From Mytilus trossulus (lineage: Eukaryota): DNA of 64,000 nucleotides. How positions within the stretch are numbered: the first letter of the stretch is position 1; the number at the start of each line of letters is the position of its first letter. The DNA lies in contig NC_086376.1 in NCBI RefSeq assembly GCF_036588685.1, positions 45,446,001 to 45,510,000 on the forward strand, given 5' to 3'. A program made the position numbers and the translations under genes. Of this stretch, positions 1 to 64,000 are shown in pieces. The notes under the pieces were generated by a model, which saw only the letters and a program-made list of their open reading frames with translations, was not told where the DNA came from and did no database searches.

Positions 1-3000
1 TATAATAGTCTTCATCAGGTAGGCTGTATTAGCAGACTGTGCAACTTCCTTTTTATGAGTCTCTGTTATGTGGCTCGTGTATGGAGTTGGGTCTATGTTT
101 TCATCCTTCAATTAAATACTATATCTGTAATATTGGATACAATATTAGTTTCAGTTTCTTGAAGGATGTTTACCTCTTTGATACGATGCTACTGGTGCAA
201 TGAAAACTTGGCAAATACGTCACTAACAAAAATAGGTTTTAATAAAGTTTTATTTTACATCTGTCACATATACATTCATGATTTTTTATCAAATAAAAAC
301 ATTAATATAATTATTCCCCCTGTACATATTTCTTCAAAAAGAAGATTCATATAACTGCCAAAGTAATATTGGCGCTATCTTGTAGAGTACTTTCTAACAA
401 TTCGGTAGTATATAAGTACAATACATGTATTTTACCTAACAAGTTGAAAGGTATTTAAGTAAATCTACAATTTACCTACAGAGCATCAGAAGCCATGCGT
501 CTTTAAAATTAACTCAGAAAGGTTTCTCCAATAGTAAAAAAAAAATGATAAGGAAGCTGCATAACTTTGTCTCTTATATTTGGATGAAGAAATAAGTTCC
601 AAACTATAAACTTTTTTAAATTAATTTTCTATACTATTGTCTGTTTATTAAATTTGCATCTAATATCATTTCTGCACACACTTCTTGATTTTCAGTCAGA
701 TGCTGTTTTGTTTTCTTAACCGATCAGGGATATTTGTTTCATATGAATACTGGATAAAACTATAACGTTTGATTTATGAAAGTGAAAAATTTAAATAATA
801 CCATCGGAATCCCTTTTTCCCTATCCAATATAAGAGACAAAGTTACAATGTCTTGTTTTAGAATAACAATCAATAAACTACATGTAAATCTTGGAAACAG
901 ATCTATGGAAGATCTGATGTCATAAATTCTTATTGCTGATATTGCACTACAAATGAAAATCATTATCCCTTTGTTTTCTTACATTTCACATATATCAATA
1001 TGTATGTTAATACATTTTTGTATCTACAAAGAATAGTTACCGAGGATTTTTTCATCATTTCTTACATACTGATGAGAGGAAGGATAAATAATGCTATTAA
1101 AACATTGTCAATTATACAAATATTTTTAAAAGAATAGTGATTAATTACACGTAGAATTCTTCTTTTATCCTGTATCTAAACATTTGTTATCCTTAAAATA
1201 TCTAGATGAAATGGGATTTATTTACACGTAACAAACGTTTTATGGCTACTTTAATTTCTAAAATAGTACAAATAAATTCATTTACGTATTTTAAGCAATT
1301 TTTCAAAGTCATTTTGAAAAAGTGGCAAGATTTGGACACAGCAAGAAATGTATTTCCTTTCTTTATCAAGATAACAACCTTACATGGCACATTGCACATT
1401 CCTCGGGCACCGTTGAAGGTGGCGAGAGCTAAATAAGCTTTTGATAACAAAATCCTGATTAATGATAGACTAATGAATATAAGCTTTCCTCTGTCAATAT
1501 TGGGTGATATATTGAAAAGTCGTGGTTGTTATTGAACAACCGTTTGAATAGAATTGTCCCTACTAGCGTTCTTTGGTCTAGCATGAGGTTAAATCTATTT
1601 ACAGACTTTAATTTCCTTAAAGTTCATTGTATGAAAATAAAGTACCAACGTTTAAAGGGTCGACCTCTTATTGGATTTTATGGCTTAAGGTACAAATGAC
1701 TATATGACGTTTAAAATTGATTACTTTTCTCGTTCCTGGGCCTCCCATTTACTTACTTTGTAAAATAATTTCAATCAAAAAATATTTCCGGGTTTGCCTA
1801 TACGTTCCCTTTTAAGAAAAAGGGGAGGCAATTTCCTGCTACTGTTACTCTTTAAAAATGATATTTGCCATGGGTTTCTTTCAAAACCAACTATGCATAA
1901 TTAGATTTAATCTTTTCTATAAATGATGAAATGTCTAAAATTGGAAGGAAATAATAGCAACATAACATAGCCATTTGTGATAATGGTTCAACAAAACAAT
2001 TTCTAAAACCTGAAATTATGACCTTAAAAAAAATGAACAATTCTGTCAAACTACCCTAAAATATAAAATTTTAGAAAGCTGTATTATTTCGATAGGCCGA
2101 TAAATCTATTACAATATGACAAAAATCCTTCACTTCCGGACTTTGAAACATTATTTTTAAATAAAATAGTCGCTTAGAAAAGACTTTGAAAGGTATAGAT
2201 AAACAAGAATGTACCTGTAACCCTGTATCATGTATAGCTTATCACAGATTTCGAATAACAGAGACGAAACAGGTATATTGGCTAAAATATGGATATAATT
2301 AAGTAAAAAGCAAACATCGAACCGAATTTAAAAGACTATTGGGGGATTTACAACACTTAACGTTTTGGTAAAATATTCGTTGGAATCGTACAAAGATAAA
2401 ACACAGGTGGACCATTGACGAAATAGGACATAAGTCGCATTTCAATATTCAATCCAGGGTATGAAATAATCAAAATACTGCAAGTCATTTGATACAAATA
2501 AATAAAACATTGAAAAAATGATATTTTCAGATATGGATGTAGTACTTTAGTTCTCTTTCGATGTTTATTCAGTACTTACAATATTGTACCTAAAGATCTA
2601 GACATGAACAGTTTTATTCTTAAAGCATGTTTAATTGGGTATTGTGTTTGAATAATAAAAAACTGAAATTTTATTACTTGGACAATGTTGAAGTGGACAA
2701 ATTTTAGAAAGCCCATATAATTGAATTCCTTATTATTGGCTTTTCTGTAAATGTAAACATATTTGGCATTAAACCAAACCGATCAATTGGGAAATAGGAG
2801 CCCAAATGTGGACTATTGGTCTTAAGACGATCTGCAACAATGAGCAAATCCCATACCGTATAGTCATCTATTATATGTCCCGACATGTCAAAAAATGTGA
2901 AACAATTGGAATGAAGAAGAAAAAAACTACCCATGATTTTTGACAAAACAATTAAAGTTGGTTCAGATAGCATCAGTAAATTTACCGGAAAACACAATTG

Positions 3001-3650
3001 TAAAAAGAAGTTGACTGCAGGCGGACTCCAAACGATAGTTTAAACTATAACTATGAGACAGATGACCTCAAGTCACTGTTAATATTTCAAATTGTACCTG
3101 ATGAAGTAAACAGTTACAGTTTTGTTTATTTGTTGCTCGCTAAAAGGGGTAGTTTAACTTTCACTGTTTATAGTATTGTGTATTAATTTGGGGTCAAAGA
3201 TTTTAATCCAACTCCTTGGTGGCATGCTCGGTTAAGGAGGAAATATTCCTCTTAACTAATGAATATTGATGGCAGTGAATTAAATATACATCTCTCACAT
3301 ATACTGAAGAAATAAAATATAATGTACATCTCATAATAACACCAAGAACAATAAATACAAAGTGAGTTCATATGACCTTTACCTTAAAGGCTAACTTAAT
3401 AACTAACATGTCAACTTTTTTTACTGTCTTTCTCTCTGCTAGTCAAATACTATATTGCAATGTAGAAAGATCCAGCCAGTGTCCACATATAGCATTTTTA
3501 AGGAAAATCACGTGGTGTGCTGTGAACACATGGCACATGATAATGTTATTGCAACTTTGTTAATTAATTCCACCATCAATAGTTGACGGATCCGTTTCCA
3601 CATATAGCACTATATAGCCTTGTCATTGCAACGTTATATGAGATTCATAT

Positions 3651-3836
3651 TTACGATAAATTAGAATCAAGGTAGTCACTTAAATGATCGTTTAGTTTTC
3701 CGGAACTGTCTGACGTGTCTTCGTCTATATCCGAATTTCCTTCCATGTCCTCAACTTGCTCTTGTTTCTTTTTAGCTGTAGCCATTTCAGCAGCATGTTT
3801 CTTTCTCCATTTTGTGCGTCTGTTTTGAAACCACAC
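3651..3836 (-). CDS. Nkx6: Nkx6 coding exon 3 (helix 3 and acidic C-terminus)
   Basis: Acceptor TATTTTCAG|GTG, phase 0. Encodes [25 protein letters not shown] plus an acidic tail; stop TAA at 3653-3651. Spliced CDS is 795 nt = 264 aa, with the intron between homeodomain residues 46 and 47. Confidence 0.97.
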
Positions 3837-4254
3837 CTGAAAATATAAATTTTGAACATGAGAAAACGTATATTGTGACATAATTCAGAACTATAAAAAA
3901 AGAAATGAAGCAGGTACTCTTTATCAGTTGTTTTAAGTATAAAATCAGGGAGAATTAGTTTTATGTGACAATATGGCCTTTGTTTATTGTTGGTGATGGT
4001 CTGTGGTGACCATTATATAAAAAGATACGTTAATGTAGACTTTCGTTGTTGTTTTGCTGGGCATTGAAAGTTAACAACGATATATAAGTGCCGCAACACA
4101 ATGGCCACCATAAATAATTAAGAAAATCCGTTTTTTTTTTAAATAATTCACTGGTAGCTTCATACAATTTTATGAATTTACAGATAAGCATCACAACACA
4201 CACCAATTACATTTTTCAATAAAGAGGTTAATTCAGAAAAACGTATAATGTTCT

Positions 4255-4475
4255 CAACCACAAAAGTATAAAAACCATGCATCCAATTTTCTAAATCATA
4301 ATTTAATAGTACATATATGAGCCGTTCACTTTTTTAAACCACATAAGTACAGCATGAACAATTCATTTTTTTAACCACAAAAGTACAGCATGAATCATTC
4401 AATTTTCTCGAGCACAAGGTACAGACCTGAACCATCCAGTTTTTCATCACAAAAGTACAGATAGGAACCATTCAA
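4255..4475. repeat. Degenerate ~35-bp minisatellite
   Basis: Recurrent ACCACAAAAGTACAGCATGAAC.ATTCAATTTT units. Confidence 0.65.
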
Positions 4476-4559
4476 TTTACTTAACTTGGAAAATAACACT
4501 ACAGTAAAGTAGCCTGAAAACCATTGTAATAACTTGGTAATAAGATATAACAATATAAC

Positions 4560-4850
4560 AGTAAATAAACTCATCATAGATACCAGGACTAAATTTAGAA
4601 TACATGCCAGACGCGCGTTTCGTCTACAAAAGTCTCATCAGTGACGCTCGAATCCAAAAATGTTAAAAAGGCCAAATAAAGTACGAAGTTGAAGAGCATT
4701 GAGGACCAAAGTTCCATAAAGTTTTGCCAAGACAGCATCAAATACTTCCATGCATGTAGACTTCAAGAAACAAAAAAAATAAGCTAAGGGACTTCATCAT
4801 CAAGATTTCTGGAAATAGAGAAACTCTTTCGCCAATTCATTATTGTTATA
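4560..4850 (-). mobile_element. Fragment of the family 1 hammerhead-containing (retrozyme/PLE-like) repeat
   Basis: Shares body sequence (GTTGAAGAGCATTGAGGA, ACCAGGA flank) with copies at 37350-37770, 43650-43770 and 50440-51515. Confidence 0.8.
4604..4647 (-). ncRNA. Type I minimal hammerhead ribozyme (family 1), partly decayed, in Nkx6 intron 2
   Basis: Minus strand reads GCGUCA CUGAUGA GACU-UUUGU-AGAC GAAA C-GCGC-GUC^UGGCAU. Core is intact; one A.A mismatch in helix II and one C.A mismatch in helix I. Confidence 0.75.
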
Positions 4851-7800
4851 ATTAAGGCAACAGTTGAATATAGCCATTTACTTCGAGGAAATCACATTGT
4901 ATAGAGAAAGAACAACAACAGAACATTTTCTAATCAAAGGCAAACAATAGAACTGTACAGTCCCGACAAAATAAAAAAAATATAATGAGAGATAAAGAAA
5001 AAACTCAGTTGGAAAATCATCAGATTTGGGGCAGACATTTTTTATACACCAAGAGAAACAGCAAAACAGTATCCCCAAATTTTTTAACAAACAACGTTAC
5101 TGTAGTCAGGGGAAAAAAAACCATTTGCTACAGATAGACATACGATGCAACAGTGCCGTTAAAAAAAACTTCATATTTGTTTAGACAAGTATGGAAAGAC
5201 CTGGAAAATGGTAAATGGTAAAATATCACCTACAATATCTTTATAATTTAAGAGATTTTAAGGCTAGATCGTCTAAGCAATCCAATAAATCTATCTTTTT
5301 ATTCAAGACATCCAAATCATATTAGTCCTGATTCGTCTCTGATCAGGTTTTATACCAATACATCACGAATACAAACAAAGCTATAATTCTTAGTCAATAC
5401 AGTTATTTGTTGAATGTGTATCATTGGAACTTAAAATGAAATAAATTAAAATATATTTTGCAGATATAACTTCCACTGATTGTCTTTGTAAATAATAAAA
5501 GTTGATTTACATACAAATGAAACAGTTAAAATCTACAGATTGTTGACATAGAATTAATGTGATTGGTAATTGTGAATTGCTTTTTGACAAATTACTGATA
5601 AACTAAATGGTAAATTTCCTATAACAATGAATTGCATTTTTACAAGAATATACAAAATGGAGAGATTTTTTTTAAACTGTCGTGCTTTAAAAGTCCTAAT
5701 TTTAAGTGCAATTTTAAGTTCGTTTGCTAAGTCCTATTACTTCTATTTACAACATTTGACATTTTAATTTGAAAAAAGCAATAAAAGAAGTGCTTGTTAA
5801 AAACATTAACAAAATGGTTTACTTTTACAAATTGTGACTTGGATGGAGAGTTGTCTCATTAATTGGCACTCATACCATATCTTTTTATGTCTATTATCTG
5901 TATAAATTTCCAAAAACATAATTGCCAAATTGTAACTATGTTTTTTTGTTCCCGGTTACAAAATAACTATGCTCTTTCTCAGCTACAAACAAATCAGAGA
6001 GAACATATTAACAACGGTCGTTTGGTATATTCAAATATTGGCCACGAAGTATGTCTATTTCTTATTAATCAAAACAGCTTCAGTTCACGAAAACAAATTT
6101 GAAGGGACAATATCAAAACAAAAATGATAAAAAAATGTTTTAAATGAAATAACATGCAAATCAGTTTATTCTAAGGTTTTTATTGTCAAGAAAAATCGAA
6201 GAAACCGTTTCTATTTAAAAATACACACACAACAAAACCAACAAATGGCAAGAAAAGAAATGCAGGGAAACAGATAAAGAATAATTCATCTTTGCCACGA
6301 AAACTTCTTAATTTATATCCAAATGATATTTTACAATACCAAATGTTAATCCATATATTTTTTACATGGAACAAATAAAATAAACAGAACAAAAACAAAC
6401 GAACAAAGTTCAGTTATAAACTTCTCTAATATGAATCAAAACATGGTGTAATATTGCAAGAACCAAAGAAATTTATTGTGTTTATAGGAATATAATTAAT
6501 ACCAATGTGCGGCAAATTTGTAATTTAGCTATTTGATTCTATTATTTACAAATTATATTTCATCAGAAGTGAATTTCTTGTATATGTTTTTCAATAAAGA
6601 AACGATTTGTGTTTAATTCGGCACGATCCTTAGCGGTAACAGGTGTTAATAACTAGGAGAAATTCATCTTATATACTTTTGAACACAACTAATTATCCAT
6701 GCCAATGGCTTCTTCAAATATCTCGATATTTTGAAATAATTTTTTTTTTACAAAAGTCAGCAAGTTATGTTTCCAAGTAAGAAAAACAGTTAATTGTCTG
6801 TATTCTCTGAAGCAAAAAATATCGATTGGTGACGTGTACAATTAAAACTTTAGACGAATGAAGGCAATGACCAAAGGGTATTTCTAATTCATCATTTGAA
6901 ATCAAATATATGCTCAGTATATATGTATGTAGTTATAATACATTTGATTTTCGATGATATATTATTGGAAACACATCATTGGTTGAGAGTGATGAGTGCT
7001 GAGTTCTATGCATAATGTATTGTCATTGAGTTAAACGAGTTATCATATTCACGACGAGGACAGTCAGATACCCGCTAATGGTATATATAAATTTCTCAAA
7101 TATGTTCTTTAGATTCAAAAACACTACAGTAAAACCATTATGATTTACGGAATAATTAATTTTAATTGATTTAGAAACATGAATGTCCTGGAATTTATTC
7201 AAAACAAAAGGTATATGTATAGACCTAATGAATTTTATAGATTGCGTATAGCCTGCTCGAAACCATTTATGAATATATTTAGTAGAAAAAAGTACCAAAT
7301 TGAGAAATGAAAAATATAGTGCCATTGCAATGCCATCGTTGAAGCTATCAACTTTGCAAATTAAAATTGTAACGACCCGACAATTTATACCGAAATAATT
7401 TACTTCATACGGGAACCTGTCTAGTTTCATTTGACAGTGTATAAACCGAACTCTGAAAAAAAACAGAACAACCAATAAAAAAGTATAACAACGAATTTAA
7501 AGGATACTGATGAACAGATATAACATTTGATTTGACGAATCAAAACAGGACCATGTCTATATGTAAATAAGTGCACAACGCAAAAATGACACAGCATTTT
7601 AACCATGTATTGTTTACAATTCGAATGTTACTCTCACCAACGCTTCCAACAATGTGTTTGGTTCCCATCAAAAAGTTAAAAATACTTAATATACTACAAT
7701 TTTATTTTCAGACTTTGTTGCGCCACTGTCAAATAAAAGACAAAATGAATGCACTATAAACATACGCAGATTACACAGATATATAGGAATTACTTAAAAC

Positions 7801-10800
7801 TCCAGTTAATTGCAACTAAACATAACACCCAGTAAAGTTTTCATAGCCAAATTGTTGTTGAGTAGATTTATTCTTGTTTTGTTAAATAGATAGCGATGAT
7901 AATGACGATGTATGTACAGTTTGCGGAATAGTTTGGTCCAAACAGTGGAATAATAAAACATTTTCATCTATCTAGACGTCCCGTGTCGGCTCCGTGTACA
8001 GACTTTTTATATATATATGCGAGATAGTCATTAGTATATGATGTGCAAGGGGGATTTGTTTAATCTGTCATAATTGTTAAACAAATTAAAGAAGGTATGA
8101 TTTCCCGATGCTGACACAGTGCATGAGGAATTTCCTTCAAAACCTCCAGTCATCTTAGTATTACAACTATTACATGTACAATCTCTATTGATTTCAATTC
8201 ATTATGTTCATATATTTTGTGCTAGACTAAATATAACATGCGAGGGGTATTACAACTTCAGAAGTTTTAATTTTATGTGACAAATTATCATAAAACAAGC
8301 GCGCATTCCAACACTTTAGTACGAGCTTAATATGCCGTTAAAATTAGTTATATATTAAATGTATAACGGCATGAAATGGTATTTGAATAATTCACATAAC
8401 ATTGCAATTGGCTATGCAGAATACTATGACACATATGCACTAAACGAATCTATACCAAAAACTGCTTTGGATCGTTATTCGGGTGGTAAAAAGGCACCAA
8501 ATCGAAGACCAGACTAAATTTAGATAAAACGCAATCAAATTATGAAGCCCACATTAACAAAGAACTGATATCGCATTTCACTACAGCTTTAATAAGTAGG
8601 GTATTCAAGAATATCTTCCCATAAAACGGTTAGTGACGTCAAATGTATTGGACTTGACGTTGATATCTGACCTGAGTCAATTTTATAGATAGGGTGATTT
8701 AACCATGATATACCAACTGAAAATCGGGATTAGAAGAAAAATATAAAACTTAAAAGAAGTGGTATGGTGCATTTCGTATTATTGGCGATACGAGTGTTTA
8801 CTCTACGTTTATGCTCAAAGATAAGACCTTTTTTGTGTGCTTATATAAATATATAATAATTCCTTATTAGGTCGTACATTCGTCTGCCACAGGGAATAAA
8901 GATATATACAAATTCTTTCAGCGCTATAACTTAAAACTGACTGATAATTGTTTGTATTTATGTTCATCAGCCCGAATTAAGTGGTTTAATGGTGGTTTAT
9001 TAAAGTCCAAGACATTAAGCAAGCACTTTTCTAATTCCCATGAACTTTCAGGACATGGTGGTCTTCGACAATAATTTTGACAACTGAACCTATATATGGC
9101 AAGTATAAGACTCTCTCAAATGGTTTTGAGTAATGAAATTTTTTTTAAAAGATTATGATTATATAAAGTTTTTGTTAAATCATTGCGTCTGGTATATTTT
9201 GGGATAAATATCGATTCACCTATTTAGAGTATGAAGCAACACTTTATATTTCAGTTTGAAAGACGACGTTTAAGATATCGTCTTCTTAACTGAATTAAAA
9301 TTTTGAACACGTGCTTATCATTTTTTTTTTTATTATTGAACAAGATTGTGTGTTTTCTTTACTATATATGACGTGGCTGAAAAAAAATGCATTCACGGTT
9401 TTAAAATGAAAACAAAATATTTTTTTCGAACAAAATATTAGCTGTAGAAAAAAACCTGAGCAGATTTATATAGAAGTTCAAAAGGGTAAAAATTGCACTT
9501 TAAAAAATCCAAAAGTAAAGGGATTACTCAATGTACCGTTGTCAAAATCCATAATTGAAATTATAAAAATATCATGCACCTCACTGCATGTACCCGGATC
9601 AATTCAAGTTTTAAACGTTTTAAACTATTTTTTTCATTTAGCATTCATTTCATTTAACATCTGAATGATTTGATCGTCATAGGTTATTAAGTAGGAAAGC
9701 AGATTTTAGCCCACAAATGTTCATGAAGTTTATCCGTGCTTTTTGTTAACTTGAACATGGCATCTTAATTCTGACCTAAGCCGTGTCGTGGCTTTCATAT
9801 TTGTCGTAGGACCTCTCTGTGATCAACAATTACCTTTTTGCTAAATGGAGGAAATTTAATTAATAAAATATCAAACATAAATTGTTTGATCCTTCCTCTA
9901 TCATAAATGTTTCAATTTCTATTTCAAACGGCTAATTTATAGTTGCTTTTTGCCAAATTTCCATAATCCCTAAAAAGTCTAACGAATACAGAGGAAATTA
10001 ACAATCGATGTAAACAGATAAATAACTGGGCTGTAATGGACTCTCATTATCTCACGAAGACATTAAGCCTTTATAATTATATAAAATCTTCAGCATTATT
10101 GTTCTCTTCTCATACACCGTAAATGTTCAAACACGACCGTTCAATCTATTAACAGCCAAAGTCACAAAGGAACGAATTATGACGCAGCCAAGATAATGAT
10201 CCATGGAGATCGAACAATAAAAAGCCACTTGGCTGATTTGTAACTTTGCAGCTTCAGAAATTAATCCAATTCGAATGAACGATCATTTACCATAGAAATA
10301 TCCCATTTATTGAAATTCGCTAGTCGAATTTATTCAAACAGCTTACGTTTGGTGTGTTTGCTAATAATTCATCTTCTTTCGCTTTAATGGCTCTCCCCAC
10401 TTCATCACATAATTAAGAGACTATATATTCGATTGTTCCTAATGAAATTTCACACAATTCTTATATTAATTTCGTCTTCACTGTTCATGTTTAGTCAATC
10501 GACAGTTGCCCCTCTATTTTCATTAGTTTTTACGGTTAATTGCCCAAGCAAGATAGAAAAGTGACGAATTTAACCAAAGACCTTGCCTGACGCCTTTTTA
10601 TTTTCAGATTGGACTTTTCGTAAATTGATTTAGATGTTTTCTAGTTAATATTTCATACAAATGCACTTTTGTTTAAGCATAATAAGATGAATTAGTTAAG
10701 AGACAATTCGTGTAACCATGTTGTATGAATGTGTATATTAGTCAGAGAAAAAAAATCAAGTCACTTATAATTGAGTACACAAATACATTTTTCATTCTCA

Positions 10801-13509
10801 AAAAATTCTGTCATTATAATTTTAGAAAAAAACTCCTATAAAGTCTGGCTCTACTGTTAACATTTATAGCTTCAATGTACCACGTCGGTTTGTTCAATTT
10901 TTGTTTTATTGCACATTAAGACGAAGCTACTTCGGACGAATAAATAAACCTTAAAGTTTTATAGTGCAATTTTTACTATTATTCCATTTAATCTTAAACC
11001 GGATGGGTTTGGTGCATAATTTGTCCGAGAAAATGGCAAACGGATATGCCTTCTAATCCAGCCAAGCAACCTTAAATAGTGAATGAAATATTTAGAAGTA
11101 GAAATTTAGAAGTAGTAACTTCGCAAAAATTGTCGAACAATTAAGAGTTAATACCTTTCAATAAAAGTTTATTCTTATAGTATTTAGTGGTTTAAAATCT
11201 ATAGAATAGTACTAAATAGTTCATTTCAAGGGATAAAATGAAAAGAAATGTCAATTGTCGACGTACAAATGGCGCTTGGGCTTTGTGGTGTTTCAGACAT
11301 CTGTGTGATAAGTTTACAAACGCTTTGATGACCAAGTTTCCTTTAATCGTTCAAATTGATGCGAAAATGAAAGTAAATCTTGTGAGGATAACATAAACAT
11401 AAATTTTGTACTCAACATCAATCCTGTCAATAAATGTTATGACTATTAGTATGAAATATACCTATTGCAGATGTTACGGTGTCTTAAATTAGAATTGTTC
11501 ATTTTGAAATTTTCATATTTTCGCTTAAGGAATAATCCATGTAGAAAAGTTCTTTTGACAGATAATCATGTTTACTTTAACTGTGATATTAAATGTAATG
11601 TACAAAAGAGACCATTTCCACAAGTTCAACAAACAAATGCTGTTTTGTGCTTTTGTTCTATACTAATATCTTCCGCATGAACGAAAAGCCCGATGCTTTC
11701 ATAAAACAATAACCATTCTTTAAGTAAAATAAAGGAAAATGATTTAACTGGGCATTTCATTTCGCATGGATAAAAGATTTTTATTGGCCATAAATGAAGC
11801 ATTCAGACATTGTAAAAGGCTGATTGAAAACATTATTATTAGTAATTGTTTTCCTGATATGTATACATAGTCATCTAAGTGAACCCAATTGATGAATAAT
11901 AATATATATGTATATTATGCTAAATAAGATTTTTAAACTTATAAAAGGTTAATATTCGGACCCATGAAAGCCCTATTAAATTAGAAAATAATTCTGACAA
12001 TAAGGGCGAATTCCCAAATGCAAATCAGGACACCGGGTTTTGTTTTATTTTTATTTGGTGGACATGCCTCAAGAGTGCATATTGAATGCATATGAATTAA
12101 TACATTTTATTCTCTGTATATATTTCTAATTTTCTTTTTTTTGAAAGTGAAATAAGGCATGGTAACAGAAAACGGGGGCTAATAATCCCAAGAGATAACA
12201 TTTTCATTTGACCCTCAAATAAAAATTCAATTACATAATGAAAATCGATTTTAATTTACTGAAAAGAGCGATTATGAAATTTAACGATAACTATTTAAGA
12301 AATTGAACAATAGTTAAGGATACAGACATTAAAGAGTGATAACTAAATTAAATGAATCAAAGAAACCGCCTGTAGGTATGTAACGAGAGATTAAAGCTGT
12401 ACTTAAGATGTGGTGAAGGAATCAATGAGATTTTCAAAATCAAAGGATCACTTTCAGGTAATTGTCGAGGTATCATTTCCTCGTTTTTGGAATTTTATGT
12501 AATATTAACCCAACCCTCTTTGATAAGCTCAGGTGCTTACTTTCTGTTCAAAATAAATATTTCAGTCAATTATTTGACCGAAAGCCGGGTATCATTAAGA
12601 AAATTGATACTTGAAGATTTAAGTAAAAGAAAAATCCTACTTAAATTGTCTTTCCAATTTCTAAACTACTGCAGGCTTTATATATATATATATATAAATA
12701 TCATTTTAGGAACAATCAGGGTAAGAACATGTTTAAAAGAATAAGTTAATAAGTATCAAAATATTTATTTTAAGTTTGTTAAAATGTGAATCATACATTC
12801 GCACTCTTTGCGCCGGACATTGTATAACTTGTAATAACATTTCATTTTGTTTTTTATAAAAATTGCAAAATGCAAACGAATATATAAAATCAGAAACATT
12901 TTGACCAAAAAAAGAAGCGACAAATTCCTTAATTTTCTAGCAATAAATTCTGATATACATTAACTCTCACGTGTACATCAAGAAAAGATGAAGAAGTATT
13001 AATTGAGAATTATACCTCATCATCTTTTATAAACAAAAATAAACTTTCATTGATGTTCGTTCCTGTGTAAATAAAATAAGAAATTGACGGCTTTATCTTA
13101 ACGATTGTTTAACGGGAGCTGTCTCATAAAGTAAAATATAATGGACATTCGTTTGTAATTAAGACCATTTTGTTTAAGATCTGTTTAATGTTCTATCAAA
13201 TCTCTATTTTCTGCAATTAGAAGAAACGGAATTTCACGCCAAATTAATAAAGAAAAATATTCAAATATCTACCTTGGGATTAATTTAAAGAACTTTGAAC
13301 TCATTTAATTCTTTAGAAGATGGCGGTATTATATTTGAATATTGTACTTCTGTTAATGTGTGTTTGTCTATATCGATGTTCTTTTGATTTTTTGGGAAAT
13401 AATGAAGCCCCATCTTGGATGCAATAACAAGTTTATTCTTTATAGAACCTTCTTGAAAGTTAAGAATGTTAAAAAAAAACTAACCAAAAACGGACCTAAT
13501 GGTTTTACA

Positions 13510-13665
13510 CTAGTAATTTTTGGGCCCTTTATAGCCTGTTGTTCGGTGTGAGCCAAGGCTCCGTGTTGAAGTCCGTACATTGACCTATAATAGTTTACTT
13601 TTTTTAAATTGTTATTTGGATGGAGAGTTGTCTCATTGGCACTCACATCATATCTTCCTATATCT
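13510..13665 (+). repeat. Family A-related subfamily (ends GGATGGAGAGTTGTCTCATTGGCACTCACA..CTTCCTATATCT)
   Basis: Related copies at 5813-5892, 30850-30997, 32700-32802 (-) and 54147-54232 (-). Confidence 0.8.
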
Positions 13666-14364
13666 GTTAAAACTTAGAAGATATTTAACAATATTTCAAC
13701 AACAACAAAATTAAGCTCATAATTTTTTTCGTTACGACTTTTTTTTCTCTGTTGTCACAATTCTTTTGAAAAAATGAACGAATCAGCTGGACTATCAACT
13801 TTTATCGTCAAAAAGATTCGGCATAGGACACATATTATTTTCCCAATTACTCTTATTTGAGCACAACAAGTCTGCAATTTTGTGGAAGCATTTTTTGTTT
13901 ATATATATTCTCTTAAACGTACTGTCATGATCTTGTGTGCTGCTGCTGTTAACTCACATATACGTAATCAAATGTGAAGTCTTGTTTGAATCAATCATGA
14001 TTTATATTGGTCATGGAATTGCAAAAATCAAAAAAATATTTTGAAAATACTTGTCACTGGCTAAGAGCGATACTGTAGATCTATATTTACTTTTGTCTGA
14101 ATTCCATAATTATGAACCGAACCCAACCTACCAAAACTTATATCGTAATAAACTCTATATACGACTTTCTGTTTCAATATAATAAATTATTTTGCTTAAT
14201 CAAATTTTCAATCAACTATGGTCACATGTGCTAAGAATGGACTCTGGAAACTCTAGAAAGATTCATAGTTAGTTGAATTTAAGATGAAATGTTTGTATTT
14301 GTTAGTTTGTTTTTATTTTTTGGTGGTGGGGTATGATATACGATCAATTATATACATTGTATAT

Positions 14365-15284
14365 ATATAAACGAGTCTAAATTGAAAACTACGTTCAAAC
14401 CTATGACTGCGTTGGATAAAAACCGCAATTTTTATACGTGTGCATGTCAAACAAATTTCGTTGTAGAAGGGTCTAAAAACAGCACAAACAACATTTTCCA
14501 AAGGACCAAAAGAGTGAAAAAGTAAATTTAAACAAAACGCATTTGACTAACAGGTCGAACAACTGATGTTCTTTAACCCTGCTGACTGCCATTGGCGATT
14601 GCCAAATAAAATTGATCACAGGTTGTAACAAAATGGATCTTATTATAAATTTAATACGTCACAGAAAGAAAAAAAATTTGTTAACTTGTGGACAGGATGT
14701 TGTGCCACAAACATTCGGTGTCAATATTTCTTTAGTACACCATATCCGGATTTCGACAATAAATGTCTCTTCAGTGATGTTAGGGATCGAAACGGTATTT
14801 GGAAGGCCATATAAAAAGCACCCTCATTTTTAGAGAAAGTACCCTCATTTTTAGATTAACTCTTGAATTTTAAGAGTCAATATATAGGATGAACGGATCA
14901 TATAAACCGGAGGGAAAATATGATACATGCCCAAACAAAAAATATAAACGAGTCTAAATTGAAAACTACGTTCAAACCTATGACTGCGTTGGATAAAAAC
15001 CGCAATTTTTATACGTGTGCATGTCAAACAAATTTCGTTGTAGAAGGGTCTAAAAACAGCACAAACAACATTTTCCAAAAGACCAAAAGAGTGAAAAAGT
15101 ATATTTAAACAAAGCGCATTTGACTAACAGGTCGAACAACTGATGTTCTTTAACCCTGCTGACTGCCATTGGCGATTGCCAAATAAAATTGATCACAGGT
15201 TGTAACAAAATGGATCTTATTATAAATTTAATACGTCTCAGAAAAAAAAAAATTGTTAACTTGTGGACAGGATGTTGTGCCACA
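14365..15284 (-). mobile_element. Partial-tandem insertion: two ~345-bp near-identical direct repeats flanking a hammerhead-containing spacer (577-bp period)
   Basis: Repeats at about 14365-14709 and 14942-15284 differ by only a few bases. ACATTGTATATATATA is present at both 14354-14369 and 15282-15297 (TSD-like). Confidence 0.8.
14737..14780 (-). ncRNA. Type I minimal hammerhead ribozyme (family 2), all helices intact, in Nkx6 intron 2
   Basis: Minus strand reads ACAUCA CUGAAGA GACA-UUUAU-UGUC GAAA U-CCGG-AUA^UGGUGU. Helix I is 6 bp, helix II 4 bp, helix III is the palindrome AUCCGGAU, and the triplet is AUA. Confidence 0.8.
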
Positions 15285-16363
15285 TTGTATATATATATAT
15301 ATATGCTTGTTCGTGAATTTAAGTATCAAGTTCTAGAGATTTTAACTTCATGCATGGATGTAAATTGTAAATTATTCAAAAGAAAATCAAAATTTGTAAA
15401 CAAAAATGTAGAGTTTGATTTTCATTTATAGCATCGATTTTTGGCCAATATTATAAGTTTAATGAAAACTAAATAAACTAATTCCAAAGACTCTCTAAGC
15501 AATGAAACAATAGTTTCAAAGGGACACTACCAAAAAGCAAAGAAAGACTCACAACCAATTGTTGTGACTATCTCATAATATTAGATATTTATTATTTTTT
15601 AAAAAGGATTGCCTTAATGTTAATGATGCATCAACATACAAGCTGTGTTTTCACTTTTATCTTTCCTCTTCAACGCCCATTCCCTCACTGTCGCACAACT
15701 CTTTCATGAAAATCTGCGACATCAGATTAAGCAATCAACGGTCCCCGCAGGTGCACCATGGGAATTGAATTTATCAGGCAACATCCGTGACGACATAATG
15801 AGATGAAATTAACGACCAATACAATTATCCGTTATATCAGCCGTTAGATCAAGCGCTAAATGATGCGTTCACAAACCAAGATTTATTGAATTAACAAAAG
15901 AGGCTTATTTAGAATATTTCTTATAATTAGATAAGTCTTAAGTACCTGTGGATAAGGGGATATAAATCACTTAAGCTATTGTCATCTTTGTTAACCAAGA
16001 TATACGATAGCAGTAGGTGGTATCTGAAAACGATTCGAGACCGTAGCGTGTCATGTTAACATGATATGTGGCTGTTCAGATATTGTAGCGATATTACTAG
16101 TTGAACACTGTAACATAGATTATGGGGTGTTTTTTTAGCAAGGTTCTTTGGGAGTGGGGAGTCGGTTCTTTATGACAACTGACAGTTTCTCAGTCGAAAC
16201 GTTATAATTACAAAGTCTTAAAAAATTATGAAGCATAGCCCACCAGATTCTAAGATTGACTGATCTTTTGCTTCTGCTGAAACCTGATATAATATAAAAT
16301 AAAATAAAACATGAAAAAAATAGTTTTTAACACAGTCTCCCTCCAAAGTATATCCGACGCTTA

Positions 16364-16780
<417 letters not shown>

Positions 16781-19042
16781 TTAAGTTTATGATGTATACA
16801 TTATAACCTGGTTTTCTATGCTTAACCTCATCACTTCCGTTTTTAATTTGCATTACTAATACTAGCAACATATTTCGTGTTTTACTTAAGAATATCAATA
16901 GTAATTGAGTAAGCGTGTTATTTTACTGAGACTAAATAAGGAAAATATGTTTTAAAGAAATACTGTATAAATAAAACCTGCATGCGAAATCAGATTTATT
17001 TGCATAGACTTTGCATAGGTTTTGTAGGTTTTAACGTGGATATTTTCTACCGACCGCGCGAAAGTTTCACAGCCAGACAGATCGTTAAACAATCCCGTAT
17101 AGAAGGATACTTTCTCCTACTATTTATTTATTTTCATGATAAGGGGAAAATATAATTATTAAGTTGAAAACCACAAAAAAAAAATAAAAAATAAACTTTG
17201 ATTTTTTTTCGACTAATCCATTTTGTTCTTGTATTGCTACATTTAAACTATGAGTTGAGATAAATTTATGTTTGTAGCTGTCAAAAATTTTACAATCGAA
17301 ATTCAGGTAATCCGTTTTATATTATCTGAGCAAGTCTATACGCCGCCCATAAATAAAAGAGCAAAAGACTTTTTGTAAAGTTGACATTTTGTCAGCTATT
17401 TTAACCAAAATTGGGACTAAGTGTTTTGCAAAATGCTGAATAAATAGATTTATAGATTTTCTGTCGTTTTCTGATTCCCAACAAAATGGTTTAGAAAATG
17501 TGACAACGGTGGTCGATGAGGTTGTCTATACTTATTTTAAACCCTGTTTCTTTCTGTTTGCTCTCAGATTGTACAGCACAGGAAGTCAAACGGCTGATAC
17601 GATTAAGATACATGGATAATAAATCAGTCAAAGTCTCCCAAAATTGGATCAGACACGTATCTTATATATGTACTAAACCTCAAACGGGAGACCTTATTTC
17701 ATAGGACTGAATATTACAACTTGCTCGACCTCAAATGTCAAGTACAACCGAAACAAACTGCCAATGTAACTCAAAGTCTTTAAATACATGGCTATTGGAT
17801 AGTAAATATATCTATCTTAAAGCAATTGCTGTGAATTGTTATGTGCATTTTACCCGGTAGATAATCTTAAAAGACGCAAATTTCTGCGTCCTATATATCT
17901 GCACATACTGCACTATGCAGTCACATTTAACTACCATCATTTTCAGGATGTTTCGTACAGTAACAAATCCTCTATCAAATGAAGTGAATTTAGTCGGGAG
18001 CAACACAATTTAGTTTTGCACCCAAATGTTCCAACAACTATCTGTTACAGGTACATCATAAAATTATCGTGCTACGTCTTTCAACCTCGTGATGTGGTGA
18101 GATATGTAGCATACAAAAGGTCTCGTGTTTTTTTTTTGTATAGGAGCTAAACTTCAGGGACAAAAGCGATCTTCTTAATCATGATTTAGTACAGATTGAA
18201 GGCAGAGGTTCTAACCTCCTTGTTTCGCTCATGTATTTTCTTGCGTCTATCTACAGCTGTACAAATTGCAAGACCGATAACTCTGTTTGCTGATCGCCAA
18301 ATGTAATTAGAAACCGACATACAATTAATCCCTTACAGTAGCTAAATTAGAAAAATATCCTATCAATTTTATAATAATCAGTTATATAACTCTATCAGTA
18401 AATAACACTGTTTATAGTTTATGATATCGGATTATAATTTGAATCGATCAATTTCCGTACGGGATTTGATCAGTTATTTTATCAGATAACAACCATTATC
18501 TGGGGAATATTTAACAGTTTTAGTTGGCATTAGTCTTATTATTTTGATTGTGTTATTAAATTTAGATAAAAGTGAATGTTAGGGCGTAATATTTTTGGAC
18601 TTTTAAATTGTCTCTTGTGTATCAACCTGAACCAACTTTTGAGCATCCTATTTTCAACGATTGCTACAACGGAACAGCATTTTATCAATAAGAACTAGCA
18701 TTCGCTTTTCTGAATTGCAGAATTTTTCAAATAAAGTAATATTTTATTCAAAGCAAAATCAAGTATAATTTAGGAGGTAAACTAGTAAACATAATATCCG
18801 TCTGGTAGTCGTTTAAATAAAGCTTATTCTGTAGAGAGCAAATTTACTAAAAATAAATATTTTGAGCTAGAAAGACGAGTACTTTGACCCAAAAAAATAG
18901 TGAATTAGTTAGTTCGAAAGACTGAGTAAATTAACACATGTACTAATCATGCTAGTTATAATTTTTTACGGTTATCTCTGTTGTTGTTTTTTTGTGTACT
19001 GTTCAGTATTTGTGTTTTCTTCGTTTTCCCTTTTTGACTTAA

Positions 19043-19147
19043 TTGCCATGGCATAAGTATTTTGTTTTTTGCCATGACATAAGTAGTTTGTTTTTTGCCA
19101 TGGCATAAGTAGTTTGTTTTTTTGCCATGGCATAAGTAGTTTGTTTT
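19043..19147. repeat. Tandem repeat, 4 x 26-27 bp (TTGCCATGGCATAAGTAGTTTGTTTT)
   Basis: Seen directly; a local amplification inside a family E-like remnant. Confidence 0.9.
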
Positions 19148-20254
19148 CGACTGATGAGTTTGTATATTAGTTAGGTTTCCTTGTTTCTAGATAAGCTATT
19201 ATATCTATTTGTTAATAAAATATTTAGTGTTATAGGTTTAATAATATTTACCAAACAATAATACTATTCATTGTATAATATGTGAAATATTTATTTTTTA
19301 AATTTAGAGGACAAAATATTTTAAATTAAAAGCTTGTTCCTATTGTGTTTTTTTTCTCTCTTGATATAGACAAGTGCTGGTTATTTTATTTTTTAATTTG
19401 CTTATTATTTTTTCATTTAATTATTTTTAAACTTCACGTCCATTTCTTGAAATAGCTTCAGTTTCAGTTTTTATCTACTTAATGTTATGTCTTTTTACTG
19501 AAGTCTTACAAACAATTCGGTTTAAACCAATAGACTTACATCATGTTTTTGTTTTCTTTCTATAAACTTTATTTCTTATATCAGAAAAAGAAGAAAAAAA
19601 ACCTACGATGCAAAATGTATGCGTTTTAAAAACATAGAAATTTTGCAAAAAAATAAACATTAAAGCACAGTAATTACTTTTGAACCATCTTATAAACGTT
19701 TACTATAAAAACAATATGAAAAGCGATTAGTTTTTCGGATGTCTACATAAAGTATGGTATAAACACTTTTTAATACAAATGTTAAAATCATTATTTCCAC
19801 ATATTTATGTCAATACAACAGCTTTTCAAATGTTTTTTTTTTCTCTTTGAGTATGCAAGCATGTACAAAGCGCACATGTTGAAAAAACTAAAATTGCATT
19901 TAACTTAATCAAAACGAATATAAATTTAAATATATAGCGAGGGAAAACGACTTAATTCTACCGCCAAAAATTGTAAAAAAAACCTTTTAAATGCGTTTAA
20001 GCGGTTTTATTTAATTTGCAAATTCATATCATTCTATAATGTCGTTAAATATCCTCTCTAAGTGAGTAGTTATGAAAAATGTACAAGTAAACATCATTTA
20101 AAAGTCAACAGTTTAATTTGATTAGTTGTAAACAATCAGCACCTTTGTGTTACGTTAAGTTCTCCACAGGAAACAAACATGGGGATATAAAACTTCCAAC
20201 TGGACGACCATGTGGTCGACTGTGAATTTTCCGTGTACTATACGAGGCTACAAA

Positions 20255-20501
20255 TTGATAAAAAGCCCCATACGCTGTTTAACAAATTTAAGATAGTTTG
20301 CTCATAAATATGAACTACATGTAAATTATTTTGTAAAGTTGGAACCGCCTTTTGAGTAACTTTTTTCATCATGGTCATGGCTACTAGTTGATAAAAAGCA
20401 CCATACGATGTTTCACAGATTTGAAATAGTTTGATAATAAATATGAACTACATGTAGATTAATTTGTAAGTTGGATCCGCCTTTTGAGTAACTTTCTTCA
20501 T
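20255..20501. repeat. Diverged direct duplication, ~133-bp period, in intron 1
   Basis: TTGATAAAAAGC..CATACG...ATAAATATGAACTACATGTA...CCGCCTTTTGAGTAACTTT occurs twice. Confidence 0.85.
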
Positions 20502-20877
20502 GTCTAATATTTAAACATATTGAGAAAATATAACTTCTGTTTTCCATAAATTTTCCTTTTAGGCATCAAAGGTGATATGTTTTTTTATTATATCGTTCTC
20601 CCTTTCAAATAAAAGTAAATAAAAACCTTCATTTTTCAAATGGTCTGATTCGTATAAACATAAGTAAAATTGATTTTAAATGAAAAGTCCAAAAATTAAT
20701 TATTAAAATATTTTTTTATATTTTTTCTTTAAGAGAAAATTACTTAATTTTTCTTGAAGTTTTCGACTATTTAAAACATAAAAATATATAATGATTTAGT
20801 CGATACGCACTTTATGGTCCATGAAAGGAATATTTATTATTATAATATGGGATAAGTATTATGATTATATATTTTAC

Positions 20878-21316
20878 CTGAAGCTCTCCAAGGATTTGGT
20901 CCATTAAATATTCCGGGCCAGTATATAGGAGGTCTGCCTGGAAGTTCTGCAAGTTTAGGAAATCTAGCTCTAGGGTTTAAATACATTCCTGCAGCATTGA
21001 AACCCGCTAGTCCAAGCGGTCTACCCAAAATGTCATTTATACCGTGAGGAGTACCGTTGTTAAAAGCATGTTTCCAAGCAGCTGACGCCGATTGATTTTG
21101 TGAAAAAAAGTTTGAAGATGATGAAACTGGTGTCTTCATTTCTGTCATATTATGTAAAGCAGCTAGCGGTGGACTACTTAGAACAAAAGCGGACTGTCTA
21201 GAATTTTCCATCGCCACATTTCCATTCATATTTAGAATGGAAGCCATACTAGGACTAGAGTTTGCTTGGTAAGCAGCGTTTCCGTTAGTGTCATTCATAA
21301 AGCTATCCAACAACAT
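20878..21316 (-). CDS. Nkx6: Nkx6 homeobox gene, coding exon 1 (N-terminus with eh1/TN Groucho-binding motif)
   Basis: ATG at 21316. Translation contains [23 protein letters not shown] (eh1) and [17 protein letters not shown], motifs typical of the Nkx6 family. Donor TCAG|GTAAAA after 20878; 439 nt, phase 1. Confidence 0.95.
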
Positions 21317-21599
21317 GATTTTCGTTAATAAAAAAAAGTATTAAAAAATTAAGGTGTTTATATTAATTCACTTGTGCATCTCCATTATTCGATAGTGTGA
21401 CATGACTCTGGATACTTTCAAATAGTTTGAATATTTCCTTTGACAAATAGGTAATGTCTCTTTCAAAAACTGATACACATAGAATAAAATCAAATATACG
21501 TCTGCGATAATACTGTTTTCACTGTTCAATTTATCACACGTTGACCACTTAGATTTACAAATTTGTTTAGAACACATGGAATGAAAGTTAAGAGTTATC

Positions 21600-21730
21600 A
21601 ATCACTTGTAATGCTACTTATTATCAAGTTTGAGTGCCTCTTTTTTAATGTCCCGCCTTCGTCCCTTTTCATTGGTTAAAATCAAAATCACGGCTGAGAT
21701 TTTTTCTCAATGACTACCTTCGATTGGAGG
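21600..21730 (-). promoter_or_regulatory. Putative Nkx6 proximal promoter
   Basis: On the minus strand: two CCAAT boxes (21727-21723, 21675-21671), a GC-box-like GGCGGGA (21657-21651) and a TA-rich TTAAAAAA (about 21648-21641), clustered 330-410 bp upstream of the ATG. The TSS is not determined. Confidence 0.45.
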
Positions 21731-22870
21731 ATGTTGCAAACAAAGTATGTATTGATACATTTAAACGGAATATTTTACCATATATTATAATAGACTATTA
21801 TGCTATATTTTAGAATTATCTGTTGTAATTCGCGAACGATTATTACCAGGAACATGTCATATTTAAAGGATTTTCTTTATGTATTGCTTCAAGTATGGAA
21901 TAAACTTAACAGACCACTTTTTTAATGTAATAATAAAAATTAAATAATATAAATGTATAAGCCGTTTTTAATTAATGGTATAGCTGACAAAGAGCTTGTG
22001 GAAACATACACTCCTCAGAAGCTGGTTGAGGGCGCTTGAAAATAGCATTTCGACCAAATCAAATATAAGAATTTGTCAATTGTGTTGAAAAAAGTAAAGC
22101 GAATTTGTTCGGATAAATCACGCCCCATCTATAAAACTGTCAAGAAAATGAATATAAATGTGTTTATAATTCCAATAGTACACGGACAATTAAAAAATGA
22201 GACATTTCTATAAGTCTTGATTCAGTTCCTATGGAGACATAATGTTTCCGTATTTTGTGACATGACCCAAGAATTGGAAAGGTCATTATTTCTTTAAACA
22301 ACATCCTGATGACCGAACCTGACCTTGGTTATTTTGGTGCTGAAGTCCCATTTTAGAGATAAATGGACAAATGTTCAAAAATTATAAGTACAAAAATTTA
22401 ATTTTGAACCTATTAAACTCGAAGAGGATATCGTTTTAGCATAGTTTTATTATAAAATAAATATAACTTGTCTCGTAATAATATTATGGCATTTTAAAAA
22501 GATAGTTTTATAAAAATTCAAAGGAAATTCAAATTATTATTTTAGAATTTATTTATTTTATTTTTACTGATTTTGCTTTAAACTTTTGAAATTATTTTTA
22601 ATAACGTATGAACAAAAAAGTTACATGCCTTAAAATAATTAAATACTTTATAATTGAAAACATATGCAGTTGTTGCAAGAGCTGCATTTTATTTTATTTG
22701 TGCTATAATAAATGAAATTGAATAGGTGATTTTCATATTTATTTTTGTGTTTATTGCATACCAATAAGTTTTATAAATCTCAACCAAAAATATCTGTGAA
22801 TCATACACATGGAAGAAGAACTAAGAATTTCCTCGATGATCAAAATTACTTTCAAAAAAATAAGTACAAT

Positions 22871-23002
22871 TGTTATTTTAAAATTTTGTCTTTGGCAATT
22901 CATAATTTTACTATAACAACTCAGTTGTTATAGTGAAATTATGAATTGCTCAGTTGTTATAGCAAAATTATGAATTGCTAAAGACAAAATTTTAATATAA
23001 CA
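22871..23002. repeat. Long AT-rich palindrome with an internal 29-bp tandem duplication
   Basis: Left arm TGTTATTTTAAAATTTTGTCTTTGGCAATTCATAATTTTACTATAACAAC, TCA spacer, then a complementary right arm whose inner 29 bp are duplicated. Confidence 0.85.
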
Positions 23003-23417
23003 CAATCATGCCAATATCAATGTAAATATGATACCAATGCGTTCAATGCATGATAAAAATAAGAAGAAAAATAGCGACGAGAACAAACTAATTTAAAAAT
23101 AAATCAATAATAATATATATTTATCACCATGATAATAAAATCAAAAATGATAAAAGAAAAAACAACGACGACCTGCCATAGACGAAACGAGTTTTGTAAC
23201 GGATCTGTTATTTCAATTTTTTTTGAAAGCTGAGGGAATCAGTTAAGTCGTCCTAATTAATTTTTTGTTCTACAAAAACAATGACAGATATTCTTTTAAA
23301 GTCCATTAGATAATACTTGACGCCTATTTTGGCCGTGATTCAGTCTAATACAAATCAATGCATAGGATAGGAACATATAATAATTTGATATACTTTATTG
23401 CAAAAAGCAAAACCCTG

Positions 23418-24231
23418 GGGCCGGTTTCACGAAGCTATCCTAAGACATGTAATAAGATATATCTTAGGACATGTCTTATGATCCTCTTAGGACTATCCTA
23501 GGACATATCTCAGACCTCGTCTCGAAGCTGTCTTAGTATGATCTTCGCTAAGACATCCTAACCATGTCGCCAGTTCTTAAAAAATTTCAAATATAAACAT
23601 TGATTTACGGAAAATTCATGTAAATGTAGTATGTCTTTACGATAAATTATACTAAAATGTATTGTTTAATATACTGACATGATAAGCAAAATTGATATAC
23701 AAAATAAATGTTGTTTATATAGAATTATCTATAAATAATACACCAATGTACATATGAAACTTTTAATACAAAATTAAAAAAAAATTAAAAAATAAAATGA
23801 TGCCTTTTTTTTGGTACAAGTGAGTTGATTTCAATTTCCACTGTATTGGTTATAAAACTTTTAAGGTTAAAGGATAAAATCATGCATTCTTGATGTCAAT
23901 ACATCGATGTTTCATTGTTTACACATCATAATAATCCGTCAATCTGTAAAGATTACGTTATAAAAACAGGAAAAGGAGAATAGATAATTAGATAATAATA
24001 AGATACATAAGCAAAATTAATATAAAAAATGAGTTCAATTTATATAAATGAACGTATGACTATATCCTAAGACCATCATAAGACACCTCTCGTGTTGTCC
24101 TAACTTTATGACCAACTTTAAGAGATGTCCTAATTTAGGACCACTTTGTGAAATCCACTTAGGACTAAGATATGTCGTAAGATCATCCTAAGACACGTCT
24201 TAGTCCTAAGACAGCTTCGTGAAACTGGGCC
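23418..24231. mobile_element. Non-autonomous TIR element (PIF/Harbinger-like MITE, ~0.8 kb)
   Basis: TIRs GGGCCGGTTTCACGAAGCT / AGCTTCGTGAAACTGGGCC, with CTG and CAG flanks (CWG). Many subterminal TCCTAAGA/TCTTAGGA motifs, AT-rich interior, no ORF. Confidence 0.8.
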
Positions 24232-25019
24232 CAGCTGATGTGTTAAAATGCTAAATTACAAATCAGAACCAGTGAGCGTATATATGGAATATAGGGATCA
24301 AATACATTTATCATATTCATTCTTTTGATTAGTGTACTCTTCTTCGTGTTATTTTATCGAAGCCAGCAAAGAATTAAAAAATAAAGCCAACATAATTATC
24401 AATATGGATTCTGAACGTTCAGTAGGAAATATCACATGTATAAATATAGGACGTAACAAGCACTAATTTTAATATGATCTATCACACAAAGGGCATGGAT
24501 TGCAGGCAGGAACTATGATTATGACTTATTGGAAGAGTAAACGTTAAAAACTAGTCAAAAGAACAGATAATATGAGGAAGAAGTTATGAGATTATGTCAT
24601 ATACTGATAAATTCGAAAAGGTGTTGCTATACAATTCATAAACATACACAAGAATAGAAATTTTCCAAACATACTTTGAATTTAACTGAACTAAAATCAG
24701 GTTTTACTTAACTATAAAGTCCAATAATCTGGACAATTGTAACAGAAATATTACAGTCGAAAGTCGTAGGTATTGCGGAGGTTATAAGTCAACTTGAGTA
24801 AAAACAAGCCATATCCGAACGTACTTCAATTCATCTACGTGTTCTTTTCTTGGAACAAATGTATACAAGTTAAGTCCTATAAATTAGACTTGACGTGAAG
24901 TGCATATTTATATATCTCACCAGACAACGTTGCGAACACAGGCTGTAGTTTTCCACTGACTAGAAGTCCAGATTAACAGTTATCTTTATCCGTGCTTCCC
25001 AAAGGGTGACTATGGAATA

Positions 25020-25390
25020 GAAATGTGGTCACTTCGGTCTTTTTCCGACCGGCAGTAAAACCCTCGCAAACGTGGGACTTCCGTTTGATGTGAGGGGTGT
25101 ATAAGTACGCTGCAACGTCCGGTCAGAATGTGTGCATTAAACTTAATAGCTATTGTAGATAGTTCCACACTATCTGCACATTGAGGGCCCTTGCGACAAT
25201 GCTTTGAAGGGTCTGTAGATGGCCTGTTACCATGATGTCCCTATCCAACATACCCTCATTTGCCAGTACATGGCAGCCCAGAATATCTCGAACTTCATTT
25301 CGCACGGCATTGTATTTATTGTTTATTTGTTCTTATCCTGAACACATATACATTATTTTCTACTACTAGTATATAGAATTTAACCAAACA
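25020..25390 (+). mobile_element. Decayed SINE-like element with a Deu/Nin-like central domain
   Basis: GC-richer island containing CGTCCGGTCAGAAT...CATTAAA...TGCACATTGAGGGCCCTTGC...CTTTGAAGGG, reminiscent of Deu/Nin SINE cores. Resemblance from memory only. Confidence 0.3.
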
Positions 25391-25421
25391 CCATTCAAAA
25401 CAAAATGTGGTGCAAACAAGT

Positions 25422-26132
25422 AACTAGAGGCTCCAAAGAGCATGCGTCGCTCACCTTGGTCTATGTGCATATTACACAAAAGACACAGATTGATTAATGA
25501 CAAAATTGTGTTTTGGTGATGGTGATGTGTTTGTAGATCTTACGTTACTGAACATTCTTGCTTCTTACAATTATCTATAATAAACTTGGCCCATTAGTTA
25601 CAGAGGAAAATATTTTGTTAAAATTTACGAAATTTATGAAAAATGTTAAAAATTGACTGTAAAGGTCAATACCTCCTTAAGGGGTCAACTGACCATTTTG
25701 ATCATATTTAACTTATTTGTAGATCTAACTTTGCTGAACATTATTGCTGTTTACTGTTTATCTCTATCTATTATAATATTCAAGATAATAACAAAAAACG
25801 TCAAGATTTCCATAAATTTGCCAATTCAGGGGCAGCAAACCAACATCCAGTTGTCCGATTCGTCCGAAAATTTCAGGGCAGATAAATCTTTATAAGCCAA
25901 AATCTACATTTTACCCCTATGTTCTATTTTTCGCCGTAGCGGCCATCTTGGTTAGTTGGCCGGGTCATCGGACACATTTTTTAAACTAGAAACCCAAATG
26001 ATGATTACGGCCAAGTTTGGTTATAAATTTGGCCCAGTAGTTTCAGAGGAGAAGATTTGTGTAAAAGTTTAACAACGACGGACGACGGACGCCAAGTGAT
26101 GAGAAAAGCTCACTTGGCCTTTTAGGCCAAGT
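25422..26132. mobile_element. Helentron-associated (HINE / DINE-1 / pearl-like) non-autonomous element
   Basis: Starts AACTAGAG...GTCGCTCACC. Ends with a (GACG/GACGAC) microsatellite and the palindrome ACTTGGCCT-TTT-AGGCCAAGT after GCTC. Confidence 0.65.
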
Positions 26133-27797
26133 CAAATGAGTTCCAAACCTGTATATGAGATGTACAAGTGTTCTTCGCGTGCCTAGATCCTGTGTTACTC
26201 TTCATTTTATTACTCTATAGTCCAAAACAAACTCAATGTCATATCGTAGAATTAAGAGGTACAGACGCAAAAGACGGCTACGGGTGACACAAAATATATT
26301 TCGCATAACATACTATTATAGTTGATTATATACTAGTACATGATCTAAATTGGGACAAGAGGACAGTCATTGAGAACAGCAATTAAAGCGCTGTTTCTTT
26401 GCTTTGTTTCAGTGCATGTGCTGACTCTGTGTCATGAATGGATACCATATCCTTTTTTTTTATATATATATATAAAACGAAGAATTTATCGGGGTTGAAA
26501 ATGTTTGTTACCGATCAACCCTCCTAAAACCTGGAGTCAAAGGTGTAACAGCCAAACAAAACCTTCAGAAAAAAATAACATAATAACCGAACTCTATAGT
26601 TCAAAGCTGATAACAACTAATAAATTTTGTTCTTCAAGAACAAATTATCAATCAGAACATATATTTTGTGTAAAGACATAACATTTTGCAATAAACATAT
26701 AGTCTCAAGAGAATTATATATATATAGGTCTATGTACATCTTCAACAATGGTAATACTCCAGTATTGTGATGCAAAATTAAGTTCCAGACAAAAATCACT
26801 TTTTGTTGATCTTGTTTGCTGATCATTTTGTATATTCATCTCCTTTTATTTCATTATTAAAGAGCTAGAACTCTAATAAGGAGTAGATTAACGATTTCAG
26901 CTATATATGCATGATGACTTATTTGTAAATCTCATCTTACTTGTCATTTTTTCTATTTAAAGTAGCTATCATGCAGTATTCTATCTTAGTATGTTTTTAA
27001 AATAAGAAGTATAGAAGTCTGGAAATGGGTAGACGATTTCAATCACCATTATGTGTCCGTCTTGCTGGTCATTTTTCCTTTTCCTAATTTTCTGTCTATA
27101 TTTTATAGTTTTTCAGATTTTTCAGATGTAGACGAAAAACGAAAATAAAGATAAAAATAGTCAATCAAAGGACAATGGCTCCTGTGAGGGATCGTCATAC
27201 GACTTAAACAATGAAATTTTTGAAGATCGCCCTTTATAGTTTTTGGTGTTTCGTGTTGCTCATATGAAGTCGCTAGTTTTATAGGTATGTTTGTGAATCT
27301 ACTAGTTTTTTCAACTTCTGGGGTATTTTGTTTGCCTAACATCTGATAGAAACTCAAATTTACAAAAATGATTAGCGATCTCAGGTACCTCGGAAGGGTA
27401 CACAAATCCTGCTCTATACTAGTGGCACCCGTCATGTTGCTCGTTGAAAGTACAAGTTCAGTTACGAGTCTCATTCGGTGGTGAATAGGATGTAGGAATT
27501 GGAACCGAAGGAACTTTGGCATCCACAATTGTAAAATTAACAAAAGGAAAGGAGAGATGCTTTGATTTTCCCATGTGAAATTTAAATGAAATATCCAAAT
27601 CTAGAAAAGAACTATTATTGCTGTTAATACTGTATTAGTATTAGATTGGGATAAATTGAATTCACTCAATTAAGTGACGCCACATAAGATTGATGTTTAT
27701 GATACTATAATATCATAGGCCGAAACCGTAAGTTCAGCGCTTAGTATACTGACGTGGAAAGGGAACACATGCCCACCGAAAGCTCTTTTATATGAGA

Positions 27798-27985
27798 GCC
27801 CAGGTGGTCGTGTGGTCTAGCGGGACGGCTGCAGTGCAGGCGATTTGGTGTCACGATATCACAGTAGCATGGGTTCGAATCCCGGCGAGGGAAGAACCAA
27901 AAATTTGCGAAAGCAAATTTACAGATCTAACATTGTTGGGTTGATGTTTAGACGAGATGTATATATATAAATATATATATATATT
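27798..27985 (+). mobile_element. tRNA-derived SINE-like element
   Basis: A-box-like TGGTCGTGTGG and B box GGTTCGAATCC (27872-27882), but the acceptor stem is broken. Followed by hairpins and a (TA)n tail. Confidence 0.65.
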
Positions 27986-28906
27986 CTTAAAATAAAATAT
28001 TGTATAGATAGTGTTTGCGTCATGTATTTTTAATAAATAATCATAAACAATAATACATCAGCTATATTATATTTGGATTTGAAAAATACGTTGCATTTCT
28101 ACGCATTTCCTATGGACTTAACATGTAAAACAAAACTCAATTTAAGAAATTGAAAGGAGAACATGAAACAAAATATACATTCCGACTTCCTTGCAAGATA
28201 TTCAAGTATCACAGGTACTCGTCTCAGACATTTTTTCCTATATACCTTCAACATTTATTTTTTGAGACGAGTTCCTGTGTCTAGTATACAGCGAAGAATG
28301 AATGTATCCGTCTGGTTTTGAAAAATAAAATCATACAGGTTGGTTGGTCGGTGTGTTAAAAGACCGGTTCTTTTAAGTGCCGAGATATTGACACAAGTCA
28401 GCTGACCCAAGTTTTGGCGCGCTTAATTTACCAGAATGAAATTTATATCTTTATAGTGCCGATTTAATCGTGCACCTCAGTTAAACAATATACATAACGC
28501 GAGAGGAATTAACTTTTTTAATTTTCAAAAGTTTTTCACTGCATGATTAAAACCAAATCCATTACAAAATAGCTGCGATGCGCATGTCACTTTATGTTTT
28601 AACAGCAAAACAATCATCATGTGGAAAATTACCTTCAGTCTCACAAAAAGTTGTTGTCCTTGATGATCTTTAGAATGCAGGATAACGATACTAGAAGGAA
28701 TTGAATTTTAAAGTCCCATTTCCGACCGGACGGTGACTGTATATTTATATCCAGCATGGCAGATAGATTAAGGCGTTGGTTTGACGATGTTAAAATTTCC
28801 CCAAATCGAATCAAGGTTTCAACAAATCTTGGGGAATAAAAAAAAGCAGCGAGACCGTGTCCGTCGACAGGGTGATATGCGTCTCCTGCTATGCATTCGT
28901 GTAACT

Positions 28907-29605
28907 CCTCCGGGTGTTATATTTTCTCGCTGGATTGAAGACCCGTTGGTGGCCTTCGGTTGTTGTCTGCTATTTGATCGGGTTGTTGTCTCTTTGACAT
29001 ATTCCCTATTTCCATGCATTCTCAATTTTATCATATGCATGTGAAATAAATAATGTATACATAAACTATTAGCTAATTTGCAAATATTCATTTTTTTTTT
29101 AATGTTTGTGTCTTTATATTAACAAATAATATTAATTTTATAGAAATAAGAGGATGTGGTATAATTGTTATCTAGACAATGATACCACATCTTTATTATA
29201 TCTATTCACAAAATAGGTCTTAGATGGATTTTGTCATTAGTTTAGGTCCATTTTGGTTATACAGCTCTTCAACTTTTTCGGTTTTTATACATCCTTGGCT
29301 TTTAAACATTCAGCTTTGAGCGTTCAAATGAAGAATCATGAAGGTATCTCCAGAAAAGCACATCGGCTGCATGATATATATAAATCGTTGTTTTTTTGTT
29401 TTTTTTTTACCATAATAGGGTTCACCGTTTGATGTTCATCGAACATGTGTTTATACTCTACATAATGCCATGTATATTGGATCAATGAAATTGAAAATGG
29501 AAATAAGGAATATGTCAAAGAGACAACAACCCGACCAAAGATCAGATTACAATCGAAGTCCACCAACGGGTCTTCAATGCAGCGAGAAAATCCGGCACCC
29601 AGAGG
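28907..29605. repeat. Two inverted copies of repeat family F (28907-29031 + and 29484-29605 -)
   Basis: TTGAAGACCCGTTGGTGG...TCGGGTTGTTGTCTCTTTGACATATTCC and its reverse complement. Confidence 0.75.
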
Positions 29606-29939
29606 TGCTAAGATTATTTTGTCCTACATACACTTTAAACGTGTATATAACATGAACAACAAATCGTTTTGCTTCCTGGAAATTAACATTTCCAGTTTTT
29701 CATCAAACATCTAATAAGCTGTGAAGTTTGATGGTACATTCACGAATAAGACAAAAAAACAAAAAAGCAAAGAGAGTTGTAGCATATTTAATTGGTCATC
29801 GGAAAAATTACCCAAAATACGTTACACGTCTAGATTGATTAGTAATAACAATTTTTCGTGTTGAAAAAAAAACATAACTACATGAATTTTACTTTTAATC
29901 CGATCGAAATCATAGCATTTACAAATGGGGTTTAAAAAT

Positions 29940-30382
29940 GTCGGGATGTATAAGTACCCGGCCACGTCCACTTTTATTTTTTGTCTATCTGATGAGTTAA
30001 GCCTTTTTCAACTGATTTTTATAGTTCGTTTCTTATGTTGTACTGTTATGCCACTGGGATCCCGCTAACATGTTTAACCCCGCCACATTATTGATGTATG
30101 TGTCTGTCCCAAGTCAGGAGCCTGTAATTCAGTGGTTGTCGTTTGTTTATGTGTTACATATTTGTTTTTCGTTCATTTTGTTTTACATAAATAAGGCCGT
30201 TAGTTTTCTGTTTGAATTGTTTTACATTTTCTTATCGGGGCCTTTGATAGATGACTATGCGTTATGGGCTTTGCTCATTGTTGAAGGCCGTACGGTGACC
30301 TATAGTTGTTAATGTTTCTGTCATTTTGGTCTTTTGTAAATAGTTGTCCCAATGGCAATCATACCACATCTTCTTTTTTATA
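29940..30382 (+). repeat. Dispersed repeat family A (longest copy; ends CAATCATACCACATCTTCTTTTT)
   Basis: Homologous segments recur at 33040-33420, 34010-34260, 46101-46566 (-), 55875-56125, 58687-58950 and 31925-32010 (-). Confidence 0.85.
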
Positions 30383-33300
30383 TTTGTAACTGGATGAGTT
30401 ATGCAGACAACATTATATATATGGAAGTTTTTAACTACATGTACCTTGACTGGCTATACAGTCCTTGCACGGTCGGACAACATTGAACGTCACTATCTTC
30501 TTTTGAAAGGTCATTCCAGCTTCTGTCTGTTAATGACAATTTGAGTGAAAACAGTATTAGCAAGCTAACTTTGTGATTTGCGAAAATTTTACAAGGTAAA
30601 AATGAGCTTGACCATACCTTGGTCTCGTCTTTTCCTTTCGTATAAACCAATGTCGAAAACTGTTTCATTTAACTGCGTTCAATTGTATTTACACTCAGGG
30701 AATGAAATATAATTCTATCTTTTTATTTCAAAACATAATGAAAATTCACGGTTACCGTTTTAGCCCTGCCGAATGTAATTGTGCCTGTCCTCTTGAAACT
30801 ACGCAATATTTTTCTTAAGGTTTAGTGTTAACAAATTCATACTAGTAAATACTAATAATTTTTTGGGCCCTTTATAGCTTGCTGTTCGGTGTGTGCCTAA
30901 GCTCCGTGTTGAAGACCGTACCTTGACTGTTCTTTTATAAATTGTGACTTGGATGGAGGGGTGTCTCCTTGACACAACATCTTCCTATATCTATATAGCC
31001 ACATCTCCCTGTATGAAAAGAGGAAGTGAGGAGTATATGATGATAAGGTAGACACAAAACCGTATACTCCATTAAACCCGAAGACAAGATAAAATACTTG
31101 CGTAGAACAACACCACGCATTTGATCCAAGATGCACGACTCTTTATAATGCATATTACATTAACCTTTATTTTCCATTTACATTTGCATTACTGGAAAAC
31201 TGTGAAACAGTTTTATATGTATGGCGGATGAGAGCAAATTAACATTGATTTCAAGTTTTTTCTTTGTCCCAAATTCGATTTTATCTTATTGTCTTCAAGA
31301 AATTTACTTGACAGATATGAACATTGTAAAATCAGTTTCTGTAAACTTTTCTTTCCTCACTTAATGCAAAATTTGAAACCTTTGTTATCAATTGTTGGTA
31401 TAGACGTTGAATAAAAAATAGAAAGAGTTACTTCCCATGAAAGACATGATTTGGGTGAGAGTAATAAATGTTTTACGTATATATAATTATCATACTCCTT
31501 CTAGACATTTTAATCGCAAAATCATAAGAGTAGAAAAAAAATATCACGGGGCATTTATAATGCACAAATATAAATATTCCAAGTTTGTGTCATTGAATTT
31601 AAAGTTGTTGTATTTGGAATCTTAACGCAATTTTTGAAACCGATTCTTTGATTTATTTGTATTAATGTACCAAAACCTATCATACTTACACCTGAAAATA
31701 GTGTAACGTCAACAGAAATGAGAAACAAAACAGTTGTGACCAAGGAAAATCTTTTTGCTGAGAAAAATGATACAAATTTTTCGTTTACTCAGGTCGGATT
31801 ATTTAGATTTACCGTGCATGCGATATAGAAAGCATTGAGACATAAACTTACCGTTTACGTGCAAGATTTTAGTCTTCTTATTATTATGAATGTTTATTTT
31901 TAGCAAACTAAAGTAATCATTTTAGAAATAAGGAGTTTCGGTATGATTTTCAATGAGACAACTCTCCACCAGAGACCAAATGACATTGAAGGTAACACCC
32001 ATAGGTATTCAATTTTTTTTTAAGAATGTTCACCCCTGATCGAACGTCTTGGTCCTGAATTTCATTTAGTTCTTGTGTCATTTTCAGAGAAGGGGTGTGG
32101 GTTGCTAGATATACTTTCTCTTAGCATCCTGGCTTATGCTTTTCAATCGATTATCTATAAAGTTGAAAGAAAAGACTGCTGGTTTTATAATGTTGTGTTT
32201 AAAGAGGCAACAAAGAACACGAATGACATTCAAAATGTACATAATAAGAGTTTGATGTTTTATGAATATGCAATAACAAAGCTAGTAAGTGGCATTAGGA
32301 GTACATTCATATGTCTCACATGATTAATAGTTTTTCTTTGCTTCATGTTCAGTGGCACATGTTTCATTAATAGTAAATACAAATCCATTATGACTGCAAA
32401 TGTCATTATACGTTGTATCAGAGTTTAATTTGTAACAAGATTTTTTATTAGTCAAACATCATGTTATGTTAAGGTGACATACCACCATTGCTTACAAAGA
32501 AGGAAAGAGTAGTTCAAATACAATGTGAGCATAAATTATTTAAAGTAGATAGCATTTAGATGCTTTCCCCTGTTATCTTTTTTAAATTGGGACTTTCCAA
32601 AAAAAAATTACAGAATTTGTTTTTACTTCTAATATGTAGATACTTAGGTAAATTTTTATACATTCTAGTACTACAGTGAAAATTTCACATAACACCACTT
32701 AGATAGATATAGGAAGATGTGGTGTGAGTGAGTGCCAATGAGACAACTCTCCATTCAAAAAACAATTCATAAAAGTAAACCATTATAGGTACATGTACGG
32801 CCAATATATAAGATAATATATATGTCTATGGCCGACATTTTGTTTCTGCAGCGAAATGAAGGGTTAATTTCCTACAACCGTCCAAATCAAGAGAATACCT
32901 TTTTTCGATCCTTTTCGAATATAACCGGAAGTGTCGTCATCACTCTAAACATATGTTTGACTTAAATATAACTTCGTGAAAACCATGCTTCCCTCTCACG
33001 CCCGGTCTCTAACTTTATAACGGTTGTATCTTATATTTGGTTTTTGTTAAGTGTTTTGTTTAGTTGTTCTTGCATTGTACAGTATACCCCTGTTTCATGT
33101 TATAGAAGGCATGAGCGCCTTCAACATCATTAACCCCACCACATTCTGTATGTGCATGTCAGAAGCATCCAATTTAGTGGTAGTTGTTTGTTGCTTTATA
33201 TCATACTTATTTTTCGTTTATTGTGAATTTGTTTTGTATTAAATCAGGACGTCAGTTTTTTGTTTGAATTATCAGACCTTTGTTATTGTGGTGCCTTCTT

Positions 33301-33864
33301 TAGCTGACTTTGTGGTACTATTATGTGTTTTGCTCATTGTTGAAGAATCATAGTTGTTAACTTTTTTGTCGTTTGGTTTCTTATGGAGAGATGTCTCTTT
33401 GGCAATCATACTATTATCCTGAAGTATACATGCATTAACTTTGTACATGTTCGAAAACTATTTGTTATAATGGACTTTTCAAGATAACATGTTGGGTTCA
33501 TGTAACTCGATATTACAAAACTATTGCATTGCATTGCATTTGTTTACCATATCTTGCATGGTTCTGGATTATCTTAAGCATGCATATGATCATGGTATTA
33601 CTTAGTAAATACCATGTGAACACATATATTATAAAAGTATATAATCTATTACGACAGTAATTTACCTTTGTCGGATTATTGGGGTGTTGGGCAAACAAGT
33701 TGTTTGACCAGTTGACAGTCGGTATGTCGGGGCAACCATCTAAAAATGTTTGTCATATTAATAAGCTATTTGCCAAATTGTCTATTTGTAAGTTGAGGAA
33801 TACAACAAGTTTCATAGTTATAAGAAATAAATCATGAAATGCATCAACAACTTCATTTGCAGTA

Positions 33865-33940
33865 GAATCGAACTCTGTGCATTCAGGTCTCCCAATATAA
33901 CATTATCTTCCCTGAAGTGCCATTACCTGACTGCATCACA
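33865..33940 (-). mobile_element. Possible decayed tRNA-derived SINE head
   Basis: Minus strand has A-box-like TGATGCAGTCAGGT and B-box GTTCGATTC at tRNA-like spacing. Confidence 0.3.
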
Positions 33941-36900
33941 CTTTGTCACAAGTAGTACGGAAAGTATATGATGAGTAAGGAAGTGGTTTGTGTAGAAAAA
34001 CAACTTTTCACCTTGATTTTTACAGTCTGTTCTTATGCTGTGCTGTTACAGTACCGTTTATTGCTGTATTTCATATTTGATTTTCCTTAATGTATTATAT
34101 ATGAATCAGGCCGTTATAGTTATGTTTGAACTGTTTTATATTTGTCATTTCGGGTCCTTATAAAGCTTGCTTTGCAGTATGAGATTTGTTGACTAATAGG
34201 TGCTTACTTCTACGTCACTTCGTCTCTGGTGGAGAGTTGTCTCGCATATCTTATTATTTCATAAAAGATACATTGTCAACCCAAAATCATGTTTGTTTAC
34301 CATCAACAACACTACATCATTTACAGATAAATATTTCTGTTTTGTGATGTTAATGTCCATTCCTTTATTTAACACATATCTGTAATATGCTGCATAACAC
34401 TTAATTTTATCCGTCAATAATTATTGCCAAGATTTCTTTATAGAAGAGGAATGTATTTCATATAGACCTATACTATCGTGATCTGATAGTATAGGACTAA
34501 GGTCTGTCTGAAATGTGTTCCTCTTCTTTAATGAACAATGTGTTTTTATAAAAAAAAATATATATATATAATTTTTACTGGAAATTATAATAAGTTTATA
34601 TAAAATCTCTGAAAGTACAAGCAACCGCTATTGCAATTGTAGATAACAGAACATTTACACGTTCAATCAAGTCCTGTCTTCCTCACGGATCAGTTTTTTA
34701 TTCTCTATAAAATGATTCACTGGGCTAACCCGACGATCAGACCTTCCTTGGTGTGACAAGATGTCTCAAAACATTAGATACCATACGAACATCAAAGGAT
34801 GTAGTTGTTAAATTATTACTCATCTAAACGCCATATTGCATAGAAACAGCGAACCAACTAAATTCTACAAGAACAGACTGCTTGGTAATTAAATTTATTG
34901 CCATTTTGCTTATTGTTGTTAAATAGGTTATTTTGCCCATAAATGGTGAATTATCTTTATATGTTTGAACCTAAGAAAACGCTTATTCAAAATCAAAGAG
35001 ATTTGAAACACTTATAATCTTTAAGATTCGTTGAAATAATCATAGCCAACTTGTAAAAATAAAATCAATGCAAATGAGTTACATTTTGTTTTGGTCTCAT
35101 CTCCGTTTGATTATTATTAACGTTCATTGGAAATCTAATGTGTAAATAAAATGTCATTAACGAAAAACAATTCGTTATGAACAAATATATTTATAAAATA
35201 TTATATTACATTTGTAATTCAATAAACGATCCTTTATTAATATCAATTGGATTTTTGCATACAAAATGATTTACGAACATTGAATGAAATCTCTTGTACA
35301 CATCAAAAGTACAACTGTTCTAACAGATTGATTGGCAAAAGACAAATAAGAAAAACAAAGTATATGGGGAATCCACCAATGGAACCAGTACATGCACTGC
35401 AAAAACACACAAAAAGCTAAAAACAAAAACAAAAACAGCTCTTATATGTGCATGACATGTAATGACAACTTATCTTCTGCAGTATCGCATCCATATACAG
35501 AAAATACCCATTGATAATAAGACTAAAACATATTCTCAGATTATTGCCCCTTTCAGGCGATGTTTGAAAGACTCTCAAATCAGAGTAATTCTAAAATTTA
35601 TCGTGTAAATAATACATAACTCACAATGGTCTGAAGATACCAGAATAGTATTTCCTAACACTGAACATTTCATGCTTTAAAATGTAATAAGACTAGATAG
35701 TGTTTTGAAAATAAGTCATTGAGTCTTGTCAAAGCCAACAACTGTCAAGTACCAGTATATTGTTATGAAATTGAGTAAGGCGTTAGTGTAAAACTGAGTC
35801 AATCTAACGGTTCATGACTAACATTATTTTAAACATGTCAACGGAGTTGTTACGATCAAAAAGTAACATAGACAATAGTCAATTTGATATTTTTATGTTA
35901 CTAATGAATATTTTCAAATAAATGCAACAGTCGTATACCGCTGTTCCAAAGTCACAAATCAATTAAAAGAAATAAAATATGGGTTACAAACTGAACCGGA
36001 GAGGACTCATTAATTATAAGAGGAAAACAACAGAACAACAAAAGCACTGAGGTGGAACAAAAACAAACGCTTACAAACATACAAACGACCTATTTGATAA
36101 CAATTGCTATATTCCTTACTTGGAACTAGGCATTTAAAGAAAAAAATGATGGGTTGCACCTGGTTTTGTGGACCATATAAAAGAGCATATAGCAAACTGA
36201 TAACGCTGCATATATACTCTGAATTTGTACAAATCCTAAAACTATCCTTATTGTTGCTATTTTATGACACCTTTGTTTTAGTCTTATACGCATTTTGTTT
36301 TGTTATCATTTTTTTTTCAGAAAATTTATTACTATTATTCAATGCATACAGTTTAAGACATTAATAGAATTATAACGGACAGATCCAGAAGTTATAAACT
36401 ATCGAAATCATATCATCTGCATTTTCTGTTTTTTATACCGCCGGTCTCCTTTAAAAGGAAGGTCGTCTAGGTCAGAAAAACGATGGTTATTATATATGAA
36501 TAGACGAATTTAGGTAATATATAACAAGCCAAAATTTATTTGCGAATAAAATATTTTCTTTTTGTTATGAGCAATCCAAAAAAATGGATACATTACTCTT
36601 GACAGACATACGGTTGAAAAAAAATCCTTTAGAAGAAATTCTTTCTTTTCGCTAATTTTTCACATACAACTGTAAATGTATTGCTTACCTAGGTTTCAGG
36701 CCTGGATTCTAAAAAAAACCAGACGTGTTTGAGGCAACAATGAGGGGAAAATATTATTTTTCAGATAATCTTTTCTGGTTTGATTATAGTAATAATGCTA
36801 GATTTTAATGAAGAATTGGTTCTGCATTTAAAACAAGCTAATTTGTGTCTTTGTCAGTCTTTTCAAGACCAAATGTGTTCCTGTTTACGGTAACATTTAT

Positions 36901-37386
36901 TTAGATGTTAAAAAAAAGTAAAGCAAAAATACAGTACTCAAAGGTAATTCAAAAATGAGAAAGCCACTATAACTAAAAAATTCAAGCACGAGGCCTTATT
37001 GTATTGTTTGTCGTATTGTAGACCAGTCATGTAATTTTTTTCATTGTACTGCTATATTTAACATTGTAATAAAAGCGGGAGGTTTGGCAAAACACAACAC
37101 CAGGTTCGACCCACCATTTTTTCTCTAAATGTCCTGTACCAAGTCAGGAAAATTTCCATTGTTAAATTAAAGTGCGTTTCTGTGTGTGTTACATTTAAGT
37201 GTTGTGTTTTTGTTGTGTCGTAATTCTCCTGCTGTTATATTTGATGTGTTTCCGTCAGTTTTAGTTTGTAACATGGATTTTCTCAATCGATTTATGAATT
37301 TCGAATAGCGGTATACTTTTACCTTTATTTATTTATATATGTTTGTTTGAAACAGTTATCAAAGTTACCAGGATTATAATTTAGTA

Positions 37387-37428
37387 CGTCAGACGCGCGT
37401 TTCGTCTACATAAGACTCATCAGTGACG
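37387..37428 (-). ncRNA. Type I minimal hammerhead ribozyme (family 1), intact
   Basis: CGUCA CUGAUGA GUCU-UAUGU-AGAC GAAA C-GCGC-GUC^UGACG. Perfect 5-bp helix I, 4-bp helix II and palindromic helix III ACGCGCGU. Confidence 0.88.
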
Positions 37429-37721
37429 ATCATGCCAAAATATTCATAAAGCCAAACCAGTACAAAGTTGAAGAGCATTGAGGATCCAAAATTCCAAAAA
37501 AGTTGTGCCAAAAACGGCAAAGGTAATCTATGCCTGGGATAAGAAAATCTAAGTTTTCTAAACTGCTAATTTATAAAAATTACCACATTATTAATATTCA
37601 TGTCAACACCGAAGTGTTGACTACTGGGCTGGTGATACCCTCGGGACGAAATGTCCACCAGCAGTGGCATCGACCCAGTGGTGTAAATAGTTTTCAAAGG
37701 TACAAGGATTCTAATTTAGTA

Positions 37722-37763
37722 CGTTAGACGCGCGTTTCGTCTATATAAGACTCATCAGTGACC
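37722..37763 (-). ncRNA. Second hammerhead of the tandem unit; core intact, helix I damaged
   Basis: GGUCA CUGAUGA GUCU-UAUAU-AGAC GAAA CGCGC GUC^UAACG, located 335 bp from the 37387 copy. Confidence 0.7.
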
Positions 37764-38184
37764 CTCATATTATTTGAAAATTGATAATACTTTAATACAA
37801 AATATTAACAAACACTTAGATATGGTTAATGCAAAAAATGTTCTAAAATTGAATGGCGTAACGGATGCCTTCTCATATTGGGTTAAATGTGTATTGTTAT
37901 TCGTATGAATTGTTGTTAAACACATCCTCCGTTATTCCAAGCTGGTTAAGAACATATTTTATATATATTTAGAAACATATCACAAATAAATATGCGTATT
38001 TGAATACCAGTTTGATAATTTCTTTATTTGATAAACACTATTCAACTTAATGTACATATAGATGATGAATGATTTTACATTCAAGTTACAGCTTACTACC
38101 ATTACCTTTACTTATAACATTCTGAACCCAGTTTTGCAAGGTAGGTTTTGACTTAGATATATCTTAAGTAGGTTTTTTTAGAGC

Positions 38185-38470
38185 TGTACCCCTTTTTTGA
38201 CATTTTTAACTATTATGTCTGTTTGTTTTGTTCACGCATCGTTGTCGATATAATGAAGTTTGATGTGACTGTAATACAAGAGAGAGAGGTTTAAATTAGC
38301 TTGCTATAAAACCACCATTTTCTATATAAGAAAATGTCTGTACAAAGTCAGGAATATGACAGTTGCTATTCATTCGTTTGATGTGTTTGAGCTTTTGATT
38401 TTTGCCATTTGATTAGGAGCTCTCCGTTTTGAATTTTCCATGGGGTTCAGAATTTTCATAATTTTATTTC
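38185..38470 (+). repeat. Dispersed repeat family D
   Basis: AAGTCAGGAATATGACAGTTG...TTTTGCCATTTGAT...GAATTTTCC. Other copies at 38808-38943, 39325-39473, 43970-44400 (-) and 48682-48790. Confidence 0.8.
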
Positions 38471-38479
38471 TGAAATACC

Positions 38480-38650
38480 ATGGTAAAAAAATTGTGTACA
38501 CCAAGCGCGTGTTTAGTCTATGAAAGACTCACCAGTACTGCTCGAATCAAAGTTTTAAAAACAAAACGCCAAATAAAATACTAAGTTGAAGACCCGATAT
38601 TCCGAAAAGTTTTGTTAAATACAGCTAAGGTTATTATTTCCTGGAACATA
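38480..38650 (-). mobile_element. Decayed family 1 fragment
   Basis: GCGCGTGTTTAGTCTATGAAAGACTCACCAGT hammerhead remnant plus body motifs. Confidence 0.55.
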
Positions 38651-41214
38651 CTTTAGAAAACAAGTTCTACACTGATAATTGAATTGTGTTAGACTCATTT
38701 GAAGACTCATCCTAAAATTTGTCATATGATATCGAAATATATGTCTAAGGTTTAGTGTTTTATTTGATTCTCATATATCGAATTAACAGCAACTAATACA
38801 TATGGAAATGCATGTTCCAAGTCAGGTGTATGACAGTTGTTTTCCATTCGTTTAACGTCTTTGAACTTTTGCTTTTGTCATTTGATAAGAGACTTTTAAT
38901 TTTGAATTTTCCTTGGAGTCCGGTAATTCTGTTTTACCTTTTTATACATAATTACCATTTAATATATGTCAACTTGATTATCATATAAGGTACCTGACTG
39001 ACTAAACACGTCTAAAAAGAGAGGCAAAGATACCAATGGGATATTCAAACTCGTTAGTGGAAAACAACATGACAATGCCATAGCATAAAAACAAAAAAGT
39101 CAAAATGGCTGTAAACAATACACATGAAAAAAATCTCAAGTGCACCCACCAAAGGGTCTAAGGCAGCAACCATTTGAATTTCGGGGGGGGGGGGGGGGGT
39201 GCGTGCTATGGATAAAAAAATTTAATAAACATTTTTTTTTTCTCCAAAAACTGGAAGCAAACTTCCAAAAAAAATCCATAGCCTTCCCATGTAAGATATC
39301 TTTATAACTAGAACTCTGTGTCCACCCTTTCTACATAAGAAAGTACCAAGTCAGGGATATATGAGTTGTTTTCATTTGTTTGATATGTTTAAACTTTTGA
39401 TTTTGCGGTTTTATAAAAGTCTTTCCGTTTTGAATTTATATTGGAGTTGAGTTTTTTGAGTTTTTACTTTTTTGTCCAGGTCGCATAAATGTAAAACAGA
39501 ACCCCTCAAATATTATATGATACATATTCAATCACATAATTTTTAAATTAATTAAAAAAATCATGATAAACAACTGAACTATTTTTTTACAGTGCATTTG
39601 AAATTTTTCAATACGGTACCAATATAATTTATGAACTTTTAAAGTAGAGTAATTAATTTTAACCAACTAATAAAAGTAACTATAATTTTATTATGAAGTT
39701 TATAATTGCTATTATTAGAAAATTAAATGCATTAATTTAATGTAATATAATTATCAATATTATCTAAAATACTTTAAATATGAAAAAAAAATCTTTTTCA
39801 AATCCAGAAAATAATTATGTTGAGCATCCTAATATTCTGGTGACATGCCAGGATATTTCAATAATTCAAAATCCTTCAAATAGAAAATCAGGTAGATTTA
39901 TTGCTGTAAAATATCTTCTATAATAAAATATAAGTAGGGGATTACAGCTAAGCCTTGGGAAACGTCTGAACTTTGACAATATTATCGTCTGAATATTCAG
40001 TTCTTTATTGCCACTGACTGTTTGAATTGATGATACAAAATAAACGTCGTATATTAAAAAAGGTAATTGCATTACATTTGGATATTGTTACAATGAATTT
40101 AACAAGCAAAATACATAATCTTTAATGAGAAACATTTACAAATAATGAAAACCTTTCTTACTCCAACACAAATGGATATTTAACCATATTTTATTCTTAA
40201 ACTGTATTTCATTTGAAATGATCCAGTGCGGTTCGATTGTTAAGAAGATCCGATTTATTTCTCGATAAATTGAAATAGGAACCAATGAAAATGGTTGATT
40301 TAACATTGCTTAGTAAAAAAGTGGAGTCGAAATATTATTTTGATGATAAGGGCTGACAAAATTTATTCTTAATTCTATTAAATAATGTTTAAATGATCTT
40401 GGTGTTCTTCAGATTTATTTATTTCTTTCATTATTATTGGTTTTATACCAGCATTCAGATTAGAAAATAATTGGAAAATATCGAGACCGATGAGCGAAAA
40501 ATATTGGTATAGAAAAGGGTTAGAATAGATATATGTGATTGTGAAATAAGCTGACAGACACACTGATTGGGCTTAATTGTCCGTGCGTTTAATTGACGGA
40601 GGTCTTTCCGAATGATTTTGTACGGACAATCAGAGTCATCAAATAGATTATTATAATGATGTAGCACTGAGGTGGAAAAAGAATTGAAATTTTGGAATGT
40701 AACATGTGGGAAACAACCAAAATCTTTTCAAAACTTGTCCGACATTTGAATTCTACACCAATAAATAATGTATCATGGAACGAACCATTTTTTTCGTCCT
40801 TTTCAAAAGAAGTATGGGTTTTTTAAACAAAGGTTCTCCCAAGGTATGTCTTATGTAGGTAATATAATAGAAAAAATCATGTTGCTTTCAAATGCAAGTC
40901 TTTGCAAAGATAGTTGTGTAATAACAGTCAGAAATAAATACAAATCAAGTTGTTGTGAGTTTATAAGGATTATCGATGTGCCACAATTGTTGAAAATCAA
41001 ACTTTTTATGCTATGTTTAAGACAAATTTTAACGAGTGTCGCAATCAGGACAACTTCAATTACTAAGGTGATATACATCACAAAATAATCTTAAGACAAA
41101 ACTTTGATTCAAAAAACTTTTTATTAATCACGTTCATGATTTCTTGCATGGTTATATGAAATACACATCAGAAGTGTGCTTCGTCATTTAATTACAGCTA
41201 CCAGTTATTGAGAA

Positions 41215-41580
41215 AAAAATCACCAAAGATACCAGGCGTACATTTTTTTATGTCAGACGCGCGTTTCGTCAACAAAAGACGCGTCCTTGACACTTGAATA
41301 AAAAAAAAGTCAAGTAGAATACGAAGTTGAAGAGCATCGAGGGCCAAAAAAGGGTATGCGAAATATGAATAAGGTAATACACTCCTGTGGTAGATAATCA
41401 ATTATATTTCGAACAAATCAGTTTTCTAAATAGCTAATTTATAAATATGACAGTACAAATGATAATTGATGTCAACGTGAATGGCTAGCTACTGGGCTGG
41501 TGGCATTGGCAACTACCTAATGGTTGCAAAAACATTTCATCAAATATATCAGGCTTATAATTTTGTATCCAAGTCACGCG
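41215..41580 (-). mobile_element. Decayed family 1 retrozyme unit (catalytic core lost)
   Basis: TCAGACGCGCGTTTCGTC at 41253-41270 and GTTGAAGAGCA / CTACTGGGCTGGTG body motifs; CUGAUGA is replaced. Confidence 0.65.
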
Positions 41581-42755
41581 AGATAAAAAAAAAATGAGAA
41601 TTTGTACATTTCATATTTTATGTTTTTGTATTGAGATATATGTTCACTAAATAACTAAGCTTTCGTGCATTTTTTATTTTCACTTCTATCAAATTGGCAA
41701 TACATGACGATTGAAACTTTTATTTGCTTATCCTTCCAGAACACTCGAGATCACCCTCAGTTTTTGGTGGGGTATGTATGCTCAGTCTTAAGTTTTAAAT
41801 GTTGTGTTTTGTGTACTGCTGATTGTCTGTTTGTCTTTTTTTTTACCCATGGCGTTGTCAGTTTTATTTCGACCTATGAGTTTGAATATACCTCAGGTAT
41901 TTTTCGCCTATATTTTATGTGCACCAATCTTCAGGTTTTTAAAATGCAGACGCACATTTGAATTAGATTAGAACTGCATACCGTGTACACTAGTAAGTGC
42001 TATGGAGAATACAGGATGTCTTGAGGATGTCATTGTTGGTCAGATGTCTCAAACTCTGCTTAAATTAATGATTCATATAAGAAATGCTAAAACATTTAAG
42101 ATTATCTTTTTAACCTTCTTAGAGATGTAGTAATATCATTAAATTGAAACATGAATTGTCATTGATATTGTCATTTTCACAAATTAACGGTTTTGAAAAA
42201 AATAGGTACGAAATATGAAGGATTTCACCACAGTTACAGATTACATAAGCTGTTAAACCTTCCGAAAATTTTTGCCCTCAATGCTGTTTAACTTCGTACT
42301 TTATTTGTCTTCAGTCGATTAAACTTGGTTCGTACAGGATTGTATGCCATTTTTCCGTAACACTAACACTAGCGACAAGAAAAAAAAAAGTTTGAATGAC
42401 CATGGCCAAATGTATATTTGGAACTTAAGTTTATGATAACTTCTGACAAAAAATCAAATTAAATACAACTGGCGCTGCCTCAAAGCCCTACAAATCAGGA
42501 CGACGCTATATTCACAAGTTTTATACCTAACTACATATATCTATTTTGAGTATTCCCAGATTTCCTTGAATAATTTTTTTTCTCTTTCCTGTATCGAAAA
42601 TTTAAATGCAAGTGCCCACTTGAATCCAGTCCATACTTCACCTTAGGACCTTATAATTCATATAAATCATCTTGCTTTATTCCTTTTGACCTGTTACATA
42701 ACCTCATCTGTTGTTTGTTATACAATATTTTAGTAATTAATCGCAGTAAATTTGA

Positions 42756-43017
42756 AAAGCGGGAGGTTTGGCTAGCCACAAAACCAGGTTCAACCCACAT
42801 TTTTTTTCTTAAAATGTCCTGTACCAAGTCAGGATAATGGACATTGTTATATCATAGTTCGTTTCTGTATGTGTTACATTTTAGTGTTGTGTTTCTATTG
42901 TGTCGTAGATTTCCCATGATATTTCCCTCAGTTTTAGTTTGTAACCCGGATTTGTTTTGTTTTTTCAATCGATTTATGAATTTCGAACAGCGGTATACCA
43001 CTGTTGCATTTATTTAT
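42756..43017 (+). repeat. Dispersed repeat family C
   Basis: AAGCGGGAGGTTTGGC...CCTGTACCAAGTCAGGA...CGAACAGCGGTATAC. Other copies at 37010-37335, 35917-36170 (-), 49815-50180 (-) and 53945-54360. Confidence 0.85.
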
Positions 43018-43698
43018 ACATACTTAGTATTTATTGAATCATATTATTTTTATACAAAAAAATCACTTTCTTTGAAGAAGTGACAAATTATATTTACCAA
43101 AAGCTTAAGAACAACCAAAAAATTTATTAAAACTGACCACATATTGACGTTTATTTTAAATTGACAACATTTGTGTTACTAGTACCTTTGATGAATGTAT
43201 TATTTATCAGTAAGTCGACATTCCTAAGGGAACCAATCGTGTTTTCCTCTTGCAATTTTGTTACTTTTATTCGTATATAGTATATATGAGCTACTGGTAT
43301 ACAATATTAACTTTTAACCTTAAACGTTACATTACGAATTATAAGTGACGTCCTTTTTTAATTGTTTAATCATAATTTAGTGGACCATTGTGGTAAAAAA
43401 TACATGTTGCAGATGAGGAATAAGTATAAGTTCCACTTGTCGTTATCACAACTATCGGGAAATAAGCAGGATTAGTAAAGGCAACACAACGGATGTCGCT
43501 ATAGCTCAATAGAATCTGTTTATCCTTCATTATTATCTTAGGTTTGGTTAATGTTGCTCAATCGTTTGGTTTCGGTGAAAAATTGTGTTTAGGTTTTCTT
43601 CGACTCTGGCTTTTTAATTCGCAATTAATATATTCTTTCCTCTTTTATAATGCTCTTCAACTTTGTATTTGTTTGGCATTTTAACTGTTTTGATCTGA

Positions 43699-43742
43699 GC
43701 GTCACTGATGAGTCTTATGTAGACGAAACGCGCGTCTGGCGT
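43699..43742 (+). ncRNA. Type I minimal hammerhead ribozyme (family 1), intact
   Basis: GCGUCA CUGAUGA GUCU-UAUGU-AGAC GAAA C-GCGC-GUC^UGGCGU, with cleavage predicted after 43736. Embedded in the family 1 repeat body (about 43650-43770). Confidence 0.9.
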
Positions 43743-46100
43743 ATTAAATTATAATCCTGGTACCTTTGATAACTAATTATAGCTGATATAAACCAACATT
43801 TAATTGGATATACTACCCTTGGGGATAAACATAGCAGTGACGTACACCCAGTGGTTGTAAATAAACTCATTATAGATATCAGAATTAGAATTTTGTTCTT
43901 CCTAAGATTCATGACTTTATTATCTTTGTATTGATAAAAAAAAAAATTTAAATCTCGTACTCTTCAGTCTTTAAAATAACAAACAAAAAATGAACACTGA
44001 AAAACATTCTAAACGGAAAGTCGCTAAGAAAAAGGTAAAATCAAAAGCCTAAACACATCAAAAGAATTGATAACAGCAGTCATATTTCAGACTTGGTCGG
44101 GTATTTTCTTATAAAGAAAATGATGGATTAAATCTGATTTTATAGCTAGCCAAACTTCTCACTTGTATGACAATCGCATAAAACTCAATCATACTGACAA
44201 CGATGTGTCAACAAAACAAACAGACATAATTTTGTAAAAATGTCGAAAGTTGGGGTGCATCAGTCAGTATCAGTCAGCATTGTGTTATAATCGTAATCAC
44301 TATAAAAAAAAATCAAATATGTTAAAAAAGGTAAACAAAAAGGAACATAGACAAAGCACATTAGCAAAAACGAAAGACAAGAATACACAAATTACCCTAG
44401 CACACTGATACAATTATTTTGAATTGATAATATTTTTTGTTTCTTTTTTTTTAAAGTTTCATAATCGTGATTTTTTCCCCCGTGTATCATCCTTAAAAAA
44501 TATTACACTTTTGAACAGCCAATAATTTGAAAAGAAGCACTCTGGTCTTTTCTTCATGTGATATTTTTTTTATAAAGAATTATGTAGACTACCCATGTAT
44601 TGTCAAAGTGTAGACAATATATATTAATTTGTTTCTACTGTTGTTCGTGTTAATTTTGAGGTTTTCCTAAAATGAATTATTACAATATTATCTGCATACT
44701 GCTTATGCAAATGTATGTATTGCGATTACAATTAATAAAAGCAAGGAAGTTTGCATTTTAAATATAAAAACTCAAATATGCTGTGAATATACGACTAGTG
44801 CAGGGTCAAGTGAAATAAGTCAAACTTAACTTTTTTGGTGCAAATAATTCTACGGTTAAGATTTAATTATCTCAAAATACGTATACATCAATGGCAACTA
44901 GTTTAGAAAATATTTTAAAAGAGGTTTTTAAAATGTTACGTACTCTCATGGAGTACAATTCAAAAGGTACAAAACAATTTAAACGTTGGATGCACTCTAA
45001 CAATTGGGGGAAATGCCTCATAAATAGTGGCCATAAATCAATGGATTAGCGAACAAATCTATAGAGGCACATTATTGATGGTAAAAGCTTTTTATTTGGA
45101 AATTGGTTGCTTTAAATGCGTTATATTAAGTATTGAAATGGGTTAATATAGGATAACGCTTCTGAATTTGATTTAATTTGGTCGCATGAAGCAAAATTTC
45201 TTTTGATGTGACAATATAACGTACCAATAGTTTAATATTACATTACTAACCGCTTGGTAAATCCAATAACTTTGTCAAACTCCTAAAATAATCCAACATC
45301 AATTTTGAATACGCTTAGCATTAAAACTGTTTTATTTTGTATTTAAATACATCATGTATAAAGGCTGACAGAAAAAAGGTTAGACGTTTTAGTTACAACA
45401 GGAATTCTTGATTATTCTGAAAAAAAAATAAAAAATAAGTCTGATCATGAAACATTGACATGCTCAGTAAAATTGAAGTATTTTCAATCATTTTTCATAC
45501 GAAGCTTATTTTAATCAATAACAATGTTTCAAAGAAATGACATAGATATATACCATACATAAAAGACAGAAATCCCCATCAATTATTAACAGAAGAATCG
45601 CTGAAAAAGGGACAATGGCAGGCAAATCGAAAGATTCATAGTTTATCTTTAATGTATTTCAAAAGCTATATTAAAATGTAAATTTTGTGTAAATTTATTT
45701 AGACAAATTTTGTACCTGCGTCGCAAAAGCAAAAGCAGGCCTAGTAACAGCCCAATTCCATCCGTCTGTTCGTCCGTCTGAAAGTTGTATCCTGTAAGTA
45801 TGTTACTGTTTGCAGACAGTATGAAATTTTATACTCTCATTGTACTTTTGTGTATCTTTTCTTGACTTCTATGGAAGGGAATTATAAGTTTACATGTTAC
45901 CTCAATTAAGTTCTTGTGGAAATGGTTTGTTATATTCCATTACTGGTTTGGCTTTTTTTTTTTAATATAGAATGCATATTAATAAACAAATAGAATATCT
46001 ATCTTAAATGTGTAAAGATAGTATCTGAAGATTTTAAAATATTGTTACATGTATATAGAAAAGCAATTAAAGAATAACGGTTGATCAGATCAAGATTTAT

Positions 46101-46566
46101 AAAAAAAAAAAAAAAAAAGATGTGGTATGATTGCCAATGAGACAACTCTTTACATGAGACAAAATAACACAGTAATTAACAACTATAGGTCACCGTACGG
46201 TATTCAACAATGTGCAAAGACCATACCGCATAGTCAGCTATACAAGGCCCCGAAATGACAAATGTAAAACAATTCAAACGAGAAAACTAACGGCCTTAAA
46301 GAGGGACTAAAGATACCAAAGGGACAGTCAAACTCATAAATCTAAAACAAACTGACAACGCCATGGCTAAAAATGAAAAAAGACAAACAAACAATAGTAC
46401 ACATTACACAACATAGAAACCCAAAGAATAAACAACACAAACCCCACCAAAAACTAGGGGCGATCTCAGGTGCTCCGGACATATGTAACATATGTACAAA
46501 AAATAAACGAAAAACAAATAAGTAACACATCAACAAACGACAACCACTGAATAACAGGCTCCTGAC
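46101..46566 (-). repeat. Family A copy interrupted by a family E insertion (46298-46479)
   Basis: Family A sequence stops at AACTAACGGCCT and resumes at TATGTACAAAAAATAAACG after the insert. Confidence 0.75.
46298..46479 (+). repeat. Dispersed repeat family E
   Basis: AAAGATACCAAAGGGACAGTCAAACTCAT...CGCCATGG...GATCTCAGGTGCTCCGGA. Related copies at 41730-41910 (-), 39015-39130, 18985-19170 (-) and 27375-27445. Confidence 0.75.
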
Positions 46567-48397
46567 AGTTACATACATACAGCCAGAGTGTGGCAGGGAA
46601 AAATAGAGTTATTGTTTGTAGAAATAATTATCTGATTTATCCAAATCGTTATTGGCTAGTAACATGACTAAGAAAATAATCCTTTAAAATTTTGGGCTGC
46701 CAGAAAAAGTCAGAGTTTTTCAAGAACCATGCGAAAATAGAAATAAATATTTACACAGCTATATAAGTGTTATAAATTGACATTTTTATAGACAATTATC
46801 TGTTATAATTTAATTGGTCAGTTCCTTAAACTTTTTTACAGTGCCAGTTTTTGTTTCTTCTTCTTCATGTAATTGAAATGACAAGGGCACATTTAGAAGG
46901 TCCTATAACATTTAAAATGGCCATACGAAATTAGTTTTTTTCACTCGATGAATGTGTAGTCTTTTCAGATAAAGAACATTTAAATAATTAGACTGTGAAA
47001 TTCAATTAATGTCTTCCGTCGTTTCAGAAAGCGCGCGTTTTGTGGTGTCATTCATTCAACCACGTCTTCCGATTTTCCAGCTGAATTATTCGGAAACCAT
47101 TCAGACTCTTCATTAATCACATAGTTAAACAACGATAATGACAGAACGAGATTGATGAATTAAAACGAACATGTAGTTTTGTGTTAACTCTACTGTCCAT
47201 CAAGAAAATTAAAAACTAACCTAAGATGTTTATTAATGTAACAACGCTTCATGAAGCATTCTATCAGAGTCAAATCTAATCTTTCTGTCCCTTGCTTCAA
47301 TGAGTGATGATAAAACGTTTGAAGAACGTAGATTGAATCGATGTAGCTTTCATTGCAATGTGCATTGTGTTCCCAGAAAATCATGCAAAAGCTTTCATTT
47401 TTTGTATTAGTCACTAAACATCACCATAGCCAATAATCTAACAAATATTATTAGCTTTTATTGTAAAAAAATGTCATTTCGGATGGCTATACGATAGATT
47501 TGTAAACCAACGTCAATATCTTTTCAAACATTGTACTGACAACCTCTTTGCGACCTACTAGTAAATTGATTAGGATTCATAATATTTGAAGATTTATTTA
47601 ACGCTGCAATCAGTTAAATTGTATGCTCGTCGACAGTGTTGTCGAAATGTATCAATTTCTTCCATCCCGTCATTGATTCCTTGACATATAAGGTCTATGC
47701 CATGTCGTAACTGTCCATCTGGGCGCTTGATATGTTATAATAGAGTGACAGTTTGTATGCACAAAATAGTTTTCTATATTGTAAATAATTAAACAGGCGT
47801 TCTAGCTATTTGTAAAACACGTCTGTTAGACATATACAACATAAAAATGTAATTTATTAAGCTATCAAACTAAATTAAAAGCTATCTACAAATTGAGCTC
47901 TTATTGATAAAGAATAAACTCGATGGAAGAAGTAATTCATCATAAGTTTTATTACAGTTTATCTAAATCCCAAGTAACAAAAATGCAGTTTATAATAATA
48001 CATGCTTAAATATAGATGTAGGTAGCTCTTGAGTCGTTTCTTTTTGACCATTCAAATGTACTTTTAATAAAGCAGGTTTAAGTTTCAAATGGCAAAATTG
48101 AGCTAAGTACAATTTATCTGAAGTCGGTTGGATACATATATACAAATAACATAAGCTCTAACGAGTATTTAAAATCGAAAGAAATAGTATTTTAACGTTG
48201 TCTTTGTTTGTTGAAGAGTCTCATATATACTTTATTGACATTGAATGCACTTGATTCGAACGCTATATAATCATCTTACTGTGTGCGAAGCTCAAGAACT
48301 CAATAAAAAAGTGAATACAAAAAACCCACTACATGTCTTTGATATTTTAATATACTGCTTTCAGTATTCAAAACAGACAAACAAAATTAAACAATAA

Positions 48398-48506
48398 ATC
48401 TAATCTAGTAAGCTGTTAATTTTCGAGGTGACCGTCCAATATATTTATACATCTAATCTAGTAAGCTGTTAATTTTCGAGGTGACCGTCCAATATATTTA
48501 TACATC
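48398..48506. repeat. Perfect 53-bp tandem duplication
   Basis: ATCTAATCTAGTAAGCTGTTAATTTTCGAGGTGACCGTCCAATATATTTATAC x2. Confidence 0.92.
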
Positions 48507-49169
48507 GGTTTAAGATATCTATATTGATGTAACTGATTGATGTAGTGATTTAAAAAAAATAATATAATTTTTTATATTATGATTGGTTGAGCATTTCCTA
48601 TCGTGACATATAGTTTCGCCGACGCATTATAATACATTGTACGCGACTTATATACAGATATTAATTTTACTACGCTGGTGCAGGAATATGACAGTTTCTT
48701 TGTTTATCCTACGTTTGGTGTGCTTTAGCTTTTGATTTTGCCATTTGATAAGGGACATTCTATTTTTGAATTTTCCTTGGATTTTCTTTTTGTTTTGGGG
48801 CCTATTTCACTTTTCAGTTGTCAAAGACACTCGCTGTGTGTAATAGTAATAATCTTCGTTTATTTCTTGCTACGAAAATATTGTTTTGTAATGCCATTAC
48901 GATACTAGCCTGAATATAATTCTGTCTTTTTCTGAGGCATCAACTCCATGTGGTCAAGGAAAACAAATGTGTATATTAAGTCAATTATGGTGATGGAAAT
49001 GTAAACATTAAGCAACCTACGGATGGCGACATTCACAAGTTGAATAATCAAATCATCATGTTTGTTTGTCCTAAATCTTACTTCATCTGAGACGCCAAAT
49101 ATGACAATTAAAAGATAAACTGCTCAAGTTTGCATACGGAATTTACTTAAAAATAAATCTTTGCACTTC

Positions 49170-49400
49170 GGTGATTACATGTATATCAATTATATAGTCA
49201 TTTTTTTATAAATTAACTGTTTGCAAAGGTATCAATTATTCTAAATACTAAGAATTTTCTTATCCAAGGTAGATAACCTTCGTCGTATTTGGCACTATTT
49301 TGTGAAGTTTTGGCCATTAATGCTTTTATTTTTGTTTGGATTTCTATGCTATTTTTACCTGAGTGTCACTGATGAGTCTTATGTAGACGATACACGCGTC
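49170..49400 (+). mobile_element. Decayed family 1 unit ending in a hammerhead remnant
   Basis: GAGTGTCA CTGATGA GTCTTATGTAGAC GATA CACGCGTC at 49361-49400 (GAAA changed to GATA), preceded by the family body sequence. Confidence 0.7.
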
Positions 49401-49433
49401 TTAAAATGGCATATGCCAAGTTAGTAAAATGGC

Positions 49434-49623
49434 AATTTTCTTTTCTTGGACTGTGATGTTCCTTCGATCCCTTCTTATGGTATTTTCACTTCTCAACTTT
49501 GAAAATGCTATGCTTGAGTCTGTATTGAGGTTTTATATCTCAATGATGGAAACTGTTAAATCATAAAGTCAGACATTTTGTTGCCATAAATCATTTCACA
49601 ATTTTACTAAATTCTTTCAAAGA
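49434..49623 (+). pseudogene. Decayed Penelope-like element reverse transcriptase (thumb region) fragment
   Basis: Manual translation gives NFLFLDCDVPSIPSYGIFTSQL*..YA*VC...; after a frameshift, FCCHKSFHNFTKFFQR. This resembles the PLE motif NFPFLDxDVPxxPSYGVYISQLxRxARVC...YHKLxKxFxKF as I recall it. Contains stops and a frameshift. Confidence 0.65.
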
Positions 49624-49814
49624 TCCTTAGATGCAAAATTTCTAAAAATGAACTTCATGGAAACTTTGTATATGATGATGGACGTTTTAAGCAACTTTGA
49701 ATGGTTAAACAGCCCTCGCACGGTACTTTTTTTTATATAAAATCTGTACAAACTATTTAAGCAAATAATTCATCGAATAAACTTATCCTTAAAAGATATA
49801 AATTAAACACTGTA

Positions 49815-50360
49815 ATAGATAAAGGCAACAATAGTATACCGCTGTTAGAAATTCAAAAAATCGATTGAGTAAAAAACAAATCCGGGTTACAAACCAAAAC
49901 TGAGGGAAACACATCAAATATATGAGAAGAACTACGACACAACAGAAACACAACATTAAAATGTAACACACAAAGAAACGACGTCTAATATAACAATGGC
50001 CATTTTCCTGACTTCGTACATGACATTTTTAAAAAAATGGTGGGTTAAACCTGGTTTTGCGGCATGCCAAACCTTCCGCTTTTATGGCAATGTTTAATAT
50101 AACATTAAAATGACAACATGACAGGACTACAATACAAATAAATGATAGAACATATAGGACAGAGAAACACACGAATAAAAGGTGCCAGGTTTAAATTTAA
50201 TACGCCAGACGCACGTTTCGTCCTCACAAGACTATATATAACCAGTGACGTTCAGATGAAAAAAGGTTGAAAGCCAAAACAAGTACAAAGTTGAAGAGCA
50301 TTGGGGACCAAACGTTCCAAAAAAGTTGTGCATAATAAGGCTAGGGTTTTCTGTCTAGGA
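49815..50360 (-). mobile_element. Composite element: family 1 hammerhead unit fused to family C repeat
   Basis: Hammerhead remnant at 50201-50250 continues through GGCGTATTAAATTTAAACCTGGCACCTTT directly into the family C body. The same junction occurs at 53775-54360. Confidence 0.7.
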
Positions 50361-50439
50361 TGAGAAACTTTAAATAATGTGTTTTTGGTACCAACATGTT
50401 GGGTTTTTTTTATCAATTATAACAACTTTTTTATTCTCC

Positions 50440-51515
50440 GACGGTATCACCAGCCCAGTAGTCAATACTTCTGTGTTGACATGAATTAACATTGATATTG
50501 TCATAATTATGATTAACTGTTTACATAACTTTGAGTTTTTGAAATGCTAAGGCTTTTCTACCTTAGGAATGTATTAACTTACCTGTATTTAACAAAACTT
50601 TTAGACATTTTGGTCCTCAATTCTCTTCAACTTCGTACTACATTTTGCCTGTTTTAACTATTTTTTATTCGAGTGTCACTGATGAGACTTTTGTAGACGA
50701 ATTGCACGTCTGGTGCAAATACAAAACTTCAATCCTGCTATCTATGATGTGTTTATTTACAACCACTCGTTCAATTCCACTGCTGGTGAATTTTTTACTC
50801 CCCGAGTGTATCACCAGCCTAGAAGTCGGCACTTCTGTGTTGACATGAATTGTTATAGATATGGTCATAATTATAAATTAACTGTTAACATCACTTTGAC
50901 TTTATGAAATACCAAGTCATTTCTACCTTAGAAATAGATTGTAACCCAGATTTTTTTTTATCTATTGATTTATGAGTTTCGAACAGCGGTATACTACTGT
51001 TGCCTTTATTTACCTTAACTGTATGACAAAACTTTGAGGACATTTTGGTCCTCAATGCTCTTCAACTTCGTACTTTATTTGGCCTTTTAGTCTTTTTCTA
51101 TTCGAGCGTCACTGCTGAGTCTTTTGTAGACGAAATGCAGACGCGCAAACACAAAATTTCAATCCTAGAATGAGTTTATTGACAACCACTGGTTCGAAGC
51201 TACTGCTTTCGGTGTATTTATTACCCGAGTGTATCACTACCTCAGTGGTCGGCACTTTTGTGTTGACATGAATTACCATTGGTATGGTCATAATTATAAG
51301 TTAACTGTTTACACAACTTAGAATTTTTGAAATACTAAGGCTTTTCCACCTCAGGAATATATTACCTTCGCCATATTTGGCAAACTGTTAAGAATTTTTG
51401 AATCTTCGAACTTCTAACTTTTTTTATTCGAGCGTCACTAATGAGTCTTTTGTAGACGAAAAGTGCGTCTGACATATAACAAAATTGTATTCCTGGTATC
51501 TATGTCTATGATGAG
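50440..51515 (+). mobile_element. Decayed tandem array of about 3 family 1 retrozyme units
   Basis: Hammerhead remnants at about 50671-50716, 51104-51145 and 51430-51473, each with a core mutation (GAAU, CUGCUGA, CUAAUGA). Spacings are 433 bp (including a ~70-bp family C insert at 50941-51011) and 326 bp. Confidence 0.8.
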
Positions 51516-53774
51516 GTTTTTTTTATGATCCTTCATCCTGTCTGAATTAAATACAAAATGAACCTATATGTTGGCATTGCACACGGCAATTCTTGTATCC
51601 GACTGTTTATGACGTCTTCTTACTAAATCTATTGGATATGTACTAATTGATACTTTTAACCTGGAAGAATATATCTATTTATTAATTATTATTACCTATA
51701 AACAAGCTTTCTTTCACTGTAACTTTTTTTATTATGATGTGTTGTTATCCTTCTGTCACTGCATTAGGAGGTGGTTGAGCTGTATATTTTCCAGTTTCAA
51801 ACCAGGAGCCAGTATTTCAATGATTGTCGATGGTTTCTGTCTGTTATTTATGTGTTTCGTTGATTATTTTGTCAAACAAAGGCCATTTTTCTCGTTTCAA
51901 TTTTTTCAAAATTTATAACTGGGTTTTGCTCATTGTTCAGGGTCGCACGTTGACCTGAGGTTGAAGAAATCCGTGCTTAAATCCACTTCATTAGAACTCC
52001 GTTGATTGATTGTCCCGTTGAAAATCATACCGCATATCTTTATTTCATAGATATATTTCCTGTGACATCTTACAACAATAAATAAGAGTTTATGTAATTT
52101 TTTAACTTCATAAATCATAGTGAAACATTCATGTATATTGTCCATTGTGTATATCAGAAAATTTAAGAATCGACCAAAATCTATGCTCTTTCACTAAACT
52201 TTTATACATAAAAAAGCAGAAACTGTGAGTTGCTTAATGACTCTAACTGATCTGAGAAGGAATTGATAGATTAAAGTTTTGAGACGTTCTTCAAAATATC
52301 GTGTCAAATTAAAATAAAGAATTATATACTTGTATTTGTTTTCATATCAAATAATCACTAGAGGTGAAATGAACGAGCACTTAGTTTGCAGATAGTTATC
52401 TCATTGGAAATACTACCGATCTCCTTATCCTGTTTTAAATACAGGCACTACAATTGACAGACGATTAAACGATAAACAGGCAAATAACATCCGGTACAGT
52501 ATGGTCAGTAAAAAGGCTGTTCATATCAACTTAGATTGGTAACTGTATCTTGTCTAACACTTATACGTCACCAGTTTGATTAGACTGGTACCCTTGCGTT
52601 ATTTAGATTCTTGACAATATTTGTATTCTCCGAAGACATACTGGATATTTTACGGAGGGAATCAACTTACGTTTGATAAACTATCAGCACACGTGACTAC
52701 TCTGGTGTCGAAATATGGCCCCATAACCCTTTACCTCCTCCTATATAAGGAGACAATTATTTACAAGTACAGATGAAACAGATTTATTCGTAAGATTTTT
52801 CCAAATACACTTTACGTTCTTAATATGCATTTTTATTTTTATCTTCTTCTTTGAAAATCTTTTTTATCAAAGGCAATTAAATATTTGGAACAATCTCACA
52901 AACTGTATGAAGTTTCTACTAAAGTTAATGAAATATGTTGCAGCTATATTCTTGACAGGTATAACAAAGAAAAACTCGTGAGCCGTAAGCCTCGATTTGA
53001 ACATCTGCTCATTATGGTGGTCTCGTGTTTAATCATTGAACTTACTTTATCATTAAACTGCAATTTAATTGCCTTGATTGAATTATTAAACTGGAAGTAA
53101 CACTATTAGATCTATTTTTAAAAGCCTGTGTACATTGTCTGTGAAATAAATGTTAATAAATTTGACTGGTTGAATGTAGTACAATGATGTAGGAACAGTA
53201 TATATCCTTTTAACTTAAAATGATACGAGTTCACTCCCACTAGAGAGTTTGATGTTTATGGAGATTTATTTTCTCTTCAAAAGACTCGTTAGAATAAATA
53301 AGGAAATAAACACACACTCAATATTTGTTGACAGTAATGAATAAGACTGAAATGGAATAAAAATTGAAACGGAATAGTGAGAGAAAGTACTAATAACAAA
53401 ACATAAAATATTATACTTTAAAAGACAAGAGTTCCTTATGGCACACCACCATACAAAATGAATACAAAAACCTATTACAGTTTATTGTTTGAATGTGCTA
53501 AATTAAATATGTCCTCCAAATTTGATTCAGCTGTAGAAAAATAAAAACACTAACGAGACGGAAGTTCAATACCATGTAATAACCAAACATAAATATTAGA
53601 AGTCGCTAAACGGTGCCTTCTAAATAGCTATTACTTTCTTCAGCCCCATATGTTAGTTATTCGGAATTTCCGAATCTCGACGCTTTGAGATCGGAGTCAA
53701 CATACGCCTAGGTTATGTGAGAATAAACATAAATATCCTTGAAATTGTTCAATAACATTGGGATAGTTATAACG

Positions 53775-54360
53775 AATTATTACCCTAGCCGTATTGGGCA
53801 CAACTTTTTGGAACTGGTGGTCCTCAATGCTCTTCAACTTTGTACTTCTTTTGGCTTTCGAACATTTTTCATCAGAGCGTCATTGGTACGTCAAGAAGTG
53901 TGTTGACAAGACGCGCGTCTGGCGTATTAAATTTTAAACCTGGCACCTTTTGTTAGCTATTATTCGTGTGTTTCTATGTCCTGTTTATTCTCCCATTTAT
54001 TTGTATTGTAGTCCTGTCATGTAGTGTTGTCATTTTGATGTTATATTTAACATTGCCATTAAAGCGGGAGGTTTGGAATGCCACAAAACCAGGTTCAAAC
54101 CACCATTTTTTTTTTATTAAAATGTCCTGTACCAAGTCAAGAAATATTAGATAGATATAGGAAGATGTGGTGTGAGTGCCAATGAGACAACTCTCCATCC
54201 AAATAACAATTTTTAACAAGTAAACCATTATAGAGTTCGTTTCTGTTAGTGTGTGTTACTTTTTTATGTTGTTTTTTTGGTGTGTCGTAGTTCTACTCTT
54301 ATGTTTGATGTGTCCCCCTCAGTTTAAGTTTGTAACCCGGATTTGGGTTTTTTCCCATTT
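53775..54360 (+). mobile_element. Composite element: family 1 hammerhead remnant + family C repeat, interrupted by a family A end at 54147-54232
   Basis: ACGCGCGTC-TGGCGTATTAAATTTTAAACCTGGCACCTTTTG followed by the family C body; same junction as the 49815-50360 copy. Confidence 0.7.
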
Positions 54361-55874
54361 ATTTACAACTTTCATAGCATATACACTTGAAACTTTTAAG
54401 TAAAGCAAATTAAAACAAGAAAACAAACAGTACATGCAATAGGTAGTTTCAACAGTTTGGTCGACTAGTATGAAGGCCGGGGAAATTTTGACAGAAGACT
54501 GCCACTTTAAAAAGAAGGTCGCTATAAAAGAACAAAAATAATAGACTTTGGATTTAGAATTCAACACGTATATGGAATACTTTAATCTGTAATGTTTTTT
54601 CCAATATGTTTCAACCAAATTGTAACAATGCCTAGTACAATGAACTTTTTTTATTCGTATTGGGTTATGTATAAAGTGTATTATCTTTTGTTTCTTTTGT
54701 TTTGATTTATTGCTTGTGTTGTGTTTTGTGTAGGTGTGTTTTGGTTTTTTTTTTAATGTTGGGGTCTTGTCACCTTATTTTGCCTTTTAAATTTTAAATG
54801 TTTTAAAACTGTCTGAATTTGCAATTCCTATATTATGAACTAGAAAGATGGATTCTATAACATAACCTGTAAAACAAAATCTTTTCTTTCTATGCCTAAT
54901 AATAGTTTATTTTATTTTGCAAACAATTAGCTCACGTGTTTGTCCTTAGTCATTTTATGTTCAAATGTGAATTAAAGAAGATGAAGCGTAATGTAAGTTA
55001 CACAGCAACCATATAACATAAGCTTACCGAACATAGACAAGAAGTCAGAGGTCGACATATAGCTTTTAATGATTGACAACCAAATGGCAAGCTGTAATCC
55101 GTCCTAAGTCTAGACAAGTAATGATTTAATAACTTTTAAACAAACGTCAAATTCGGTAAATAAAACAAAAAGATAACAATTGACGAAAATCCTGACTTTG
55201 AAAAGACAACTATGTGGTATAAGGAAATGTTTTGTCATTATGCAAACCTCCATTTGCAGTGATAGCTTGGTTGTTGCTTGTTTCAGTCTAGTAGCATTCA
55301 TTTTATGCAAGTTCAGGACACGAACAATTATTATTCTACAAAATCAATAAGATAGGTTCTTCAAATTTTGCTCGGGTGTAAAAAAAGGTTGAGACATTTG
55401 GACTACCAATAGAAAAAAAGCGTAAAGTTGGGTAGAGATATACATTTGCTTTCCAAAACATCACTTTTGGACCCTTAAAAGCGAAGGTATTTTTACACAC
55501 GGAGAGTGTGGCTTTCTCCCTTTACAAGACATTACATTTTAATGACTAGTGTCGACGACAGGAAAATGTAACACTATCGTTATAAGTTGGTACTGGAGAT
55601 CTCAATTATTCTAAAATAACTGTGACAACAAACTGCTGATCAATATACAACGTTATCTCATTTCATTTATAGTTGTTGATTTCTCTCGAACTATTACTTT
55701 GTCTATACTGTTTGTGTTCTTCTTTGGTAATCAAAATTTGATGATATTGTGACTGCATATTAAGGCAGAGATAAAAAGAAAAGATATTAAATTATCAAAA
55801 GAACAATGAATAAATATAATTTACCAGAACGTGGAAATATTCAAAAATATAAAAGCTAAAAGATAGAAAATGGC

Positions 55875-56125
55875 TATGTCGTTTGTTTATGTGTTACATA
55901 TTTGTATTTCGTTTATTTTTTTTTACATAAATAAGGCCGTTAGTTTTCTCGTTTGAATTGTTTTACATTGTCTTATCGGGGTCTTTTATAGCTGACTATG
56001 CGGTATGGGCTTTGCTCATTGTTGAAGGCCGTACGGTGACCTATAGTTGTTAATGTTTGTGTCATTTTGGTATTTTGTGGATAGTTGTCTCATTGGCAAT
56101 CATACCACATCTTCTTTTTTATATG
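55875..56125 (+). repeat. Family A 3' half
   Basis: Near-identical to 30137-30382. Confidence 0.85.
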
Positions 56126-56534
56126 TATCTATTTTTTTTCTTAACGTGTTTGACACGGGTTGTTAAAAAAAGGAATACACCCGGAAAAATAACCGGGTGT
56201 TATCCACGGGTGGGGGGGGGGGGGGGTAACTTCCTATTATTGGGTAAACGGGGATGTGCCAAAAATATGGGTCATGATTTTGCGATATTTTATATAAAAA
56301 TTACCCTCCTTTTTAATGACATCCTATATTAAAATCCATTTATGTTTGATAACTGTACATTGATTTGGGGTATGATCTACATATCATATATAAATATGCT
56401 ATTGAGAATCTTACATTATTAATGGTCAATTATTATATTGAATTAAATCAATTCATTTGAAAGTTCACCTTTCAAATAAGTTCCCAAATGTGCACCAAAC
56501 GATGTCAATTCATATATAAAAACTAAAGGGTAGC

Positions 56535-56587
56535 TGGTAATTTATGAATTATGGTAATTTATGAATTATGGTAATTTATGAATTATG
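56535..56587. repeat. 17-bp tandem repeat x3
   Basis: TGGTAATTTATGAATTA repeated three times. Confidence 0.9.
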
Positions 56588-58432
56588 AGTGATGATGAGT
56601 TAGTGCTTATTATAAGAACGTTCAACACAAGGTTTACTTACATACGCAGCAATTCTCTATCAAGAAAATCACGATAAGAAATAAGCCCTGGACCATCGTA
56701 TCAACCGGGAATATATGGAATATCCCTTATAATGGAAGGCGCTGGTTTAATGTTGCTACACAAATATGAAAAATCTAAAATTATCTTTATTTTGTAAAGT
56801 TTATTCATTATCATTCTACTTTCTACTTTCTATTCATTCTACTTGAGAATTAAACTCCTGTATAAATGTTTGTATATGCAAATAAATGTTCAAGAAGAGG
56901 AGCATATTTGGCTCCCACAATAAACCACAACACTACCAATACAAAACAAACAAACTGTTGTGTCTTAAAATCCCCGTATACCTATCATGAGATTTACCCC
57001 GAAGTCTAGCAGCAAATTCATCGAAAGGTTAAAACATTGATCTTATTTTCAATCTTTGGTACTAAACTTTGATATCTTTAAATCTTGTGTGTTTTTTGTT
57101 TTTTGTTTTTTGTTTTATATTTCATCTTAGAATTTCTGAAAAATTCATTTCTGAGCATGTACTTTTAACGGTTCAACCGGAGGCATACAGCAAGACAAAA
57201 TACCCCCTCCAAAACCACCATGATTTTCAAAGACAGACGAAGTTTCATCAGTTCATTTCTTTTGAACTTCTTTGCAGAACATATCATTATTGGATTTATG
57301 CAAATTGAAGTACATGATATAAATGTAAACTATTCATTTACAGCAACATATCGCTTAAAAAAATATTCCTTTATAAATAAGAACAAAAATGGAGACGTCT
57401 TTATACGAATCATATCACCACAAAATCAGAAAGTTTCTATTTTATTTTCAAACGGTTTTACTTCTGATTTGCATAATGAGGACAAATGTTTGTTTTACAG
57501 AGTCGAAGTAAATTTGTCTGATTATCACGGGGACATAAAAGAGATAAAATTCCTCATTAGTTAATCAATGACGATTTTCTCCCAGAAAAATAACTCCGCA
57601 ATATACTGATGTACGATAGATAAGCCGGAAATAGTTATAAGCGCTAGATTGGGGATTAAGAAGCACATATAGATTCATTTTTGATTCATGAGGCACCCAT
57701 TTGACTTAATGATGGATCAATCGTTCGCTGATCACGATTGCCCATTTCGAGAGAAGCTAATTGCCACTGATAACAGCTAAGTCCGACGAAAGAGCAATAA
57801 AAACTTAATATGTAGTGAATTAAAATGCGCATCAATTTACCGACGTAGTATTAAAAGGGATAAATTCGGGCGAAAACTGCTATTCAATTTTATCCCAAAC
57901 GCGTCAAATATAATACCATACAAATTGGTCGCCCATGAAACGGCGCAAAAAATAAGCGATATGTGATCATAGGTATTAGGACGATTCATTTTCTGACAAA
58001 ATAGCAGTGTTCTATGTACTGATTGGATGATTAAGTATTCTTTTCTAGTTACAGATAACCATATGTCCTGAGCCATCAATTTTAAGACAATCTTCTGTTT
58101 CTGGACGGACTGATATTTGCTATTTAATGGTTATTCAAAATCGCTGTAAAATGATTACATGGATATTTATTCCTCATGATATGAAAAAATTGATGCATTT
58201 CACTAATCCTCATTATAAAGTGTAAGTAGGAAATGAAAATTACAATAAGTTGGTCGTCTCATTCAGATTTATATGGAAAGGGGAAATATTGGAAGTAATT
58301 TTGTAGTCTAAAGCAATCCTAAGTGTTAAAATATTCGTTTTTTTAATCAGCCTTACCGTTATCTTCATCGCCGTCGTCATATTGCCAGAGAATAGAAAGC
58401 TAAGATTTCTTTTGTTTATAAATAAAGTGTTA

Positions 58433-60158
58433 CTAGAAGACACCCGCGAAATCGCGGGCATTCAGAGCGTAGTTTAAAGTATGAAAAGTGATGTTGGAAG
58501 AATTTGTAAAATATTGAATGACTGGAGAATTTCAGCAAAATTATCATAAGTCATAGGTTATTGGGGACAGGAAAATGTTGTTTTTTTTACCCCTCCTCCT
58601 TTATTTCCAATATTCCCATTTTTTTGGTTTTCTATTAATTTCAATGTGAACATACTTAAATTAGTATGTTATGAACATTCAAGTAAGTAGCCTGTAATTC
58701 AGTGGTTGTTTTTTTGTTTATGTGTTACATATTTGTTTTTCGTTCATTTTTTTTTGTACATAAATAAGGCCGCTTGAATTGTTTTACATTGTCAGTTCGG
58801 GGCCTTTTGAAGCTGAGTATGCGTTATGGGCTTTGCTCGTTGTTGAAGGTCGTACGGTAACCTATAGTTGTTTTAAATATCTGTGTCATATTAGTCTCTT
58901 GTGGAGAGTTGTCTCAACATGGCAATCATACCACATCTTCTTTTTTTTTTGCAATCAATGAATTTTGTAAAAGATTTAATGACTGGAGAATTTCAGAAAA
59001 GGTATCAAGAGTTCACATGAACATTTTTAGCGCTTATCTGTATATTATGAACATTCATTTAAGAATTGAGTGCTTCTTTATGCGATTGTTTACGGAATAA
59101 CATGTGATGTGCAGTAAGCCAATCAGAATAACGTATTATAATATTATAATGAAACTTACATCTATAAAATGTAATTATTACTATATAAATGTAGTGTATT
59201 TACTTTCAATTCGAAGTTTTCTAATCGATGCATAGTGGTCATTGATATAGTATACAGACCCTCTATTAAACTCTGTGATTGCCGTGGATAGTAAACTTGA
59301 AAATGATAGCAGATAGAATTCTGAAAACACACTTTATTCTTTGTATATGCATGTTCAAAGTATACAGAAAAACGCAAACCGGAAGTCTAATCTGACTTAA
59401 AATTTCGTCCAATGACGGGACAATATCCGGATGCCTTTTTTCTCGTTTTTCTCCAAAAATAACTCAATCTGAATAATCATATGGATGGATGACAAATGGC
59501 ACTATGCACTGTACCTATAGGACACAGAGGCGTGTTGATTAATTTATTGTGGAAAGAAGAGAAGCGACACCAAGAATGAGGTCTTCTCGTTTAATAGTAT
59601 AGATTCATTTAAGAATTGAGTGCTTCTTTATGCAATTGTTTATGGAATAACATGTGATGTGCAGTAAGCCAATCAGAATAACGTATTATAATATTATAAT
59701 GAAACTTACATCTATAAAATGTAATTATTACTATATAAATGTAGTGTATTTACTTTTAATTCGAAGTTTTCTAATCGATGAATAGTGGTCATTGATATAG
59801 TATACAGACCCTCTCTATTTATTAAAATCTGTGATTGCCGTGGATAGTAAACTTGAAAATGATAGCAGATAGAATTCTGAAAACACACTTTATTCTTTGT
59901 ATATGCATGTTCAAAGTATACAAAAAACGCAAACCGGAAGTCTAATCTGACTTAAAATTTCGTCCAATGACGGGACAATATCCGGATGCCTTTTTTCTCG
60001 TTTTTCTCCAAAAATAACTCAATCTGAATAATCATATGGATGGATGACAAATGGCACTATGCACTGTACCTATAGGACACAGAGGCGTGTTGATTAATTT
60101 ATTGTGGAAAGAAGAGAAGCGACACCAAAAATGAGGTCTTCTCGTTTAATAGTATAGA
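58433..60158 (-). mobile_element. Non-autonomous Helitron with duplicated 5' end
   Basis: Minus strand starts A|TCTATACTATTAAA at 60158 and ends with the hairpin CCCGCG-ATTT-CGCGGG followed by TCTTCTAG|T at 58433 (A^T target, no TSD). Tandem ~550-bp duplication at 59054-59603 / 59604-60158. Confidence 0.85.
58687..58950 (+). repeat. Family A 3' half nested inside the Helitron
   Basis: AGCCTGTAATTCAGTGGTTG...GGCAATCATACCACATCTTCTTTTTT. Confidence 0.8.
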
Positions 60159-62719
60159 TGTGTTTTCGTTTAACTCGAGAGTAAATTATTTTGTCTAATT
60201 CTTAAAACGGGATTGATGTTATTAACTCAAAAGTCGTTAATTCAGAAACTCCTTAACTATTTAATCGTACTACTGTCACTACTATCAGTGTAAATGTTTT
60301 TTGTATTAACTAGATTGTTTGGTTTCAAACTTTAGAGCATTTGATTGTAGTTTGATAACTAAAATATAGTGGAATAGTCATTTTAATAATTTTCTTTAAA
60401 AACAGATTAATATTAGTATGTAATTTAAAGATTATGTGATAACGCAAACATAACCTCGCACCTAAAGATGTAAAACCATGAAACCGACGAGCAGTTGCCC
60501 TTAGGCTATAATTTTTAGGTATTTTTCCCATGGTCTCTTCAACTTTTTCTGTTCGTTTGATCCCCCAGGCTTTCAAATGTTTCAACTTCAAGAGCGCTTC
60601 GGACCGCCGCATGAATTTTGTAAAGTGTTGTTTTCATATTTTGATTTAAACTTATTTATTTTTTAAATTTTGCATTTTTTAATTTATCTTATCAAACGCA
60701 CTAAGATTATCTTATGTTCAACAGGGAAAAAAACACTATGGGTTCTCTTCTCATCCAAGGTCTTGTGATATATGACTTTTATGTTATTATGTCTATTACC
60801 CTTGTTTCTGAGGTTCATCAGTTGTATCAAGGGTGTGCAATTAAGTGCGTTGTGATGCAAACATTTAAACAACAAAAAAATTGTACATCTTGCACAAACT
60901 AGATCTAAGTCTGTTATTAACTACCAGGCATTTTCAGTTCTATGTAGCCATTAATAAAGAACAAATCCTGCAATACATACGAAGGACACATGTTTCAGGA
61001 ACAACCGTTATCGCGTACTCATCAGCCCGAACGTTTGACGAACAAGAGGAGGCATAACCCCCTAAATAGCGCTTACAGAAATGCTATATTCGTTAAAACT
61101 TATAAGAGATAGAAAAGTAGCAAGGCTTATTCAATGAAATGAGAAAAAAATAAATAGTTCAGAGTATACATTTCAAATTTTCGAAAATTTCCATAAAATT
61201 AGAAATAACGCAACTAATCTATCTGGACCTTCTTATACTGTTTTACATGAAATTCACAATCTGCAAATTCAATACTTTAAAGCAGAAAGTATGTACTTTT
61301 TGAATTTTGAACTAATCAGTTAAATGCTATATATGTTTTGCATATTGGATCTTTTTTTAAACTCAGAATTTCGAAGTTGTGAAACTTAACACAGTTTTAA
61401 TAAAGAAATTCTGACACATATTTTGGTGATGGAACGAATATTTGGAGATAAAACTATCCTGCGATTAGAAACATTTTTGGTAAACTGAGTCATAAGGAGG
61501 CACATTTCAGCAAATTCATTTTAGCTAAGCAACCTAGCTTGATAATACTTTACTTATTCATTTACGCATGCGTATTAAAGATGAACAGAAAATGAAATTT
61601 AACAGTTAATAAAATAAAGAGTACAGTTTCTTGTTGAATAAAGAATGTGAAATAGAATGTAAAATTTATTATAATTAACGATGGAATGATACGATCTTAT
61701 TGTCAACGCGAAAATTTTATATCCATCATGAAAAACGATTATTAAGTTTAAATAATGTCAAAATACCCAAATTGAGACGTGTTGTTTTATCGGTTTCTCC
61801 CAGAAATCTTTAATCTGTCATTAATGAAGATTAATGATTCTAAAACGACATTAATTCAAATTTATGTCGAAGTTTTGAAGAATTTGTTTGTCGCGTTTCC
61901 ACTTTTATTCCTTGCCGACCCCGACAATACTTTGTTTGGACCATGTCACCAGAACAGAGGTATAAAGCGATCATGGGGGTATACTTGACATGCAAGATGT
62001 TTAATTTGACAAAATCGACACAATTATCAAATAAAAGTCACAATTGGACTGTTTAATTCTACCCATTTATTTGATAATGCATGAAAACTGAACAATGAAA
62101 TTGACCACGAACAACTTAAGATGTCCAAATGTGAATACTCCTTATTGGATATCATCAGAGTAGAATAAAACATTTTCTTCTTCAATGTAATCAAGAGGTA
62201 ATTAATAGAGGATTTATTCCATAATAAAACTTCTATTAATATGAATTACTGTCGTCTAAATAAATACCCAATAATGGTGACACGACTATAGTCTACAAAC
62301 CGCAATCATTTCACCATTTTCAAAAAACTCTGTTATTTCGATATATCAAGTTAATCACATAAAAAAGTGAAAATATGTATAGTCTACAAGCTTCATGCTC
62401 TAACGATGATGAATTGCATGTGGTCGTAGTCCAAAAAATCACTGTAGAATAATTCAAATGAAAAAAACGAACATTTACCGCACCCTTTTGATAATGAATA
62501 GTTATAAACTCGCTTCCAAGGAAGAGGGTATTCACACGTTCTTCTATCTATGCACCCGTCTGCTCCATGACATAAATGTCGATCTTTTCTCATGAGCTAA
62601 AGTCAAAGCTTCTTGACGTTAGTTTTAAGATTCAGGTAAGCATGCTATACTCTCTGATCCATTTGTAGATTTGTCTTTCAATAAGTTAATGTTTACATAA
62701 TATTTATTGAATCTTATAA

Positions 62720-63713
62720 TGCGGGGTTCACACATTGCCGATTATTGCTCCCGTTTGAGATCAGACAGCAATACGATATGAAAAGTGAAAAAGTCGGATT
62801 GGTATCCTCAATTATCTGGAATGTCCTATCATTGTCTGAACGCATTCGTTTTAGTTCGTAACAGATTCCTACGGATCGGGAAGGGTCCGAATAGTTCGGC
62901 AAAGCATCCCGACAGTTAGGTGCGTCCCGTAACATTCAGGGCAACTCAGCCGATTTTGTCTAATCGGATTACAATCGTGGCTATGTCGTGACAGATTCTG
63001 CTGTATCGGATCGAATTCCGAACAATGTCTTGTGTATTCTGGACGGTGTCCTGTGGAACGGGAATGATCCGGAGTAATTTTTCATAGCTGTTTTTCTGCC
63101 GATTGAGTCCAGATTGCATCCAGATCTTGTCGATTGCGAACCGTTTTTTGCCGAAACCGTTCCGAAACAGTCCCGTTATAAATACGAAATTCGTCAATGA
63201 TACCCACGTCAGAGTCCCGACAACTACAGAATACAATACGACTGAGACCAGACAAAGCCGTTTGCAATGCGATAGAGCGGACCGTGATAGGATTACGTTC
63301 CGACAGTACCTGATCATCCCGAACATGACGACAGTTTTCGAACAAATAACTTCCGTCAGCGTCGGTTCACTGTCTGGTCACTGTCTGATCTCAGTCGGAT
63401 TACATTCGGTAGAGTCGGGACGCAGTCGTGACAGACTCGGTCGAATTTTACCTGGCGAAAAATACAAATCGGATTAGAAGCGGATTCAGAACGGGATTAT
63501 CGGGACTTATTCGCTTAGAAACGGTTGAATATCGGTGCTTCCTGAACACTATCTGATTGTTGTCGTGATCAAATTATTTTTTTTACAAATTTTAATTTAA
63601 GTTTGAATTTCCATCCACGATTCACAGGATCTTGATCAGACTTTTAATAAATTTTAATCGGGAATGGTCCTGTCAAGAACGGTAGTAAAAATCGTGAATG
63701 TGTGACCCCAGCT
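62720..63713. mobile_element. Non-autonomous PIF/Harbinger-type DNA transposon (994 bp)
   Basis: Imperfect ~35-bp TIRs (TGCGGGGTTCACACATTGCCGATT / AATCGTGAATGTGTGACCCCAGCT) with a TAA target duplication at 62717-62719 and 63714-63716. CpG-rich interior of short repeated motifs. Confidence 0.82.
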
Positions 63714-64000
63714 TAAGGCCATAACTAAAAACAATCTACGATTTGTTTCTCATGAACAAAAAAGTTCCCTGGAATTTGAAATCAAGCTTCCTGTTCTGAG
63801 CATTTATACTGTGTGTCAGTGTGTGATACATTTCCTATCAATGGTATCCAGTTATTCATCAGATTATAGTGAGGGTATTATTTGTGAACAATGCTTTTCG
63901 GTGTAACGTGTTGTCTCGCTGGAAATAATACCAAATCTCCTCATTTGAATAAAGACAGGTGTCTAAAAAACTAAAAATTGAGAGTACTTGTTTTAATTCT

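What the first reader, a model, noticed from the sequence alone, without database searches (positions are those of the whole stretch)
4604..14780. Two sense-oriented hammerhead ribozymes inside intron 2 of the Nkx6 pre-mRNA
Seen: both intronic hammerheads (4604-4647, family 1; 14737-14780, family 2) are on the minus strand, the strand transcribed as Nkx6 pre-mRNA. They lie about 770 nt before the exon 3 acceptor and about 1.7 kb after the exon 2 donor. The family 2 copy has every helix intact. Established: minimal type I hammerheads with a tiny palindromic helix III, as found in Penelope-like elements and non-LTR retrozymes, cleave poorly as monomers and efficiently as dimers. Inference: the two copies carry different palindromes (ACGCGCGU vs AUCCGGAU) and should not pair with each other. 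Each could instead be switched on in trans by a retrozyme RNA of its own family, cutting the pre-mRNA between the two halves of the homeodomain. That would let a mobile RNA modulate a developmental regulator.
Basis: partly seen in the sequence, partly recalled or inferred. Interest (0 to 1): 0.8.

Follow-up and report, generated by a model that had tools for sequence, protein, structure and literature searches.

The report
Retrozyme hammerheads in mussel Nkx6 intron
Two hammerhead ribozyme motifs do lie in the sense strand of the intron that splits the homeodomain of a mussel Nkx6 gene, but they are ordinary copies of two very abundant mobile elements (retrozymes), one of them decayed, and nothing shows that they regulate the gene.

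Summary
Both motifs, their strand, their cut sites (4610/4609 and 14743/14742) and the Nkx6 gene model check out.

- **Site 1 (4604-4647)** lies in a 170-nt fragment of the published Mytilus galloprovincialis non-LTR retrozyme. It has mismatches in helix I and helix II and scores below Rfam's threshold.
- **Site 2 (14737-14780)** is an intact hammerhead that Rfam does not report. It is supported by compensatory changes in all three helices across three families. It lies in a young, 5'-truncated 1.59-unit insertion of a 577-nt tandem retrozyme, with an 8-bp target duplication in a (TA)n tract.
- **Abundance:** the genome holds about 20,200 family-1 and 2,900-3,700 family-2 cores. Sense intronic copies are therefore expected by the hundreds. 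The scan already holds at least 19 sense and 11 antisense intronic hammerhead notes on other DNA of this genome.

In silico, site 2 and a cognate RNA form a perfect double hammerhead. Family-2 RNA is expressed, mostly on the ribozyme-sense strand. No read covers the Nkx6 intron or exon 2, and no excess of RNA ends lies at the cut site.

The premise that both motifs need dimers is contradicted for family 1 by published single-motif cleavage. Trans-activation remains untested speculation. Verdict: ordinary.

The parts
4604..4647 (-). Site 1: family-1 type I hammerhead motif. Predicted cut is between 4610 and 4609. Helix II has an A.A mismatch and helix I a C/A mismatch.
   Evidence: (RF00163 26.8 bits, below GA 34).
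4561..4730 (-). Fragment of about 170 nt (about 0.48 unit) of the 354-nt Mytilus non-LTR retrozyme (family 1). It spans the hammerhead.
   Evidence: BLAST to a 354-nt array unit of the same genome, 82.6% identity. Best genomic copies are 91-95% identical. By eye it is near-identical to the published M. galloprovincialis retrozyme clone and consensus.
14737..14780 (-). Site 2: family-2 type I hammerhead motif (CUGAAGA core, helix III AUCCGGAU, A17). Predicted cut is between 14743 and 14742. All helices are intact.
   Evidence: Rfam gives no hit.
14365..15284 (-). Young 1.59-unit, 5'-truncated insertion of the 577-nt family-2 tandem retrozyme. On the + strand it reads A (14365-14709), B (14710-14941, with the hammerhead), A (14942-15284). 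It carries only one hammerhead.
   Evidence: 99% identical to more than 200 genomic units; fixed 3' end, variable 5' end.
14357..14364 (.). Target-site duplication TTGTATAT, left copy, at the edge of a TA-rich tract.
15285..15292 (.). Target-site duplication TTGTATAT, right copy, followed by (TA)n.
3837..16519 (-). Nkx6 intron 2 (12,683 nt, GT..AG). It splits the homeodomain after Pfam Homeodomain profile position 45 of 57 (...SQVK | VWFQNRR...).
16520..16689 (-). Nkx6 exon 2 (first part of the homeodomain).
   Evidence: PF00046 positions 1-45/57, E 3.8e-11.
3651..3836 (-). Nkx6 exon 3 coding part plus stop codon ([24 protein letters not shown]...).
20878..21316 (-). Nkx6 exon 1 coding part (ATG at 21316, [12 protein letters not shown] motif, donor CAG|GTAAAA).
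   Evidence: (99% identical to Mytilus Nkx-6.2-like, 264 aa).

Best explanation
Two independent retrotransposon insertions landed, by chance in the sense orientation, in the long second intron of a Mytilus Nkx6 gene.

**Site 1** is an old, truncated, mutated fragment of the known mussel non-LTR retrozyme. Its ribozyme is most likely dead.

**Site 2** is a recent insertion of an abundant 577-nt hammerhead-bearing tandem element. It has the family's fixed 3' end and a variable 5' truncation, and it sits in a (TA)n tract with a target duplication. This footprint fits target-primed reverse transcription of a multimeric or circular template. The truncation at 1.59 units leaves one intact hammerhead and no cis partner.

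Both are passengers of the intron, with no evolved role in Nkx6 regulation. If site 2 cuts at all, the simplest route is slow cleavage in cis, or chance pairing with abundant family RNA. Either would be a mild cost to the gene, not a switch.

**Shown:** the identity, structure, age and abundance of the elements, and expression of family-2 RNA. **Inferred:** the lack of function at this locus.
For: - **Family 1 is the published retrozyme.** The flanks and ribozyme match the M. galloprovincialis clone and consensus in the supplement of PMC7229834.
- **Site 1 is a fragment.** It covers unit positions 236-398 of a dimer of the 354-nt unit. It has two helix-breaking substitutions.
- **Family 2 is abundant and young.** It has a 577-nt unit in long arrays at 99% identity. 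The window copy has an 8-bp TSD. In 4 of 4 short arrays the 3' end lies at the same unit coordinate next to (TA)n, with variable 5' ends.
- **Genome counts.** There are 20,209 family-1 cores, 3,677 family-2 cores at <=2 mismatches and 2,857 exact. Reversed-pattern controls give 0. I clustered the listed places by eye. That gives roughly 6-8 family-1 loci and 1 family-2 locus per Mb, so about 4-5% and 0.6% of 12.7-kb segments would carry a sense copy.
- **Intronic copies are common elsewhere.** A 2026 preprint finds 42-44% of Xenopus retrozyme copies in introns. The scan holds at least 19 sense and at least 11 antisense intronic hammerhead notes in this genome (unverified).
- **No transcript evidence at the locus.** No RNA read lies on the unique intron or exon 2 in two raw RNA runs.
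Against: - Site 2 is fully intact. Its palindrome is predicted to be mostly unpaired in its intron context (P unpaired 0.65).
- The double hammerhead with a cognate RNA is the minimum-energy dimer.
- Cognate RNA is expressed, mostly on the ribozyme-sense strand. Cleavage of the pre-mRNA is therefore physically possible.
- Absence of function is inferred, not shown. No Nkx6-expressing tissue was sampled.
- No genome-wide orientation test was possible without gene annotation.
Confidence: 0.8

Rival explanations
1. Each intronic hammerhead is silent alone and is switched on in trans by a retrozyme RNA of its own family. The two form a double hammerhead that cuts the Nkx6 pre-mRNA inside intron 2, so a mobile RNA modulates Nkx6.
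For: - Site 2 with a cognate RNA forms a perfect double hammerhead as the MFE (-24.7 vs -16.2 kcal/mol).
- The helix III palindrome is kept through a compensated double change: AUCCGGAU in 2,857 copies, AUGCGCAU in 77, uncompensated forms in 13. Pair 3-6 cannot form in a monomer hairpin.
- Family-2 RNA is expressed at depth 250-500 in 6% of a run, mainly on the sense strand.
- The palindrome is accessible in its intron context.
Against: - Site 1 pairs poorly with an intact partner: -18.7 against -27.8 kcal/mol for other dimers.
- Family 1 cleaves as a single motif in vitro (PMC7229834), so no partner is required for that family.
- In a trans dimer the intron is only a roughly 15-nt substrate, held by 6 bp of helix I and the 8-bp helix III. 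From general knowledge of minimal trans hammerheads, such short arms work poorly at cellular Mg2+. Minimal Penelope-type motifs show low activity even as dimers (PMC4209133).
- The insertion is very young and typical of about 1,000 or more loci.
- Partner RNA has not been shown in nuclei of Nkx6-expressing cells.
- No excess of molecule ends lies at 14742/14743, even in family RNA.
Confidence: 0.04
2. Site 2 self-cleaves in cis as a single motif at a slow constitutive rate, as the family-1 mussel ribozyme does in vitro. That would lower or leave unchanged the Nkx6 mRNA yield of this allele: a mildly deleterious or tolerated side effect, not regulation.
For: - Helix III of site 2 (2 bp plus a palindromic tetraloop) is of the invertebrate type that PMC7229834 reports as active in single motifs (mussel about 0.1 per min, coral about 0.8 per min).
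- 10,906 nt of intron follow the cut site. By my inference this gives minutes for cleavage before the acceptor is transcribed.
- The intronic CPEB3 ribozyme is a precedent for competition between cleavage and splicing (PMC10274809 abstract).
Against: - The monomer MFE of site 2 is not the hammerhead fold.
- Its A-U/U-A helix III stem is weaker than the A-U/C-G stem of family 1.
- Family-2 RNA reads run through the cut site without an excess of ends.
- No kinetic data exist for this family.
Confidence: 0.15

Closest known systems
Mytilus galloprovincialis non-LTR retrozyme (Cervera & de la Pena 2020, NAR, PMC7229834)
   Same: Site 1 and its flanks match the published clone and consensus almost base for base. 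The genome holds 354-nt tandem arrays with the same hammerhead. The paper reports about 5,000 copies, 350-390-bp repeats and abundant circular RNAs.
   Different: The Nkx6 copy is a solo fragment of about 0.48 unit. It has substitutions that break one pair in helix II and one in helix I, so it cannot release a monomer or a circle.
Minimal and palindromic type I hammerheads of Penelope-like elements that act as dimers (PMC4209133; Forster et al. 1988 and Lunse et al. 2017, both as cited in PMC7761336)
   Same: Site 2 has a short palindromic helix III. It folds in silico into a double hammerhead with a second copy. Its family inserts with a fixed 3' end and variable 5' truncation into (TA)n. Earlier follow-ups in this scan read that as a Penelope-like signature.
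   Different: Site 2 keeps a 2-bp stem plus tetraloop, whereas min-HHRs lack any helix III. It sits in a 577-nt non-coding tandem unit, not in the flanking repeat of a coding element. Dimer dependence of this family is untested.
Conserved intronic self-cleaving ribozymes of amniotes (HH9/HH10 hammerheads, de la Pena & Garcia-Robles 2010, as cited in PMC7229834 and PMC7761336; the CPEB3 HDV-like ribozyme, PMC10274809)
   Same: A self-cleaving motif in the sense strand of an intron of a protein-coding gene, where cleavage could compete with splicing.
   Different: Those are single-copy and conserved at orthologous positions over long times. The two motifs here are copies of families with thousands of members. 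One is decayed and the other is about 99% identical to its relatives, so it is recent.

Membership tests
Hammerhead ribozyme, type I (Rfam RF00163, clan CL00010) | Invariant core: C3 U4 G5 A6 N7 G8 A9, G12 A13 A14, A15.1-U16.1, H17 at the cut site | tested here: met
   Read directly in both motifs. Site 1 has CUGAUGA..GAA..A..U-C. Site 2 has CUGAAGA..GAA..A..U-A.
Hammerhead ribozyme, type I (Rfam RF00163, clan CL00010) | Three helices around the core, with helix I open (both ends in helix I) | tested here: met
   Site 2 has 6-bp helix I, 4-bp helix II and a helix III palindrome, all pairs standard. Site 1 meets this only in part: it has an A.A in helix II and a C/A in helix I.
Hammerhead ribozyme, type I (Rfam RF00163, clan CL00010) | Score at or above Rfam's gathering threshold (34 bits) | tested here: not met
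   Site 1 scores 26.8 bits. Site 2 gets no hammerhead hit, even at E<=10 on 221 nt. Intact family-1 copies in the window also fall just short, at 30.5-33 bits.
Hammerhead ribozyme, type I (Rfam RF00163, clan CL00010) | Helices supported by compensatory changes | tested here: met
   On 10 motifs of three families, 93.6% of cells are paired and 5 pairs changed on both sides (1 in helix I, 2 in helix II, 2 in helix III). Slid controls give 11-45%. Few independent lineages are involved.
Hammerhead ribozyme, type I (Rfam RF00163, clan CL00010) | Site-specific self-cleavage | not testable with these tools
   No excess of molecule ends at 14742/14743 in family-2 RNA reads. Religated circles or uncut multimers would look the same.
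Non-LTR retrozyme (animal) | Short non-coding tandem repeats, one type I hammerhead per unit | tested here: met
   Met at family level: 354-nt arrays and 577-nt arrays. Not met at this locus: site 1 is 0.48 unit, and site 2 is 1.59 units with a single hammerhead.
Non-LTR retrozyme (animal) | Expression as linear and circular RNA | tested here: inconclusive
   Family-2 RNA is present and strand-biased in raw reads (X21), and in RNA contigs identical to the window (X15). Reads crossing the unit junction fit tandem or circular RNA and cannot tell them apart. Circles of family 1 are published (PMC7229834).
Non-LTR retrozyme (animal) | Retrotransposition footprint (target duplication longer than 4 bp) | tested here: met
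   8-bp TTGTATAT duplication. Fixed 3' end and variable 5' end in 4 of 4 short arrays.
Functional (domesticated) intronic ribozyme | Conserved at the orthologous intron position across species | not testable with these tools
DNA contigs of a related organism do not cover the junction at 15279-15315. The 99% identity to other copies argues for a recent insertion.
Functional (domesticated) intronic ribozyme | Single-copy motif, not a member of a dispersed repeat family | tested here: not met
   20,209 family-1 cores and 2,857-3,677 family-2 cores in the genome.

The most novel reading that the evidence does not exclude
Abundant sense-strand family-2 retrozyme RNA pairs in trans with the single intact hammerhead at 14737-14780 and cuts the Nkx6 pre-mRNA. 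The partner supplies the catalytic core and the intron supplies the substrate half. Retrozyme load would then tune the output of a developmental homeobox gene.
Probability: 0.03. Interest if true: 0.8.

Novelty: new member of a known kind. Interest (0 to 1): 0.22.

Why it matters
As it stands, the finding is another locus where known kinds of hammerhead-bearing retroelements sit in an intron.

It would matter if trans cleavage occurred. That would be a natural case of a mobile RNA acting as a trans ribozyme on a host pre-mRNA. Because the substrate half is only about 15 nt, thousands of host transcripts could then be targets.

Two by-products are of modest use:
- A well-defined young 577-nt retrozyme family with a clean insertion footprint. 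Rfam's hammerhead models miss its ribozyme.
- A compensated change that keeps the helix III palindrome. This is indirect support for dimeric action.

Tried and rejected
- **Rfam at gathering thresholds:** no hit in the window. At the E-value threshold only family 1 was found. Site 2 was missed even on 221 nt, so its identity rests on the core, the helices and covariation.
- **Orthologous intron in other Mytilus species:** Not done.
- **Insertion polymorphism:** DNA contigs of a related organism (X12) cover the unique intron at about 95% identity but not the junction at 15279-15315. Unresolved.
- **Pre-mRNA cleavage:** two raw RNA runs have zero reads on the unique intron or exon 2. No test was possible.
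- **Stretch choice for read laying:** I did not lay a stretch spanning both junctions. It holds a 345-nt internal repeat, which the tool says it turns away.
- **Rod-like structure of the family-2 unit:** weak signal only (z -1.8; 4 of 100 shuffles as good).
- **Genome-wide orientation bias:** rejected as not doable without gene annotation. The counts of scan notes (19 sense, 11 antisense) reflect readers' attention, not a sample.
- **Typing the published clone into a tool:** not done. I compared it by eye and used an array unit of the same genome instead.
- **Joined exon model:** the three exon pieces were searched apart and never joined. Only their lengths were summed.
- **Papers not held:** Lunse 2017 and de la Pena & Garcia-Robles 2010 are not in the library. 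They are cited only through papers that cite them.
Full report
**Observation**

Both motifs are in the sequence as described.
- On the minus strand, 4647->4604 reads GCGUCA CUGAUGA GACUUUUGUAGAC GAA ACGCGCGU C|UGGCAU.
- On the minus strand, 14780->14737 reads ACAUCA CUGAAGA GACAUUUAUUGUC GAA AUCCGGAU A|UGGUGU.
- The predicted cuts are at 4610/4609 and 14743/14742.

Rfam finds nothing at its gathering thresholds. At the E-value threshold Hammerhead_1 (RF00163) reports site 1 at 26.8 bits, below the gathering score of 34. It also reports three better family-1 copies at 37386, 37721 and 43699 (30.5-33 bits). Site 2 gets no hammerhead hit, even when only 221 nt are searched at E<=10.

A loose core pattern occurs 12 times in the window against 3.1 expected. 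None of 100 shuffles reached 12.

**Host gene**

The gene lies on the minus strand.
- Exon 1 coding part runs 21316->20878 and carries the [12 protein letters not shown] motif. Its donor is CAG|GTAAAA.
- Exon 2 runs 16689->16520, with acceptor TTTGTAG|GC and donor CAAG|GTAAGA.
- Exon 3 runs 3836->3654 after TTTTCAG and begins [10 protein letters not shown].

I searched the pieces apart and did not join them.
- Exon 2 matches Pfam Homeodomain positions 1-45 of 57, E 3.8e-11.
- The exon-1 ORF is 99% identical to a 264-aa 'homeobox protein Nkx-6.2-like' of Mytilus.
- The three coding pieces add up to 264 codons.

Intron 2 is 16519..3837, 12,683 nt, and splits the homeodomain. Site 2 starts 1,739 nt after the donor and site 1 ends 767 nt before the acceptor.

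**Site 1**

The 170 nt at 4561-4730 are a fragment of a 354-nt tandem unit (positions 236-398 of a dimer query). That unit forms long arrays in this genome.

The fragment and its ribozyme match the cloned M. galloprovincialis retrozyme and its consensus, printed in the supplement of Cervera & de la Pena 2020, almost base for base (PMC7229834; compared by eye).

That paper reports the following for mussels:
- About 5,000 hammerheads in repeats of 350-390 bp.
- Self-cleavage of a single-motif construct during transcription, at kobs about 0.1 per min.
- Circular RNAs at high levels in gonad and mantle.

The Nkx6 copy differs from intact copies by a change that makes an A.A in the 4-bp helix II and a change that makes a C/A in helix I. 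Its best genomic relatives are 91-95% identical. It is an old, truncated, probably dead copy.

**Site 2**

The hammerhead lies in the unique part B (14710-14941) between two copies of a 345-nt repeat A (14365-14709 and 14942-15284; 98% identical). A plus B is a 577-nt unit. More than 200 scored genomic units are 99% identical to it, most of them in long arrays.

The window copy is a 1.59-unit insertion flanked by an 8-bp duplication, TTGTATAT, in a TA-rich tract.

In all four short arrays whose two ends I could see (the window, L002, L009, L010):
- the sense 3' end lies at the same unit coordinate (...TAGACTCGTTTATAT) next to (TA)n;
- the 5' end varies, at unit coordinates 233, 342, 334 and 437.

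This is the footprint of target-primed reverse transcription of a multimeric or circular template with 5' truncation. It agrees with earlier follow-ups of this scan on the same family elsewhere in the genome (s1-820613, s1-820543). Because of the truncation, this copy carries one hammerhead and has no partner in cis.

**Is site 2 a real hammerhead?**

All invariant core positions are present and all helices pair. I aligned ten motifs of three families:
- family 1;
- family 2;
- a third family of about 348-nt units, which is about 70% like family 1 but carries a family-2-type ribozyme.

On this alignment 93.6% of cells are paired. Five pairs are changed on both sides: one in helix I, two in helix II and two in helix III. 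Slid controls give 11-45%.

Genome-wide, helix III reads AUCCGGAU 2,857 times and AUGCGCAU 77 times. The two uncompensated forms together occur only 13 times. Pair 3-6 of this palindrome would leave a 2-nt loop in a monomer hairpin. Its compensated change is therefore indirect support for an intermolecular helix III. It probably reflects a single evolutionary event.

**Abundance and chance**

The genome is 1.30 Gb. It holds 20,209 family-1 cores and 3,677 family-2 cores at <=2 mismatches. Reversed-pattern controls give 0.

I clustered the listed places by eye. This gives roughly 6-8 family-1 loci per Mb and about 1 family-2 locus per Mb. About 4-5% and 0.6% of 12.7-kb segments would then carry a sense copy. 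Sense intronic hammerheads are expected in the hundreds to thousands.

Two of two in sense orientation has a probability of 1 in 4.

In Xenopus, 42-44% of retrozyme copies lie in introns (bioRxiv 10.64898/2026.07.22.740005).

The scan's own unverified notes list at least 19 sense and at least 11 antisense intronic hammerheads in this genome.

**Mechanism**

ViennaRNA gives the classical double hammerhead as the minimum-energy homodimer of site 2: -24.7 against -16.2 kcal/mol for two monomers. The same holds for intact family-1 motifs.

| Dimer | Double-hammerhead energy (kcal/mol) | Comparison |
|---|---|---|
| site 2 x cognate | -24.7 | equals the MFE dimer |
| site 1 x intact family-1 | -18.7 | MFE dimer is -27.8 |
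| site 1 x site 2 | +6.4 | no cross-pairing |

In that topology, helix I of each active site joins the 5' strand of one RNA to the 3' strand of the other. Each RNA is therefore cut by the partner's core.

In a 1.1-kb intron context the site-2 palindrome is mostly unpaired (P 0.65).

The premise that such motifs cleave poorly alone holds for amphibian retrozymes and for minimal Penelope motifs (PMC7229834; PMC4209133). It does not hold for the mussel family-1 ribozyme. The same authors describe invertebrate motifs with a 2-bp helix III plus tetraloop as active singly.

**RNA evidence**

I laid four runs on 14700-16700.

In raw reads of a related organism (X21; about 6% of the run read):
- The family-2 unit has depth 250-500 with the first mate on +, against 12-90 on -. 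In most stranded libraries this means RNA of the minus strand, which is the ribozyme-sense strand. The library type is not known to me.
- Many reads match only 14738-14779 with other flanks and carry the family-3 changes.

An RNA contig of a metatranscriptome (X15) is identical to 14700-14841.

No place at 14742/14743 reaches the tool's threshold for many molecule ends. Depth on 15303-16700 is zero in all three RNA runs. Cognate RNA exists, but Nkx6 is not expressed in these samples, so cleavage of its pre-mRNA was not tested.

DNA contigs of the related organism cover the unique intron at about 95% identity but not the insertion junction. Presence or absence of the insertion there is open.

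**Conclusion**

The finding is a correct observation of two ordinary retroelement copies.
- Family 1 is already known.
- Family 2, and the third family, are further members of the known retrozyme kind.
- Trans-activation is physically conceivable for site 2 only. It has no evidence here, and I put it at about 3-4%.
- Slow cis cleavage as a tolerated side effect is somewhat more likely, at about 15%.
- The remainder is inert passengers.

This prevented the orthologous-intron comparison.

Noticed in passing
L032:360-2154 (G000:C14:43942400-43944900); reads at window 14738-14779: A third hammerhead family. Its units of about 348 nt are about 70% similar to the family-1 unit but carry a family-2-type ribozyme with helix III AUGCGCAU and C17. 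It has 77 exact cores in the genome. It supplies many, and in run X24 most, of the RNA reads that touch the site-2 hammerhead. It looks like modular exchange of ribozyme and body between retrozyme families.
   Followed up: partly
window 37350-37770 (-): A complete family-1 retrozyme unit bounded by two hammerheads 335 nt apart (37386-37429 and 37721-37764). It lies upstream of Nkx6 and is 89% identical to a 354-nt array unit.
   Followed up: partly
window 41224-41502, 43649-43779, 49164-51504, 53779-53961: A cluster of at least eight further family-1 fragments on both strands, 70-94% identical to the unit, in the region upstream of Nkx6. Only 43699-43742 keeps a good hammerhead (33 bits).
   Followed up: partly
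window 14365-15284; L002, L009, L010: Family-2 insertions end at one fixed unit coordinate next to (TA)n microsatellites and have variable 5' ends. Family-2 RNA in run X21 is strongly strand-biased.
   Followed up: yes
window 4338-4478: A 36-nt tandem repeat (3.9 copies, 76% matches) lies about 80 nt beyond the family-1 fragment's lower coordinate (4561), on the acceptor side. I did not work out whether it belongs to the element.
   Followed up: no
window 19043-19147: A 26/53-nt tandem repeat (4 copies, 93% matches) inside Nkx6 intron 1.
   Followed up: no
window 14737-14780: Rfam 15 hammerhead models do not report this well-supported hammerhead, although about 2,900 identical cores exist in the genome. 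This is a blind spot for CUGAAGA/AUCCGGAU-type motifs.
   Followed up: yes

Follow-up and report, generated by a model that had tools for sequence, protein, structure and literature searches.

The Locus

The 64-kb window (the whole stretch of DNA analyzed) carries on its minus strand a homeobox gene, which we take to be Nkx6-like. Its last intron contains an insertion that is without an open reading frame of at least 100 aa. The features considered here are:

21340-20840, 16690-16520, and 3836-3650, minus strand: three homeobox-gene exons (Pfam Homeodomain)
3837..16519, minus strand: host intron, GT..AG, 12.7 kb, splitting the homeodomain; the insertion lies inside it in sense orientation
14365..15284, minus strand: whole insertion, 920 nt, equal to 1.59 units of the putative 577-nt retrozyme
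14365..14941, minus strand: complete 577-nt unit (34% GC), closed by the fixed 3' terminus of the family
14942..15284, minus strand: extra 0.59 unit, 5'-truncated (the second "345-bp repeat"), with 3 nt at its 5' end common to the target
14365..14381, minus strand: the fixed 3' terminus, TTTAGACTCGTTTATAT, which passes into (TA)n
14354..14369, plus strand: left copy of a 16-nt duplicated target, ACATTG(TA)5
15282..15297, plus strand: right copy of the 16-nt duplicated target
14737..14780, minus strand: minimal type I hammerhead motif with a CUGAAGA core and a palindromic helix III (AUCCGGAU)
14892..14963, minus strand: candidate reverse-transcription start signal, common to Neptune/Nematis-type Penelope-like ends

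An earlier sequence-only reading described two almost identical repeats of about 345 bp around a spacer of about 230 bp, and took them for a 1.6-mer with a 577-nt period inserted at a TA microsatellite between flanks resembling a target-site duplication. Measurement bears this out. The direct repeats span 345 nt (14365-14709) and 343 nt (14942-15284), differ by 4 substitutions and two 1-nt gaps, start 577 nt apart, and enclose 232 nt (14710-14941). The duplicated sequence, ACATTGTATATATATA, has exactly two occurrences in the window, identical to each other, one at either end of the insert; the TA repeat accounts for 10 of its 16 nt, and 3 more (ACA) are common to the unit at the 5' junction. 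The 4 substitutions of the window copy appear in no other of 186 aligned units, which marks it as a young copy although not the youngest. With a single ribozyme, it cannot release a unit by itself. Judged from its sequence, the locus would be an ordinary dead-end copy. Beside the insertion, the flank at 14000-14350 is single-copy in the assembly and almost uncovered in the contigs of four public runs, which leave out 14000-14284 altogether; filtering, divergence, or presence–absence variation are possible reasons.

A Family with One Fixed End

The repeat is not a chance one, given that the genome contains at least 204 matches to the unit (from 39 of 722 candidates scored), mostly at 98–99% identity and arranged head to tail. 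Tandem arrays of the unit, as had been anticipated, are present: the 150 matches listed fall on 13 contigs, and the largest arrays extend up to tens of kilobases.

Ends were compared in a sample that combined the arrays listed, those recovered by a search with the ribozyme part, and copies met by chance in other loci, with duplicates removed. An insertion was called young if it had at least 97% identity, a closed 3' end, and at least 80 nt. On the hammerhead strand, the 3' terminal base is the same in 36 of 41 young insertions and, with no identity cutoff, in 44 of 56; the five young insertions that deviate stop at 288 (where another element interrupts the copy), 299, 379, 449, and 536. Directly past the fixed end, 31 of the 36 continue into (AT)3 or longer, in keeping with the insertion at a TA microsatellite proposed in the earlier reading. 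The closed 5' ends (34 of the 36 insertions), in contrast, are spread over unit positions 14-573, with TA letters at 28 of them. The permuted copies that had been proposed as a check are therefore not freely permuted, as only the 5' end varies. This pattern, in which one end is fixed and the other scatters, is that of target-primed reverse transcription, and it is very probable that the inserted retrozyme was written in this manner.

The last junction of an insertion carries a further trace. Internal junctions read TTTA in 121 of 123 cases, whereas in 19 of the 36 insertions the last junction has TA or TG in place of TT (TATA/TGTA). The difference reads as a primer scar, in which the target appears to overwrite the template. 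Such overwriting is expected if priming occurs from a nicked TA end paired to the UUUAUAU tract.

Two readings that dispense with this route can be weighed here. Arrays of up to tens of kilobases and the higher-order repeats described below would suit dispersed satellite DNA, spread at the DNA level, in which the ribozyme is incidental or dead. Against it stand the fixed versus scattered ends, the primer scars, the targeting of (TA)n, the strand-specific RNA, and a double change, both detailed below, that keeps helix III palindromic; the polarity of the ends already largely refutes it, and we consider it very improbable. The window copy in isolation, with its near-identical terminal repeats and duplicated target, could also be taken for a small LTR element whose LTRs measure 345 nt (a TRIM or a plant-type LTR retrozyme), or for a locally duplicated SINE. 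The repeat length differs, however, in nearly every insertion, and thus the 345-nt repeat reflects the truncation point of the window copy rather than an LTR. Moreover, the ribozyme is of type I and lies outside the repeats, and the duplicated target has 16 nt, not 4, so that a plant-type LTR retrozyme (type III ribozymes in fixed LTRs, 4-nt duplication) was rejected. As to a SINE, the earlier reading had reasoned that 345-bp repeats without the hammerhead elsewhere would indicate one. Such pieces do exist (L089, L118, and L121), but they keep the family's 3' end, making them truncated copies and not an independent SINE. We give the LTR and SINE readings next to no weight.

By script, a clear duplicated target is present in one of 34 insertions, the window copy; the only further candidate, L035, consists mostly of TA. 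By eye, L054 has a duplicated target of 16 nt with one mismatch and a 3-nt overlap. Apart from the window copy and L054, the duplication is either invisible or absent in the remaining 32 of 34. Sister subfamilies occur in L095, L107, and L116, at 77–92% identity and with a period of about 550, helix III AUCUAGAU, and the same fixed end.

The Hammerhead and Its Transcripts

The hammerhead, at 14780-14737 of the minus strand, reads ACAUCA CUGAAGA GACA-UUUAU-UGUC GAAA UCCGGA UA/UGGUGU, with the predicted cut (slash) between 14743 and 14742. A scan of the window against Rfam gave no match at the gathering threshold, and the hammerhead call therefore rests on the motif. The exact motif has 361 copies in the fetched loci, where overlapping loci are counted twice. 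Its helices differ from those of family 1, a shorter family, in the ways the sequence-only reading had stated. The claim that the two families are separate likewise holds outside the ribozyme, where their alignment score of 40 is not above that of shuffles (mean 33, max 55). Copies of the shorter family (335-nt period) occupy 37350-37768, 43685-43742, and 49349-51470 of the window, and the end-signal model R1, introduced below, has no match in them.

Folding predictions suggest how such a ribozyme could act. A single copy misfolds, whereas the ribozyme folded with a second copy adopts a double-hammerhead shape via the palindromic helix III (-24.7 kcal/mol). The hammerhead of the 577-nt family is thus predicted to need a dimer, and in newt satellites hammerheads of this kind reportedly act as dimers. 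In a sister subfamily, helix III is kept palindromic through a double change, giving AUCUAGAU. Folding of the whole unit is no better than that of shuffles (z -1.36). The 12.7-kb last intron of the homeobox gene contains two sense-strand hammerheads, the one at 14780-14737 and a family-1 copy at 4647-4604. We speculate that free retrozyme RNA, by pairing through the palindromic helix, could cut the homeobox pre-mRNA.

RNA was sought in four raw-read runs from two studies, possibly of a sister species, with 6–18% of each run read. The runs gave 1655, 2384, 532, and 204 reads on the unit, which may derive from any copy of the family rather than from the window copy specifically. The first two counts come from 8.7 and 8.3 million reads in runs X21 and X22. 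In most stranded libraries, the first mate is antisense to the RNA. First mates lie on the plus strand at 14765-14784 in ratios of 503:20 (X21) and 725:32 (X22). Assuming antisense first mates, these two of the four runs support, at the level of the family, the earlier suggestion that the hammerhead strand is transcribed; in X23 and X24 the strand bias is weak. Reads across the unit junction number 168 and 357 in X21 and X22, roughly three quarters of the local depth, and fit circles and uncut multimers equally. Depth steps from 368 to 562 and from 498 to 782 across two bins meeting at 14744/14745, two bases from the predicted cut; no pile-up of read ends at the predicted cut was listed. Contig depth summed across the 3' end reaches very high values, although it is not a copy number.

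An End Signal Shared with One Penelope-like Group

Directly 3' of the family's fixed end lies a pattern of AG(A/G)C..UAU plus a bulged hairpin. In the window its parts are AGAC (14955-14952), UAUAU (14946-14942), and the bulged hairpin GUAUC..GAUCC (14926-14895). AGAC, UAUAU, and GUAUC-stem-GAUCC are also found at the ends of an intact Penelope-like group in the genome, whose frames of 901–959 aa encode an RT, a Cys linker, and a GIY-YIG domain at the C-terminus. The domain order and the CX2-5CxxC-type linker, as described in passages of PMC8557442, suggest the label Neptune/Nematis-type for this group. Other Penelope-like groups in the genome are a second C-terminal-endonuclease group and Naiads with an N-terminal GIY-YIG domain.

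In 12 autonomous ends from seven families, 96.7% of hairpin cells are paired and two-sided changes affect 5 of 8 pairs, although the structure was read off the same sequences as were tested, which favors pair counts. None of 500 shuffles is as high on paired share and covariation score, whereas 265 of 500 reach the observed number of changed pairs. The covariance model R1 was built from the autonomous ends of the seven families alone, with the retrozyme left out. Over the 64-kb window, its top match is 14963-14892 (32.1 bits, E 0.0005), with AGAC in register; the next match scores 16.4. Among six Naiad loci and three second-group loci, no match exceeds 21.6 bits, and the match with that score lies on the strand opposite the element, about 1.1 kb past its stop. 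All 10 of the autonomous signal patterns checked have at least one (TA)n-terminated genomic end. Six signal-bearing families group together on one side of a moderately supported branch (78/94), and in five of the seven autonomous families the alignment shows two signals, separated by about 90 nt.

These shared ends indicate, with good though not full confidence, that the Neptune/Nematis-type Penelope-like clade supplies the copying enzyme of the 577-nt retrozyme. Another enzyme, from the Naiads or the other C-terminal-endonuclease clade, would make the signal a relic of origin or a coincidence. Naiads favor (TA)n according to passages of PMC8557442, the second C-terminal clade of this genome also ends in (TA)n, and the unit is without extended homology to the signal-bearing families. 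Nevertheless, the signal is in register with the fixed end and absent from the Naiad and other-clade loci checked, and a signal descriptor, albeit one written with the retrozyme in view, had 11 matches in 200 window shuffles. We consider a different enzyme improbable.

The earlier reading had offered a choice between cDNA of a circular RNA and a Penelope pLTR-type partial tandem. A retrozyme copied by a Penelope-like enzyme is likely, so that the two options are not rivals. No extended DNA similarity between the unit and Penelope-like families was found in the loci compared, and none of 70 loci with Penelope-like frames has an element with the unit as its pLTR; within these loci, a detached pLTR is not supported. 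The best local alignment of the unit with Penelope-like loci scores 48 against a null maximum of 45, a marginal excess. Each partner search scored 150 candidates, and a closer partner may exist. Five loci considered as pLTR neighbors (L085, L095, L107, L109, and L113) proved to be separate insertions into adjoining (TA)n.

Two further observations concern carriers of the signal. A second non-coding element forms short tandems, often beside the arrays (L031:3459-4843 and the flanks of L095 and L105), and has two copies of the end signal at 17.6–27.1 bits. By eye it shows a tRNA-like stretch, in which ARAGORN finds no tRNA, and no canonical hammerhead was seen. It is likely another client of the same enzymes. 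In addition, signal-bearing families in L093, L095, L111, L114, L124, and L127, mostly with two end signals about 90 nt apart, have in their 3' UTRs what look by eye like atypical hammerhead cores (GAAA-UA-UU with CUGAUGA, CCGAUGA, CUGACGA, CCGAAGA, or UUGAUAA).

Array Variants and the Form of the Template

The hairpin lies beyond the copied end, and thus the template must continue past it, as either a circle or a multimer. Variants within arrays bear on this choice. Among 29 arrays with at least two full units, 13 have a minor variant in every unit (two of the 13 are neighbors sharing one variant); examples are the variants present in 11 of 11 units in L039 and L047. Divergence is 0.24% within arrays versus 0.51% between them. 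Array-fixed variants fit repeated, rolling-circle copying of one monomer, and they also fit expansion at the DNA level. Variants shared by only some units occur in 11 of the 29 arrays, some of them in adjacent units, and in the C14 array a foreign insert is repeated at one unit position and higher-order repeats occur. DNA-level duplication therefore also acts.

The same enzyme and signal could instead use a linear multimeric template, either uncut or cut in part, with long arrays made uniform by later unequal exchange between overlapping ends. The subset-shared variants and the higher-order repeats of C14 are in keeping with this, and 3 of the 34 5' ends lie at the predicted ribozyme cut, as linear cut templates would give. 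Passages of PMC11167929 report that a Poseidon element used unprocessed RNA in vitro, its ribozyme being dispensable, and the parts of a 2026 preprint considered here (bioRxiv 10.64898/2026.07.22.740005) propose local expansion by unequal crossover. Conversely, where the 5' partial unit covers the variant site (L039, L042, L048, and L055), it too carries the array-fixed variant, and hence both end units already shared it. In L049, 59G is common to four units although the overlap is only 19 nt. By eye, no ordered series of unit variants recurs between unlinked arrays of the sample; sources may lie outside the sample. On balance, a linear template is unlikely, if worth keeping in mind, whereas the sequence patterns make it reasonably likely that a circle is the usual template.

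The predicted cut site coincides with one of the 15 ATAT/TATA words in the unit; an enrichment of 5' ends there was accordingly set aside as confounded by TA microhomology. The insert of the C14 array (L058 and L059) is an element of about 1.1 kb, repeated along the array at unit position 290 and presumably Helentron-like. It ends in the same letters as a duplication with a 550–555 period at 59053-60159 of the window.

A Proposed Route of Copying

Our main reading, to which we assign a probability of about 0.6, is that 14365..15284 is a young, 5'-truncated 1.59-unit copy of a 577-nt hammerhead-bearing non-LTR retrozyme family, written into (TA)n by a Neptune/Nematis-type reverse transcriptase, likely from circular RNA. 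The interpretation given in the sequence-only reading is, overall, supported.

The notion is that arrays with at least two ribozymes would be transcribed, and the RNA cut into 577-nt monomers and ligated to circles. The Penelope-like protein would bind the bulged hairpin and nick (TA)n via its GIY-YIG domain, whereupon the nicked TA end could pair with the UUUAUAU tract, which lies some 16 nt 5' of the hairpin. The enzyme would then travel round the template, copying from 1 to 14 units or more, and break off at differing positions, often where the target offers a short match. Some arrays may later grow via DNA-level duplication.

More tentatively, and at a little under even odds, the signal of about 60 nt could be a start address for the whole Penelope-like clade, such that unrelated RNAs become mobile by carrying it and the enzyme rolls circles into arrays in a single step. 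In that case, (TA)n sites could receive copies of any circular RNA furnished with the signal, and one route would exist from circular RNA to satellite-like DNA arrays.

Relation to Known Systems

On all the sequence-level features compared, the 577-nt family appears to be a non-LTR retrozyme. Specifically, it is non-coding, with one type I hammerhead per unit, dispersed head-to-tail repeats, a GC content below 45% (34%), no LTR, and a target duplication longer than 4 nt. Its unit is above the 150–450 nt range given in passages of PMC7229834 and inside the 51–972 nt range given in those of the 2026 preprint.

Cervera and de la Pena (2020; PMC7229834) described, in the passages considered, non-LTR retrozymes of Mytilus galloprovincialis with units of 350–390 nt, and proposed that a Penelope-like or LINE enzyme, with no particular enzyme named, copies the circles. 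The 577-nt family resembles these retrozymes in its type I hammerhead, its low-GC non-coding tandems, its duplicated target of more than 4 nt, and its high transcription. It differs in its length (577 versus 350–390 nt, or 150–450 nt overall) and in its ribozyme helices. It could be the second mussel ribozyme family of that paper, whose passages used here mention neither a fixed end nor a (TA)n target nor a start signal. For its retrozymes, that paper demonstrates circles and cleavage, whereas the 577-nt family is known here from sequence and reads. A search of titles and the starts of abstracts found neither a 577-nt mussel family nor the hairpin described, and PMC12602865 offers nothing pertinent.

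The 2026 preprint proposes, in the parts considered, that Penelope-like enzymes are hijacked by retrozymes, without settling on a mechanism. Its link rests on pLTR sequence homology in Xenopus and on co-occurrence, whereas the link of the 577-nt family is a shared structured end signal only. Craig et al. (2021; PMC8557442) characterized Neptune and Nematis, in the passages used, by a C-terminal GIY-YIG domain with a CX2-5CxxC linker and a microsatellite bias, and reported non-autonomous Chlamys elements such as MRC1, clients that form head-to-tail multimers. Those clients are similar to their partners in 3'-end sequence, and the passages mention no hairpin or stem-loop.

For Poseidon_Ac, Frangieh et al. 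(2024; PMC11167929) found initiation inside the RNA in vitro; two alternative start sites explain genomic "tails," and sequence 3' of the start is required, as stated in the passages considered. The Mytilus elements are similar in that the start would lie inside the RNA and in that five of seven families have two signals. In Poseidon_Ac, the start shows no homology to the cut DNA, and tails are 30–40 nt long. In the 577-nt family, by contrast, the start tract matches the targeted (TA)n, and the client, a non-coding ribozyme repeat, has a single site.

As far as the passages considered go, the Discussion of PMC7229834 and the 2026 preprint leave open by which enzyme animal retrozymes are copied and how priming works on a circle without a free end. 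The value of the 577-nt family likely lies in a signal that points to both an enzyme clade and a start base. The family comes with a candidate enzyme whose genes are intact, with a start base that is defined, and with a small covarying hairpin and a known target; given these, the question of retrozyme copying becomes a direct in vitro test. The kind of element, a non-LTR retrozyme, is known; what is new is a Neptune-type end signal on a retrozyme.
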